A stretch of 64,000 bases of DNA from contig JACPEK010000001.1 in assembly GCA_016183535.1 (NCBI GenBank), forward strand, positions 15,519 to 79,518, given 5' to 3'. This stretch comes from Candidatus Brennerbacteria bacterium. GTDB lineage: Bacteria; Patescibacteriota; Minisyncoccia; UBA6257; GWB1-50-10. This document shows positions 1 through 64,000 of this stretch, in pieces. The stretch's first letter is position 1; every line of letters starts with the position of its first letter. The notes below the pieces were generated by a model, which saw nothing but the letters and a program-made list of their open reading frames with translations, did not search any database and was not told the origin of the DNA. The position numbers and the translations under genes were made by a program.

Positions 1-1
1 C

Positions 2-262
2 TACGCGGCTTCGCGCGCCGGATATGGAAAATACAACGCGCCGTCACTTCTTCTTTGGGAGATCATCCGCCGCGCGCAAGCGCGGGGATACGCCACGCTT
101 GACCTCTGGGGCGCCTCGGCGACAAAAAAAGAATGGGCGGGCGTTACCGCATTCAAAAAAAGTTTCGGGGGCGCTTCCGTGAGATTTGTGGGAACGTGGG
201 ATTATATTTATCGCCCGTTTTGGTATGCGGCATACCGTTTTGCCACGGCAATAAGAAAATAG
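2..262 (+). CDS. FemAB-family peptidoglycan bridge-formation protein, C-terminal fragment (5' end outside window)
   Basis: Frame open from window edge to TAG at 260-262; translation ..LLWEIIRRAQARGYATLDLWGASATKKEWAGVTAFKKSFGG.. resembles FemAB C-terminus. Confidence 0.5.
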   Translation, partial: YAASRAGYGKYNAPSLLLWEIIRRAQARGYATLDLWGASATKKEWAGVTAFKKSFGGASVRFVGTWDYIYRPFWYAAYRFATAIRK

Positions 263-292
263 GCGCGTCGGCGAGGAATGAGGTATACTAGC

Positions 293-1600
293 ATGGTGGA
301 AGGAAAGATTCTCAATGCGGGAACGCTTGCCACGACGCCGCTCCGTAGGGCGGCGCTTTCCATTGCCGAAGCGGGACTTTCCGCAATCGACACCAAAACC
401 GCTATACGAACATGGGTGCGCCTTGAAGACGATTTGCTTGTCGTTCGCGACCAACGTGTTCCACTTGATCCAGCTGGAAAATTTGTGGTAGTGACGATCG
501 GGAAATGTGCGCTCGCCGCCGCCCGCGTCCTCGAGGAAGTTTTTAGAGACAAGATAGATGACGGCGTGGTACTTGCTCCCCGTCCGCTCGGCGATTCAAA
601 AATAGGAAGTGGAAAATTGAAGATTTTCTTCGGCTCCCACCCTTTCCCTACACGGGCGAATATGGAGGGAACGCATGCGATCGTGGATTTTTTGAATGGA
701 CTCTCGGAGCGCGACACAGTACTCTTCGTCATTTCAGGAGGAGGCTCGACACTCCTTTGCGATCCCGCCCGCGATTCCTGCGAAGATGAAACGAACATGC
801 TCCGGCATTTTTTCGCCGCGGGCGTGGACATACGCGAGATTAACACACTACGAAAACATCTTTCTCGCGCGCGGGGGGGGTGGCTCGCGCGCGTCGCGTA
901 TCCCGCGCAAGTCGTCTCCTTGGTTTTCTCCGACGTGGCGGGGGACGACCTTGGTTCGATCGCGTCCGGGCCCACGGTGCGCGACACTACCTCGGTTACG
1001 GATGCGGAAACGATTCTCGAAAAATACAATCTTCCGAACCTTGTATTGACGGAAACCCCCAAGGAGGAAAAATATTTTGCGCGGGTCTTAAATACCCTCT
1101 TTCTCTCGAACGCCGATGCGCTCCAAGCCATGGCCGCGCGCGCGGAACGGGAAGGATTCACATCCCGCGTCGTGACGAGCGCGCTTGCCGGCGAGGCATC
1201 CGCCGCGGGAACGATGATTGCGGAAAAGATTCGCGCGGCGCATTCGGAAACCGCGCTTCTCTACGGGGGCGAAACGACGGTGACCCTCCTACAAACTCAC
1301 CGCGAGCAAGTTCGAGGAAGGGGAGGGAGAAATATGGAGCTCGCGCTCGCCGCGCTTCCCAATCTCAAGGAAGGAGAGTTGGTGCTCGCGCTCGCGTCCG
1401 ACGGGCGGGACAATTCGGATTTTGCGGGAGCGCTCTGTGATACCATAACTATGACGCGCGCGGAGGAGAAAGGAACCGATCCGCAAGCGCATCTCGCGGC
1501 TCACAATTCTTATCGTTTTTTTGAGCAAACAGGAGACGCGCTCCGCACCGGCGACACGGGTTCGAATGTGGCGGATCTTGTTGTCGCGCTTAAGGAATAA
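293..1600 (+). CDS. glycerate kinase, MOFRL family
   Basis: ORF 278..1600; ATG at 293 has GAGG 9 nt upstream; glycerate-2-kinase/MOFRL-like sequence (VISGGGSTLL, LALASDGRDNSDFAGA). Confidence 0.75.
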   Translation: MVEGKILNAGTLATTPLRRAALSIAEAGLSAIDTKTAIRTWVRLEDDLLVVRDQRVPLDPAGKFVVVTIGKCALAAARVLEEVFRDKIDDGVVLAPRPLGDSKIGSGKLKIFFGSHPFPTRANMEGTHAIVDFLNGLSERDTVLFVISGGGSTLLCDPARDSCEDETNMLRHFFAAGVDIREINTLRKHLSRARGGWLARVAYPAQVVSLVFSDVAGDDLGSIASGPTVRDTTSVTDAETILEKYNLPNLVLTETPKEEKYFARVLNTLFLSNADALQAMAARAEREGFTSRVVTSALAGEASAAGTMIAEKIRAAHSETALLYGGETTVTLLQTHREQVRGRGGRNMELALAALPNLKEGELVLALASDGRDNSDFAGALCDTITMTRAEEKGTDPQAHLAAHNSYRFFEQTGDALRTGDTGSNVADLVVALKE

Positions 1601-1623
1601 TCAATAGTTAATGATTATTTATC

Positions 1624-4077
1624 ATGATGTCTAAACGAACCGCACTCGCCATTCCGTTCAAAGAGCTTTCGCTCAAAGATGTGCCGCTCGTGGGAGGGAA
1701 GAACGCCGCGCTTGGCGAGATGTTGGGTGCGCTTGTGAAACGGGGAGTGAATGTTCCCGATGGTTTTGCAACGACTGCGCACGCATATCGCATATTTCTC
1801 AAGCGCGCGAAACTTGACCGCGAGATACCGCACATCCTCGAAGGACTCGACACGAAGAATCTCGCCGATCTTGCCCGTCGCGGACGGGCGGTGCGCGAGG
1901 CGATCCTTGCCGCGGAGCTTCCGGTGGAGCTCGTTCGCGCCATACGCGACGGTTATCGAAAACTTGAACGGAAGTATGGCGGAGAAACGGACGTGGCGGT
2001 ACGTTCGTCCGCGACCGCCGAGGATCTCCCCGGGGCGTCATTCGCCGGCCAGCAAGAAACATATCTCAACATACGCGGCGCGGAACGCATCGCGGAAGCG
2101 ACAAAAAAGTGTATCGCGTCGCTTTTCACCGACCGGGCTATTTCTTATAGAGTCGATAAAAAATTTTCCCATTTCGATGCGGCGCTCTCGGTCGGCATTC
2201 AGAAAATGGTGCGCTCCGATCTCGCGTCATCCGGCGTTATTTTTACCATCGATACCGAGACGGGTTTCGAGGATGCCGTGATAGTGACGGGATCGTGGGG
2301 GTTGGGAGAGATGGTGGTGCAGGGGAAAGTGGTACCCGATGAATTTACGGTATGGAAGCCGGGTCTCGCCAGAAATTTGAGGGCGGTTATCGGGCGGAAT
2401 CTTGGAGGAAAAAACGTGAAGTTGGTGTACGCTTCTTCAAAATCGCGGGGAATGGGTGGTACGCGCACCGTGCCGGTGTCTTCCCGCGATCGGGAGCGTT
2501 TCTGTCTCACGGAGACGGAGACGCTTACGCTCGCGCGATGGGCCGTAACCATTGAGGAACATTTCTCAAAGCTCCATAAGCGGAAACAGCCGATGGACAT
2601 TGAATGGGCGAAGGACGGAAAAACGAAAGAGCTTTTTATCGTCCAGGCGCGGCCCGAAACCGTGCGCTCGCTCGAAGGAAAACGCGTCTACCGTGAATAC
2701 CGTATGGAGGGAAAGGGGAAATTGTTAACGAAAGGTATTGCGGTGGGCACAAAGATCGGCGCGGGGAAGGCGCGTGTCCTCGCGAGCGCGAAAAAGATCA
2801 CTGCGTTCAAACCGGGTGAGGTACTCGTGACGTCCATCACCGATCCCGATTGGGAACCCATCATGAAAATAGCTTCCGCGATCGTGACGGATAAGGGCGG
2901 TCGCACTTCGCATGCCGCGATCGTTTCGAGGGAGCTCGGCATTCCGTGCGTTGTGGGAACAGAAAACGCGACCAGCACGCTGAAGACGGGACAGATGGTA
3001 ACGGTGGACTGTTCTTCGGGCGACGAGGGAAGGGTGTATGCCGGGAAGATTCCGTTTGCGGTGAAGGAGCACCATCTTGCGAGGATTCGGAAACCAAAGG
3101 TGAACGTGGCAGTCAATATCGGCACGCCTGACGAGGCGTTCAAATATCACTACCTGCCGGTCCACGGCGTGGGACTCGGGCGTCTCGAATTTATCATTGC
3201 GTCGCATATCGGTATCCATCCGTTGGCGCTTCTCGAATATCCAAAACTGGCGCGGGAAGCAAAACGCGATCCCGTGGTGCGGAAACTTGTGGCGAAGATC
3301 GCCGCGGCGACGCCCGGGTATCGGAATAAATCCGAGTTCTACGTGGACGAGCTTGCGGAAGGCGTCGCGAAGATCGCCGCGGCGTTCTGGCCTCATGAAG
3401 TCATCATCCGGTTCTCGGATTTTAAAACAAATGAATACCGCGCGCTCACGGGTGGTGACCGTTACGAACCCGCGGAGGAAAATCCAATGCTCGGGTGGCG
3501 CGGCGCATCGCGTTACTACCATCCCGCATTCGAGCGGGCGTTCGGGCTCGAGGTGAAAGCGCTCCGGCGGGTCCGCGAGAAATTCGGACTCACGAACGTG
3601 GTACCGATGGTGCCGTTTTGCCGCACGCCGGAGGAGGGAAGACGCGTCCTCGCCGCAATGGCGAAATATGGGTTGAAGCGAGGGAAGACAACTCCTCGAC
3701 TCGGGAAGTCTCGGGATGACATAAATCCATTAAAGATTTATGTCATGTGCGAAATACCCTCAAATGTGCTCCGCGCGGGCGAATTCCTCGATATCTTCGA
3801 CGGGATGTCCATTGGTTCAAACGATCTTACCCAGCTTATCTTGGGTCTCGATCGCGATGCGGGCGCCTTGGCGCATATCGGAAATGAAAAAGACGGTGCG
3901 GTGAAAAAAATGATCGCGGAGATTATCGCGGAGTGCCGGAAGCGGAAGAAATATATTGGTATTTGCGGCCAAGCGCCGTCCGACTATCCCGACTTCGCTA
4001 TATTTCTCGCGAAGCAAAAAATAGGGAGTATTTCTTTGAATCCGGATGCGGTAATGCCGTTTCTTATGAGAAAATGA
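1624..4077 (+). CDS. ppsA: phosphoenolpyruvate synthase (pyruvate, water dikinase)
   Basis: 817-aa ORF with PEP-utilizing enzyme N-terminal, phosphohistidine (GGRTSHAAIVSRELGIPCVVG) and TIM-barrel domains. Confidence 0.9.
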   Translation: MMSKRTALAIPFKELSLKDVPLVGGKNAALGEMLGALVKRGVNVPDGFATTAHAYRIFLKRAKLDREIPHILEGLDTKNLADLARRGRAVREAILAAELPVELVRAIRDGYRKLERKYGGETDVAVRSSATAEDLPGASFAGQQETYLNIRGAERIAEATKKCIASLFTDRAISYRVDKKFSHFDAALSVGIQKMVRSDLASSGVIFTIDTETGFEDAVIVTGSWGLGEMVVQGKVVPDEFTVWKPGLARNLRAVIGRNLGGKNVKLVYASSKSRGMGGTRTVPVSSRDRERFCLTETETLTLARWAVTIEEHFSKLHKRKQPMDIEWAKDGKTKELFIVQARPETVRSLEGKRVYREYRMEGKGKLLTKGIAVGTKIGAGKARVLASAKKITAFKPGEVLVTSITDPDWEPIMKIASAIVTDKGGRTSHAAIVSRELGIPCVVGTENATSTLKTGQMVTVDCSSGDEGRVYAGKIPFAVKEHHLARIRKPKVNVAVNIGTPDEAFKYHYLPVHGVGLGRLEFIIASHIGIHPLALLEYPKLAREAKRDPVVRKLVAKIAAATPGYRNKSEFYVDELAEGVAKIAAAFWPHEVIIRFSDFKTNEYRALTGGDRYEPAEENPMLGWRGASRYYHPAFERAFGLEVKALRRVREKFGLTNVVPMVPFCRTPEEGRRVLAAMAKYGLKRGKTTPRLGKSRDDINPLKIYVMCEIPSNVLRAGEFLDIFDGMSIGSNDLTQLILGLDRDAGALAHIGNEKDGAVKKMIAEIIAECRKRKKYIGICGQAPSDYPDFAIFLAKQKIGSISLNPDAVMPFLMRK

Positions 4078-5087
4078 CCAAAGTCGCTTTTTTCGAGATT
4101 GAGGATTGGGAAGAGGCGCAGGTGCGCGCGGCACTTCCGGACGCCGAGCTTTTTTTCTATCGCCGCAAACTCGATGAAACGACGCCGCCGCCACGTCTCG
4201 ATTTCGATGCGGCGGTGATTTTCATTGATTCGCGGATCACCCTGAAAACACTTGACGGATTCGCAAACCTGCGTTTCATCGCAACGCGTTCGACCGGCTA
4301 CGACCATATTGATCTCGCCGCGTGCCGCGCGCGGAATGTCGCGGTTTCCTACGTCCCCGGCTACGGCGACCATACCGTCGCCGAGTTTGCCTTCGGGCTC
4401 ATTTTGAACCTTACGAGAAAAATTTATTGTGCCATTGACCAAATAAAGGAGACCGGGACGTTCTCACTCGACGGACTCCGTGGCGCAGATCTGAAAGGAA
4501 AGACGATTGGAATTGTGGGTACTGGCCGCATCGGACGGGAAATGGTGAAAATTGCGAAAGGGTTCGGTATGAATGTGCTCGCGTTTGACCAGTATCCGAA
4601 CGAGACATTTTCCTCCACGCAGGGATTCTCGTATGCAACGTTCGAATATCTGCTCCGTCACTCCGACATTGTTTCATTGCATTGCCCGCTCACGCCGCAG
4701 ACGCGGCATCTTGTGAATAGCGGCAACATCAAATTCTTTAAACGCGGCGCGTATCTCATAAACACCGCACGCGGGGGTCTCGTCGAAACGGAAGCGCTCG
4801 TGAGGGCGCTCCAAGAAGGCGTGCTCGCGGGCGCCGGTCTCGATGTGATCGAAGAAGAAGGGGAGACAAAGGATGAACTCGGATTTCTCACGAAAGAGCC
4901 GCGCCCGAATCGTGAGGATATGAAAACGATGCTTGAGAATCACATCCTCATGCGGATGCCGAACGCGCTCGTCACACCGCACCTCGCGTTCAACTCACAG
5001 GAGGCGCTCGAGCGCATTCTCTCAACCACCATCGAAAATCTCAAAGGATTCATATCCGGTCGCCCCGTGAATCTCGTGTCGCAATAA
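4074..5087 (+). CDS. D-isomer-specific 2-hydroxyacid dehydrogenase (NAD-binding; hydroxypyruvate/glycerate or lactate type)
   Basis: Internal ATG 4074 overlaps ppsA stop (ATGA); GIVGTGRIGREM Rossmann motif, catalytic region ..NTARGGLV.. Confidence 0.8.
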   Translation: MTKVAFFEIEDWEEAQVRAALPDAELFFYRRKLDETTPPPRLDFDAAVIFIDSRITLKTLDGFANLRFIATRSTGYDHIDLAACRARNVAVSYVPGYGDHTVAEFAFGLILNLTRKIYCAIDQIKETGTFSLDGLRGADLKGKTIGIVGTGRIGREMVKIAKGFGMNVLAFDQYPNETFSSTQGFSYATFEYLLRHSDIVSLHCPLTPQTRHLVNSGNIKFFKRGAYLINTARGGLVETEALVRALQEGVLAGAGLDVIEEEGETKDELGFLTKEPRPNREDMKTMLENHILMRMPNALVTPHLAFNSQEALERILSTTIENLKGFISGRPVNLVSQ

Positions 5088-5104
5088 GACGCATTTGCGC
5101 CGCC

Positions 5105-6304
5105 ATGAAGATTCTTGATATTCGGATTCGCGAGAGAGAGGATTCGCGAGGGGCCCCCACCATTGTGGTTTTTGTAACGACGAAGGGGGGAGCGGGGGAA
5201 GCGTCGATCCCGTCCGGAAAAAGCACTGGTATGCGCGAAGCAAAAACGCTTGCGCCGAAAGATGCGGTGAACGCGGGCGCGCAAATTGCCGCCGCGCTCG
5301 CCGGACATGATTTTTCGAACAATCGCGCACTCGATAAAACCCTTATCGCGCTTGATGGCACGCCGCTTAAGAAAAACCTTGGCGGGAACGTCATGCTCGG
5401 GGTCTCTCTTGCGTTTGCGCGCGTTCGTGCCGCGGCAGAAGGGAAAGCATTATGGGAAATACTCCGCGCGGAATATTTTCCGGATCTCGCCGCGACGCCG
5501 ATCCCGCGAATTTTCGCCAATCTCGTGAACGGCGGCGTGCACGCGAAGAGTAATCTCTCTCTCCAGGAATATCTGGTAGTCGCGAAGCCGTATCTTTCCG
5601 TATCCGATGTCATTGCCGGACTCAAGAAACTCTATGCGATATTGGGAAAAATGCTCGCGGAGAAATTCCCATCCGCTTCCGTCGGCATCGGCGACGAGGG
5701 AGGATATGTGGCCGATTTTCGCGACGATCGGGAGCCGCTTGAGATACTCACCAAGCTTCTACGGGTATCACATTCCGACGATTCTTGGTTTTTGGGACTT
5801 GATGCGGCCGCTTCAACGTTCTTCAAGAACGGTTCGTACCGGCTCGGGAACGAAACACTTACAGCCGCGGAACTCGCCACGCGTTATGCTTCCTATGCAA
5901 AAACCGTTCCGCTCCTCAAAACGATCGAGGATCCGTTTGCGGAAGATTCTCTGGATGATTTCGCCGCGTTTCAGAAAGCTCATCCGGAGCTTCGTCTCAT
6001 TGGGGACGACCTTACCGTGTCGAACGCGGCGGCAATCACCGCCGCCACGGCGCGCGGCGCGATCAAGGGTGTTATCGTGAAACCGAATCAGGCCGGCACC
6101 GTAACCGAAACGTGCGATGCAATCACCGCCGCCACGGCGCACGGCCTCGACGTTATCGTGTCGCACCGATCGGGAGAAACGCCCGATCCGTTCCTGGTAC
6201 ACTTCGCAAAGGCGGGGAACGTTTACGGCGTGAAGATCGGCGCACCGATTGCGCACCGCCTCCCGCGGTACGAGGAACTTGTCAGAATTTATGATACGTG
6301 TTAA
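5105..6304 (+). CDS. eno: enolase
   Basis: 399-aa ORF, enolase N- and C-terminal domains (SIPSGKSTGMREA.., ..VKPNQAGTVTET..). Confidence 0.9.
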   Translation: MKILDIRIREREDSRGAPTIVVFVTTKGGAGEASIPSGKSTGMREAKTLAPKDAVNAGAQIAAALAGHDFSNNRALDKTLIALDGTPLKKNLGGNVMLGVSLAFARVRAAAEGKALWEILRAEYFPDLAATPIPRIFANLVNGGVHAKSNLSLQEYLVVAKPYLSVSDVIAGLKKLYAILGKMLAEKFPSASVGIGDEGGYVADFRDDREPLEILTKLLRVSHSDDSWFLGLDAAASTFFKNGSYRLGNETLTAAELATRYASYAKTVPLLKTIEDPFAEDSLDDFAAFQKAHPELRLIGDDLTVSNAAAITAATARGAIKGVIVKPNQAGTVTETCDAITAATAHGLDVIVSHRSGETPDPFLVHFAKAGNVYGVKIGAPIAHRLPRYEELVRIYDTC

Positions 6305-6313
6305 AACAAAACC

Positions 6314-6625
6314 ATGGCAAATCTCCCGAAAAGCCCCGAAGAACTTTTGGAAATTATCAAAACACCGCTCGACCTTTTCGATCGAGTTGGCATCAAGATC
6401 AACGTCGGTTCTGCAATCTCGGACATCGCGAACCGACTGCCAAACGATGCCACTGGTGGCGTACTCCCGTGGCTTCAAGGGTTCTTTGATCAGGCGCAGA
6501 ATATTACAAATGGGGGAGATGTTCTGGTGTTACTTTGGGACCTGGTGAAAGAACTTATGGGAGTTATCGTAGGTCTTCTTGGCACGTTTGTTGATTTACT
6601 TCGTTCGCTCATTGAAAAGCTATAA
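6314..6625 (+). CDS. hypothetical protein with hydrophobic C-terminus
   Basis: 103-aa ORF immediately after eno; no recognisable family; no clear SD. Confidence 0.35.
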   Translation: MANLPKSPEELLEIIKTPLDLFDRVGIKINVGSAISDIANRLPNDATGGVLPWLQGFFDQAQNITNGGDVLVLLWDLVKELMGVIVGLLGTFVDLLRSLIEKL

Positions 6626-6880
6626 AATTAACTTCAGTGATCATTCCCGCTGGAGTTTTTTGTTTACGGCTCCCTATCTTTATCTTTCCAGAATAGATAA
6701 TAGGAACCCCGTATTATCTGTCGGGAAAGGTATATTGTGCGACATATATGGTCAGAAAATAACCTGTCTCCCCCCACACAAAATACAACGGACTTTTCTA
6801 CTGCCACACCACAAAAACCTTTCTGGAAGCGTTTTAGGGGGTGTTCCGGAGACATAAAAACAGGTATCATTGGATGGCAT

Positions 6881-7648
6881 ATGTTTTATAAAACAGTTGA
6901 AGAATTCAAAGAGTTTTCCGGATATGAAATAGATGGAATATGGTACCCGCGCGTCACCAAAATCGTTGAAATAAAGGCGAAACCGGCCCTCTATCGCTTC
7001 TACGGCCGGATGGGCAGTTTTGCCGAGGGCGAGCGAGTGAAGAAAAATTCGGCGACGGAAGGCACTTTAATCCATGAAACAGTAGAAAAAATCCTCACAG
7101 GCGAAAAACCGCCCATTCCCCCGTCGGTCGAACCCTCAATAAGGGCATTTTTGGAATTTCTCGTCAAAAATAACATCCACGTGGATTCTTCGTATGTGGA
7201 ACATCGCCTCATAAACCACGAACACCGCTACGCCGGCACGCTGGACGCGATCGCCATGATCGGCGGCAAACTTGGCATTCTCGACATTAAAACCTCTCAG
7301 GAAATCTACCGGGATTACAATCTTCAGACCTCGGCGTATCTTGCCGCGATGAAAGACGAGGTAAGAGGTTTGGAAACGCGGTGGATTTTGCGCATCGATC
7401 AGAGCCGGCAGTGCGTTCATTGCGGCGCCATCCTCCGCTCGAAAGGCGGCCGCGACCAAATCAAAACGGTATGGGGAAATCCGTTCATGCAGGCGTGCAA
7501 TCACGAATGGGGTCCCATGGAGGGTCGTATCGAGCTCAAGGAATTCCCCTACTGGCACGATGACTTCGCCGCGTTCCTCGGTGCGAAGAAACTGTGGGAG
7601 TGGGAGAACGACGATTGGCTTGTTCAGGCGGGATATCTTCGGAAATAA
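6881..7648 (+). CDS. PD-(D/E)XK nuclease, RecB/Cas4-like
   Basis: ORF 6737..7648; ATG at 6881; motifs ..GTLDAIAMIGGKLGILDIKTS.. (D..D-x-K) and QTSAY (QxxxY), C-terminal Cys cluster CVHCG..C; AT-rich 5' region. Confidence 0.55.
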   Translation: MFYKTVEEFKEFSGYEIDGIWYPRVTKIVEIKAKPALYRFYGRMGSFAEGERVKKNSATEGTLIHETVEKILTGEKPPIPPSVEPSIRAFLEFLVKNNIHVDSSYVEHRLINHEHRYAGTLDAIAMIGGKLGILDIKTSQEIYRDYNLQTSAYLAAMKDEVRGLETRWILRIDQSRQCVHCGAILRSKGGRDQIKTVWGNPFMQACNHEWGPMEGRIELKEFPYWHDDFAAFLGAKKLWEWENDDWLVQAGYLRK

Positions 7649-7687
7649 AAAACGCGCGGGAGCGCGATGGTGATACACCATGAACGC

Positions 7688-7728
7688 GAGGTTCCTCCCG
7701 ACCAACTTGAGGAACCTCTGTTGGTTTT
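7688..7728 (+). terminator. intrinsic terminator-like hairpin (perfect 10-bp stem GAGGTTCCTC/GAGGAACCTC) plus TGTTGGTTTT
   Basis: Inverted repeat 7688-7697 / 7709-7718 followed by T-rich run, 40 nt after the nuclease stop. Confidence 0.45.
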
Positions 7729-7948
7729 ACCGTGTAGCGAGGAAACGTGGGTCGCTTTCTGCGTGTGGTTAACTATAGCGGGGTCCCCAGCGGTCGTCCA
7801 CAGACGAGCGCAATTCGGACTCCTTAGTTAAAGAAATATAAACTCAGAAACGCCGACACTCCCCCAAAGTAAAACCGCCATCATCATCCTCCGAAATTTC
7901 GAAAAAGTCAATCGTTTTGGTGCAAAGAAGGTGCACAAGCCGAATTTT

Positions 7949-8998
7949 TTAGTGGAAAACGTCTTCAAAAAAATTGCCGTGGTAAAAATATTCTTCAGCG
8001 CGTCTCACGATTTTCCTCATGGTGAGGACTGATTTCACGGGGTGTTCCCCCGCGGCCGTTTCGTCGGAGAGCATGACGGCGTCCGCGCCGTCGAACACGG
8101 CGTTCGCGATATCCGACACCTCCGCCCGCGTGGGGGTTGGGTGGTTGATCATGGACGAGAGCATTTGGGTCGCGATAATCGCGGGTTTTCCGTGCCAATG
8201 CGCGTGCCGCACAAGATCTTTCTGGATCAAGGGCACTTCTTCGAACGGGAGTTCGATGCCGAGATCGCCCCTCGCGACCATGATGCCGTCCGCGGCTCGT
8301 ATGATCTCGTCTATGGATTGAAGCGCGAACGCGCGCTCGATTTTGGCGATGATTTTGACGGATCGTTTTCCGACGATGCGGCGAAGTTTTTCTACGTCCT
8401 CAGCGGACTGTACGAAAGAAAGCGCGACGTAGTCCACCCCCTCGCGGAGGGCGAATTTTACGTCTCGCACATCTTTCGGCGTGAGGCCGCCCCGCTTCAG
8501 CTTGGTTTGAGGCACGTTAATCCCCTTGTGCGGGAGGAGAATGCCGCCACGGAGAACTTTCGCCGCAATGCGTTTCCCGCTCACTTTTGTAACAAGGAGT
8601 TCCATCGCCGCGTTCGCGAGATAGAACGGATCGCCCTTCTTGATGTCAGCGTGAAGATATGGATCGTCGATCGGAATAACCTCCGGAAACTTTATCTTCG
8701 CGCCATTGTGGAACGCGAAGACATACGTTTTTCCTTCTTCGAGCTCAATCCCCTTCTCCGGAAGGTTTCCCACGCGGATGCGCGGCCCTTGGAGATCTTG
8801 CATGATTGGCACGTTCTTCTTCAAGCGCCGCGCGGCTTTTTCAATAAGAGCTTTTCGTTTCCGGTATTCTCCGTGCGTGCAATGCGAGAAATTTGAACGC
8901 ACGATGTCGGTGCCGTGGTGGATGAGCGCCTCAATGGCTTCTTCGGACTCCGATCGGGGTCCTACGCTCGCGATGATTTTGGTGTGAGTCGATTTCAT
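7949..8998 (-). CDS. pyk: pyruvate kinase (short form, no C-terminal regulatory domain)
   Basis: 349-aa ORF; PK barrel motifs ..MVARGDLGIE.., ..ATQMLSSM.. Confidence 0.9.
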   Translation of the reverse strand: MKSTHTKIIASVGPRSESEEAIEALIHHGTDIVRSNFSHCTHGEYRKRKALIEKAARRLKKNVPIMQDLQGPRIRVGNLPEKGIELEEGKTYVFAFHNGAKIKFPEVIPIDDPYLHADIKKGDPFYLANAAMELLVTKVSGKRIAAKVLRGGILLPHKGINVPQTKLKRGGLTPKDVRDVKFALREGVDYVALSFVQSAEDVEKLRRIVGKRSVKIIAKIERAFALQSIDEIIRAADGIMVARGDLGIELPFEEVPLIQKDLVRHAHWHGKPAIIATQMLSSMINHPTPTRAEVSDIANAVFDGADAVMLSDETAAGEHPVKSVLTMRKIVRRAEEYFYHGNFFEDVFH

Positions 8999-9066
8999 GT
9001 GGAAAGCGTGTGAGATGGGCGCAACGGAAAGGAATAATATCAGAACCAGGCGCCTGTTTCAATTAG

Positions 9067-9095
9067 TTGACGGACTGTTTCTCTGTTGGTACCAT
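9067..9095 (+). promoter_or_regulatory. candidate sigma70-type promoter (TTGACG-17-TACCAT)
   Basis: -35 at 9067-9072, -10 at 9090-9095, upstream of the SD-bearing ATG at 9130. Confidence 0.3.
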
Positions 9096-9129
9096 GGGAA
9101 CCGGCATTCTTAACAAATACGAGGTTTCA

Positions 9130-9387
9130 ATGAAGCTGCCGGACAGGCCGGTCACCGAAAGAGAATTGCAACGCCTCATCGACTCGTACATCGCGGACGA
9201 GTGCGAGAGGAACGGGAGTCTGACCCATAAAAAATGCGGGAGTCAGATTCAAACCGGATTCGTTAAAATTTGCGTTAACGGATCCGAGACCACCAGAAAA
9301 GTTCCTTATTGCAAAAACTGCGAAAAGGAACTAAGAATCGGATTCAATTCCGTTTTTTCGGAAAAGATCATTATAGAACAGAACTGA
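9130..9387 (+). CDS. hypothetical small Cys-containing protein (possible zinc ribbon)
   Basis: ATG 9130 preceded by GAGG 5 nt upstream; CGS..C..YCKNCEKE pattern; followed by terminator. Confidence 0.5.
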   Translation: MKLPDRPVTERELQRLIDSYIADECERNGSLTHKKCGSQIQTGFVKICVNGSETTRKVPYCKNCEKELRIGFNSVFSEKIIIEQN

Positions 9388-9420
9388 ATCCACAGCTTCA
9401 AAAAATTTAATCAACCACGA

Positions 9421-9453
9421 AAAACCGGACCACTCGCGTCCGGTTTTTATTTT
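9421..9453. terminator. bidirectional intrinsic terminator (CCGGAC-cactcgc-GTCCGG + TTTTTATTTT, A-tract upstream)
   Basis: Hairpin between convergent small ORF (+) and secA (-). Confidence 0.6.
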
Positions 9454-9478
9454 CATTTACTGATTCGGTTTCTAATCC

Positions 9479-11998
9479 CTACTTCTCATGGCACTTCTTA
9501 TATTTCTTCCCTGAGCCGCACCAACACGGGTCATTCCTTCCTATGTCTTTCATTTCGGGCGGCGGTGCAACTCTCTGTGGCATTACTCTCATAAGGTCAA
9601 CCTCCAGCACCTGAAAAATGTTTCCGGCGACCATTGTCTCAAACCGACTCTCGAGCCGCTTGAAGAGCGTATGCGCTTCGCGGCGGTATTCCACAAGCGG
9701 TTCGTGTTGGGCGTACGCCCGGATGTTCACTGTCTCGCGGAGTCCCTCGAGATTTTCCAAGTGATCCACCCAAAGCATATCCAAAAGACGCACAAGATGT
9801 TGAGCCGTGAATGCCGCTCGTTCCGAATCCAACATTTCCGGGAGCTTTGCGATCTTTTCTTCGAGCGCGGTAAATGATTTTTCCGCCTCGGCGATATTAT
9901 CCATTCCTTCGCCCTTACTTAACAATTCTCGAGAATTGTTTAACGCTTTCCTCCCCTCCTCCACAAAACGCGAAAGGAGTTCTTTTATCGTCAGAACAAA
10001 CTCCTTTCCATCCGCCTTCAAAAATCTCTCGCGCTTTGCGTAGAACGCGGCGCGCTGTTTATTGAGCACGTCGTCGAAGTCCAGGAGATGCTTTCGGATG
10101 TCAAAGTTCATCCCTTCCACCTTTTCCTGCGCCTGGTTTACCGCTTTCGTCACGAGGCCCGATTCAATCGGTATGTCGTCCGGCACATCGAAAGTCTCCA
10201 TCATTCTCTTGATGCGTTCTCCGCCGAAGATGCGAAGCAGGTCGTCTTCCAAGGAGAGGAAGAACTGCGTGGAGCCGGGGTCGCCTTGTCGCCCGGAACG
10301 GCCGCGGAGCTGGTTGTCGATGCGTCGCGCCTCGTGCCGCTCGGTGCCGATCACGTGGAGGCCTCCCACGTCCATCACCTTTCGACTCTGTTCAGGGTCT
10401 TGGGGGTTTCCTCCTAAGACAATGTCCACGCCGCGTCCCGCCATGTTCGTCGCTACCGTCACCGCGTCTTTCCGTCCTGCCTGTGCGATAATGGCACCCT
10501 CGCGTTCATTGTTCTTCGCGTTCAAAATTTCATGCGGGATGCCTGCCTTCGCAAGCCGCGCCGCGATTTCCTCGTTCTGCACAATCGAGGTGGTGCCAAG
10601 GAGTACCGGCTGACCTTTTTCCTGCCGCGCCTTTACTTCTCTCACCACCGCATCGTATTTCGCATCCTTCGTTTTGTAGATCACATCCGGCACATCTTTC
10701 CTTACGAGCAAACGATTCGGCGGGATCGGTACAACCTCGAGGTTATAGACTTTATGGAACTCCTCGGCGGAGGTTGCGGCGGTGCCGGTCATACCCGCAA
10801 TTTTTTTGTAGAGACGGAAATAGTTTTGGATGGTGATCTGCGCGTACGTGCGGTTCTCTTCCCGTACCAAAACCCCTTCCTTCGCCTCGATGGCTTGGTG
10901 GAGTCCGCCCGAATAACGGCGGCCGTGGAGAATGCGCCCGGTGAACTGATCCACAATCAGCACTTCACCGCTTTTTACCATGTAATCGCGGTCGAGTTTA
11001 AAAAGAGCTTTTGCCTTGAGCGATTCCTCGAGGAAGTGCACGAGACGACTATGTTCGGGTGCGTAGAGGTTTTCTATTTTTAATATTTTCTCCACCTTCT
11101 CGATTCCCTCGTTCGTGATATTTACCGTACGCTGTTTCTCGTCCGCGATATAATCCGTTTCCGCGATGAGGCCCGCCGCCACCTTCGCGAATACTTTATA
11201 AAATTCGCTTGATTGCACATCGGGCGCCGCGATGATTAAAGGCGTCCGTGCCTCGTCTATCAGGATCGAATCAACTTCGTCGATCACGGCATAGTGGTGG
11301 CTCCGCTGGACGCGGTCGGCGAGACGAAGCGCGAGATTGTCGCGAAGGAAGTCGAACCCAAACTCATGGTTGGTGCCATAGGTGATGTCGGCCGTATACG
11401 CTTCTTTCCGCGACACGGGCCGCAGAAATTCCTCGAACACCTTGAAGCTTCCGAATGTATCGCGTTTCTTATCGAGCTCATTCTGCGCGGTCGTGTAGGA
11501 TGGGTCGTAGACGTAGGCGGCGTCGTGCACGAGGCACGCGACCGACACGCCGAGCATATGGTAGATTTGTCCCATCCACACCGCATCGCGTTTTGCGAGG
11601 TAGTCGTTCACAGTGACAATATGCACGCCTTCCCCCGCGAGCGCGTTCAGATATGCGGGCGCGGTTGCCGCCAAAGTTTTTCCCTCTCCCGTCATCATCT
11701 CGGCGATTTTTCCCTCGTGGAGCACCATGCCGCCCATGAGCTGAACGTCATAGTGGCGCTGTTTCAAAGTGCGTTTTGCCGCTTCACGAACAAGCGAAAA
11801 CGCTCCAGGAAGCGCCTCTCCGAGCGCCGCTTCGCCGCTCCCTCCATTCAAAATTTTTTCACGAAGATCCCGCGATCTCTTTTTTAGTTCTTCGTCCGAA
11901 AGTGAAGAAACCGCCGTTTCCTCGGCGTTTACGATTTCTATGGCCGTGCGGAGACGTCCATAGATGCGATTTTCAAATAGTTTGGAGAAAATAGACAC
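9479..11998 (-). CDS. secA: preprotein translocase ATPase SecA
   Basis: 839-aa ORF; DEAD-like motor, ..MTGEGKTL.., C-terminal zinc motif CWCGSGKKYKKCH. Confidence 0.95.
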   Translation of the reverse strand: MSIFSKLFENRIYGRLRTAIEIVNAEETAVSSLSDEELKKRSRDLREKILNGGSGEAALGEALPGAFSLVREAAKRTLKQRHYDVQLMGGMVLHEGKIAEMMTGEGKTLAATAPAYLNALAGEGVHIVTVNDYLAKRDAVWMGQIYHMLGVSVACLVHDAAYVYDPSYTTAQNELDKKRDTFGSFKVFEEFLRPVSRKEAYTADITYGTNHEFGFDFLRDNLALRLADRVQRSHHYAVIDEVDSILIDEARTPLIIAAPDVQSSEFYKVFAKVAAGLIAETDYIADEKQRTVNITNEGIEKVEKILKIENLYAPEHSRLVHFLEESLKAKALFKLDRDYMVKSGEVLIVDQFTGRILHGRRYSGGLHQAIEAKEGVLVREENRTYAQITIQNYFRLYKKIAGMTGTAATSAEEFHKVYNLEVVPIPPNRLLVRKDVPDVIYKTKDAKYDAVVREVKARQEKGQPVLLGTTSIVQNEEIAARLAKAGIPHEILNAKNNEREGAIIAQAGRKDAVTVATNMAGRGVDIVLGGNPQDPEQSRKVMDVGGLHVIGTERHEARRIDNQLRGRSGRQGDPGSTQFFLSLEDDLLRIFGGERIKRMMETFDVPDDIPIESGLVTKAVNQAQEKVEGMNFDIRKHLLDFDDVLNKQRAAFYAKRERFLKADGKEFVLTIKELLSRFVEEGRKALNNSRELLSKGEGMDNIAEAEKSFTALEEKIAKLPEMLDSERAAFTAQHLVRLLDMLWVDHLENLEGLRETVNIRAYAQHEPLVEYRREAHTLFKRLESRFETMVAGNIFQVLEVDLMRVMPQRVAPPPEMKDIGRNDPCWCGSGKKYKKCHEK

Positions 11999-12148
11999 CT
12001 TCCGGTTTTGGTATGGATTCCACTTAAGAAGTCGGGAAGCGAAAGCGACTACGGCGGTTGACTCCGATTTTTGTTGTTGTTAAACGAGTGCACAATCCGT
12101 AGCCGCTCCCGCTTCCCCACCCCTGATTCAGGATATCTCCGATGGACC

Positions 12149-12180
12149 TAAAAAGAAACCCGCCCCCTTGCGGAGACGGG
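12149..12180 (-). terminator. intrinsic terminator for rmuC (CCCGTCTCCGCAAGGGGGCGGG hairpin + TTTCTTTTT on minus strand)
   Basis: G:U-containing hairpin then U-tract read on minus strand, downstream of rmuC stop. Confidence 0.5.
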
Positions 12181-12295
12181 AATCGGGCTTTTCCTTGGAT
12201 TTCCCCGCCTCCCCTTGCGGGGCGTTGGGGACAAGGAAAATCACTCGTTTAACGTTTGGGAGTATAGCACGGTCGGTTTCAAAAGTAAAGTCTTC

Positions 12296-13378
12296 TTATT
12301 CTTCCCCTACTTCCGCGAAAAAGTCCTCGTGTGCGCCTTCGCTTGGCGCCTCGATCTCCATCGGCTTGATACCCGCGGCTTCGCCAGTGATGCGGAGCAC
12401 GTCCTTGTCTATCTTTCCGAGTTCTTTCGAGGCTTTGTTGTAAGACGATACCGTCATGCCGAGGTTTTTCCCCACTTTTCCGATGTGTTCCTGGTACGCG
12501 AGGAGGTGTTTTCCAAGCTTTTCCACTTGTCCGATTATCACATTCGCCTGCTCCGATATTTTCTGATTACGAAGCCCTTGGAGCACCGTCTGGAGATATG
12601 CGAGGAACGACGTGGGTGAGACGATGATAACCTTCCGCGAACCCGCGTAGGTAACGAGGGAATTGGTGTCATCGGCGACCGCGCCCACCTTGTTGATGAG
12701 AAGATCGTAATAGACCGCTTCGGAAGGAATGAACATGAAGGCAAAGTCCATCGTTTCCTCTTCCGGCTTTACATACTTTGAGGTTTCGTCGATGCGGTTC
12801 TTGAGATCACCGACAAATGCGGATTCATAACGTTTGCGGTCTGCGGGATCGCGCGCTTCTAAGATGCGGTTGTAGTTTTCGAGTGAAAATTTTGAATCTA
12901 TCGGAATGATCCGTTTATCCACTTTCACAACGGCGTCCACAATCACTCCGTCCGAAAACGGATACTGCATTTCATACGACCCCGGCGGGAGCACATTCTT
13001 CAAAACCGTTTCAAGATAATACTCGCCCAGAATTCCCCGTTGTTTTGGATTTTTCAGAATATCCTGGAGGTTTTTGAGCTGATCCGCAAAACTCACCACT
13101 TGCTTATTCGTCTCCTGAAGGCGCGTGAGGTTTTCTGTTACGTCCTTCACGATTTTCGCGCTCTCGCTGAACTGTTCCCGAATGGCCTTCGTGGACTCAC
13201 CGAGCTTCATATCGAGCGTGCGCCGGAGCTCGGCGAGTTGGTTTTGGAGGAGTACCATTGCCTGCGACTCCGCCTCCGGACTTTTTTTCTGTTTCAACGC
13301 GCTCCAAAGCGCGTAAAAACCTCCCGCAAAAACAAGCGTGAGAAGAAGAAGGAAAATATCGGAAAATGTCATATCCAT
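12296..13378 (-). CDS. rmuC: DNA recombination protein RmuC
   Basis: 360-aa ORF, N-terminal TM, coiled coil, RmuC-family C-terminal region. Confidence 0.8.
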   Translation of the reverse strand: MDMTFSDIFLLLLTLVFAGGFYALWSALKQKKSPEAESQAMVLLQNQLAELRRTLDMKLGESTKAIREQFSESAKIVKDVTENLTRLQETNKQVVSFADQLKNLQDILKNPKQRGILGEYYLETVLKNVLPPGSYEMQYPFSDGVIVDAVVKVDKRIIPIDSKFSLENYNRILEARDPADRKRYESAFVGDLKNRIDETSKYVKPEEETMDFAFMFIPSEAVYYDLLINKVGAVADDTNSLVTYAGSRKVIIVSPTSFLAYLQTVLQGLRNQKISEQANVIIGQVEKLGKHLLAYQEHIGKVGKNLGMTVSSYNKASKELGKIDKDVLRITGEAAGIKPMEIEAPSEGAHEDFFAEVGEE

Positions 13379-13382
13379 CTCT

Positions 13383-13727
13383 CTAATTTACCGCAACAAT
13401 AGTGCCTATGCTGACGAGGAGGACGAACATGAGGAGTACATTCACGCCGCCGAAGAGATACGAAAGTTCACGGGAGCGGTCATAGAACACTTCAGCAAGA
13501 AACAAGTTGACCGCCGCGACCGCGATGCCGAGTCCCCAGAGCGTTGCCACGTCGCCGCGGGTTCCGAAAAGATCGGCGCCTTTGAGCGAGACGAAATGAA
13601 GCGTTACGCGCGAAGGAAAACCGTTCCAGTGGAGAAATAATATAAGACCGGCGATGCCGGAGAAAATCGCGCTCGCGACGGCAAGCGCGGTAAGCGGTTT
13701 TGTTGTAAACGTCTTGATCTTTTTCAT
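13383..13727 (-). CDS. hypothetical membrane protein (3 TM)
   Basis: 114-aa hydrophobic ORF overlapping alr stop by 4 nt. Confidence 0.45.
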   Translation of the reverse strand: MKKIKTFTTKPLTALAVASAIFSGIAGLILFLHWNGFPSRVTLHFVSLKGADLFGTRGDVATLWGLGIAVAAVNLFLAEVFYDRSRELSYLFGGVNVLLMFVLLVSIGTIVAVN

Positions 13728-14869
13728 ATTACAGTGCGCCGAAGGTGGGCCGGTATGCGAACGAGCGTCTCATAAGGGATCGTACCACACTCGCGTGCGA
13801 TCCGCTCGATTGAATTTACATCGGCGGGATGGTCGCTTATCACCGTTACCGAATCCCCGATCGCGACCTCTCCCGCATGGGTAACATCGCAGAGTGATAT
13901 ATTCATGCTCACATATCCTACAAGAGGCGCCACTTGCCCGTTGAGCAGGAACGCGCCGCGCGACGAAAGACGTCGGTCAATTCCCTCGAAATATCCCACG
14001 GGAACCGTGGCGATTTTCATCGCATGCGGAGCGATAAACGCCGCTCCATAACCTGCAGTGTCGCCTTTCTTCAGTATACGCAGGTCGCTCACCACGGATC
14101 GCATGCGGAGCGCAGGTTCGAATTCCATGGCGAGATTTCCCGGGTTGATGCCATAGAGTGCGATCCCCGGTCGTCCTACATTCGCAATAATGTCGGGGGT
14201 ATGCGCAAAACCCGCGGAGTTGGCGATGTGGTAGAAGCGGATAGAGGGAAGTTCTTCATGTATGCGCCGCGCAATAATATTCCATCGCGTTATCTGCGTT
14301 TCGGTGATTGTCGAATTGGGCGTGCTCGCATCGGCGAAATGGGAAAGGATGCCCTCGACATTCAATTTCTTTTCTCCCTCTTTCATGAGACGCAACGCTT
14401 TGCCCAACTTATCGAACGGGATGCCCTGGCGATGCATACCAGTATCGAATTTTACGTGAATGGATTGTCGCGTGCCGTGCGCCGCAAGCGTTGCGAGCTG
14501 TTCGAGCGAGCCCACGACAAAAGAGGCTCCTCTCCATCGGTTGCGCTCGATCGCTTCGAGGGAAGAGTGCCCAAGGATAAGGAGTGGAGCGCGGATGCCT
14601 TCGCGACGGATCATTTCGGCTTCGAAATACGAATCCACGCAAAGAAACGGTATATGTTCGACGTGTTCCAAGATGCCGGCGACGGCACAAAGTCCGTGTC
14701 CGTATGCATTGCTTTTAAGAACAGGCGCAATTTGCCACTGGGGCGCGAGCCTTTTAAGGGTGTCGAGGTTATGGCGCAACGCGCGTTCTTTTATCTCTAT
14801 TGTGATGAGGGGATGCCAAGGCCGCAATGATTTTTTCCAGTTCCGCAGGTTTGAAAGTAAACGGCGCAT
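13724..14869 (-). CDS. alr: alanine racemase
   Basis: 381-aa ORF; PLP site ..VLKSNAYGHG.. Confidence 0.9.
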   Translation of the reverse strand: MRRLLSNLRNWKKSLRPWHPLITIEIKERALRHNLDTLKRLAPQWQIAPVLKSNAYGHGLCAVAGILEHVEHIPFLCVDSYFEAEMIRREGIRAPLLILGHSSLEAIERNRWRGASFVVGSLEQLATLAAHGTRQSIHVKFDTGMHRQGIPFDKLGKALRLMKEGEKKLNVEGILSHFADASTPNSTITETQITRWNIIARRIHEELPSIRFYHIANSAGFAHTPDIIANVGRPGIALYGINPGNLAMEFEPALRMRSVVSDLRILKKGDTAGYGAAFIAPHAMKIATVPVGYFEGIDRRLSSRGAFLLNGQVAPLVGYVSMNISLCDVTHAGEVAIGDSVTVISDHPADVNSIERIARECGTIPYETLVRIPAHLRRTVI

Positions 14870-15040
14870 GGCGAAAAGTTAGTTTTGGTGGAATTATATA
14901 ACTCTGCTCGAACATTTTTTGAACGGAACCGACCGCCTCCGCTTCGCTCCGGCGGAACGCTCGGGCGCGGCGGAATTACCCCCACACCCCCCCCTTCCGC
15001 CGCGCCCTCGCTTGGCTTCGCAAATTTTTTGGCGGGCAAT

Positions 15041-16024
15041 CTATTGAGCGGGCTTCAACTTCTGCTGTGGTTGTGGCCCGATGAAAACTTGCTGAAATTG
15101 TTTACCCCACGATACGCCGTGTGCACTCTCGTAGAGTTTAACAAATGGGCTGACATTGAAAAAGCCGTTGAGCAAAATATATGCTTCCCACAGCAAATCT
15201 TGAAGTGTCTCGTCCGCAAGTTCTATTTTCAAGCCAAACTCGGAGAGTTTATCCATTGATAGCGGACGAGAGTGCAATAAATGCTTGTCATAGTCCGAAA
15301 AGTAGTTTACTGCTTTTCGGATTTTGCCAACGGCTTTTTTATCGCCTTTGAACATATATCGCTTAAGCCATGTTGATACAAGTTCACGCGATAGCTTTTC
15401 CGAATCTTCGCAAAGTTCCAAAAGATCGAGTGAGTATTTTTCGATGAGCGGGATATAAGCGGGAAGCGTTTCCGGGCCTTCCTTTGCGATACGCTCTTTA
15501 ACTTTTTCAAAACCGCGTTTAATCGAGCGAGCGGGGATGCCGTTGATTTGCGGGTCAATCGGCCCAAGCGTTCCGCTTGGATGCAAAACAATGTTGTTTC
15601 CCGAAAGCGCAAGCATTGTGGCCGCAGAATAAGCCGAGTGCGGAATCAGAAAATTTACCTCGTCGAATTTCCCGCGCAAGAGGCCAACAAGCCGTTCTGT
15701 CGCGTCTGGCCGCCCGCCGGGGCTATGCAATAAAACATCAACGGAGCCGTTTCCTTTTACGGAGTTGATAAGGTCGGTAAAGCCGTCTACATCAGATAAA
15801 TCAATAAAGTTTGGCGCGCCTTGCGGTACGCCTTCCAAAAACTTTGTCGCATAAACCAAAAGCGGGCGGCCACGATGCTTTTCAATTTCCTCGTAGCAAA
15901 CTTTTCGGAGCGCAAATAAATCTTGTCCGGTCGTTCTTTGACCGGACTGTTGCGCTTGGCCGATAAAATCGTTCCAGTCCTGCGCTGTCTTAAATTTTTT
16001 GCGCTGTGGTTGAGGCGACTCCAT
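15041..16024 (-). CDS. SDH-family (serine dehydrogenase proteinase, S49/ClpP-fold) serine peptidase
   Basis: 327-aa ORF; ..VLLHSPGG..HSAYSAATMLALSG.. ClpP/SppA-like nucleophile region; AT-richer than flanks. Confidence 0.55.
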   Translation of the reverse strand: MESPQPQRKKFKTAQDWNDFIGQAQQSGQRTTGQDLFALRKVCYEEIEKHRGRPLLVYATKFLEGVPQGAPNFIDLSDVDGFTDLINSVKGNGSVDVLLHSPGGRPDATERLVGLLRGKFDEVNFLIPHSAYSAATMLALSGNNIVLHPSGTLGPIDPQINGIPARSIKRGFEKVKERIAKEGPETLPAYIPLIEKYSLDLLELCEDSEKLSRELVSTWLKRYMFKGDKKAVGKIRKAVNYFSDYDKHLLHSRPLSMDKLSEFGLKIELADETLQDLLWEAYILLNGFFNVSPFVKLYESAHGVSWGKQFQQVFIGPQPQQKLKPAQ

Positions 16025-16223
16025 ACTGGTTTATTTCAAAATTCAGCGTTGAACCAGTCGCCGTCTTAAAAGCCGGTTTTCTGCCCAGCGCAACATCCGC
16101 CCGATCAATTAGGTCGGTCGTTTCTTTATAGCGGTCGTATGACTTTATGGCTTCCTCGTTCTGCTTCAGAACCTTTTTTGAAGCCACTTTTGTTATCAAT
16201 TTTTGAGGGGTTTTCTTAGCCAT
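15990..16223 (-). CDS. hypothetical small protein (77 aa) upstream of, and overlapping, the SDH peptidase
   Basis: ORF overlaps peptidase start by 35 nt; no known family. Confidence 0.3.
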   Translation of the reverse strand: MAKKTPQKLITKVASKKVLKQNEEAIKSYDRYKETTDLIDRADVALGRKPAFKTATGSTLNFEINQYGVASTTAQKI

Positions 16224-16434
16224 AGTGTTTATACTATACCAAATATAATAGACGGATTCAATGAAGATTTAGTTACTATCTTCCTCGTATTTGTCCATTT
16301 CTCCAAAGAAATCTTTGGCTCGAACCTGCGCTTGGCGAGCCGCGCTGTGCGCGGCGAGCCAGTGTCTCCATACCTTTCCGCGCTTCGCGCGGCCGAATCG
16401 GTCGGGCAAAAATCGGAAAGTTTGATATTGGTGC
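16203..16434 (+). mobile_element. relic of a tRNA-targeting serine-recombinase element (last ~35 codons of the recombinase plus att-like junction at tRNA-Gly)
   Basis: 27-bp identity CCAAAGAAATCTTTGGCTCGAACCTGC (16303-16329) with 43138-43164; encoded ..FSKEIFGSNLRL.. matches recombinase C-termini; TGGTGC core at 16429-16434 abuts tRNA 3' end. Confidence 0.45.
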
Positions 16435-16502
16435 GGAATACGGGAATCGAACCCGTGCTTCTTGCTTGGGAAGCAAGCGTACTGCCACTATACGAATTCC
16501 GC
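16429..16502 (-). tRNA. tRNA-Gly (anticodon CCC)
   Basis: Cloverleaf GCGGAAT..loop TTCCCAA..TTCGATT..ATTCCGC-A-CCA read on minus strand; CCA encoded. Confidence 0.85.
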
Positions 16503-16521
16503 AAAGATGTCACATTGTGTC

Positions 16522-16821
16522 TTACTCCGTACTGGTTGCGGTCGAGGAGCTTTTCGGCGAAGGCGAGACGAGAATAATAAGCTTCTCGTCCGCCGCGCGG
16601 TAATTAAACTGCTCTTTGAGCGCTTTGACAAGATTTTGCTCGTTCTCATAGTACGCGTTGTCGGCCTCAAGCCCGCGGTTCTCCTCCTCGAGCCCGCCGA
16701 GTTCCACGCGAAGCGTGTCCGCCGTATCGCCCACCTTTCCCTTTTCCGCGACTATGCCGTAAACACCCCACCCGAGGAATGCGATGAGAACGATGAATAT
16801 GAGATAGCGCCACGAACCCAT
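16522..16821 (-). CDS. septum formation initiator family protein (FtsB/DivIC-like)
   Basis: 99-aa ORF: N-terminal TM then coiled coil ..LGGLEEENRGLEADNAYYENEQ.. Confidence 0.5.
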   Translation of the reverse strand: MGSWRYLIFIVLIAFLGWGVYGIVAEKGKVGDTADTLRVELGGLEEENRGLEADNAYYENEQNLVKALKEQFNYRAADEKLIILVSPSPKSSSTATSTE

Positions 16822-16856
16822 GATTAAATAAGTAAGAGTGAAGCGAATAGAATAAA

Positions 16857-18668
16857 TTATTTTTTGAGCAATTCCTTAAAGACCGATGGTGCTATTTGTA
16901 CTTCACCCCGCGCTTTGAGACGTTCTTTTCCCCGCTTCTGTTTCTTCCACAGTTTCATTTTCCGCGTTCTATCCCCGCCGTAGAGATACCCCGTGACATC
17001 CTTTTTTAACGCGGAGATATCGTCACGCGCGATAATCCGTCCTTCCGCCGAGGCTTGGAGCGCCTGCGCAAACTGCTGTTTTGGAAGGAGCTCTTTCAAC
17101 CGCGCGAGCATCTGCCGCGCTTCCCGTTCGTGCGCGCTCCGAGGGAAAAAACGCGAAAGTCCCGGCACGCGCGCGCCCGCCACAAGAATGTCCACCTTCA
17201 CCACGTCCGCCGATTGGTACGCTCCGTGTTGGTAGCTAAATGAGGCATATCCTTTGGTCGCCGATTTCAGCTGATCGTCAAAATCCGACACGAGCTCGGC
17301 GAGCGGCATTACGGCGGTGATTTCTGCGCGATCCTCAACGATTTTCGTCTCGACGCTCGTCATGCGGAATTTTTTTTGGAGCGGGAGCACGTTTCCCAAC
17401 TCCGACGCGGGAAGCAATATTAAAAGCTCCACGGTTGGTTCTTCCGCGCTTTTTGCGTCCTCCGGAAAATCTTCCGCCGACTGGATCACTTTCCATTCGT
17501 CTTTCACTTTTACGCGATAGGCCACCGAAGGGAACGTGGTGATGACTTGTACATTGAACTCTCGCCGCAAACGTTCCGTCGCGATCTCGAAGTGGAGACG
17601 ACCCAGAAAACCAACCTGGTACCCGCGCCCCAGCATTTCATTTTGGTCCGGTTTAATAGAAAGCGCGGCATCGTTCAATTTGAGTTTCTCGAGGGCTTTT
17701 GTGAGAAGCTCGTGCTCGTCCGCATCTTCCGGATAGAACGACACAAACACCACGGGTCGCGCCTCTTCGTAGCCAGGAAGCGCATTCAGGATTGGGCCTC
17801 CTTGTTTTACAACTACAATTGTGTCTCCGATACGCACATTGTGAGGCTCGCGAATCCCCGTGGCGACATACCCTATCATTCCAGCCGTAAGCGGTGCGGC
17901 GCTCGTGGTAAGTTCGGGCGCGAAATATCCGATTTCCTTCACCTGCGCGGACGCGTTAGTCGCAAGAAGCCGCGCCATATCCCCCTTTGCGATTGCGCCT
18001 TCGAACACGCGCACGGAAGCGACTACGCCTTTATGGTCATCATAGAATGAATCGAAAATCAACGCTTTCGTGGTTGATAATCGATCGTCAGTGATTGAAA
18101 TCTTTGGAGGAGGGATTTTTTGAATGATGGCCTCCAAAAGTTCTTGCACGCCCTCTCCTGTTTTACCAGAGACTGAAAATATTTCATCCGGAGAACAGTT
18201 TAAAAGTTTTCCTACATCTCGCTTAATCGCCTCGATCCTCTCCGCGCCGCGCGCATCACGAAGCGCGAGATCCACCTTATTTACCGCGCCAACGAGCGTG
18301 AGACCTTCCTTCTTCGCCGCAAGAAGGTTCGCCAAAGTTTGTGCCTGTATGCCCTGCGTGGCATCCACAAGTAAAATACCTCCCTCCACCGCGTGGAGCG
18401 CCCGCGAGACCTCGTACGAGAAATCCGAGTGGCCAGGGGTATCTATCAAATTCAGAATATATTCCGAATCGAATCGTCGATAAACCATGCGCACGGGCGC
18501 CATCTTGATGGTAATGCCCCGCTCCCGCTCGAGCTCCAGTTGGTCCAAGTACTGCGCTTTCATCCGCCGCGCTTCCACCGTTCTCGTCACTTCAAGAAAA
18601 CGATCGGCAAGAGTGGATTTGCCGTGGTCGATATGGGCGATAATAACAAAATTTCTTATATGATTCAT
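16857..18668 (-). CDS. lepA: translation elongation factor 4 (LepA)
   Basis: 603-aa ORF; G-domain AHIDHGKSTL, DTPGH, NKVD; LepA C-terminal domain. Confidence 0.95.
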   Translation of the reverse strand: MNHIRNFVIIAHIDHGKSTLADRFLEVTRTVEARRMKAQYLDQLELERERGITIKMAPVRMVYRRFDSEYILNLIDTPGHSDFSYEVSRALHAVEGGILLVDATQGIQAQTLANLLAAKKEGLTLVGAVNKVDLALRDARGAERIEAIKRDVGKLLNCSPDEIFSVSGKTGEGVQELLEAIIQKIPPPKISITDDRLSTTKALIFDSFYDDHKGVVASVRVFEGAIAKGDMARLLATNASAQVKEIGYFAPELTTSAAPLTAGMIGYVATGIREPHNVRIGDTIVVVKQGGPILNALPGYEEARPVVFVSFYPEDADEHELLTKALEKLKLNDAALSIKPDQNEMLGRGYQVGFLGRLHFEIATERLRREFNVQVITTFPSVAYRVKVKDEWKVIQSAEDFPEDAKSAEEPTVELLILLPASELGNVLPLQKKFRMTSVETKIVEDRAEITAVMPLAELVSDFDDQLKSATKGYASFSYQHGAYQSADVVKVDILVAGARVPGLSRFFPRSAHEREARQMLARLKELLPKQQFAQALQASAEGRIIARDDISALKKDVTGYLYGGDRTRKMKLWKKQKRGKERLKARGEVQIAPSVFKELLKK

Positions 18669-18685
18669 GATGTTGTTTTTTATTC

Positions 18686-20785
18686 TTACTGCTTTGTAAG
18701 CGTGAGATTTACTATCAAACGGCCAGGAATATCATCCGTCTCGTACGCAAAACGTGAGGTTTCGGTTTCCCGCCATGTGAAGCCGACGGGTGCCGCGATG
18801 GTAAGTGAGAGTTTGGTAGGCACGCCCGACTGTCGCTCGTAAACGAAGGTGTACCCCTCCCCCGCTTTCGACCCCTCCCCCGTTTTTCCGGGCGTCTGGT
18901 AGCGAACCTCAAGCGTGCGTGATTTTCCCGCCGCGACATTCATCCACGCCGCAAAGGCTTTTTTACCGAACGCGTTAAAGGTCCACGCCTGGAAATCGGA
19001 GGCAAACTTTTTGGTCATCTCGATAGATTTTTCAGCGGGGTAGAGATGTTCAACTTCCCGCGCGGTGAGTTCGGTTCCTTTCGGAGCGGGATCGTTGCCT
19101 TTTGTAAACACCAACTCCGCGGAAGGCGGCGTATAAATTTGAATATAGTTACGATTCGTGGCGCGCCAGAAAAGCTCGCGTTCGAGATCGCCACGATGCG
19201 TGCGCGTTACCGAGACGTCGGTCAGAAAAGCGCCATCGGTTGCAATATCCACGTATATATCCACTTTCTGTGTAATTACAAAATCGCTTTTTTTGCCGTC
19301 GAGATTTGCGTCTACCACGGCGAGGTAGTTGCCCCAAAATCCCGACGGCAGAGAATAGACGCCGCCGTCCCCTCCCGCATCCCGGATGAAGCGCGCAAGT
19401 TTCGGTTCGCGCGCGTAGAACATGAGATCTTTACGCTCGTAGTGGGTTTTGAGCATGTGAACGAGGTCTGTGGGCGTCTCTCCGTCCAGACTCGCCAAGC
19501 GTTCAAGGAGCACGGGGGTGAGTGCCTGCAGGATGCGTTTCGGTTTCCCCGCCGCTTTATCTTTGCCGAGCTCCACCTCGCGTTGAACTTCACGGAGAAA
19601 GTTTTCGTCGTCCAAAACAAGATTGTATTCGGAAAGCGCTACTGGCCCCGTTGCGTTGAGAAGCGATTCGATAACCGTGAAGTTCACTCCGATCACCATA
19701 TCGAACTTCACGCCGTAGTCCTCGTACATCTTGGAGGCTTCTATGAGGGACAAAACGGCTTCGGCGGAGGTCGGAAAATCGAAAAACCAATTTGCATCCC
19801 GCGCCTTCCATTCCGTCCATTCGCCGAAGGCTTCGGGCGAGCGGTATCCCGCGGCCAGTTGGCCATCCGGGTCGTAAATGTCGCGCACGTCAAGTTTTTG
19901 CATCGCGCCGTTCCGGACGGTGAGGTCCGCATAACTTCCGAGGAATCCTCCCGCCGGCCGTATCTCCGAAGGATTTTGAAACATGAGAAGAATGTGGCGA
20001 TCCGTGTCGGATGAGAGAAGCGAGGTGAGGGCGCCGAGGAATTCATCAAGCGCGTAAAGCTTCCCACTCCACGCGAGATAGCGTTCTCCCACGAATGAAT
20101 CGAGTGTGTCGAAGTATGGAGCGACCGACTTCAGCCGTCCCGTCGCGTTCTTAATATTCTGTGCGCTTGCGATTATCGCCTGGAGCGCTCGTCGCGCGTC
20201 CGAGAGTGAAGCGAGTATCGCGACACCATCACCCATGAACGAGACGAGTCCCTCCGCGCGGAGCGTCGCGAGTGAGTTCGTGAGCGCAAGGAAATTTGCG
20301 TTCACATTGATTGTGTCGCGCGCGAGCGACGCGGCTTCTCCAACGGCCGGCACGACTCCGCCCAAAACCCCCGCGAATGACGGTCCGTCGCGCGTCCCGA
20401 TGATCTTTGAAAATTTTTCGAGCTCCTCCTCATTTGCCTCAAAGTGCGTTGAAGCGGCCACAAAATCAAGCGTTTTAAGCGCGTCGACAGCCCGTGAGAA
20501 ATGATCGGCAATCGAAGTGCCGTGTCCGACGAGCGCGCTTCTTGCGGCGCGGAACCCCGCATAGAGCCCTCCCGTTCCCACGACGAGTGTGGCGATCACC
20601 GTAAACATAACGAGGCGCGCCTTTGCGGTATGAAAACGAGATGAGCGTTTCGGGGCGGTGAGATGTGCGCGGTGTGCGAGTAAAACCACGGGTTTGCCGA
20701 GCGCCTTACGGTGAGCCCCCCGCGGTCCTTTTACGTCTACCATTATCGGTTCGATATTCCGTTTTGATACCTTGATGCGCGTCAT
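18686..20785 (-). CDS. DUF4012-like large envelope protein (N-terminal TM anchor)
   Basis: ORF 18686..20839; ATG at 20785 minimises overlap with the GT4 gene; ~700 aa with TM helix LVMFTVIATLVVG. Confidence 0.55.
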   Translation of the reverse strand: MTRIKVSKRNIEPIMVDVKGPRGAHRKALGKPVVLLAHRAHLTAPKRSSRFHTAKARLVMFTVIATLVVGTGGLYAGFRAARSALVGHGTSIADHFSRAVDALKTLDFVAASTHFEANEEELEKFSKIIGTRDGPSFAGVLGGVVPAVGEAASLARDTINVNANFLALTNSLATLRAEGLVSFMGDGVAILASLSDARRALQAIIASAQNIKNATGRLKSVAPYFDTLDSFVGERYLAWSGKLYALDEFLGALTSLLSSDTDRHILLMFQNPSEIRPAGGFLGSYADLTVRNGAMQKLDVRDIYDPDGQLAAGYRSPEAFGEWTEWKARDANWFFDFPTSAEAVLSLIEASKMYEDYGVKFDMVIGVNFTVIESLLNATGPVALSEYNLVLDDENFLREVQREVELGKDKAAGKPKRILQALTPVLLERLASLDGETPTDLVHMLKTHYERKDLMFYAREPKLARFIRDAGGDGGVYSLPSGFWGNYLAVVDANLDGKKSDFVITQKVDIYVDIATDGAFLTDVSVTRTHRGDLERELFWRATNRNYIQIYTPPSAELVFTKGNDPAPKGTELTAREVEHLYPAEKSIEMTKKFASDFQAWTFNAFGKKAFAAWMNVAAGKSRTLEVRYQTPGKTGEGSKAGEGYTFVYERQSGVPTKLSLTIAAPVGFTWRETETSRFAYETDDIPGRLIVNLTLTKQ

Positions 20786-21921
20786 TGTTTTCGCACCGAT
20801 TCGAAGCAGGCAAGTGTTTTCCTGGCGGCCGTCTCCCACGAAAAGCGCGCGATGTTTGCAAATCCCGCGATTCGCAAACGTTCCGCCTCCCCGTTTCGCG
20901 AAAGTACCACGTCGATCGCCTCTGCCAGTTTGTCAGAACGGTGAGGATCGGCAAGGAGCGCGCTCGCGCCGAGCACTTCCGGGAGCGAACCGCCCGTCGA
21001 AGCCACAACCGGACATCCGCACGCTTGAGCCTCAAGGGGCGGGAAACCGAATCCCTCGTAGAACGAGGGGTATACGAACACCGCGGCGGTATTATAGAGC
21101 ATAAGAACGTCTTCCTTGCTCGCGGGACCCCAAAAGCGGATAGTGTTGCGGTACGGCGATTCCCGAAATGCTTTTACTACGTCGCCATAGAGCCACCCTA
21201 GTCTCCCCGCCACGACAAATCCGAAATCACGATAGGCAGGTTTGCGTTTTAAGAGATGAAAAGCTTCGAGTGCGCCGAGGACATTTTTGCGAGGCTCTAT
21301 GGTGCCCACATACAACATAAACGGCTTTGTGAGATTTTTTTCGACTCGGAAACGCGTGAGAATAAAATCGTGAGATGGGAGCGCCTGATAGCGTGGCGAA
21401 ATGCCCGAATGAATCATTGAAATATTTTCCTTCGGCACGTTCCAGAGTGAAATAAGATCTTGTTTTGTCGCTTCGGATACCGCGATCAGATGGCACGCGC
21501 GTTCAACCTGATGACGCACGTCTTGCGCCGCGTGCCAGAGTCGCTTTCCTCGCGGGAAGAAAAGCGGAAAACGCACGAACGAGAGATCGTGGATGGTAAT
21601 GATCCGGCGGGCGCGAGACGTGAATTTTAAAAGGTTGAAATGAGGACTGAAGTAGAGATCTGCCCGCGCGAGGCGATCCACTTTTGGAAATGATAAAAGA
21701 CGGAACGAAACATCGAGTAATCGGTTCGGCACTCCCCAATTCACGGAGGGAATTTTTCTCCACGCGCGTGGAAGTTTGAAAGTGTGCCAACCGTTCGTAA
21801 AAATTTGGTAGCGGTTTTTTTCGTCGATCTCAAAAAGCTTCGAGAAGAGATTAAGAGTGTACTCTTCTATGCCGGTGTGCACGCCGGAAAAAAGGAGGCG
21901 CGCGTCGAGAAGAATTTTCAT
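20782..21921 (-). CDS. glycosyltransferase family 4
   Basis: 379-aa ORF; GT4 C-terminal motif ..EGFGFPPLEAQACGCPVV.. Confidence 0.85.
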   Translation of the reverse strand: MKILLDARLLFSGVHTGIEEYTLNLFSKLFEIDEKNRYQIFTNGWHTFKLPRAWRKIPSVNWGVPNRLLDVSFRLLSFPKVDRLARADLYFSPHFNLLKFTSRARRIITIHDLSFVRFPLFFPRGKRLWHAAQDVRHQVERACHLIAVSEATKQDLISLWNVPKENISMIHSGISPRYQALPSHDFILTRFRVEKNLTKPFMLYVGTIEPRKNVLGALEAFHLLKRKPAYRDFGFVVAGRLGWLYGDVVKAFRESPYRNTIRFWGPASKEDVLMLYNTAAVFVYPSFYEGFGFPPLEAQACGCPVVASTGGSLPEVLGASALLADPHRSDKLAEAIDVVLSRNGEAERLRIAGFANIARFSWETAARKTLACFESVRKQ

Positions 21922-23078
21922 TGGTGCGCGATATTAATTGATGCGGAAACGGCCCGGTGAATCACGCGATTAATATTCTCCACAAAGGCGCTTTTGGAAA
22001 ACCTGCGGGCGCGCGCCGCAATGACGTATGGATCAAACTGCAGGTTTTCAAACCGTCTTACTGCATCCACGATCGCTTCCGGCGTTTGGGAATGAAACTG
22101 GATTCCAGTCGTTCCATCCTCCACGATTTCGACGCCACCGCCCTTGCGGTATGCAATGACGGGCGTACCGCACGCCTGGGCCTCCGCGGCGACAAGGCCA
22201 AAATCCTCGATTTGAGGAAAAATAAGCGCTTTCGCTCCCCTGTACCGCGCGCGAAGCTCTTCATCGGAAATGTTTTTGACGAATGTGATGAGCGGCGCTA
22301 CCGCAAGTTTTTTCAACTTCACTTCTTCGGGACCCGCACCGATCACCATAAGCGCGCGTCCCAGCTTATTGAAAGCGCGAATACCGAGATCAAACCGCTT
22401 GTAGGAAAGGAGGCGTCCGGCCATCAGGTAATAGTTTTTGGTTGTTCGTTGATTGGTTTTTAGTTCCCCTCTCGTAAGCGGTTTCCAGAATTCGGTATCG
22501 ACGGGCGGATAAATAATCTCCGCTTCGCGGTCGTAATAAGCGCGGATTTTATCCGCAATAAAACGTGAATTTGCGAGAAATACGTCGACTCTGTCTGCCG
22601 CGCGCCGATCCCATCGCTGGAGCGCCCGCGCGAGAGGCTTCAAAACGGCTTCACGCAATGGCCAGGGAGAAAAAGGTATGTTTTTGAGGTAGTCGAATTC
22701 CCATGCGTAGCGGAGCGGGCTGTGACAATAACTTATATGCGTGGCGCCCGCAATGGCAAAACCTTTCGCGTAACCGGCGGAAGAAGACAGTACGAGATCA
22801 TAAAAATTCCCCGCGCGTGCGGCGGTCGGTTGGCTAGGTCTGACGGTGGCGGCCGCGAGCGGCATGAGAGGGATAAATGCGCGGTGGTGATGCCGCACGA
22901 ACGGCACATCGATCCGACTCGTCCCGGTCACGCGGCCTTCGAAAACCCCGCGCGTGCGCGCGGGATCGTACAGTAAAGTGAAAAGATCGGCTTTCGGGAA
23001 CATCCCAAGAAACACTTCAAGCACCCGCTCCGCACCCCCGTACTGATTCAAATAGTCGTGGAGGATGGCAACCCGCAT
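21918..23078 (-). CDS. glycosyltransferase family 4
   Basis: 386-aa ORF; ..EDFGLVAAEAQACGTPVIA..; overlaps neighbour by 4 nt. Confidence 0.85.
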   Translation of the reverse strand: MRVAILHDYLNQYGGAERVLEVFLGMFPKADLFTLLYDPARTRGVFEGRVTGTSRIDVPFVRHHHRAFIPLMPLAAATVRPSQPTAARAGNFYDLVLSSSAGYAKGFAIAGATHISYCHSPLRYAWEFDYLKNIPFSPWPLREAVLKPLARALQRWDRRAADRVDVFLANSRFIADKIRAYYDREAEIIYPPVDTEFWKPLTRGELKTNQRTTKNYYLMAGRLLSYKRFDLGIRAFNKLGRALMVIGAGPEEVKLKKLAVAPLITFVKNISDEELRARYRGAKALIFPQIEDFGLVAAEAQACGTPVIAYRKGGGVEIVEDGTTGIQFHSQTPEAIVDAVRRFENLQFDPYVIAARARRFSKSAFVENINRVIHRAVSASINIAHQ

Positions 23079-23113
23079 CGTTTTATCATTGTATCTGTTT
23101 TGCCGAAACGCGG

Positions 23114-23704
23114 CTATACACCCGTCGGATCGGTCAAAAAAATCACAACCGTTTTCCAGAGAATCTTCAGATCTAACCCGAGCGAAGCGTTTTTCAGGTA
23201 GGTGGCGTCATATTCAAGTTCTGCGAGAAACGGGAGCGCGGAGGCGCCCATGACCTGCGAGAGTCCCGTGAGGCCCGCCTTCGCGTTCGCGAGATGTTTG
23301 AATTCGGGCGGGTAGGCGGCGACCTCCTCCGGCTCGTGCGGACGTGGACCTATGAGCGTCAGTTCCCCCTTGAGTACGTTCCAAAATTGTGGAAATTCAT
23401 CCACGCGGAGCATGCGGAGCAATCTCCCGATTTTGGTGAGGCGCGGATCGTCCTTGATTTTGAAAAAAGGCCCATCGTTCCTTTCGTTGAGGTGAGAGAG
23501 ACTTGTTTTCATTGTCGAAGCTCCCTTTATCATCGTTCTGAACTTCCATACTCGCACAAGCCTCCCCTCGCTCACGCGCGCGAGCCCCACAAAGATCGGG
23601 CGTCCGCTTTCCCGCGCGATCGCGAGTGCGATGAATGGTGTAAATGGCGCAACGAACGCGAGTCCGCACAATGCGCCGACAACATCAAGGATCCTCTTTG
23701 TCAT
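23114..23704 (-). CDS. polyprenyl-phosphate sugar phosphotransferase (bacterial sugar transferase family)
   Basis: ATG at 23704 (MTKRILDVVGA..); C-terminal sugar-transferase domain ..IGPRPHEPEE..; overlaps rsmI stop. Confidence 0.85.
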   Translation of the reverse strand: MTKRILDVVGALCGLAFVAPFTPFIALAIARESGRPIFVGLARVSEGRLVRVWKFRTMIKGASTMKTSLSHLNERNDGPFFKIKDDPRLTKIGRLLRMLRVDEFPQFWNVLKGELTLIGPRPHEPEEVAAYPPEFKHLANAKAGLTGLSQVMGASALPFLAELEYDATYLKNASLGLDLKILWKTVVIFLTDPTGV

Positions 23705-24372
23705 GGGATGATGAGGACAAATTCTCCGCGGCCTCGGGGGCCGGTAAAACGCCCTGGGGCATCTCCTACCTCCCCGCTCCATACCTCTTCATGTACCTTC
23801 GTGAGTTCGTGGGCCACCACAATCAACGCTTTATCTCCCAATATGCTCGCAAGCGCGTTGAGGGTTTTTAGGAGACGGTGGGGCGATTCATAAATCACAA
23901 GCGGGCGTACGGTGATGGTGGAAAGCGATGAAAAAAACGTATTTCTCCCCTTTTTTGCCGGAGGATAGCCAAGAAACGTAAAACGTTCCGCGGGAACACC
24001 GGCTACAGAAAGCGCCGCGGTGATTGCTGAAGGCCCAGGAACGGCGACGATGGGAACGGCGGGAAGCGCCGTCCGGATCGCGGTGACGAGCCGACTCCCC
24101 GGATCGGCGATTGCGGGTGTGCCGGCATCCGTTACCACCGCTACTGCCATGCCTTGAATGAGCATATCCCGTATCTCCGTGAATCCGCGCGTGTGAGAGT
24201 GTTCGTCATATCTCCGTACGGGCGCGCCGATGCCATATCGTGAAAGAAGTTTTCTCGCCACGCGCGTATCTTCCGCATAGATAAGATTCGCGGTTTTAAG
24301 CGTCTCAAGAGCCCGAAGAGTAATGTCCTTCAGGTTGCCTATCGGGGTCGCCACAAGATAAAGTGTCCCCAT
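23701..24372 (-). CDS. rsmI: 16S rRNA (cytidine1402-2'-O)-methyltransferase RsmI
   Basis: 223-aa ORF; tetrapyrrole-methylase fold ..LYLVATPIGNLKDIT.. Confidence 0.85.
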   Translation of the reverse strand: MGTLYLVATPIGNLKDITLRALETLKTANLIYAEDTRVARKLLSRYGIGAPVRRYDEHSHTRGFTEIRDMLIQGMAVAVVTDAGTPAIADPGSRLVTAIRTALPAVPIVAVPGPSAITAALSVAGVPAERFTFLGYPPAKKGRNTFFSSLSTITVRPLVIYESPHRLLKTLNALASILGDKALIVVAHELTKVHEEVWSGEVGDAPGRFTGPRGRGEFVLIIP

Positions 24373-24398
24373 GCCGCGAGATCCTTTGGAATCCGCGG

Positions 24399-24719
24399 CT
24401 ACGCTTTAAGCCGCTCTCTTATTTTTCTATTCGAAAATCCACGCAGATAATAAAGTTTTCCTTTGTGTACTTTTTTGGGACTGGAAAGTACTTGAATCCG
24501 CGCGAGGGTAGGCGTGTGGAGCGGAAAAACCTTCTCAACCCCCACTTCGTGGATCATCGCCCGTACCGTAAAGCTTCCTCCAGCCTCACTCCCATGCTGG
24601 CGGGCAAGCACAATGCCTTCGAACGCACTTTCGCGCTCTTTCCCTCCTTCCTTGATGCGTTCCCAGACACGCACGCGAGCTCCCGGACGTATTTTTTTCT
24701 GAATTTCAGAATCAATCAT
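24399..24719 (-). CDS. rplS: 50S ribosomal protein L19
   Basis: 106-aa ORF; ..FEGIVLARQHG..FTVRAM..GVEKVFPLHTP..KLYYLR. Confidence 0.9.
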   Translation of the reverse strand: MIDSEIQKKIRPGARVRVWERIKEGGKERESAFEGIVLARQHGSEAGGSFTVRAMIHEVGVEKVFPLHTPTLARIQVLSSPKKVHKGKLYYLRGFSNRKIRERLKA

Positions 24720-24809
24720 AACTTCTAGAGTTTAGCGGTTCGTCCGTTCTGTGTCAAATGGAAAAAGAACTCTTTTCCCGCTCCATTGCTCGTTTTTTTG
24801 ATCTTTTAC

Positions 24810-24837
24810 TTGAAAATGCCGGATGATATGGTATACT
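24810..24837 (+). promoter_or_regulatory. candidate promoter TTGAAA-16-TATACT for the 3D-domain gene
   Basis: -35 24810-24815, -10 24832-24837; would give a near-leaderless transcript for ATG 24848. Confidence 0.35.
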
Positions 24838-24847
24838 TACGGCATTG

Positions 24848-25405
24848 ATGAAAAGCACCCTGCGGAAGGGCGTTTTTTATTGGAAACGCCACCATATGTT
24901 ATCGTACATCCTTGCGGCGGTGACCGCGGCCATGGTTTTTGTGGTTGCTCCCCCCGGCGCGGTGGAAGAAAAAGCGGCGGGAGTTGCGGAAGCGCATGCG
25001 CAAGCGGCCGAATCAAGTTTAACGGCGGTGACCGCGGCAAGGTCCTCCCAAGACCATTCCGGTAGCGTTTCAAAAACGCTCTCGGCGTGGGTAACGGCGT
25101 ATTCTTCAACGCCCGAGGAAACCGATGAGACTCCTTTTCTCACGGCGCGCAATACGGAGGTGCGGGACGGCATCGTGGCCACAAATTTCCTTCCCTTCGG
25201 GACGAGGATCATGATTCCCGAGCGCTTCGGCCAAAAAGTGTTCATCGTGGAAGACCGGATGCACCGCCGGAAGACCAATTTCGTGGACGTCTGGATGTCC
25301 ACCAAGGAAGCGGCGAAGGAATTTGGTATTTCTTTCACCACCATCGTGGTGCTCGAGAAAGGCCACAATGCCGTGGCGAGCGTTCACGAAGCGGCGGCCG
25401 ACTAG
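24848..25405 (+). CDS. 3D domain-containing (RlpA/MltA-like double-psi beta-barrel) secreted protein
   Basis: ORF opens with TTG 24845 then ATG 24848; signal-anchor MMKSTLRKGVFYWKRHHMLSYILAAV..; 3D domain ..WVTAYSSTPEETDETPFLTA.. Confidence 0.7.
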   Translation: MKSTLRKGVFYWKRHHMLSYILAAVTAAMVFVVAPPGAVEEKAAGVAEAHAQAAESSLTAVTAARSSQDHSGSVSKTLSAWVTAYSSTPEETDETPFLTARNTEVRDGIVATNFLPFGTRIMIPERFGQKVFIVEDRMHRRKTNFVDVWMSTKEAAKEFGISFTTIVVLEKGHNAVASVHEAAAD

Positions 25406-25424
25406 GCGCCCTTCCGGGGCGTCT

Positions 25425-25748
25425 TTAGTTTATGGCGTCTATCTTAGCCGCGAGGATAAAATCGTTCTCGGACAAGCCGCCGATCGCGTGTGTCCAAAGT
25501 TCCACCACTACCTTTCCCCACGAGAGCTGAAGGTCGGGGTGGTGGTCTTCCGTTTCCGCGATCTCCCCTATTTTGTTCGCGAACGCGAGCGCCTGCGTGA
25601 AATTGGAAAACGCGAACTCTTTTCTTATCTTTTTGGCGTCTATCACTCCCCATCCCTTTACTTCCTTGAGATAGCGCTCGAGCGCCATACCTTGAAGCGC
25701 CGACATTCCACCGTCACACGCCGCGCATTTCTTCAAGAGGAGATCCAT
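25425..25748 (-). CDS. pterin-4-alpha-carbinolamine dehydratase
   Basis: 107-aa ORF; ..EDHHPDL.. signature. Confidence 0.85.
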   Translation of the reverse strand: MDLLLKKCAACDGGMSALQGMALERYLKEVKGWGVIDAKKIRKEFAFSNFTQALAFANKIGEIAETEDHHPDLQLSWGKVVVELWTHAIGGLSENDFILAAKIDAIN

Positions 25749-25860
25749 TTTGACATTATGGCAGTTGTTGTGTTAAAACGCAAACAACATACTTATCACG
25801 CCGCGGTTTCTGCAGGCGAATGCCTGAAATATGCCAATACCGGCGCGCCTTGAAACATTA

Positions 25861-25891
25861 GGAGCTTCCTCTTTGGAAGCTCCTCTCTTTT
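25861..25891. terminator. intrinsic terminator hairpin GGAGCTTCC-tctt-TGGAAGCTCC with TCTCTTTTTT on the plus side
   Basis: Perfect 9-bp stem; U-tract on plus strand overlaps SOD stop; also ends the candidate small transcript starting near 25762. Confidence 0.6.
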
Positions 25892-26530
25892 TTACGCCCG
25901 ATATCGTCTTTCCGCTTCTTGCCAACGCACCACGTTCCACCAATTTTCGACATATTCCGCTCTGCGGTTCTGATATTTCAGATAGTAGGCGTGTTCCCAG
26001 ACGTCGAGGCCTAACAGGGGCACCTGACCGTTAGTCAACGGCGCATCTTGGTTCGCGGTGGTAATAATTTGCAGTGTTTGGTTGTGAATTGAAACGAGCC
26101 AGCACCAACCGCTCCCGAAGTGGCCCGCCGCGGCGGCGGTGAATTTTTCCTTAAACGCGTCGAAACTTCCGAACGTGTCCGCGATCAGTTTTATAAACTC
26201 ACGCGAGGGCGCATCACCTCCTCCGCCTGCTGGTGATGCCATCATCACCCAAAAAAGCGAGTGGTTGTAGTGCCCCCCACCGTTGTTTCTTACGGCCGTG
26301 CGGATATCCTCCGGCACCGCGTTAATATTCCTCAACATTTCCTCAAGCGCCTCCATTTCGGGCTTGCCCGCCATAGCTTCAGCGAAGGCGGGGTGCTTCT
26401 CAAGTGCCGCGTTCAACTTCTCCACATACGCCGCGTGATGTTTTGCGTGGTGGATCTCCATCGTCCTCGCGTCTATGAAAGGCTCAAGCGCATCGTACGC
26501 GTAGGGAAGTTTTGGCAACTCGTAGCCCAT
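25892..26530 (-). CDS. Fe/Mn superoxide dismutase
   Basis: ATG at 26530 ([17 protein letters not shown]..); metal ligands ..HH..H.., ..DVWEHAYY.. Confidence 0.9.
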
Positions 26531-26535
26531 ATCGT

Positions 26536-27216
26536 TTATTTTACGCCGGCGTGGAACGCGCTCAAGGGGCACTTTGCGTGATCGTGTTTTCGCGCGGGGC
26601 AATACTTTCTTCCGTATTCAATGAGGAGATATGTCAACTTGAACCAATATTTTTTCGGGAAGAGCGCCATAAGATCCCGTTCGATCTTTATAGGTTCGCG
26701 GTGGGACGAGAAACCGAATACGCGCGCGAGACGCAGGACGTGGGTATCCACCGCAATCCCCTCCACTACGCCATAGGCGTTCCCGAGCACCACGTTAGCG
26801 GTTTTCCGGCCTACCCCGGGAATTGTGATCATCTCGACCATCGTGCGTGGCACCTTCCCGCCAAATTGTTTCTTCACCGTCCGGGCCGCAGCTAAAATAT
26901 TTTTTGCCTTTGCGCGATAGAAACCGGTTTGATAAATGTCTTTCTCGAATTCTTGAACGGCCCGCCGGCTGGCGGATGCGCGCAGATAGTCGCCAAACGT
27001 GCGATATTTCTTAAAAAGCTTCGCGGTCACCTCGTTTACCTTTTTGTCGGTGCACTGCGCGGAAAGAATGACGGCGACTAAGAGTTCCCAAGGATTTTCA
27101 TATCTCAAGACGATTCCCGCGCGCGGAAACATTTTCCATAAAACACGGAACATACGCGCCGCCCGGGCGCGCCGAAGTTGCGGCGACCGCGAGCCCGCGC
27201 GTTTCGTTTTCATCAT
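26536..27216 (-). CDS. nth: endonuclease III (HhH-GPD, 4Fe-4S)
   Basis: Internal ATG 27216 (MMKTKRAG..) of the 374-aa ORF; ..[13 protein letters not shown].., C-x6-C-x2-C-x5-C cluster. Confidence 0.85.
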
Positions 27217-27425
27217 GCCACCGCCTGTGATTTCCGCGGTCGTTCCGAAATGAAATAGAGATACACGATGTCGAGGAGTCCTACCGTGTTGATGAGAAGG
27301 AGCGCCACGAACCATCCCGTGTGCCGGCGGGCGGCGGCCTTCCAAAGCGCCATTCCTTTCCACGGGAGGGACCACAGGATTCCGATCCATATAATCCACT
27401 GGTGCTCCAAGAAGAATTGTTCCAT
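27213..27425 (-). CDS. small membrane protein, DUF5652-like
   Basis: 70-aa ORF, two TM helices, Trp-rich; stop overlaps nth start. Confidence 0.4.
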   Translation of the reverse strand: MEQFFLEHQWIIWIGILWSLPWKGMALWKAAARRHTGWFVALLLINTVGLLDIVYLYFISERPRKSQAVA

Positions 27426-27445
27426 GCGGGTAGTATAGCACTATA

Positions 27446-28393
27446 ATGAGCATAATGGAATTTACCGCACCACATAACGGCCGGCTCGATACTCTCCTTA
27501 TGGAGACGCTTCCGGAGTTTTCCCGACATCGCATCAAGAGAGGCATCGCGGGAGGCGCCGTGCGGGTAAACGGCGTGGTCGCCGCAAAGGCGGGCGCGAA
27601 AGTGAAGCTCGGCGCCTTTATTTCCGCCGATGAAACAATTTTTCCTCCGGCGGCGGACAAACGCCGCCCCCTACCCGCCCCGAAAATACCCCTCGAAATT
27701 CTCTATGAAGATGATGATTGTCTTGTGGTGAATAAGCCGGCGGGGCTACTTACCCACCCCACCGCGACCCGACTTGCGGACACGCTCGCGGGTGCGCTTC
27801 TCGCGCGGTACCCCTCGCTCGCCACGGTAGGTGAAAATCCGCTTCGACCAGGAATCGTTCATCGTCTGGACGAAAACACCTCCGGACTCCTCGTCTTCGC
27901 GAAAACGCAGATCGCGTTTAAGTTTTTGAAGCGGCAGTTCATAGGTCGGAGCGTGCAAAAAACTTACCTCGCGCTTGTCGAGGGCGTTCCTGTGCAAAAG
28001 GAAGGTGTGATTGAGTATGCGATCCGCCCCTCTTCGAAAAATCCGGCGAAGCGCGTGGCAATAAAAAGAGTTCTCCCGCACGGCACGGAGAAAAGAGAAA
28101 AAAAATCCGTGCGAGAAGCCGAAACGCGCTATCGCGTCGTGGAGTCGTTCGGGAAGCGATACGCGCTTATGGAACTCAAACCGAAAACCGGCCGTACGCA
28201 CCAGATCCGCGTGCATCTCGCCGCGATTGGCCATCCTGTGGTCGGCGACACGCTCTATGGCTCCCGCACGCGCGGCATCCGTCAGCTTCTCCACGCCGCC
28301 CGCCTCGAATTTATCCGTCCGAACCGCAAATCTATTTCACTTACATCTCCGCTCCCACATGACTTCCGGTTGTTTCTTAAAAAACTCAAATAG
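27446..28393 (+). CDS. RluA-family 23S rRNA pseudouridine synthase
   Basis: 315-aa ORF; S4 domain then ..IVHRLDENTSGLLVFAK.. Confidence 0.85.
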   Translation: MSIMEFTAPHNGRLDTLLMETLPEFSRHRIKRGIAGGAVRVNGVVAAKAGAKVKLGAFISADETIFPPAADKRRPLPAPKIPLEILYEDDDCLVVNKPAGLLTHPTATRLADTLAGALLARYPSLATVGENPLRPGIVHRLDENTSGLLVFAKTQIAFKFLKRQFIGRSVQKTYLALVEGVPVQKEGVIEYAIRPSSKNPAKRVAIKRVLPHGTEKREKKSVREAETRYRVVESFGKRYALMELKPKTGRTHQIRVHLAAIGHPVVGDTLYGSRTRGIRQLLHAARLEFIRPNRKSISLTSPLPHDFRLFLKKLK

Positions 28394-28411
28394 ACAGTGC
28401 CTGTTAAAAAG

Positions 28412-28445
28412 AAAAACACCGCTCCTCACAAGCGGTGTTTTTATC
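28412..28445. terminator. bidirectional intrinsic terminator CACCGCT-cctcaca-AGCGGTG + TTTTTAT
   Basis: A-tract / hairpin / T-tract between convergent genes. Confidence 0.6.
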
Positions 28446-28479
28446 TGCACATTTTGAAGTGCGCGATTATTATACCATA

Positions 28480-29241
28480 TCACTCTCTTTGTTCAAGTTC
28501 GCACGCCGCCTTGCGATAGGCACAAAAATCACAATCTCCTCCCGCAGGCGGAATTTTATCGCTCCGCAGGCACGCGTGTATGGCGTAGATGACGTCCTCC
28601 ACCCAGGCGTCATCGCCTTCATACGGGATAAGTTTCACATCAAACTCCAGCCGCCCGTCGAAAGCCGCGCGGTCGGTCTTCCCGTTCACGTAGACAAAAT
28701 AACCGGTTTTCGACACCGCGAATTCATTCTTCCGGAAAAGCCATTGGTACACCTCCATCTGTCGTTTGTATCCTATCTGCCAGTCCGCGTCCAAAGACAC
28801 CTCGGCATCTTTCGCGGTCGCCTTGTAATCCACAATCATAAGCTCCCCTTTCGGAGTAACCCAGAGGTCGTCGATGCCGCCCGTGAGAATCAGGTTTGTC
28901 GGTTCATGGAAATACGTTATGCCGCCGCCCAAGGAATCACGCCACTGATCCATCCGTTCATGCGCCATCGGTACCGCGTCTACGCCGTATTGCTCCATGA
29001 GAGGATGTTTGGTTTTCGCCGCGCGATGGATATCAAACTCTTTCTTAAGAAGTTTGTCGACGGCGCTGTTCAAAGAGAACGGGAATCCCGGCGGCTGACC
29101 CACCCCGAGCCGGCGATCCAGATAAAAACAGCGCGGGCAGTTAAGAAAGAGATCAATCTTGGAACGGCTCAAACGGAACGGTTCCTTGCTTTTCGGGTCG
29201 TAAAGATTTCGCGCCCGTTTCGGATTGTAATATTTTGACAT
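28480..29241 (-). CDS. PD-(D/E)XK nuclease, Cas4/RecB-like with Fe-S cysteines
   Basis: 253-aa ORF; N-terminal CPRC, ..MIVDYKATAKD.. (D-x-K), QMEVY (QxxxY), C-terminal C-x2-C-x6-C. Confidence 0.6.
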   Translation of the reverse strand: MSKYYNPKRARNLYDPKSKEPFRLSRSKIDLFLNCPRCFYLDRRLGVGQPPGFPFSLNSAVDKLLKKEFDIHRAAKTKHPLMEQYGVDAVPMAHERMDQWRDSLGGGITYFHEPTNLILTGGIDDLWVTPKGELMIVDYKATAKDAEVSLDADWQIGYKRQMEVYQWLFRKNEFAVSKTGYFVYVNGKTDRAAFDGRLEFDVKLIPYEGDDAWVEDVIYAIHACLRSDKIPPAGGDCDFCAYRKAACELEQRE

Positions 29242-29274
29242 ATTCTTTTTATGATACTATCCCCGTTGATATCC

Positions 29275-29670
29275 TCATGGTTTCTTTTCTAATTCCAGAC
29301 ACGTCGAGTTGATGCAGTAACGTTTTTCTCCTTTTCCGCCGGCGGGCGGACTCGGCCCATCGTCGAAGACGTGGCCAAGGTGAGAACCGCAGTTTCCGCA
29401 TCGCACCTCGACTCGGTTCATCCCGTAATTTCGATCTTCCCTCAATTCCACATTTGCGCGATTCACGGGTTCTGTGAAACTGGGCCATCCCGTGCCAGAA
29501 TCAAACTTTACACTCGATGAAAAAAGCTCCGCGCCGCACGCGCGGCACCGATAGGTACCCTCCGCGTGTTCGTTCACATATTTGCCGGTGAACGGCGCCT
29601 CGGTTCCCTGTTGGCGCAGGATGCGGTACTCCTCGGGCGTGAGCTTCTCCTTGAAATCCTCCTCGGTCAT
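29275..29670 (-). CDS. msrB: peptide-methionine (R)-S-oxide reductase MsrB
   Basis: ATG 29670 (MTEEDFKEKLTPEEY..); two CxxC zinc motifs and catalytic ..RYCINS.. Confidence 0.85.
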   Translation of the reverse strand: MTEEDFKEKLTPEEYRILRQQGTEAPFTGKYVNEHAEGTYRCRACGAELFSSSVKFDSGTGWPSFTEPVNRANVELREDRNYGMNRVEVRCGNCGSHLGHVFDDGPSPPAGGKGEKRYCINSTCLELEKKP

Positions 29671-29704
29671 TGCTATCATCATAACAATGGCAAACAAGAA
29701 ACGA

Positions 29705-29746
29705 AAGCGGGCGGGAAAAAAACACGCGAAGCGGGCGGGAAAAAAA
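29705..29746 (+). repeat. direct repeat AAGCGGGCGGGAAAAAAA x2 (24-bp period)
   Basis: Copies at 29705-29722 and 29729-29746 in the msrB upstream region; would encode a 26-aa basic peptide MANKKRKRAGKKHAKRAGKKISLRYR. Confidence 0.5.
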
Positions 29747-29772
29747 ATTTCTCTGCGTTATCGGTAAGCATT

Positions 29773-29800
29773 AAAAATGCCGCTTGAGGGCGGCTTTTTC
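29773..29800. terminator. intrinsic terminator GCCGC-ttgagg-GCGGC flanked by AAAAAT and TTTTTC
   Basis: Hairpin overlapping the metallopeptidase stop; U-tract on both strands. Confidence 0.55.
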
Positions 29801-30176
29801 ATTCCCGATTGCGTTCGGCTCGCGCCACTTCGTCCTCGTCCATACCGAAATGGTGGGCGATTTCGTGCCGGACGGTATCCGCAACCACGCGCGCCACATC
29901 TTCATCGTTTTCCGCTTCTTCAAGCGTCGGCAGTTTGAAAATAGTGATACGGTCCGGAAAATCGCGGTGAGTGTGGCCGCCCTCAAGATTCGATATACCC
30001 TCGTACAGGCCAAGGAGCGAGTCTCCGCTTTCGGGGTGAATGCGAACACTCTCAAGTTGTTCATCGCCCGGCTCATCCGCGATGAGCACCGCCACATTCT
30101 TGAGTTTCTCCTGAAATCGTTCCGGTACCATCTCAATGCCGCGAATGACAAACTCCTCGAACCGCTCGTCAGTCAT
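29799..30176 (-). CDS. zinc metallopeptidase-family protein (HExxH, DUF1025-like)
   Basis: ATG 30176 (MTDERFEEF..); ..HEIAHHFG.. motif. Confidence 0.7.
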   Translation of the reverse strand: MTDERFEEFVIRGIEMVPERFQEKLKNVAVLIADEPGDEQLESVRIHPESGDSLLGLYEGISNLEGGHTHRDFPDRITIFKLPTLEEAENDEDVARVVADTVRHEIAHHFGMDEDEVARAERNRE

Positions 30177-30227
30177 GCGGTTCAGTTTATCATGGCGCGC
30201 GCCGTTTGAAATCAACCACGACGAGGT

Positions 30228-30338
30228 TTAAGGAAGATGACTTAATGCGTACGCAAAAAATGCAAACCCCGCCATGAGAAGCGTGGAGGTCAAGCCGATC
30301 ACGCTCCAGGCAAAGGTGATGCTCCCCCGGGTATTCAT
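30228..30338 (-). CDS. possible 36-aa hydrophobic micro-protein
   Basis: Not in ORF track (<60 aa); ATG 30338..TAA 30228 encodes MNTRGSITFAWSVIGLTSTLLMAGFAFFAYALSHLP (one TM). Confidence 0.2.
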   Translation of the reverse strand: MNTRGSITFAWSVIGLTSTLLMAGFAFFAYALSHLP

Positions 30339-30426
30339 GGTTTCTTTTTTGTCTTGAAAAATCTCCCGTTCCATATTTCTTGCCGTTCACTAAGGAGAAC
30401 GAACCAGAACGAAAAACGTAACAAGT

Positions 30427-30458
30427 AAAAAACCCCGATTTGTGAATCGGGGTTTTCA
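30427..30458. terminator. bidirectional intrinsic terminator AAAAAA-CCCCGATT-tgtga-AATCGGGG-TTTTC
   Basis: Perfect 8-bp stem with A- and T-tracts, overlapping the stop of the 30456 gene. Confidence 0.6.
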
Positions 30459-30821
30459 AACCTCCTCGACGGGGGTGTTGGTGTACGAGAACCAAGAACA
30501 AAACCCCACCCGTTCAGGTATAAGCTTCCTTACAAGGTTTCCGAACCTTGTTTGGAGCTCGTGGAGCGTTTTCGAGCCGGCTACCTCCTCGACGCTTGCG
30601 CCGAAAACAACGAGCATCTCGATATCGTAGGAACGTGCATTGTCGGCGCCGGGAGAATCTTTCGTTTCGATTCTGACATCGTCGGCGCAAAAGCGGAACG
30701 CATTCGAGCCGTCGCCGTTGCCGGAAAAGCACTCGACGGCGATGTTGGGAACCCGCTTCGCGAGAATTCCCACCAGGACATCGGGGCACCGTTCCGGATC
30801 CCTTTCTATAAGAATCTTCAT
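30456..30821 (-). CDS. hypothetical protein (121 aa)
   Basis: ATG 30821 preceded by AAGGAG SD; no family recognised. Confidence 0.5.
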   Translation of the reverse strand: MKILIERDPERCPDVLVGILAKRVPNIAVECFSGNGDGSNAFRFCADDVRIETKDSPGADNARSYDIEMLVVFGASVEEVAGSKTLHELQTRFGNLVRKLIPERVGFCSWFSYTNTPVEEV

Positions 30822-30882
30822 TTTTTTCTCCTTATTGTTAACGCAACTCTGACAAGAGCGTCGCATATTTACCTAGGATATG

Positions 30883-31899
30883 TCAATTTCGAGGAAGAAG
30901 CGCCGCGCCAAGGACGCCATTCACCGCTTCAATAAATCTCATGGGGTCCACGCTGGCGTTCCGGATGCGTACGGAAAAATGGAGATGGGGCGCGATCGAG
31001 TATCCCGTATTTCCCGACTTCGCGATCATCTGCCCGCGCGCGACTCCATCCCCCGCTTTCACATCGAGTGCGCTCAAGTGAAGGTAGAAAGAGAAGATAC
31101 CGAGTCCGTGGTCGACCACGATGGTGTTCCCATAGTTTACGAACATTTCAGCGAGATTCACCACGCCGTCGTTTATGGCGTAGACCGGCGTGCCCTCTGC
31201 GGCATCGAGATCGACGCCTAAATGTTGTAGCTCCACGTCGCCATTCTTTCGGATATTTCCATACGCGCCGACCACCGCCATGCGGTCCAACGGATTCACA
31301 AACGGTTTTGAAAAGCGGGCGGTGGACGTATAGATGAGCGCGCTGTTTAAGCGAATATTCTCCGCCGCGATGTTGGTTTGGATCGAAAGCGGTGCGTACC
31401 CATGCGCTTCAAGTTCTGGCGTTACCACGAGTACCGTTACCGGAAACGCGCGCTTCGTAACGGTAATCTGGCGCGCGAGAGTGCTCGTACCGAACGCGAC
31501 GGTAAAAGGGTATGTGCCCGAAACCTGCTTCGCGTCCGCGCCGAGAAACGCCACCATTCGGTTTCCTTTTGTAAGGAAATTGTAACTGCGATCATACCAC
31601 TCCAGGATTGGCGTGACTCCTTCAGGAGTATTTTCGAGGGAAACAATGAAAACGTCCGACTGCTCGACACGATTTGATAACAAGAAGGAAAGCGTAGGAA
31701 GCGCAACTTCGGTATTTTGGGGAACAATTTCGAAAGGGGCGGCCGAGGGAACGGGGGACGGCGGCACCTCGTAGGTAAGAATTCTCGCCCATTGGTTTCG
31801 TTCAAGAAGAGCGCGCACCGCCGCACCCGCCGTAAGAAAAAGTACAACACCGAGAAACACCCGCACCACTATCCAGTCAAAACGAAGACATTTCTTCAT
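30883..31899 (-). CDS. M23-family metallopeptidase (LytM domain) with N-terminal TM
   Basis: ATG 31899 (MKKCLRFDW..); ..HLGVDL..GTPVYA..VVDHGLG..GNTGYSIAPHLHF.. Confidence 0.8.
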   Translation of the reverse strand: MKKCLRFDWIVVRVFLGVVLFLTAGAAVRALLERNQWARILTYEVPPSPVPSAAPFEIVPQNTEVALPTLSFLLSNRVEQSDVFIVSLENTPEGVTPILEWYDRSYNFLTKGNRMVAFLGADAKQVSGTYPFTVAFGTSTLARQITVTKRAFPVTVLVVTPELEAHGYAPLSIQTNIAAENIRLNSALIYTSTARFSKPFVNPLDRMAVVGAYGNIRKNGDVELQHLGVDLDAAEGTPVYAINDGVVNLAEMFVNYGNTIVVDHGLGIFSFYLHLSALDVKAGDGVARGQMIAKSGNTGYSIAPHLHFSVRIRNASVDPMRFIEAVNGVLGAALLPRN

Positions 31900-31901
31900 T
31901 A

Positions 31902-32747
31902 CTACCGGAAATTCCGCGCAGTGAGCGAACGGAGAAAGTCGTGTACTTTCATGTTTTCCTCTTTGTGGGTGGGATTGAGCGCGCGGATCCATCGAACAAA
32001 CGCGCCCCACCGTTTTTCATCAAGCACCTCCGTTTTCTGCATGTTAAAAAGCGCTTTCACGGTGACCCCCTTCTCTGCGATCGCTTTTTCATAGGAAGTC
32101 CAATTCACCCCCACATCCTCGACCTGCTCTCTGAAGTTTTCTTGAGCGTCCGCGAACATATCGCGCATATCCTCAATAAGCCCTTTTGTCATGAGGAGGT
32201 ATTCACTCTGACTCGAGGTAAGATTGAGGATTTTAGAGTGACTCCCGAGATGTGCGAGCTCCTCTTCGAGGTGGGCAAGCTCTTTAATAATCTCCTCCTG
32301 TCCGTCGAGCGAGAATTCTTCGAATGATTCTCTCACTTCTTCGAGGGCTACGGTTTTCTCGGGAAGTGTTTCAAGGAGATCGGTGTATACCGCGCGTGCG
32401 GCGAGCCATTCAGGAATTTTCATATCTCGCAACTCCTCGACCGGAATTCGTTCAAGCGGAAGCGTAGGAATTTTTTTCTCCTGTATCGCCTCAAAGGCAT
32501 TCCTTGCGGAAATTTCTTTCTCTACGCCCGGAGCTTGCGGTTTTTTCCATTCGTACTCGTAAGGATTTTTCACACTCTCGCCGGCGGTGGATTTCCCTTC
32601 AATATATTCCACTACGTTGAATTTTCCGGACGCGTCCATTTTTAAAACGTATGCTGGATTCCCTTTAAGCCCTCGGTCAAACACGCGTATCTCCGAACCG
32701 TCTGGTTTGAGATAGTGGTTTTCGATCGCAACAGCTTTTGCTTTCAA
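31902..32747 (-). CDS. hypothetical acidic protein; likely C-terminal part of a fragmented gene
   Basis: ORF opens with TTG two codons after an in-frame TGA that ends the preceding ORF (same frame). Confidence 0.4.
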   Translation of the reverse strand: MKAKAVAIENHYLKPDGSEIRVFDRGLKGNPAYVLKMDASGKFNVVEYIEGKSTAGESVKNPYEYEWKKPQAPGVEKEISARNAFEAIQEKKIPTLPLERIPVEELRDMKIPEWLAARAVYTDLLETLPEKTVALEEVRESFEEFSLDGQEEIIKELAHLEEELAHLGSHSKILNLTSSQSEYLLMTKGLIEDMRDMFADAQENFREQVEDVGVNWTSYEKAIAEKGVTVKALFNMQKTEVLDEKRWGAFVRWIRALNPTHKEENMKVHDFLRSLTARNFR

Positions 32748-32753
32748 AACAGC

Positions 32754-33254
32754 TCACGCGTCCAGATCCACTCCACTTTCCGGTGAATAACCGAATGTTC
32801 TAGGATCCGCTTTGAGCTGGCGGAGAATGGCGTGGGTAACACCTTCGCCTTTCCTTACCGTCGCAAGCTCGATTAGATTCCCTTCGAGTTCCACAGAGGC
32901 CGGACGCGGTATTTCCTGTTCTATTTCCGATTCAAGGAGAGGGTTTTCCTTTCCAATCTCGGCGTGTTCTTTAAGATTTATATGGATCTGTTCTTGGAGA
33001 TCGGGCGCCGCACCCGTCGGATATTCCTGTCTCGTCGCACTATCAACCTCAATGCTGTCTATGGAATCCTGTTCCAAAACGGGTGGTTTTGCTATAGCGA
33101 TCTTCTCGGGTAGGTCGTCAAGGACGTCTTTTTTGTCCTGTCCGTCGAGAAACTCTACGATTTTTCCTCCAAGCACGCGGTCGAGAGAAAGAAATAGCGT
33201 TTCAGCGGTGGCCACGCCGACAGCCGCTTTGCCGGCGATTTCGGCATACCGCAC
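32754..33254 (-). CDS. hypothetical protein; likely middle part of the fragmented gene
   Basis: GTG-initiated ORF overlapping the upstream ORF by 100 nt in another frame. Confidence 0.35.
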   Translation of the reverse strand: MRYAEIAGKAAVGVATAETLFLSLDRVLGGKIVEFLDGQDKKDVLDDLPEKIAIAKPPVLEQDSIDSIEVDSATRQEYPTGAAPDLQEQIHINLKEHAEIGKENPLLESEIEQEIPRPASVELEGNLIELATVRKGEGVTHAILRQLKADPRTFGYSPESGVDLDA

Positions 33255-34384
33255 ACATCCACAGTACCGAATTGTCCGACCACGCGATCGTAGTCGCGAA
33301 GACGCCGTTCAAATCGATGGAATAATCGTTCGCGTTTTATTTTCTTCTCCTCGGGGGAAAGTTTCTTATTTTCTTCAATTCCCTCGATTTTCGAACCGAG
33401 GAGTCCTACCGAGATTTCGATATGAGTCCTCAAAATTCCTTGCACTACCCTATTTACCAAACTTGGTTGTTCCGGAGTTTTGCAGTACAGGCGCTCCAGA
33501 AGATCGTGCGGCAGGTATTCGCGATACGCCTTATCGAGATCTCGCGCAGAAACCTTTCTCGCTCCCGCCCGCACTTTTGCGGCCTCGTATATTTTGAAGC
33601 CTTCTCCGGCCGCCTTGTCCGCATCTTCGATGCGCGTCTTTTCGACAACCTTTTCATTCTCAAAACGCACTTCCTTCATGGCTTCCGCACCGCGGGCGAA
33701 CGCCATGCCGGCCATCATGACATAGCGGAGCGGCGCCGCGACGGTCCATCCCGCGACATCAGCGATGGTGCGCCCGTACTTCATAAGATTGCCGAAGAGA
33801 TACCCCGCGTTCGCGAGGGTTTCGCGATTCTTTGTTTTCTCAACCGTTTCTATACGCTCCCGCGCTTTTTCGGCATCTTTCTCGAACTGGTTTTCTAATT
33901 TCTCTACGAACTTTGTTATGACCCCGCCTCTTTTGTCCTTGTCGACGGCCGCAAGCTTATTAAAGACTCCAGCAAAGAAAAGATTCTTTTTTTCTTCCGC
34001 ATAGAATCCGAGGTTGCGAAGCGCCACACCAATTTTCTCACGTTCCGTCTCCGGCATCTTTTCAAGATCCGGACGCAACGCCGCGGCTTCCTTTTCGAGG
34101 TGTGCTTCGCTTTCAGGGTACGCCTTGCCTTTTTCGTTAAGACGATGGGTATATGTTTCCGGTCTCTCCGAGCGCTCCGCCGTCAGCTCGGTTCTCTCTT
34201 TATTTTCACTCACTAGCTTCTCTACCGACGCTTCCGGCACCACTGCGGTTTCGGCGGTTCTTTCCGCGGCGCGTGAAAACGCTTCAACCGCAATGTCCTC
34301 CACGCCACTCACTCCGAAGTAAACTTTTTCTTTCTTGTTTTCTTCGGGTGACGGGGCCATTTCTCCAAAACCAAGTCCTGCCAT
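33155..34384 (-). CDS. hypothetical E/K-rich coiled-coil protein; likely N-terminal part of the fragmented gene
   Basis: 409-aa ORF, ~35% charged residues; last ~30 codons look non-coding-like. Confidence 0.45.
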   Translation of the reverse strand: MAGLGFGEMAPSPEENKKEKVYFGVSGVEDIAVEAFSRAAERTAETAVVPEASVEKLVSENKERTELTAERSERPETYTHRLNEKGKAYPESEAHLEKEAAALRPDLEKMPETEREKIGVALRNLGFYAEEKKNLFFAGVFNKLAAVDKDKRGGVITKFVEKLENQFEKDAEKARERIETVEKTKNRETLANAGYLFGNLMKYGRTIADVAGWTVAAPLRYVMMAGMAFARGAEAMKEVRFENEKVVEKTRIEDADKAAGEGFKIYEAAKVRAGARKVSARDLDKAYREYLPHDLLERLYCKTPEQPSLVNRVVQGILRTHIEISVGLLGSKIEGIEENKKLSPEEKKIKRERLFHRFERRLRDYDRVVGQFGTVDVCGMPKSPAKRLSAWPPLKRYFFLSTACLEEKS

Positions 34385-34430
34385 ATGAAAAATAATACTA
34401 TAAAAAATTGCGGGTTGTATAGAACATATC

Positions 34431-35138
34431 TCAAAGGCCTAATTTGTTGAGAAAACGCAGTTGCTCCGTCGGCACAAGCTCCCTTCCTTCCCCCGGCTTC
34501 AGATTCCCGAGCCGAATATCCATAATGCGGGTGCGGCAGAGCTCCAGCACGCGGTAATCGAACGCGGCGCACATACGCCGTATCTCATGACGCCTTCCCT
34601 CGGTCAGTACGATGGAAAAACTCCGCTCTCCCATCCGCTTTGTCCGCGCGGGCTTGGTCTTGAGGCCGTCTTCCAATGTGATGCCTTCGGAAAGCTTGTT
34701 GAGAAATCCGGGCCTTACCACCTTGTCCACCCTTACGTAATACTCCTTCTCATGACCCTCATCAGCGTCCAAAAGACGCCCCGTCACCCTCCCATCATTC
34801 GTGAGAATAATGAGTCCGTGCGAATCCTTGTCTAAACGTCCCATAGGAGAAAGCGACGCCCTAAAATGGAATACGTCTGCGATCGCTTGTTCATTCTCCC
34901 GAGGGCTGTGGGTTACGATGCCGATCGGCTTATGATAGGCGACATAATATTTTTCTTTCGCGGCGCCGCGCACTTCCACTTTGTCGGCAGGACCCACGCG
35001 GTCGCCAAGTTTTGCGCGTCTTCCATTTATGAATACAAGGCCAGCGGCGATCGCCGCGTCGGCCTCGCGCCGGCTCGCAATGCCCGCGCGCGCGAGGTGA
35101 GCATTGATGCGTTCTCCTCGTCGTTTTATCTTTTCCAT
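34431..35138 (-). CDS. RsuA/RluB-family rRNA pseudouridine synthase
   Basis: ATG 35138 (MEKIKRRGERINAHLARAGIASRREAD.. S4 domain); ..GRLDKDSHGLIILTNDG.. Confidence 0.8.
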   Translation of the reverse strand: MEKIKRRGERINAHLARAGIASRREADAAIAAGLVFINGRRAKLGDRVGPADKVEVRGAAKEKYYVAYHKPIGIVTHSPRENEQAIADVFHFRASLSPMGRLDKDSHGLIILTNDGRVTGRLLDADEGHEKEYYVRVDKVVRPGFLNKLSEGITLEDGLKTKPARTKRMGERSFSIVLTEGRRHEIRRMCAAFDYRVLELCRTRIMDIRLGNLKPGEGRELVPTEQLRFLNKLGL

Positions 35139-35746
35139 TGCGTAATTTTTCCCGCGCGGCGTTCGATGATATCCGCCGGCCGCAGTTTCGTCCCTGCCGG
35201 AACAATCTGAAAATGAGGGGCGCGGTCGAGTTTGTCTATGAGATCCCAAAGATCTTTTTTTGATGTAAGCCAATCCCGTTTATACAGGAGGAGATCAAAC
35301 GGCGCAGAATGACTTTTGAGCGTTTTGCGTCCGTTGTCGAGAAAGTATTCATGGAAATATGACATCGTGAGCTCGCGCGGCGAAACATACACAGGCTCGC
35401 GATAGCGGAGCACGGCATGATTGGTTTTGCTCACCGCGCCCCAGCGGCCGCCGCGTTTGAAGAGTGCCACCACATGGCTCTCATCGCCGCGCCCCGTTTT
35501 TAAATCCAAGAGGAACGGGCGTTCTCCGTGATACCAGAACGCGGCGGCGGCGAGGAGCGCACCTTCTATGCAGTGGGCCGTCCCGACGCGAAGGGTCGTA
35601 AGCGGCGAGCGGCACGTGCTTCCCTTTCGTTCAAAGTTGATCGGGAATGTTTCAACAAAGTCCTGCACACGCGCCGGCGTGTTGAGTTTTTTAAAAACCG
35701 AAAACGCTCCGAGGTATTGGGCCGGAAAACGCTTCATGCCGGCCAT
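35126..35746 (-). CDS. hypothetical protein with papain/transglutaminase-like Cys..His signature
   Basis: 206-aa ORF; ..GTAHCIEGALLAAAAF.. then ..GDESHVVALF.. Confidence 0.4.
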   Translation of the reverse strand: MAGMKRFPAQYLGAFSVFKKLNTPARVQDFVETFPINFERKGSTCRSPLTTLRVGTAHCIEGALLAAAAFWYHGERPFLLDLKTGRGDESHVVALFKRGGRWGAVSKTNHAVLRYREPVYVSPRELTMSYFHEYFLDNGRKTLKSHSAPFDLLLYKRDWLTSKKDLWDLIDKLDRAPHFQIVPAGTKLRPADIIERRAGKITQWKR

Positions 35747-35764
35747 TATAACCCGCTTTTGCCG

Positions 35765-36988
35765 TTATTCGTACCGGAGCGCTTCGATAGGATTCAGACC
35801 GGCGGCGCGGCGGGCGGGATAGTAGCCGAAAACGATGCCGATCGCGGCCGCCACGCCGAACGCGAGGAGTACGGAGATGAGCGACACCTCCGTCTGAATG
35901 AGGTCAAAGAACGAAAAGGCGTACGCGGCGAGCCATCCGAGCGCAATGCCGATGACGCCGCCCGCGCACGTGAGCGCCACCGACTCGATGAGGAATTGCG
36001 CGCTGATGTCGCGATTCCGCGCTCCGATGGCCTTGCGGAGCCCGATCTCCCGCGTGCGTTCCGTCACCGTCGTGAGCATCATGTTCATGATGCCGATGCC
36101 GCCGACAAGAAGCGAGATGCCGGCGATCGCGCCGAGGAGCATGGTCAGGGTGTCGGTGATGGAGCTTGCGCTCGCAATGAGATCGGACTGGCTCAAGACG
36201 CGAAAATCCGCCTCGTCGGGATCCACGATGCGGTGGCGCGCGAGGAGCAAGTCTGTGATATCCGCCTGCACCGCAGTCATCGCCTCGGCGCGCTCGGCCT
36301 GCACGGAGAGGGTTGAAAGATAATCGTCGCCCGCGAGAAATTTCTGCGCGGACGAGAGCGGCACGAATACCATGTCGTCCTGGCTCCCGAATCCGCCGCC
36401 GCCCTTCGCCTCCATCACGCCCACGACGGTGAATTGCATGCCGTTCACCCGCACGGTGTTCCCCACCGCCGACGCGCCCTCGCCAAAGAGATCGTCGCGC
36501 GCCGAGGCGCCGAGCGCCACGACCTTCGCAACGCCCCGCAGATGAGTCTCGGTGATAAAAGAGCCCTCCGCGACCGTCATGTTGCGTACCAAAGGGTAGT
36601 CCGGCACCGTGCCGACCACCTGCGTATTCACGTTCGTGCCCCGTGCCACGATTTGATAGCGCCCCGAGAGCTCGGGCGCGACGGCCGCAACTCCCGCAAC
36701 CCCGTCCGCGATGGCGTCCGCGTCCTCCGACGTAAGGCTTCGCGCGGAACCGACGCTTTGACGCACTTGATTGCCGGGGGCGCTCTGCATGCCCGGAAAC
36801 ACCGTGAGGAGATTTGAGCCGATGGACTGGATGTTCGACTCAATGGCGTGCTGGGCGCCCTGCCCCACCGACACGAGCGCGATGACCGAGCTAATGCCGA
36901 TAACGATGCCGAGCACTGTGAGACCCGTGCGCACGCGGTTCGCGGTGAGCGCCTCGTACGTTTCCTGGATGGTGTCGGAGAATAGCAT
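35765..36988 (-). CDS. ABC transporter permease, MacB/FtsX-like
   Basis: ATG 36988 (MLFSDTIQ..); MacB periplasmic domain and C-terminal FtsX 4-TM domain. Confidence 0.85.
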   Translation of the reverse strand: MLFSDTIQETYEALTANRVRTGLTVLGIVIGISSVIALVSVGQGAQHAIESNIQSIGSNLLTVFPGMQSAPGNQVRQSVGSARSLTSEDADAIADGVAGVAAVAPELSGRYQIVARGTNVNTQVVGTVPDYPLVRNMTVAEGSFITETHLRGVAKVVALGASARDDLFGEGASAVGNTVRVNGMQFTVVGVMEAKGGGGFGSQDDMVFVPLSSAQKFLAGDDYLSTLSVQAERAEAMTAVQADITDLLLARHRIVDPDEADFRVLSQSDLIASASSITDTLTMLLGAIAGISLLVGGIGIMNMMLTTVTERTREIGLRKAIGARNRDISAQFLIESVALTCAGGVIGIALGWLAAYAFSFFDLIQTEVSLISVLLAFGVAAAIGIVFGYYPARRAAGLNPIEALRYE

Positions 36989-37022
36989 AGCGCGACGTAA
37001 ATAGTATTGATTGGATGCAAAC

Positions 37023-37736
37023 CTATGAATGATGCGAATGAAGTGATTTTCGCGCGTGATTACGCCCGTCCTCGACGATCCGCCCGTCGCGCACGTGGAT
37101 GATGCGCGCCGCGTGCGCGGCAACATCCGATTCGTGTGTGATGAGCACGATGGTTCGCTTCTCGTCCGCGTTCAAACGCTGGAAGGTTTCGAGCACGATC
37201 TCCCCCGTTGCGGTGTCGAGATTGCCGGTCGGCTCGTCCGCGAGAATGAGCGAGGGGTCGTTCACGAGGGCGCGGGCGATCGCGACCCGCTGGATCTGCC
37301 CGCCCGAGAGTTCGTTCGATCGGTGGTTGAAATGGCTCTCGGGGAGCCCCACGCTTAGAAGCGCCGCGCGCGCGGCACGCTCCCGTCGCTCACGCGGCAC
37401 GCCCGCATAGAGGAGCGGGAGTATCGCGTTTCGCAGGACGGTGGCGCGCGGGAGCAGATTGAACGACTGGAACACAAATCCTATCTTTTCCTTTCGGATA
37501 TCGGCGAGCTCCTCGTCAGAGAGCTTCGACACGTCTTTCCCGTCAAGAAAATAGGAACCGGCGGTCGGCGCGTCGAGACACCCAAGAATATGCATGAGTG
37601 TGGACTTGCCGGATCCCGAAGGGCCCATAATCGCAACAAACTCCCCGTCCTCAATCGTAAAATCCACGCCACGGAGCGCGTGGGTGATGTTCTCTCCCGC
37701 TCCGTATATTTTCGCAACATCCCGTACTTCGATCAT
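37023..37736 (-). CDS. ABC transporter ATP-binding protein (MacB/LolD class)
   Basis: Walker A GPSGSGKST, signature LSGGQIQRVAIARAL, Walker B ILADEPTGNLD. Confidence 0.9.
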   Translation of the reverse strand: MIEVRDVAKIYGAGENITHALRGVDFTIEDGEFVAIMGPSGSGKSTLMHILGCLDAPTAGSYFLDGKDVSKLSDEELADIRKEKIGFVFQSFNLLPRATVLRNAILPLLYAGVPRERRERAARAALLSVGLPESHFNHRSNELSGGQIQRVAIARALVNDPSLILADEPTGNLDTATGEIVLETFQRLNADEKRTIVLITHESDVAAHAARIIHVRDGRIVEDGRNHARKSLHSHHS

Positions 37737-37748
37737 GCGATGTTTGGG

Positions 37749-46193: not shown

Positions 46194-46508
46194 GTACCGC
46201 TTTTTAAAAACCTCTCACGCGCTCGCACTTCTTTACAGTTTGCCCGCCAAGGACGGGTGAATCTGCCGGCTTGGCCGCCAGTGAGCGGCTTTCGCCACCC
46301 GCGCAAACCCCACGAGAACGAATATATACGCCGCGAGAATCTTATTTAATACCTGATGATTTTTCAATGATAATAGGCACCGGTACGTTGTTTCGGCTAA
46401 AAAAGTAGCCGGCGGCGAAGCTCACGGTGAGGGCAAGCACGAGCGTGGCCCACGCAAGAGGTTTCACAAAGCGTTCCGGCACGGGAATTTTCTTTGCGCG
46501 GAAAAACA

Positions 46509-46537
46509 TTGACAGTGACCCGATTATACCTTAAGAT
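46509..46537 (+). promoter_or_regulatory. candidate rpmA promoter TTGACA-17-TAAGAT
   Basis: Consensus -35; ~95-nt structured leader before rpmA. Confidence 0.4.
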
Positions 46538-46635
46538 TCGTCCGTTGTTAAGGATAGTTCCCTCCTTCGGCGGGACGCTCATGGTGGTAGTGAAGTTTTC
46601 TTCACTCCACAGTGAGCTCAAAAACTTCAACCACT

Positions 46636-46908
46636 ATGGCACATACCAAAGCGAAAGGATCAACGAAATTAGGACGCGATTCCGAGTCAAAGCGGCTCGG
46701 CGTAAAACGCTTTGCGGGCGCTTCGGTGCGCGCGGGTGAGGTGTTGGTGCGCCAGCGCGGCACAAAGTTTTTCCCGGGCACAAATGTCCGGAAAGGCGGC
46801 GATGACACGCTCTATGCCATCAAAGCGGGATTGGTTCATTTTGTGAAACGGAAGCAACTTTATTTTGACGGAACAAAAAAAACCTCGCGCATCGTGAGCG
46901 TCAGGTAA
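46636..46908 (+). CDS. rpmA: 50S ribosomal protein L27
   Basis: ATG 46636 ([28 protein letters not shown]..). Confidence 0.9.
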
Positions 46909-46919
46909 TCGGGACGATT

Positions 46920-47360
46920 TCAGTCCTCTCTCACCAGCGTCACACCGACGATGGCTTTTATCCCTTCGCCAAAATCGAGTTCCACGCGATGTGCGCCAAG
47001 GATTTTGAGGACTTTCGGGAGTTTTACCGTAACGTCGCGGCACCCTCTCGCCGCGAGCGTCTCTTCAATGTTTTTCGCGGTAACCGACCCGTATACTTCT
47101 CCGCCGGGACCCGCTTTTATGGGAAACGTGAGTTCGAAGCCGGTGAATTTTCCCGCCGCGATTTCCGCGGCGCGCCGCCGTTCTACGCGCCGTGCTTCTT
47201 TCGTCTCCTCCTCGCGCGCTTTTGCCGCGAGCGCTATTTCCGTCGCGGGAGCAGCGAGACCTCGGCGTATCAGAAAATTCCGCGCGTACCCCTCACGCAC
47301 TTCTTTCACATCGCCCTTGCGCCCCGTGCCCCGAATATCAGCTAACAAAATAACGCGCAT
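46920..47360 (-). CDS. rplI: 50S ribosomal protein L9
   Basis: 146-aa ORF MRVILLADIRGTGRKGDVKEV.. Confidence 0.9.
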   Translation of the reverse strand: MRVILLADIRGTGRKGDVKEVREGYARNFLIRRGLAAPATEIALAAKAREEETKEARRVERRRAAEIAAGKFTGFELTFPIKAGPGGEVYGSVTAKNIEETLAARGCRDVTVKLPKVLKILGAHRVELDFGEGIKAIVGVTLVRED

Positions 47361-47490
47361 AAAACTCTAAATCCATGCCTGCGGCAGGCAGGCTAAACAA
47401 ACCACAAATTCTAAATCACAAACGTTTGGAATTTTGGACTTGGAGTTTAAAATTTGTTTAGAGTTTAGGATTTCGGATTTAGGATTTCCG

Positions 47491-48690
47491 CTACTGTGGC
47501 TGGTATCCTATCTTCCCCCACATCACCTCAAGCGCTTTTTCAAGTTGTGGGTCTTTGTTTTCGTCATCACTCCCCTTTACTTCCACGTCGGGCGCAAGTC
47601 CTTCGCCGTTTATCTTCGTTCCCGCAGGCGTAAGCCATTCGGCGATGGTTACTTTCACCGTCGCGCCGTCGCGCAGATCTTCGATCTCTTGTACGCTCCC
47701 CTTCCCGAATGTTTTTTCTCCCACGAGCGTCGCACCGCGGATATCCCGGAGCGCTCCCGCGAGAATCTCGGAAGCGGATGCGGAACCGGCGTTCACAATC
47801 ACCACGACCGGAAGCTTTGCGAGCGCCGCGTTACCGTTCGCGAGGAGCGGCGTTTCCTCGCCGCCACGGAACTTTTCTTTCACCACCACCTCTCCGCGAT
47901 CCACGAACCATCCCGCCAGATGAGTGGCGACGTCCAGAAACCCTCCCGGATTATTTCGAAGATCCAACACAATCCCCTTCACTCCCCGAACAAGAGCGTT
48001 CAAACCCATTTCGTAAAACAGCGAAGGCGCGTTTGCGTTGAAGTTGTAGAGATGGACATACATCACGTTGCCGTCTTTCACTTCGTAATCGAGGGTCGGC
48101 ACCACGATGATGCGCCGCGTGATTTTAAATTCCCGCGCTTCTTTAAATCCCTCGCGAAAAACAAGGAGTGCAATCTCCGTATCGGGCTCGCCGCGAATGA
48201 TTTTTACGGCCTCCTCGACGGAAAGTCCTGCGGTCACAGTATCGCCCACTTTGAGTATGCGGTCTCCCGCCTTAAGCCCCGCTTCCTCGGCGGGGTTGCC
48301 TTTAAGCGGGGCCACGATGACGATCTCATTGTTGCGTATGCCGATTTCGGCGCCAATGCCGCCGAATACTCCTTCCAGATCCTCCCCAAACTTTTTTGCG
48401 TCACTCGGGCTGAAAAAGGTGGTGTAAGGATCTTTGAGAGTCGAGAGAGCTCCGCGAATCGCGCCGTAGACAAGCTCCTGGTCGTCAAATTTTTCCTCTT
48501 CCACGTATCGGTCCTTCACCGCTTGAACGGCCTCCCAAAAAAGCGAAAAGTCGGCGTCCACCACCTCGCGACTGTCGGTGATGCGGATCACCTTCGCATC
48601 CCGCGCATATTCCACGCCGCCGTAAAACGCTCCGCTCGCCACAACCGCGCCGGCCGCGACTCCTAAAATTAGTTTTTTATTAATCGTCAT
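47491..48690 (-). CDS. carboxyl-terminal processing protease (S41, PDZ domain)
   Basis: ATG 48690 (MTINKKLILGVAAG..); ..GIVLDLRNNPGG.., ..NAGSASASEI.., catalytic ..GEKTFGKGSVQ.. Confidence 0.85.
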   Translation of the reverse strand: MTINKKLILGVAAGAVVASGAFYGGVEYARDAKVIRITDSREVVDADFSLFWEAVQAVKDRYVEEEKFDDQELVYGAIRGALSTLKDPYTTFFSPSDAKKFGEDLEGVFGGIGAEIGIRNNEIVIVAPLKGNPAEEAGLKAGDRILKVGDTVTAGLSVEEAVKIIRGEPDTEIALLVFREGFKEAREFKITRRIIVVPTLDYEVKDGNVMYVHLYNFNANAPSLFYEMGLNALVRGVKGIVLDLRNNPGGFLDVATHLAGWFVDRGEVVVKEKFRGGEETPLLANGNAALAKLPVVVIVNAGSASASEILAGALRDIRGATLVGEKTFGKGSVQEIEDLRDGATVKVTIAEWLTPAGTKINGEGLAPDVEVKGSDDENKDPQLEKALEVMWGKIGYQPQ

Positions 48691-48743
48691 ATTGAAACAA
48701 TTTGATTGTAGGCGACTTGGCCTCCTGCCGCAACGCGGATGCT

Positions 48744-49244
48744 TCAGCGTCCCTCCCCCGCGCGATAGACGTGTTTTGCGTGATCGGTAAACACCTTTCC
48801 GTCGAGGTGATCCACCTCGTGCTGAAACACCCGCGCGAGAAATCCCCACGCGTTGATCTTCACCTTCTTCCCGCGAAGATCATACCCCGCGAGGGTTACG
48901 CGATCGGCGCGCTCCACGAGACCATAACGCTCCGGTATCGAGAGGCACCCTTCCTCCATCACCGCGGTTTCGATTCCCTTCTTCAAAAGTTCGGGATTTG
49001 CAATCGCGTAGAACTTCGGTCGCCCCTCGGCATCCGGCACCTGCGCAACGAAAAACCGTTTCTCGATGCCGATTTGGTTTGCGGAAAGCCCCACGCCGTT
49101 CGCCTCTTTCATGATCACGCGCATTTCCTTCGCAAGCGCGCGGAGCGCTTTGAATTCTTCTTTGGTGAGCGTGAGCGGCGAAAGCTTCTTCCGAAGCGTT
49201 CTTTCCTCGTTCTTGTTATGGACCAGATAAATGGAGTGGTTCAT
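48744..49244 (-). CDS. def: peptide deformylase
   Basis: 166-aa ORF; ..GVGLSANQIG.., EGCLS, HEVDHLDG. Confidence 0.9.
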   Translation of the reverse strand: MNHSIYLVHNKNEERTLRKKLSPLTLTKEEFKALRALAKEMRVIMKEANGVGLSANQIGIEKRFFVAQVPDAEGRPKFYAIANPELLKKGIETAVMEEGCLSIPERYGLVERADRVTLAGYDLRGKKVKINAWGFLARVFQHEVDHLDGKVFTDHAKHVYRAGEGR

Positions 49245-49582
49245 GATTTTTTTATCTGTTTTTTTCGAAGCGGGAGTTGCGTCTGCTTCCGGCGCGGCAT
49301 ATTTATTCGCCGCACCGAATTTTTCGTCTGTTGGAACCTCCGCATAAAATATGCGCCATAGTTTGCAATTCCCCTCCGCTCCGCCACATCTTTTGCGAGC
49401 ATAAGGAGCGCGTCGTTGTCGTACTCCCGCGCCAGCTTCAGATAGAGACGTTTGTGCGCACGATCACTCAATATCTCCGCAAGCATGAGGCCGGCTACTT
49501 GATATCCCTTTGAGATCGGCTTCGAATGAGCGCGTCGTTTCTTCAGATTTTCAATATATCCCGATGCGAACGGCTCGCGCAT
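49241..49582 (-). CDS. hypothetical protein (113 aa)
   Basis: Internal ATG 49582 (MREPFASGY..); upstream part of the ORF is antisense to fmt. Confidence 0.35.
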   Translation of the reverse strand: MREPFASGYIENLKKRRAHSKPISKGYQVAGLMLAEILSDRAHKRLYLKLAREYDNDALLMLAKDVAERRGIANYGAYFMRRFQQTKNSVRRINMPRRKQTQLPLRKKQIKKS

Positions 49583-49619
49583 AATGACAGTATAGAGGAG
49601 AACGTATAAGGTATAAAGT

Positions 49620-50465
49620 ATGAGATTCGCATTCTTCGGCACGCCCGCATTCGCGGTCACGATTCTCGAAAAACTCATTGCGAACGATTTTATCCCGGAA
49701 ACGGTGGTTACAAACCCCGATCGCCCCGTGGGGCGACGGAAAACACTCGCGCCGCCGCCGGTGAAACACACGCTCATGGAGCAGGATGAATCCATCCGCG
49801 AGCGTATCCGCCTCTTCCAACCCGAACATAAAAACGAGCTTCCGCTCATCCCCGGCGGCCCCTACGATTTCTTCATCGTCGCCGCATACGGATTTATTCT
49901 GCCGAAAGAACTACTCTCGCTCCCCCGTCTCGGCACGATCGGTGTGCATCCCTCGCTTCTTCCGTGTCACCGCGGCGCCTCGCCTATTCAATCAACAATC
50001 CTGGCGGGCGATCGCGAGGCGGGCGTATCACTCTTTCTCGTAGATGAGGACGTGGATCACGGTCCGGTCATCGCGCATGAAATATTGGACGGTTATGATA
50101 TTTCATCTATAACCTATCGCGAACTCCATGATGCGCTTGCGGAACTCGGCGGCGATCTCCTTGTACGCACACTCCCAGGATTTATCGAAGGAAATATTAT
50201 CCTCGAACCGCAAGACGAGTCGAAAGCAACGTTCACAAAAAAATTTACCACCGACGACGCGCGAGTGGATTTGGAAAAAGACGAGCCGGAAATGATATGG
50301 CGCAAAGTGCGCGCGTTAAATCCCGAGCCTGGCGTGTTTACCTTGATCTCGTCGAAAGGTGAACTTCGACGGATGAAAATTCTCGACGCCGACTTTCGCG
50401 ACGGAAAGCTCGTGCTCCGCCGCACGCAGATGGAAGGAGAACTCCCGAAAGAGGTTACTCGTTGA
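49620..50465 (+). CDS. fmt: methionyl-tRNA formyltransferase
   Basis: 281-aa ORF; ..IVAAYGFILP.., ..GVHPSLLPCHRGASPIQ.. Confidence 0.9.
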   Translation: MRFAFFGTPAFAVTILEKLIANDFIPETVVTNPDRPVGRRKTLAPPPVKHTLMEQDESIRERIRLFQPEHKNELPLIPGGPYDFFIVAAYGFILPKELLSLPRLGTIGVHPSLLPCHRGASPIQSTILAGDREAGVSLFLVDEDVDHGPVIAHEILDGYDISSITYRELHDALAELGGDLLVRTLPGFIEGNIILEPQDESKATFTKKFTTDDARVDLEKDEPEMIWRKVRALNPEPGVFTLISSKGELRRMKILDADFRDGKLVLRRTQMEGELPKEVTR

Positions 50466-50919
50466 TGGTTATTCGTTTATAGTCGAGTTTGATATTCTGC
50501 GCGTCCTCGAGCATGAATGAGGCGGGATCCGCAACAGATGCGCCGTTCGCGGTCACTGAAAGCTCGTACCCTTCGCGGGTAAATGATTTTCCCCACACAT
50601 CCATGAAATCGCCAAGCGTATAGGTGCGGCGGTTCTGCGATTCCACGTGGATTACACCTTGTGGTGCGTCGTCATCGTGTGTATGAATCGCGCGCTCGCA
50701 CCCTGCAAGCCCGATGCCGGCGGGGATCGCTTCCACGATTCTGTCCACCGTGATTGCGACGATGGGATGGATATGTTGAACGATCGGAAGATTAGACACC
50801 AAACAGGGTACGCCCGAACCGATCCCTCCGCCGTTTTTATTCTGGAGACGAGGATATGCGAAAAGCGCCACAAGAACGATCGTAATCCCCGCAATCCACA
50901 CCCATGTTTTGAGTTTCAT
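50455..50919 (-). CDS. hypothetical membrane-anchored protein
   Basis: ATG 50919 (MKLKTWVWIAGITIVLVALF..). Confidence 0.45.
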   Translation of the reverse strand: MKLKTWVWIAGITIVLVALFAYPRLQNKNGGGIGSGVPCLVSNLPIVQHIHPIVAITVDRIVEAIPAGIGLAGCERAIHTHDDDAPQGVIHVESQNRRTYTLGDFMDVWGKSFTREGYELSVTANGASVADPASFMLEDAQNIKLDYKRITINE

Positions 50920-51013
50920 ATAAGCGCCATCATACCACATCCGAAAGTTTGACAAATATTCTCTGAATGGCATAAAATAGAGACAGAACATTCGTCAACA
51001 AAAAGGAGGCTTC

Positions 51014-51637
51014 ATGAAATGGCTTATCAAGAAAATGGGCGGTACGCTCATTTTTTCAGTGGTTGCCGCGCTCATTGTTTGGACGACAGGGAATCTTTTC
51101 ACGTCCGAGAGCACACCACCCGACCATCGCGCGCTGGTAAATTTTTTCGGATGGCAACCGATAAAATTTTCCGTCATAACGGACGCGGCGCTCGCGCTTT
51201 TCATCCCGCTTGCGGTTGTCGGTATCGCGCAATTCGTTTCCCCGCCCACCGGAATATTCTGGGATTTTGAGTTTGAAACGGACGATCCGGATTACCAGTA
51301 TGGGATCGCGTGGGCGTTCGGTTTCATGATCGCAATCCTTTCGTATAGTATTGCGTTCCTCTTAAAAACCTTCGGGCTCGTCGCGCCGGATAATTCACTT
51401 ACCACCTCAATCGCCGGACTGGTCGCGGTTGCCGCGGGCCTGGCCGATAGGCAGTGGATTCATATTATGCTCCCCGGGATTGTGACTGGTTTCCTCGCAA
51501 CCGTTTTGATGATCGCGGGGATTGTCAACGGATGGATATTCCCATGGGTCATCTTCGCGTTAGGGTTCGTGAAATATACTTTCCGCCACGGCATGACCCC
51601 GCAATTTCGTAAAAAATCAAAATCCATTGTTCGCTAA
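51014..51637 (+). CDS. hypothetical polytopic membrane protein
   Basis: 207-aa ORF with SD AAAAGGAGG; 5-6 TM helices; followed by terminator. Confidence 0.55.
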   Translation: MKWLIKKMGGTLIFSVVAALIVWTTGNLFTSESTPPDHRALVNFFGWQPIKFSVITDAALALFIPLAVVGIAQFVSPPTGIFWDFEFETDDPDYQYGIAWAFGFMIAILSYSIAFLLKTFGLVAPDNSLTTSIAGLVAVAAGLADRQWIHIMLPGIVTGFLATVLMIAGIVNGWIFPWVIFALGFVKYTFRHGMTPQFRKKSKSIVR

Positions 51638-51648
51638 ATTTATCGGTT

Positions 51649-51683
51649 CCCGCCGCGACTCGTCGCGGCGGGCATTCTTTTGG
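51649..51683 (+). terminator. intrinsic terminator CCCGCCGCGAC-tc-GTCGCGGCGGG + CATTCTTTTGG
   Basis: Perfect 11-bp stem, U-rich tail. Confidence 0.55.
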
Positions 51684-51763
51684 TTGAAAAATCTCGAAAA
51701 CTAGGGCACATTGAATCCATTGCCGGGTCATCTAATGGTAGGAAAATATGTTAGCATACACAT

Positions 51764-52417
51764 ATGCCTAAAGGTGACGTACGCGCAGAGAAAATAGCCG
51801 CCACTATGCGGCGGAGAAAACTAAATAATTTCAGAAAATGGAGGAATCTCCACCCTGTTTACTACGCCACACTTCATAAAGGCGAGGGTCTTGCTGAATT
51901 TTATGGAACACTACTTGGTGATGGATGTATCGAAAAGTTTCCTCGAACAGAGAAACTTTCGATTAGTTTTAACTCAAAAGAGACCGACCACATAAACCAC
52001 GTCACAAAACTTATCGGTCAGCTTTTCAAGAAAAAACCTTCAATGAGGGAGCACAAAGGGAAACATTGCGTCGCACTCACGCTTTATCAAAGAAACATTA
52101 GTAGCAGATTAAAATTTCCAATCGGAATAAAACGACCGCAACCCATCAGAATTCCTCTTTGGGTTCGAAAAAACAAAAAGTTCCTCATCCGATGTTTGAA
52201 AGGTCTTTTTGAAACTGATGGTGATTGGGTTATTGATATAAAGTATGGGACAAATGTAATTAAATTTACGAACGTATCACGAACACTACTTAAGGACGTG
52301 TACACCTCTCTTATAAAACTCAAATTTGTGGCGCACATGGGTAAAAAGCGGGTCACAATCAATCGAAAATCCGAAGTGGAGAAATTTGTAAAAATGATAA
52401 AGTTTAGGCAATATTAG
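51764..52417 (+). CDS. LAGLIDADG-family homing endonuclease (two-motif, single-chain type)
   Basis: 217-aa AT-rich ORF; ..YGTLLGDGCI.. and ..LKGLFETDGDW..; ends 9 nt before tRNA-Gln. Confidence 0.6.
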   Translation: MPKGDVRAEKIAATMRRRKLNNFRKWRNLHPVYYATLHKGEGLAEFYGTLLGDGCIEKFPRTEKLSISFNSKETDHINHVTKLIGQLFKKKPSMREHKGKHCVALTLYQRNISSRLKFPIGIKRPQPIRIPLWVRKNKKFLIRCLKGLFETDGDWVIDIKYGTNVIKFTNVSRTLLKDVYTSLIKLKFVAHMGKKRVTINRKSEVEKFVKMIKFRQY

Positions 52418-52426
52418 CGGGTAAGT

Positions 52427-52500
52427 TGCGGGGTGGTGTAACGGTAGCACGCGTGGCTCTGAACCACGAAATTGGGGTTCGATTCCCTGCCCCGCAGCCA
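52427..52500 (+). tRNA. tRNA-Gln (anticodon CUG; U1-A72, G73)
   Basis: TGCGGGG..anticodon loop CTCTGAA..TTCGATT..CCCCGCA-G-CCA; architecture as in E. coli tRNA-Gln. Confidence 0.8.
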
Positions 52501-52536
52501 AGTCGAGCGCAACACTTTCGCACGAGTTCGTCAAGG

Positions 52537-52592
52537 GTCTCGAGCGAGGTTTCCCGCGCTCGAGACGCGTTCGAATCCAAGAGCCCCAGCCA
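52537..52592 (+). other. perfect 10-bp hairpin (GTCTCGAGCG/CGCTCGAGAC) followed by a tRNA 3'-end-like fragment GTTCGAATCCAAGAGCCCCAGCCA
   Basis: T-loop-like TTCGAAT and a CCCCAGCCA tail echo the tRNA-Gln 3' end (CCCCGCAGCCA) 65-90 nt downstream of the intact tRNA. Confidence 0.35.
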
Positions 52593-52629
52593 CATTGTAT
52601 GAATCGGAAAGGTTGCCTTTATACCCCAC

Positions 52630-53253
52630 ATGCCAAAAAATAACGAAATAATAATCAGGCCAGAAACCCCGCAGGATTACCGAGAAACGGAAAATGTTAT
52701 CAGGGAAGCATTTTGGGACGTATATAAACCAGGCTGTGATGAACACCTGATCATTCATAAGCTTCGAGAGTCGCCCGGCTTTATTGACGAACTGGACTTT
52801 GTTGCCTGCGATGGAGACAAAATCGTAGGAGCGGTGATCTGTCCAAGGGCAAAGATAAAAAACGAACAAGGCCAAGAATTCGCCGCATTATCCATGATCG
52901 TCGGCGTGTTGCCTTTCTACCAGAAGCAAGGAATCGGTTCCATGCTTATACAAAAAATCATTGGCGAAGCGCGGTCACTGGGCCATAAAGGAATCGTCAT
53001 ATTCGGAAACCCGGAATACTACCCACGTTTTGGATTTAGGAACGCGAAGGAATATGGCATACAAACATCAGACGGGCAAAATCTCGACCCGTTCATGGCC
53101 CTCGAGCTCTCCGACGGTAGCTTGAACGAAATCAAGGGTGCATTCGTTGAAGACCCGGCATTTCAGCCGGTGAGTGACAAAGAAGAATTAGAGTTATTCG
53201 ACAAGCAATTTTCTCCTAAAGAAAAGCACATCACCGATACACAATTAAAATAA
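52630..53253 (+). CDS. GNAT-family N-acetyltransferase
   Basis: 207-aa ORF; acetyl-CoA motif ..LPFYQKQGIGSMLIQKII..; AT-richer than downstream obg. Confidence 0.8.
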   Translation: MPKNNEIIIRPETPQDYRETENVIREAFWDVYKPGCDEHLIIHKLRESPGFIDELDFVACDGDKIVGAVICPRAKIKNEQGQEFAALSMIVGVLPFYQKQGIGSMLIQKIIGEARSLGHKGIVIFGNPEYYPRFGFRNAKEYGIQTSDGQNLDPFMALELSDGSLNEIKGAFVEDPAFQPVSDKEELELFDKQFSPKEKHITDTQLK

Positions 53254-53268
53254 TCTGGCCGTAGCCAT

Positions 53269-54225
53269 ATGTTCATCGACGACGTTACCATACGGGTCTT
53301 CGCCGGAAAAGGCGGGAAGGGCGCCGTGGCGTTCAATAAAAATCTCATGTCCTTGGGCCCCGCAGGAGGAAGCGGCGGGAAAGGAGGAAGCGTCTACGCT
53401 GAAGGCGTCTCGAACTTAAGCGCGCTCCAGCAGTTCCGCTACGAGAAATCCATCCAGGCGGAACATGGTATGGAAGGCCGCGGCCAGTTTAGAGACGGCC
53501 ACGACGGCAAGGATCTTACGCTTAAAGTTCCGGTGGGCACCGTGATACATAACCTGACCGAGGAAAGCACGGTGGAAATCACAAAGATTGGCGAGCGCAT
53601 ACTCCTCGCAAAAGGCGGGAATGGCGGGAAGGGAAACTTCCATTTTCGCTCACCGCGCCTCACCACGCCAAAACGGTTCCAACCGGGCCTGCCGGGAGAA
53701 GCGTTCCAGTTCCGCTTGGAGCTGAAACTCACCGCCGACATCGGGTTTGTAGGGTTCCCGAACGTCGGGAAATCCAGTTTATTGAACGAACTGACGAATG
53801 CGAAAAGCAAAGTGGCCAACTATCCCTTCACCACACTTGAACCAAATCTCGGCGCATATTACGAGCTTATCCTTGCCGACATTCCCGGCCTCATTGAAGG
53901 TTCGTCACGCGGGAAAGGACTCGGCATTAAATTCCTTCGCCACATCGAGCGGACACGCATCCTTTTCCATTTCATCTCGGCGGAGTCCCCTTCTCCAAAA
54001 AAAGATTACAACGCTATTCGTAAAGAGCTAGGGAGCCACAACAAAAAACTTCTGGAAAAGCCCGAATATCTCTTTCTCACCAAAAGCGATGAAGCATCCC
54101 CCGCAGACCTGAAAAAGAAGCTTGCGGTGCTGAAAAAAATAAACCGTCAAGCGATGGCAATCTCGCTCTATGACGACGAAAGCGTCGCGGCGGTAAAGAA
54201 ACTTCTGAACAAGATCAAGAGCTGA
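53269..54225 (+). CDS. obg: GTPase Obg
   Basis: 318-aa ORF; Gly-rich Obg fold, GFPNVGKSS, DIPGLIEG. Confidence 0.9.
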   Translation: MFIDDVTIRVFAGKGGKGAVAFNKNLMSLGPAGGSGGKGGSVYAEGVSNLSALQQFRYEKSIQAEHGMEGRGQFRDGHDGKDLTLKVPVGTVIHNLTEESTVEITKIGERILLAKGGNGGKGNFHFRSPRLTTPKRFQPGLPGEAFQFRLELKLTADIGFVGFPNVGKSSLLNELTNAKSKVANYPFTTLEPNLGAYYELILADIPGLIEGSSRGKGLGIKFLRHIERTRILFHFISAESPSPKKDYNAIRKELGSHNKKLLEKPEYLFLTKSDEASPADLKKKLAVLKKINRQAMAISLYDDESVAAVKKLLNKIKS

Positions 54226-54812
54226 TGAGTTATCACACCCACCTTAGCAAGGTGGATAAGGTCATGGCGAGGTTGGTGAAACGCTATCCCCTGAAACCTA
54301 TCCGACCGGCGATGAATCCCCTTGAGGAGCTCGTCGGGTCGATCATATCGCAACAGCTCTCCGTAAAAGCCGCGAACACCATCGCTGCGCGTTTTATCGG
54401 TCTCTACGGCACGCGTATGCCCTCCGCGGCACGCATAGTGAAAACTCCCGTCGCGCGGATGAGGAAATGCGGGATTTCAAACGCAAAAGCGCGTTACCTC
54501 AAGAACGTGGCGCGCGCATTTTTGAAGGGCCACCTCAACCGCACCCATTTGATGCGTATGAGCGACGCGGAGGTTCACACGCGGCTCCTCGCCATCAAGG
54601 GCGTAGGGCCATGGACGGTGGAGATGTTTCTTATCTTCGCGCTCGGCCGCCCCGACCTATTTTCACCCGGCGACGTCGGTCTCCAGAACGCGATACGGGC
54701 ACGCTACGGAAAAGAACCGACGCCCGCCTTCATGAAAAAACTCTCGGCGCGCTGGGCGCCCTACCGCAGTTACGCCTGTCGCTACCTCTGGAAATCGCAG
54801 GATAACGAATAG
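54225..54812 (+). CDS. DNA-3-methyladenine glycosylase II-like HhH-GPD protein
   Basis: 195-aa ORF overlapping obg stop (TGATG); ..IKGVGPWTVEMFLIFALGRPD.. with catalytic Asp. Confidence 0.75.
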   Translation: MSYHTHLSKVDKVMARLVKRYPLKPIRPAMNPLEELVGSIISQQLSVKAANTIAARFIGLYGTRMPSAARIVKTPVARMRKCGISNAKARYLKNVARAFLKGHLNRTHLMRMSDAEVHTRLLAIKGVGPWTVEMFLIFALGRPDLFSPGDVGLQNAIRARYGKEPTPAFMKKLSARWAPYRSYACRYLWKSQDNE

Positions 54813-54824
54813 CACACCGAAAGA

Positions 54825-56078
54825 TTAGCGAAACTTCCTGCGGGTTTGAAACCGGCGCGGGCCGGCGGAGCGGGTACGAGGCGCGTACGGACGGGACGAC
54901 TGAAAACGCGAAGGACGACGCGGTTCGTAGGAATCATGGTCCATCACGGGCGCACTGCGATGCGGCGGAAGCGCGGGAAGTTTGGAAAGTGGGAGCACCT
55001 GACGGATGAGCCGCTCAATGCCGCGCACATCCCCTCTTTGGTCGGGAGTAGCAAAAGAAATGGCGTGTCCTTTGCCGCCGGCGCGTGCGGTGCGTCCGAT
55101 GCGATGCACATAGTCCTCGGCGGTGCTCGGGAGGTCATAATTCACCACGACCTCGATCCCTTTCACGTCGATGCCGCGCGCCGCGATGTCGGTCGCGATA
55201 AGCACCCGATACTTACCGTTCCTGAAACCATCGAGCGCTTCGCGCCGCTGGGAAAGCGAACGGTTGGCGTGAAGCTCGGCCGCCGGGTGCCCCATGGCAC
55301 GAACCGAGGCGGCTATTTTTTTCGCGCCGAATTTCGTCCGCGAAAAGACGAGCACGGACCCGCGGTATTCCTCCAAAACTTTTTCCAAAAGACGCGCTTT
55401 GTCCGGCCGTGATACCACAAAAAGCTCCTGCGTCACTTTGGCGACCGTGGTGCCCGGCGGCGCGATCTCCACGCGGAGCGGCAGTTTCATATTCGCCTTC
55501 GCGATGTTCACAATATCCTGCGGCATCGTGGCCGAGAAAAGCATCGTTTGGCGCTCCTTCGGCACTGCGGCGAGGATACGGTTCAGTTGCGGCGCGAATC
55601 CCATGTCCAACATCCGGTCCGCTTCGTCCAGCACGAGCATGCCAACCGCAGAGAGCGATACGGTTCGCTGGTTAAGATGGTCCAGGATGCGTCCCGGCGT
55701 GCCGATAACGATGAGCGGGTCACGACGCAACGCGGTGATCTGCCGACCGATGGATTCTCCACCAATAAGGAGCACGGTGCGCACGCGGAGCGCGCCCCCG
55801 AGCTTTTCAATGGTCTCTTGCACCTGAAGCGCAAGTTCGCGCGTAGGGAGCACTACCAGTCCTCGGGTGCCGCGAAGCGCCGCCTGCACCATCGGTACGC
55901 CGAACGCGAGCGTCTTCCCGGTGCCGGTCTGCGCAATGCCGATAAGATCCTTCCCTTCGAGCGCGGGCGGGATGGACTTCTGCTGGATCGGCGTAGGCGT
56001 TTTGAAGTTCAAGCGTTCGATGACCGCAAGAATATTCGGCGCGATGCCGAGGCCGTAAAAACCTGATTGTAGTTCCAT
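54825..56078 (-). CDS. DEAD-box ATP-dependent RNA helicase
   Basis: ATG 56078 (MELQSGFYGLG..); Q-motif, AQTGTGKT, DEAD, SAT, HRIGRTAR. Confidence 0.9.
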   Translation of the reverse strand: MELQSGFYGLGIAPNILAVIERLNFKTPTPIQQKSIPPALEGKDLIGIAQTGTGKTLAFGVPMVQAALRGTRGLVVLPTRELALQVQETIEKLGGALRVRTVLLIGGESIGRQITALRRDPLIVIGTPGRILDHLNQRTVSLSAVGMLVLDEADRMLDMGFAPQLNRILAAVPKERQTMLFSATMPQDIVNIAKANMKLPLRVEIAPPGTTVAKVTQELFVVSRPDKARLLEKVLEEYRGSVLVFSRTKFGAKKIAASVRAMGHPAAELHANRSLSQRREALDGFRNGKYRVLIATDIAARGIDVKGIEVVVNYDLPSTAEDYVHRIGRTARAGGKGHAISFATPDQRGDVRGIERLIRQVLPLSKLPALPPHRSAPVMDHDSYEPRRPSRFQSSRPYAPRTRSAGPRRFQTRRKFR

Positions 56079-56085
56079 ATCAATA

Positions 56086-57906
56086 TTATGCGCTTTCTTT
56101 TTCTTCTTTGCGCACCTTTTTGCGTTCGCCTTCGTCGAGGTAGATCTTGCGGATACGGATGCTCTTCGGGGTGATCTCCACCATCTCATCATCGCCGATA
56201 TAAGCGAGCGAATCTTCAAGCGAAAGTTCGAGCGGCACGTCGAGAGTTTCCGTCATACCTTCGTTCTTGGAACGGAAGTTGGTGAGTTCCTTTGCCTTGC
56301 ACACATTCACCACCACGTCGCCCGACTTCGCGTTTTGCCCCACCACCATTCCTTCGTAAACCGGCGCGCCGGGGTCGATGAAAAGCTTCCCGCGTCCCTG
56401 CGCGATAATGAGTCCAAAACTGTTAGAAATGCCCGTCGCAGTCGACACGATAGAACCGCGCGACTCGGAGCGTATCTCGCCTTTATAACCTTCGTAGCCC
56501 ATGAAGATGCTGTTCATGATGCCGAGCCCCTTCGTGTTGGTGAGAAATTCGCCGCGCGAGCCGATAAGCCCGCGGGTCGGAATGGCGAAGTCCATCAGCG
56601 TCGTAGGGCCGTCCACCTTCATCTCGCGCATGGCGCCCGAACGCTTCCCCATCATCTCGATCACCGTACCCGCATATTCGTTCGGCACCTCGACGGAAAC
56701 GAGCTCCATAGGTTCCATCTTCTTACCATCCACTTCTTTGAATATCACCTGCGGCTTGGATACTTCCAATTCAAATCCCTCGCGGCGCATCTTTTCCACA
56801 AGAATGGCCAGGTGGAGTTCGCCGCGTCCTGCGACCACCCAGCGATCCGCGGAATCGGTAGGGTTCACCTTAAGCGCCACGTCCGTCTCGAGCTCACGCG
56901 CAAGACGCTCTTTCAGGTTTCGGGAGGTGGTGTACTCCCCCTCCTTCCCGCGGAACGGTGAAGTATTCACACTGAAGGTCATCTTGATGGTGGGCTCGTC
57001 GATGTGAATAGTGGGAAGCGCAACCGGATTCTCGGCATCCGCGATGGTTTCGCCGATCGAGATATCGGGAATTCCCGCCACCGCTACGATCTCGCCCGCC
57101 TGCGCCTCATCCGCGTCCACCCGGTTCAGTCCTTCGAAGAGCATCACCCCCGAAACGGTGGTGCGCGCGGTTTCTCCGGCGCGATTGATATGCGCCACCG
57201 TCATTCCTTTCTTCAACACCCCCGCGTAGAGCCGCCCCACCGCAAGTTTTCCCTTGTAGTTGTCGTAGGCGAGGTTCACGGTGAGCATCTGGAGAGGATC
57301 CTGCGGACGGGCTTCCGGCGCCGGCACATAGCTCACTATAGTATCAAATATACAGGTAACGTCTTTCATTGCCGCGAGGTCAGGTGAAGTACCCGCCTTT
57401 CCCATCACTGCGGAGGCATAGATGACGGGAAATTCCACTTGCGCTTCGGAGGCGCCAAGCTCGAAAAAGAGATCGTAGGTCGCGTTCAATACCCACGCCG
57501 GCCGCGCCGCGGGCTTGTCTATTTTATTGATAACCACGATGACTTTATGCCCCGCTTCGATCGCCTTCCGGAGCACAAACTTCGTCTGGGGCATGGGACC
57601 TTCCTTCGCGTCCACAAGGAGGAGCACGCCGTCCACCATGCGCATAATGCGCTCCACCTCACCGCCGAAATCGGCGTGGCCGGGGGTGTCCACGATGTTT
57701 ATCTTTACGTCGCCGTGCCGGATAGACGCATTTTTGGAGAAAATAGTAATACCGCGCTCCCGTTCGAGTTCGTTTGAGTCCATGATAAGCTCCTGCGCGG
57801 CGTCGGCTTTGAGACGAAAGCGGTCCGACTGCTTGAGGAGCGCGTCGACCAGAGTCGTTTTCCCGTGGTCAACGTGGGCGATAATGGCGATATTTCTTAG
57901 TTCCAT
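56086..57906 (-). CDS. typA: translational GTPase TypA/BipA
   Basis: ATG 57906 (MELRNIAIIAHVDHGKTTLVD..); EF-G-like domains plus BipA C-terminal domain. Confidence 0.9.
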   Translation of the reverse strand: MELRNIAIIAHVDHGKTTLVDALLKQSDRFRLKADAAQELIMDSNELERERGITIFSKNASIRHGDVKINIVDTPGHADFGGEVERIMRMVDGVLLLVDAKEGPMPQTKFVLRKAIEAGHKVIVVINKIDKPAARPAWVLNATYDLFFELGASEAQVEFPVIYASAVMGKAGTSPDLAAMKDVTCIFDTIVSYVPAPEARPQDPLQMLTVNLAYDNYKGKLAVGRLYAGVLKKGMTVAHINRAGETARTTVSGVMLFEGLNRVDADEAQAGEIVAVAGIPDISIGETIADAENPVALPTIHIDEPTIKMTFSVNTSPFRGKEGEYTTSRNLKERLARELETDVALKVNPTDSADRWVVAGRGELHLAILVEKMRREGFELEVSKPQVIFKEVDGKKMEPMELVSVEVPNEYAGTVIEMMGKRSGAMREMKVDGPTTLMDFAIPTRGLIGSRGEFLTNTKGLGIMNSIFMGYEGYKGEIRSESRGSIVSTATGISNSFGLIIAQGRGKLFIDPGAPVYEGMVVGQNAKSGDVVVNVCKAKELTNFRSKNEGMTETLDVPLELSLEDSLAYIGDDEMVEITPKSIRIRKIYLDEGERKKVRKEEKESA

Positions 57907-58036
57907 AGTTCGGTGATACTCACCACAAGTAAACAGAAAAAAATGCCCGGAAAAGGGCTCTACGAGTCGACTATACCACGAAGTGCGGGATTTCACAACC
58001 CGTGCGAAAACACACGTAGACGGTTATACTGCCCGA

Positions 58037-58471
58037 ATGAATTTCAAAATTTGGCTCGGCATCGTTGTCGCGCTCGTCTTGTTTGGCGCGGCAGGACTAT
58101 ATCTCGCGCCACAGGAACCCGAAAAAACGCTACACACCGAGAAGTCCAATCTCATCGTCGTAGATGCGCCGCGTAGAGGCGAGCGAATTTCTTCCCCGCT
58201 TATCGTTACCGGCCGGGCGCGCGGCAACTGGTACTTCGAGGCAAGCTTCCCGATTGAAATTCTCGACGCCGAAGGAAATGTGATCGGGCAAGGATATGCG
58301 GAGACGAAGAACGACTGGATGACCGAAGAGTTCGTGCCGTTTGAATCGATCTCTATCCCCTTCTCCCCGCAGGCGGCGGAAAGCCAAGGTACGCTCATTC
58401 TCCGAAGAGACAACCCTTCCGGACTTCCGGAACACGATGACGCGCTCGAGGTTCCCGTTATTTTCGAATAA
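58037..58471 (+). CDS. Gmad2 immunoglobulin-like domain protein with TM anchor
   Basis: ATG 58037 (MNFKIWLGIVVALVLF..); ..ISSPLIVTGRARGNWYFEASFPIEILDAEGNVIG..WMTEEFVPF.. Confidence 0.6.
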   Translation: MNFKIWLGIVVALVLFGAAGLYLAPQEPEKTLHTEKSNLIVVDAPRRGERISSPLIVTGRARGNWYFEASFPIEILDAEGNVIGQGYAETKNDWMTEEFVPFESISIPFSPQAAESQGTLILRRDNPSGLPEHDDALEVPVIFE

Positions 58472-58480
58472 ACCGCGGAA

Positions 58481-59386
58481 CTAAAGCCGAAGGTAGCGAC
58501 GAGTCGCGATGATTGAAGAGACAATGCCGAGTGCGATGCAAAAGAGAAGTTGATAGAGGAGCAACGTGAAAAAATGGGTACGGAAGTACGCCGAGAGCGC
58601 GAGTTCCGGTATAAATCGTCCCACGTATGGAGAAAGAAATCCGATAACGGGAATGAGAATGAGAAATCCTATAATGCCGGCAATCGCGCCGTAAATGATA
58701 CCCTCCACGGTGTAGGGGCCTCGAATGAATATATTCGAGGCGCCCACGAGCCGCATAATGCTGATTTGCTCGCGGTTTGAGAAAATCGCGAGGCGGATGG
58801 TGTTAAAAGTGACCGTTACCGCGAGGAATGCAAGAAACACTGTGAGTGTGATCCCGCTCTTCTTCATCGTGTCGACAAGGCCCACAAGCCGGTCAATGAC
58901 CACCTGGTTCTGCGCGTAAGTAACCTTCTCCACTAGATCGCCAAGGTTTTCGTTTTCCAGATAGGAGGCGATGGCGGCATACTCGCTCGGATCCTCCGCT
59001 TTTACGTTCAAGGACGCGAGGAGCGGGTTTTCATCAAGTTCCGCCAAGGTCTGCGTGATGGTATCTTCGCCCTCGTGGCGCGCCTTGAATTCCGCGAGCG
59101 CCTGCTCGCGCGAGACATACTCTACGCTTTTCACCTCTTCGAGTCCCTCGAGAGAACGTTTGATGTTTAGGATGGCGTCTTCCTCCGCGTTGCTCTTGAA
59201 ATACACACTGATGTCAATTTTGTTTTGGATTGATTCGAGCGCGGTTTTCCCCATCACATTAAACAGGATGAGCCCCTCGAACACGAGCGCGGCGAGAATC
59301 ATGATGCTTACGGTGGAAAGCGAGAGCCAGCCGTTTCGAAGGAACGCCTGCCAGCCGTATTTTATGATGCGCGAGAGGGTTACCAT
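58481..59386 (-). CDS. ftsX: cell division permease-like protein FtsX
   Basis: ATG 59386; periplasmic domain then 3 C-terminal TM helices, next to ftsE. Confidence 0.85.
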   Translation of the reverse strand: MVTLSRIIKYGWQAFLRNGWLSLSTVSIMILAALVFEGLILFNVMGKTALESIQNKIDISVYFKSNAEEDAILNIKRSLEGLEEVKSVEYVSREQALAEFKARHEGEDTITQTLAELDENPLLASLNVKAEDPSEYAAIASYLENENLGDLVEKVTYAQNQVVIDRLVGLVDTMKKSGITLTVFLAFLAVTVTFNTIRLAIFSNREQISIMRLVGASNIFIRGPYTVEGIIYGAIAGIIGFLILIPVIGFLSPYVGRFIPELALSAYFRTHFFTLLLYQLLFCIALGIVSSIIATRRYLRL

Positions 59387-59420
59387 GGAAACAATAGAAG
59401 TGGGTGGTGAGAGCGAGTGG

Positions 59421-60101
59421 TTAATCGAGAATAAATCGGCCGTGTTCCTCATCCTTCAATACCGCCCCGTCTTCCAGAGTTATCACTCGCCGCCCGATGG
59501 TATTCACAACCTCCTTGTCGTGTGTTGCAAGAATCACCGTGCTTCCCAACTCGTTGATCTTCAAAAGTAATTTTACCACCTCCCACGTGTTGAAAGGATC
59601 AAGGTTGCCGGTCGGTTCGTCGGCAATAAGAACGTCCGGATGGTTGATCATCGCCCGCGCGATCGCCACCCGCTGGCGTTCGCCTCCCGAGAGCTCTGCC
59701 GGAAAGCTGGCTGTTTTTTCTTTGAGCCCCACCATATCGAGGATTTGCGGCACATATTCCAAAATGTCACGCTCGGATCTCCCTCCCACCTCAAGCGCAA
59801 ACGCGACGTTCTCAAACACTGTCTTGCCGGCGAGGAGCCGGAAATCCTGAAAAATGACACCAATACGGCGTCGAAACTCGGGAAACTCCTTCGGAAGAAG
59901 TTTGTTTACTTCAAACGAACCGAAGAAAATTTGCCCCTTCGTGGGCTTTTCTTCCCCTATGAGAAGTTTTACCACGGTGGATTTTCCGGCTCCCGAGCGC
60001 CCCACCACGGAGACGAACTCGCCCGGCTGAATCTTGAAACCAACCTTATCGAGCGCATTCGATTTTCCGTAGGTCTTCGTGACGTTCTGAAAAATGATCA
60101 T
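59421..60101 (-). CDS. ftsE: cell division ATP-binding protein FtsE
   Basis: Walker A GRSGAGKST, signature LSGGERQRVAIARA, Walker B LIADEPTGNLD. Confidence 0.9.
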   Translation of the reverse strand: MIIFQNVTKTYGKSNALDKVGFKIQPGEFVSVVGRSGAGKSTVVKLLIGEEKPTKGQIFFGSFEVNKLLPKEFPEFRRRIGVIFQDFRLLAGKTVFENVAFALEVGGRSERDILEYVPQILDMVGLKEKTASFPAELSGGERQRVAIARAMINHPDVLIADEPTGNLDPFNTWEVVKLLLKINELGSTVILATHDKEVVNTIGRRVITLEDGAVLKDEEHGRFILD

Positions 60102-60151
60102 GGAGCTAAGAAAAAAGCTCGTCCGAGCTTTTTAAAAGTATATCAAATTCC

Positions 60152-60847
60152 TTACCTCTTTTCCAACAGATCCAATTCCCCTTCCAATATCTGCTCCACA
60201 CGCGATATTTTATGTCCCGTACGGTGATCCTTCACTTGTTTGTAGGGATGGAGCACATACGAACGTATCTCGTGCCCCCATTCGGGCGCCACTTTTGTTT
60301 TGAGATTTGCGATGGATGCCTCATGTTTTTCTTCCATTAGTTTCACGAGTTTCGCTTTGAGAAGTGCGAGCGCCTTTTCGCGGTTCGCGGCTTGTGAACG
60401 TTCGGCACGGGACGCGGCGACAATACCGGTCGGTAGGTGTACGATGCGCACCGCGGTTTCGACCTTGTTCACGTTTTGACCGCCGGGGCCGCCCGCACGC
60501 GAGAAATCCACATTCAAATCCTTCTCTGGCACCACAATGTTCCGCGCCTCCATCTCGGGGAGTCCCGGCAAAACCTCTACCGCCGCAAATGACGTGTGGC
60601 GAAGTTTCTTCGCATCGAAGGGCGAGATGCGCACGAGGCGATGCACACCATTCTCCCCTTTCAGCCGCTCGTAGGTACCCTCGCCTTTGAATTCCAGTGT
60701 GAGGTCGTCCACCTGCGTTTTCTTCCACCCGCGCCGGTCGGCGTAGCGCGAATACATCCGGAGGAGCATCTGCGCCCAATCCTTCGCATCATCTCCGCCA
60801 GCTCCGGCCATAAGCGACACGGTCGCGATGTTATTGTTTACTGTCAT
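60152..60847 (-). CDS. prfB: peptide chain release factor 2 homologue lacking N-terminal domain 1 (SPF and GGQ present)
   Basis: ATG 60847, 1 nt after tRNA-Thr; ..[10 protein letters not shown].. (SPF), ..[22 protein letters not shown].. (GGQ); ORF upstream of 60847 runs into the tRNA; no upstream frameshift exon. Confidence 0.7.
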
Positions 60848-60848
60848 C

Positions 60849-60923
60849 TGGAGCCGCCTCTCGGATTTGAACCGAGGACCCACGCTTTACGAAAGCGTTG
60901 CTCTACCACTGAGCTAAGGCGGC
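60849..60923 (-). tRNA. tRNA-Thr (anticodon CGU)
   Basis: GCCGCCT..anticodon loop TTCGTAA..TTCAAAT..AGGCGGC-T-CCA on minus strand. Confidence 0.85.
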
Positions 60924-60959
60924 CTGCCTCGCCATGCTCGTCAAGGCGGGCGCGAATCC

Positions 60960-60988
60960 ATCCTATTCGATTTTCGTTATTTTTTCAA
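60960..60988 (-). promoter_or_regulatory. candidate promoter TTGAAA-17-TAGGAT (minus strand) for tRNA-Thr and prfB
   Basis: Divergent from the rnpB promoter. Confidence 0.3.
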
Positions 60989-61015
60989 TAAAACCGAGAT
61001 GTTATCAAAATAATC

Positions 61016-61044
61016 TTGTTTTTTTGTGTAATTTCTGTTATTAT
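61016..61044 (+). promoter_or_regulatory. candidate rnpB promoter with extended -10 (TGTTATTAT)
   Basis: -10 TATTAT at 61039-61044 preceded by TG; weak -35 TTGTTT; TSS predicted at the RNase P RNA 5' end. Confidence 0.35.
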
Positions 61045-61048
61045 GCAA

Positions 61049-61423
61049 CAGGTATTTCAAGCGACAGCCCGCCTACATCTGCAAAGTTGTGGCGGGAGGA
61101 AAGTCCGGGCACTTAATCTTGTGCTATGCACAAGATAAAGGTAGCGGGTAACGCCCGTCGTCCGCAAGGATAGAGGTGCGAGCAGAAACGTCCCTGCCTG
61201 CCGGCAGGCAGGCCGACCGAAAGGTTCAGGGAGGACCTGATCCCAGGCCAAGAGGTCCAGCTCCGCGATAGGGATGACAAAGCGGAGATGAAACGGCTAA
61301 ATCCTTACCCGAGTGCAAGGCCGTACTTGCGCCGCAAGACGCATTTGAGCCGCTCGAGCCCGCGAGTAATCGCGGTCCCAGATGAATTGTCGCCTAAACA
61401 GAACCCGGCTTATGAGATACCAC
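61049..61423 (+). ncRNA. rnpB: RNase P RNA, bacterial type A
   Basis: Universal motifs GGAAAGTCCGGGC (61098-61110) and ACAGAACCCGGCTTA (61398-61412); P1 pairing GGTATTTC / GAGATACC. Confidence 0.8.
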
Positions 61424-61424
61424 A

Positions 61425-61452
61425 AACCCCGCCTTACGGCGGGGTTTTGTTT
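61425..61452 (+). terminator. intrinsic terminator ACCCCGCC-ttac-GGCGGGGT + TTTGTTTC
   Basis: Immediately after the RNase P RNA 3' end. Confidence 0.65.
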
Positions 61453-61467
61453 CAAGCTGGGCGCTTT

Positions 61468-61989
61468 CTAATTTACTAAAACTCCGACGAAGACACCGAC
61501 CGCGATCGCGGCACCGCCGATAAGGAGCATGCGAACTATTTCCTTGCCGGCGGCCACACGTGAAACATGTGCGGATGCGAGCGCGAGTCCAAGAAGCGCA
61601 AGAAGAGAAGCCCCAATCGAAACAAAAAGCGCTACGTTCCCCTCCCACGCAAAATACGGGGTAAGGGGCACAAATCCCGACACAAAATAGGACACAAACA
61701 TAATCGCACCCGCGCGGCGGGAGTCGCGATCTGCGGTGCGACCACGTATATGGAGCACGGCTTCCTCCGCTGAATGTTCCGCGAGAAAGCTTCCCACGGC
61801 CATCGAGAATGCCTCGACAAAAATAAGCACCACGCCCGTCAACACGATTGTCTGGCGGGGCGTGCCCACCGCGGCGATACCGGAGAGGAGACCAACCGTG
61901 GATACCACGCTGTCTTCCACGCCGAAGACGAAGTTGCGCATAATGAGCATGCGCCGCTCTTTTTTCTCGAAACGATCTTCAGCCATCAA
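61468..61989 (-). CDS. VIT1/CCC1-family membrane protein (putative iron/manganese transporter)
   Basis: 173-aa ORF; ..GVEDSVVSTVGLLSGIAA.. and C-terminal TM helices. Confidence 0.7.
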   Translation of the reverse strand: MMAEDRFEKKERRMLIMRNFVFGVEDSVVSTVGLLSGIAAVGTPRQTIVLTGVVLIFVEAFSMAVGSFLAEHSAEEAVLHIRGRTADRDSRRAGAIMFVSYFVSGFVPLTPYFAWEGNVALFVSIGASLLALLGLALASAHVSRVAAGKEIVRMLLIGGAAIAVGVFVGVLVN

Positions 61990-62249
61990 GACTCAATTGC
62001 TTTCCTCTTCTCCTCGTACTCTTTTTTCTCTATCTCCCCCTTCGCGTAGCGTTCTTTCAAAATCTCGAGCGCCGACTTGCCGCGTGGCATGTTGCCGGTT
62101 CCGCCGGATTGCGGCACACTACGTTCCGAAAACCAACGGATGGCGGAGAGCACCAAAAAGACAAGTAGTACCCACCATACCACCATCCCGATCCAGCCGA
62201 GCCACCCACCATCCCATCCATACCATCCTCCATGCATCATGCCGAACAT
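61986..62249 (-). CDS. SHOCT-domain membrane protein
   Basis: 87-aa ORF; Trp-rich TM then ..SALEILKERYAKGEIEKKEYEEKRKAI.. Confidence 0.7.
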   Translation of the reverse strand: MFGMMHGGWYGWDGGWLGWIGMVVWWVLLVFLVLSAIRWFSERSVPQSGGTGNMPRGKSALEILKERYAKGEIEKKEYEEKRKAIES

Positions 62250-62278
62250 AATGATTATTAATTATTGATGATTGACCT

Positions 62279-62755
62279 TTAACCGAACCAGACAAGAAGC
62301 GAAGGGAACCTCACGCTCCACCGCGATGCAACGCCCCATCCATCTATTCCCCACACGCGCCCTGCGCGCACTGCGGCGAGAAAAAACAACACCGCGACGT
62401 AAATGAGGTGTTCGTCCACCACGAACGAATGCGCGTTCGGGTACCACCCATCAAGGACAGGGAGATAGTAGAGCAGCATAAAGACACTTCCTAAGATCGA
62501 AACAAACCGGACACCGAACCCTACTATCAGGAACGCGCCAATGAGCGTGAGCCCCCATTCGTTCGCCGCATTCACGTACGGTAAGATCGCCGGCGATGCG
62601 AGCCACGCGAAAAAAGAGGAAAACGTTTTCGCGCCGCGCAGGTATTCCTCGGCCGACCACGACGGATTGAATACTTTGGTGATGCCGGCATAGAACAGCA
62701 TCCACCCCATTCCGACGCGAAGTGTTGCGAGTGAGATTTTCTCAAACTTTGTCAT
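62279..62755 (-). CDS. DoxX-family membrane protein
   Basis: 158-aa ORF, 4 TM, DoxX-like. Confidence 0.75.
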   Translation of the reverse strand: MTKFEKISLATLRVGMGWMLFYAGITKVFNPSWSAEEYLRGAKTFSSFFAWLASPAILPYVNAANEWGLTLIGAFLIVGFGVRFVSILGSVFMLLYYLPVLDGWYPNAHSFVVDEHLIYVAVLFFLAAVRAGRVWGIDGWGVASRWSVRFPSLLVWFG

Positions 62756-62764
62756 AAATTCTTC

Positions 62765-63166
62765 TCAACGTTGCGACCTTGAGGTTTCATTTTTTGGAAT
62801 GAAAGGACACCCGCTCGCGCGCGCGAGTCCCTCGAGCCCCTGCGCGCCTTCACGCCGCGTACCGTCCGCGAACGTCCATAGCGGCACTCCCTGCACGCCC
62901 GCATCCACGCATCGGTTCGGCGTTTCGGTACATTCCACGTATTCGATGTAGCGGAACGCGTCCCCGAACGCCGCTTTTTCAGCCCGGCAATAGGGGCACG
63001 TCTTTGTGCCGTACATTACCGCTCCTTTTGTCGCAAGGCACTGCGCGAAATCTGCGACAGCCGCGTCCGCCGGCACTGGCGCTCCGCCGATGAAGGAGAA
63101 AATCCCCGCGAGCGCGACGCCTCCGAGCACAATAAAAAGTATTATGACAACAATCCGAGGTTTCAT
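62765..63166 (-). CDS. membrane-anchored thioredoxin-fold protein with glutaredoxin-like CPYC motif
   Basis: ATG 63166 (MKPRIVVIILFIVLGG..); ..GTKTCPYCRAEK.. Confidence 0.6.
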   Translation of the reverse strand: MKPRIVVIILFIVLGGVALAGIFSFIGGAPVPADAAVADFAQCLATKGAVMYGTKTCPYCRAEKAAFGDAFRYIEYVECTETPNRCVDAGVQGVPLWTFADGTRREGAQGLEGLARASGCPFIPKNETSRSQR

Positions 63167-63176
63167 ACGTATTGCT

Positions 63177-63659
63177 TCAACAACAATTTTCCATCTCCTT
63201 TTCAAGATACCCAACATTTCCTTTCCGGGAAGACACTTCGTCCGGGTCGCCGTTCTGATGCTTTCGCAGTTCGAGAAAAAATCCCGCGAGCGCAAGGAGC
63301 GCGAGAACCCCGAATATCGCAAGTCCGAATGCAAAGTGTGTAACGCTCCACGCCGTCCCAAATCCAATCGGCACAAAAAACGCCTTCCACAGAAATGCCA
63401 CGCGTCCGACTCTTAAATACTTTTCTCCTTGATATGCGATGCCAACCGCCGACCCTCCCATGAGGATCCCCGCAACCGGCATATACGCGGCCGGGGAAAG
63501 CAAACCAGAAAGCGCGCCGGCAAGTATCCAGAGCCATGTCCCCGCTGTTCCTGCGCATATAGGACATACCGCTATTGGAAAAAATTTTTGCCCGTTCAGA
63601 AACCAGACGAACGCCGTAATAACGCCGATAGAAGCAAGCGCAACAAGCATTGCAATCAT
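63177..63659 (-). CDS. VKOR/DsbB-like integral membrane protein with CxxC (CPIC)
   Basis: 160-aa polytopic ORF next to the CPYC protein and CcdA. Confidence 0.45.
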   Translation of the reverse strand: MIAMLVALASIGVITAFVWFLNGQKFFPIAVCPICAGTAGTWLWILAGALSGLLSPAAYMPVAGILMGGSAVGIAYQGEKYLRVGRVAFLWKAFFVPIGFGTAWSVTHFAFGLAIFGVLALLALAGFFLELRKHQNGDPDEVSSRKGNVGYLEKEMENCC

Positions 63660-63719
63660 AGTAGTTGGTTACAGTATACCACTTTTCAGGTACGACTTTT
63701 GTCCAGCGCCGATTTGAAG

Positions 63720-64000
63720 TTAGAGGAAAAACATGAGGATGCCGATGCCGATCATGGCCACACCTCCCGCCCACCGCATCGCACTCCGTTCCTTCCTCTG
63801 CCACGCGCGCACCTTGTCGAGAAGTGCGGGATTCGACGCGATGCCAAGTATCACAATGAGCGGCAGAACAAAGATGAGATTATAGAGGATGAGATACGAA
63901 AGCCCCGATACGTAAGTGGTCTGATCATGGAGCAAGCCCAACGCCGCAAGGTAAGGGCCGCCCGTGCATGGGAATTCGCAGATTCCGACAAAAGCGCCCA
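63720..64000 (-). CDS. CcdA/DsbD-family thiol-disulfide transporter (partial, start beyond window)
   Basis: Minus-strand frame open to the window edge; ..GAFVGICEFPCTGGPYLAALG.. (CxxPC-type motif). Confidence 0.7.
   Translation of the reverse strand, partial: GAFVGICEFPCTGGPYLAALGLLHDQTTYVSGLSYLILYNLIFVLPLIVILGIASNPALLDKVRAWQRKERSAMRWAGGVAMIGIGILMFFL

Follow-up and report, generated by a model that had tools for sequence, protein, structure and literature searches.

Archaeal integrases of the SSV1 type are tyrosine recombinases that target a tRNA gene and whose attP lies inside the integrase gene, which is cut by integration into two non-functional parts. The yeast 2-micron plasmid, which uses the tyrosine recombinase Flp, has two unique segments located between inverted copies of its recombination site. 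Structural work on the LI integrase reportedly revealed that the zinc-ribbon motif is offset by half a turn in attP half-sites compared with those of attB, and the chromosomal site of the phiRSM recombinase is said to be the 3′ end of a tRNA gene. The enzyme of this filamentous phage is a resolvase-like serine recombinase according to the account in PMC7192596 (its reference 22, Askora et al. 2011). Tycheposons of Prochlorococcus are small cargo elements found at tRNA genes, where they insert one after another at the same tRNA and leave degraded remnants; they are flanked by partial tRNA copies and use mostly a tyrosine recombinase, a minority having a large serine recombinase (LSR) (bioRxiv 10.1101/2020.12.28.424599).

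The locus described here lies in a window of 64,000 nt, the whole stretch of DNA that was analysed, from a Candidatus Brennerbacteria bacterium (GCA_016183535.1, JACPEK010000001.1, 15,519–79,518 of the forward strand; positions below are those of the window). Its segment 14886–16434 is, with a probability that we estimate at about 0.8, a decayed and immobile copy of a small LSR-type integrative element of tRNA 3′ ends. What is left at tRNA-Gly is a left core with its P′ arm (14886–14983), two cargo genes and the last ~44 codons of a recombinase gene. Judged from its sequence, the relic is a derivative of an LSR element and not a functional member, as the recombinase domains are absent. A deletion of ~1.5–1.6 kb would have eliminated recombinase codons 1 to ~440 together with the inverted repeat inside the element, and the relic is probably unable to move by itself. 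Its mobilisation in trans is unlikely because the only intact recombinase of the window belongs to another subfamily and has a different arm beside the core.

The remnant of the recombinase was recognized at the right end. The 27-mer CCAAAGAAATCTTTGGCTCGAACCTGC at 16303–16329 is found again at 43138–43164, inside a truncated recombinase gene, exactly as stated in an earlier sequence-only reading of this DNA. The identity extends to neither side and ~2.6e-7 pairs of this kind are expected by chance in the whole window; self-BLASTN lengthens the match to 35/37 over 16303–16338 / 43138–43174 (E 9e-8). The motif GGCTCGAACC is present in six copies in the window (16317, 43048, 43152, 44347(−), 45858, 45959; 0.22 expected), the one at 16317–16326 (+) being the second of the two in-ORF copies of the family. 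The frame encoding ...SKEIFGSNLRLASRAVR...LILV enters tRNA-Gly just as the intact 504-aa recombinase (44615–46129) enters tRNA-Leu, an arrangement that the same reading had correctly described. A tail HMM of this recombinase subfamily (104 independent tails) detected two places only in a six-frame search of the window: the known truncated gene and 16182–16574(+) (E 1.9e-6). In the latter the first 16 residues match strongly and the last 19 weakly, yet ordered and in frame; the mid-tail fits the subfamily profile weakly. Independent proteins of the subfamily (P0208, P0123, P0198) were aligned by tblastn to 16302–16463. On this evidence the recombinase 3′ end remnant (P arm; ...KEIFGSNLRLASRAVR...ALRAAESVGQKSESLI(LV)) was assigned to 16303–16428 (+). 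It is followed by the right core (attR) TGGTGC at 16429–16434 (+) which, as anticipated, is the reverse complement of the 3′ end GCACCA of the integration target, tRNA-Gly(ccc) (16429–16502, −; ARAGORN, Rfam 68 bits). The homologous remnant (16303–16434) amounts to ~44 codons and not to the “last ~35 codons” first proposed. Its tail has an internal deletion of ~10 codons relative to the closest relatives. Recombinase homology begins at 16302/16303 and cargo homology stops at 16245–16251; these limits bracket the deletion junction (16252–16302), which resembles neither the cargo relatives nor recombinase genes. Further recombinase parts were searched for in 14870–16302 and none was detectable. 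There is no convincing intrinsic terminator downstream of tRNA-Gly, a role for the tail that was dropped, and Rfam scans of 14700–16700 and 41400–46300 identified tRNAs only.

At tRNA-Gly, GGCTCGAACC and the core begin 112 nt apart; at tRNA-Leu the same measure gives 111 nt. The near-equal spacing reported earlier is thus real, while the values then given (103 and 101 nt) correspond to other reference points. Its use as a proof of kinship was rejected: the pair 112 and 111 fits the intact subfamily, whereas spacings in the subfamily that the relic resembles by its sequence are 145–157 nt. The copy of GGCTCGAACC at 43152 in the truncated recombinase is spaced by 157 nt from its core, so that equal spacing is not a trait of the subfamily most like the relic. 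The spacing match may be accidental.

At the left end, the core (attL) TGGTGG was read directly at 14886–14891 (+), 16 nt ahead of where the alanine racemase gene (alr) starts, in the position where TGGTGC, TGGTGT or TGGTGG cores precede the same type of arm in related loci. The P′ arm (14892–14983, +), identified by arm similarity and by its translation, is of the X2 type, with TCGAAC 23–28 nt from the core start. Positions 14909–14983 share 92% identity (75 nt, E 6.7e-27) with the L094 sequence found directly after the tail-TGGTGC of an intact recombinase gene; the X2 arm is also present in L089 and L129. The translation of the arm (VELYNSARTFFERN) matches the post-core tails of P0045 (ARTFFERN) and P0124, and an independent Logan contig (L001) contains alr with the first 27 nt of the arm. 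When tested against intact family members, both arms are homologous and correctly placed (the left one by the L094 arm, the right one by the tail profile and the 27-mer). No partial tRNA-Gly copy is found near 14886, where only the 5–6 nt of the core are repeated, and position 6 is not the same in both cores (TGGTGG on the left, TGGTGC on the right).

The cargo module (14964–16250, −) is composed of two overlapping genes with promoter-like and hairpin flanks, including a promoter-like site at 16261–16233(−). Its nucleotide identity is 91% to L169 (window 14964–16245) and 86% to L166 (14997–16251). One gene is an intact ORF for an SDH-type ClpP-like serine protease of 327 aa (15041–16024, −; Pfam PF01972, E 9e-17) that has 1,075 homologues, the best of them 98% identical. 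An exact-protein look-up gave no identical record for this protease nor for the intact recombinase. The protease start is overlapped by the intact frame of a 77-aa protein with no assigned function (15990–16223, −); the same gene, of 74–77 aa, also precedes the protease in L166, L167, L168 and L169 (62–91% identity). PADLOC (anti-phage defence models) found no match for the protease, the 77-aa protein or the recombinase, and Pfam none for the 77-aa protein. Elsewhere, the cargo genes have restriction-modification genes, a toxin-antitoxin pair and integrase genes as neighbours. The protease is cargo in 0 of 80 recombinase-bearing loci sampled, and arms are missing from most of the other places where the module occurs; an arm-like sequence in L169 is suggestive only. 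Loss of the catalytic part of the recombinase with retention of the cargo, as originally claimed, is supported by the ~44 remaining codons and the intact cargo ORFs.

Reference elements are found at the tRNA-Leu array of the same window. A second decayed element has a left core (TGGTGT) followed by an X3-type arm (41553–41619, +) that is 81% identical over 67 nt to the post-recombinase arm in L150 (E 5e-11). The truncated recombinase that shares the 27-mer (42618–43308, +) comprises ~230 codons from the zinc ribbon onward; it was detected by tblastn with P0208, P0152 and others, it aligns to residues 312-end of the intact gene, and it is 100% identical to a Candidatus Brennerbacteria protein. 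A core with an X1 arm (43309–43399, +), 97% identical to arms at 37 loci, forms the left end of the intact element and is a perfect inverted repeat of 44388–44478. The latter belongs to an inverted internal copy of the whole attP (44388–44570, −), made of the X1 arm, GCACCA and the last 92 nt of the recombinase ORF, in which 44473–44570 is the reverse complement of 45978–46075 (98 nt, 100%). In the intact 504-aa LSR (44615–46129, +; Pfam Resolvase, Recombinase and Zn_ribbon_recom) the TGGTGC core is read as codons 486–487 (W-C), and the ORF stops within tRNA-Leu(gag) (46070–46156, −). The gene of a close relative of this recombinase, P0001, sits at a contig end where the left junction is not visible. 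A scan of viral contigs gave two partial N-terminal matches. Reading of TGA as a sense codon was considered to explain why the truncated subfamily is known from fragments only, and was rejected as L172 has the whole gene, broken by several frameshifts.

The recombinase family comprises >7,800 protein clusters (74–92% identity) across Patescibacteria (Azam-, Kuenen-, Jorgensen-, Moran- and Parcubacteria); a full-text literature search found no published description of it. Its proteins, 488–656 aa long, end with ...WC followed by the translated tRNA T-arm. The core codons are W-C in frame, and L-V in a sister subfamily. A tRNA 3′ end is abutted by 48/64 family genes, covering 20 anticodons, and an encoded CCA is found in 42/45 recombinase-adjacent tRNA genes versus 42/165 others. 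From left to right, an intact copy shows the host flank, core, P′ arm, one small cargo segment, an inverted copy (P′ arm, core and last ~100 nt of the recombinase gene), the recombinase gene, core and tRNA. The upstream inverted tail copy was found in 48 of 60 related loci and the arm pair flanks variable cargo (0.7–2.1 kb) at 36 loci, while left junctions share 2–7 nt with the core (mode 4, GTGC). That the cargo and recombinase segments are two independent IS-like units was also considered; it is a possible but less favoured reading, because different genomes and tRNAs show the same conserved arm beside the inverted tail copy and because the arm pair and the tail pair co-occur. The synonymous positions of GGCTCGAACC are nearly invariant in 70 related genes and frozen in two reading frames.

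These observations lead us to a tentative and broader proposal, somewhat less probable than not if its four parts are taken together: the relic might be the fossil of an undescribed class of CPR serine-recombinase elements. Members of this class would consist of two segments, one for cargo and one for the recombinase, each within perfect ~90–100 bp inverted repeats; their recombinase frame would pass through attP; the in-gene copies of GGCTCGAACC would be T-arm mimics, putative extra binding sites for the recombinase at the DNA level; and their insertion would recode the tRNA gene to encode CCA. The two-segment build predicts an excised circle with two inverted attP that could enter a tRNA 3′ end via either of them, and both insertion isomers expected from such sites are seen. 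Strand exchange probably takes place in the last 2–3 bp of the core, in which case the element supplies the TGG giving the tRNA gene its encoded CCA. The tail would stay beside the tRNA after loss of the enzyme because the CCA is encoded by the insertion.

The lepA-p99-tRNA-Gly(ccc) order is kept in most of the 80 relative genomes inspected, none of which has a full-size recombinase gene, this protease or alr downstream of the tRNA. In the two closest genomes the segment is absent: a different gene is found 4 nt past tRNA-Gly in L019, and a ~200-bp insert followed by a different gene in L061. Their tRNA-Gly orthologues have no encoded CCA (...CCCGCA continues with CTA in L019 and with CAA in L061). 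In L016 the orthologous tRNA-Gly also has short tail relics. The neighbours of tRNA-Gly in L019 and L061, a tgl-rluB-M23 block, sit at 35746–30904 in the window. Due to this block swap tRNA-Gly has a neighbour other than alr in the closest genomes, so there is no clean empty site. The comparison with relatives suggested by the sequence-only reading shows the segment to be absent beside tRNA-Gly (80 genomes), but no clean empty site between alr and tRNA-Gly was seen. The tail HMM, the left arm, the intact cargo and the relatives without the segment all support its interpretation of the locus as a decayed element.

It is rather unlikely that two different insertions are represented here, one behind the left part with core, arm and cargo, the other behind the right part with tail and tRNA-Gly, brought together when two elements, or the internal attP of one element and another site, recombined; the joining event would also have removed the recombinase and shifted the neighbouring chromosome block. 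In the comparison with L019 and L061, the block swap breaks exactly at the tRNA-Gly 3′ end, and integrated members retain an inverted attP that is complete and could recombine with the ends of other tRNAs. The difference at position 6 of the cores also counts against a single integration, as they should be identical if exchange occurred at positions 5–6, but one base change after integration accounts for it equally well. Furthermore, other breakpoints (e.g., 35746–35765) have no visible att-like remnant, and the size and order of the segment are those of one element with an internal deletion.

That the segment is a non-autonomous mobilisable cassette (CIME-/MITE-like), which kept exactly the cis sites (P′ arm and motif-to-core tail) for a recombinase acting in trans to move the cargo, is improbable. 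Both arms and both cores are present, recombinase homology begins just 14 nt upstream of GGCTCGAACC and the motif-core spacing of 112 nt is close to the family norm of 111. However, the cores mismatch, the ~25 nt of the arm beside the core are unlike the matching arm of the window’s single intact recombinase, the tail carries its ~10-codon deletion, and no second recombinase-less copy of such layout was found at any of the tRNAs of 165 loci.

An assembly chimera, in which sequences repeated among elements of the metagenome (arms, hairpins, tRNA) caused a false join, is more improbable still. The continuity from cargo to tail to tRNA is that of one metagenome-assembled contig, the exact protease has no record, and two independent Logan assemblies, identical in alr and lepA, have contigs that end at 14913 and 16464. 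Unitig assemblies are nevertheless expected to break at repeated k-mers, the alr-arm junction was reproduced independently, and arm, cargo, tail and tRNA follow the order of the family. A chance or generic likeness of tRNA-flanking sequences, favoured by nothing except the short length of the exact match, is negligible in view of the expectation for the 27-mer (2.6e-7), the profile (E 1.9e-6), the arm (E 7e-27) and six motifs against 0.22 expected, and the objection to this effect that had been foreseen fails.

Dead elements beside tRNA genes are routine; the interest of a decayed LSR-type element at tRNA-Gly lies in the family exposed by the relic, which may be a main route for the movement of single genes among reduced CPR genomes. 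Serine integrases that both recognize the conserved T-arm/CCA end of many tRNAs and tolerate rewriting of their own C-terminus by the target are uncommon, and could interest integrase engineers. Relics of such elements are a record of past insertions, and they appear to coincide with breakpoints of chromosome rearrangements and with CCA-encoding tRNA genes.

The family resembles the large serine integrases of phages and other elements (Bxb1, phiC31, Listeria A118/LI) by its succession of Resolvase, Recombinase and zinc-ribbon domains followed by a coiled-coil region, by short attachment sites with few common bases and by a gene beside attP that reads toward it. Compared with the tRNA, the element arm has its conserved TCGAAC 4–5 nt farther away from the core, a shift that fits the half-turn offset mentioned above for the LI integrase. 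Unlike those integrases, the family targets the 3′ ends of many different tRNAs, has its core within the ORF, so that the last residues and the stop codon vary with the integration site, keeps a second, inverted attP internally and has two in-ORF GGCTCGAACC sites fixed at synonymous positions. The catalytic domain is N-terminal and followed by a large C-terminal region, in contrast to the small IS607-type serine transposon enzymes with N-terminal DNA-binding and C-terminal catalytic parts. With tycheposons the family shares small cargo-bearing elements that insert successively at a tRNA gene and leave remnants behind, but its junctions share just 2–7 nt, without a partial tRNA, and it has two segments bounded by inverted repeats. 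The phiRSM recombinase is likewise a serine enzyme directed to a tRNA 3′ end, although it is small, of the resolvase type, phage-borne and has a single tRNA target. As in SSV1-type integrases, a tRNA gene is targeted and the recombinase frame contains the attachment site, but only the residues past codon 487 are exchanged. Finally, the predicted excised circle would have the organization of the 2-micron plasmid, with two unique segments and two inverted copies of the site; the family differs from it in being an integrative element with a serine recombinase.

The decayed recombinase element between alr (alanine racemase gene) and tRNA-Gly(ccc) occupies positions 14886-16434. Its sequence at 16303-16329 is exactly the one found at 43138-43164, inside a truncated recombinase gene next to the tRNA-Leu element. 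About 2.6e-7 such 27-mer pairs are expected by chance. The similarity extends further: self-BLASTN of the window gives 35/37 identical positions in this region (E 9e-8), independent recombinase proteins align to 16302-16463, and a profile of 104 independent gene tails of the truncated subfamily matches 16182-16574(+) with an E value of 1.9e-6. Within this match KEIFGSNLRLASRAVR is strong and ALRAAE-SVGQKSESLILV weak, yet they come in order, in frame and end at the core, a TGGTGC hexamer (16429-16434) that is the reverse complement of the GCACCA 3′ end of tRNA-Gly(ccc) (16429-16502, minus strand). Counted from the first base of the GGCTCGAACC motif (see below), the core begins after 112 nt, versus 111 nt at tRNA-Leu.

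The tRNA-Leu locus encodes a 504-aa large serine recombinase (44615-46129, plus strand; Resolvase, Recombinase and zinc-ribbon domains). In this gene, codons 486-487 (W-C) are TGGTGC and the final 17 codons read as the reverse complement of tRNA-Leu(gag). Relatives of the protein in Patescibacteria number more than 7,800, with 74-92% identity. Nearly all family proteins (488-656 aa) end with ...FP.WC followed by variable residues, e.g. G(E/D)(D/E)SN(L/P), that are the translated reverse complement of the tRNA T-arm. Among 80 metagenome loci, 64 genes had enough right flank: 48 abut the 3′ end of an opposite-strand tRNA, with 20 different anticodons represented, and the other 16 abut conserved non-tRNA arms (types X1, X2 and X3). 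With the tRNA at right, the family layout is a variable flank, (G)TGC, an X arm, 0.7-2.1 kb with one variable gene, the inverted X arm, GCACCA, an inverted copy of the recombinase gene's final ~99 nt, 31-67 nt, the recombinase gene, TGGTGC and the tRNA. Of 60 loci, 48 have the inverted tail copy (median repeat 99 nt); the arm pair occurs in 36 loci (median 86 nt). These repeats are usually near-perfect inside one locus and different between loci. In two loci (L098, L121) the recombinase segment is arranged as the mirror image. From the family layout, excision between the two outer junctions is predicted to yield a circle with two inverted attachment sites (attP), and entry through either of them would account for both isomers. 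The intact element (43309-46075) shows exactly the family layout. Its inverted repeats of 91 nt (43309-43399 with 44388-44478) and 98 nt (44473-44570 with 45978-46075) are both perfect and leave an entire attP, inverted, shortly before the recombinase gene, a layout kept in 36-48 related loci. The sequence CCGCCAAAG has four of its five copies in the window inside this element (43417, 44374 (-), 44709, 44757 (+); 0.94 expected in the whole window), one of them being a synonymously frozen run of the recombinase gene (codons 32-35, AAKE). In a 296-aa protein (P0124), probably a deletion fusion, a DnaB N-terminal domain is followed by a recombinase tail whose frame continues past the core into an arm (...ILVRLFDKIRTYFERN).

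Six copies of GGCTCGAACC are present in the window (16317, 43048, 43152, 44347, 45858-45867 and 45959-45968) versus 0.22 expected. Each recombinase gene holds the motif twice, read as W-L-E-P in one copy and as G-S-N in the other, with a spacing of 101 nt in 68/68 cases. Leu is encoded by CTC and Glu by GAA in 73/73 genes, and Gly by GGC, Ser by TCG and Asn by AAC in 69-70 out of 70; the Pro, His and Ala codons beside the motif vary freely. The mean synonymous entropy of conserved degenerate codons across the gene is 0.81 bit and just 13% are frozen, S-W-L-E being one of only three frozen runs. Invariant synonymous sites in two frames indicate that GGCTCGAACC is selected at the nucleic-acid level, for a function in DNA or RNA, and its resemblance to the reverse complement of the tRNA T-arm makes it a putative recombinase-binding site. 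The last ~30 recombinase codons are also largely frozen, as an attP arm would predict. Left junctions have 2-7 nt in common with the core, most often GTGC; in one variant, whose core is TGGTGT, the identity is limited to GT. Such short identities argue for strand exchange within the final 2-3 bp of the hexamer, the element presumably supplying TGG. The CCA end is encoded in 42/45 (93%) of the tRNA genes adjacent to a recombinase or tail versus 42/165 (25%) of the others, counting all tRNAs in L006-L165 (retrieved loci) and the window, an excess consistent with this donation. The TCGAAC of the arm lies 4-5 nt farther from the core than that of the tRNA T-loop; serine integrases are known for such an offset between their attP and attB half-sites.

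The left end of the relic is a TGGTGG core at 14886 followed by an arm. The X2 arm found directly after an intact recombinase in L094 is 92% identical to 14909-14983 (E 7e-27), and the arm translation (...ARTFFERN) is identical to the post-core tail of a full-length, 500-aa recombinase (P0045). An independent Logan contig contains alr together with the adjoining first 27 nt of this arm. Between the two ends lies a module of two genes, one for an SDH-type ClpP-like protease (PF01972) and one for a 77-aa protein. The module is 91% identical in DNA to L169 over 14964-16245, and its size (1.3 kb) and strand (not that of the recombinase but the opposite one) fit the family cargo position. Compared with the family layout, the relic lacks the inverted arm, the inverted copy of the tail and codons 1 to ~440 of the recombinase; 16252-16302 is the scar of the lost segment. 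The sequence-only reading of a decayed element, its recombinase tail running toward tRNA-Gly with the catalytic part gone and the cargo left, is right, down to the 27-mer, the spacing and the core; what is added here is the boundary on the left, the background of the family and the caveats. The gene pair occurs widely: there are 1,075 homologues, of which many are 70-98% identical, and most lie on short contigs. Its neighbours in L166, L167, L168 and L169 include genes for a tyrosine integrase, a PhD/PIN pair, restriction-modification and HTH regulators, which suggests a mobile module, possibly one that serves in defence or addiction.

The order lepA-p99-tRNA-Gly(ccc) is kept in most of 80 genomes retrieved with LepA; in the 8 kb downstream, a full-size recombinase gene, the relic protease and alr are each absent from all 80. 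In the two closest genomes, L019 and L061 (LepA identity 86% and 84%), tRNA-Gly ends with ...CCCGCA|CTA or |CAA and a transglutaminase-like gene (tgl) follows, 4 nt off in L019 and past a ~200-bp insert in L061. The tgl-rluB-985aa-M23 block directly after tRNA-Gly in these genomes is found in the window at 35746-30904(-), beyond the lepA block (16429-25635) and beside a MacB-like permease gene. Its displacement indicates that the chromosome is rearranged, with a breakpoint exactly at the tRNA-Gly 3′ end. The rearrangement weakens the argument from an empty tRNA-Gly site. Given this breakpoint and the one-base difference between the two relic cores, the relic may, less probably, have a composite origin. 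In L016, two short recombinase-tail relics (10206-10310) lie after the orthologous tRNA-Gly(ccc). They stand head-to-head around a GC hairpin, an arrangement that would result if the gene separating the inverted tail copies were lost; tRNA-Gly(ccc) has thus been used more than once. The L061 insert (10140-10367), around which the 19-nt tRNA-Gly 3′ end (TTCCCGTATCCCGCACAAA) is duplicated, resembles the trace of another type of element, one whose insertion duplicates the end of the tRNA.

The truncated gene (42618-43308) preserves ~230 C-terminal codons of another, divergent recombinase. Its product is 28% identical to the 504-aa protein over the shared part and 100% identical to a protein from a Candidatus Brennerbacteria genome. 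The gene belongs to an older decayed element (41553-43308) whose left end is marked by a TGGTGT core and an X3-type arm (41553-41619); the ~1 kb after this arm has no convincing gene. No full-length gene of this subfamily was found in two very large protein collections, which yielded fragments only (P0121-P0240, P0361-P0506). The 120 matches listed from the word index are all at most 341 aa long and, among the matches listed from an exhaustive search of 1.84 billion representatives, those of at least 480 aa are all at most 37% identical. A full-length copy in L172 (4111-5681) carries several frameshifts, its C-terminal ~226 codons being still open. The lineage appears, from these fragments and this copy, to survive only as pseudogenes.

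The intact element inserted later, between the tail of the truncated recombinase and tRNA-Leu. Full-text searches of the literature gave no description of these tRNA-targeting recombinase elements. Their closest published analogue is the tycheposon, for which successive insertion at one tRNA has been described (bioRxiv 10.1101/2020.12.28.424599), as in the tRNA-Leu array. The relic in itself is nothing unusual; the family behind it is a new form of serine-integrase elements.
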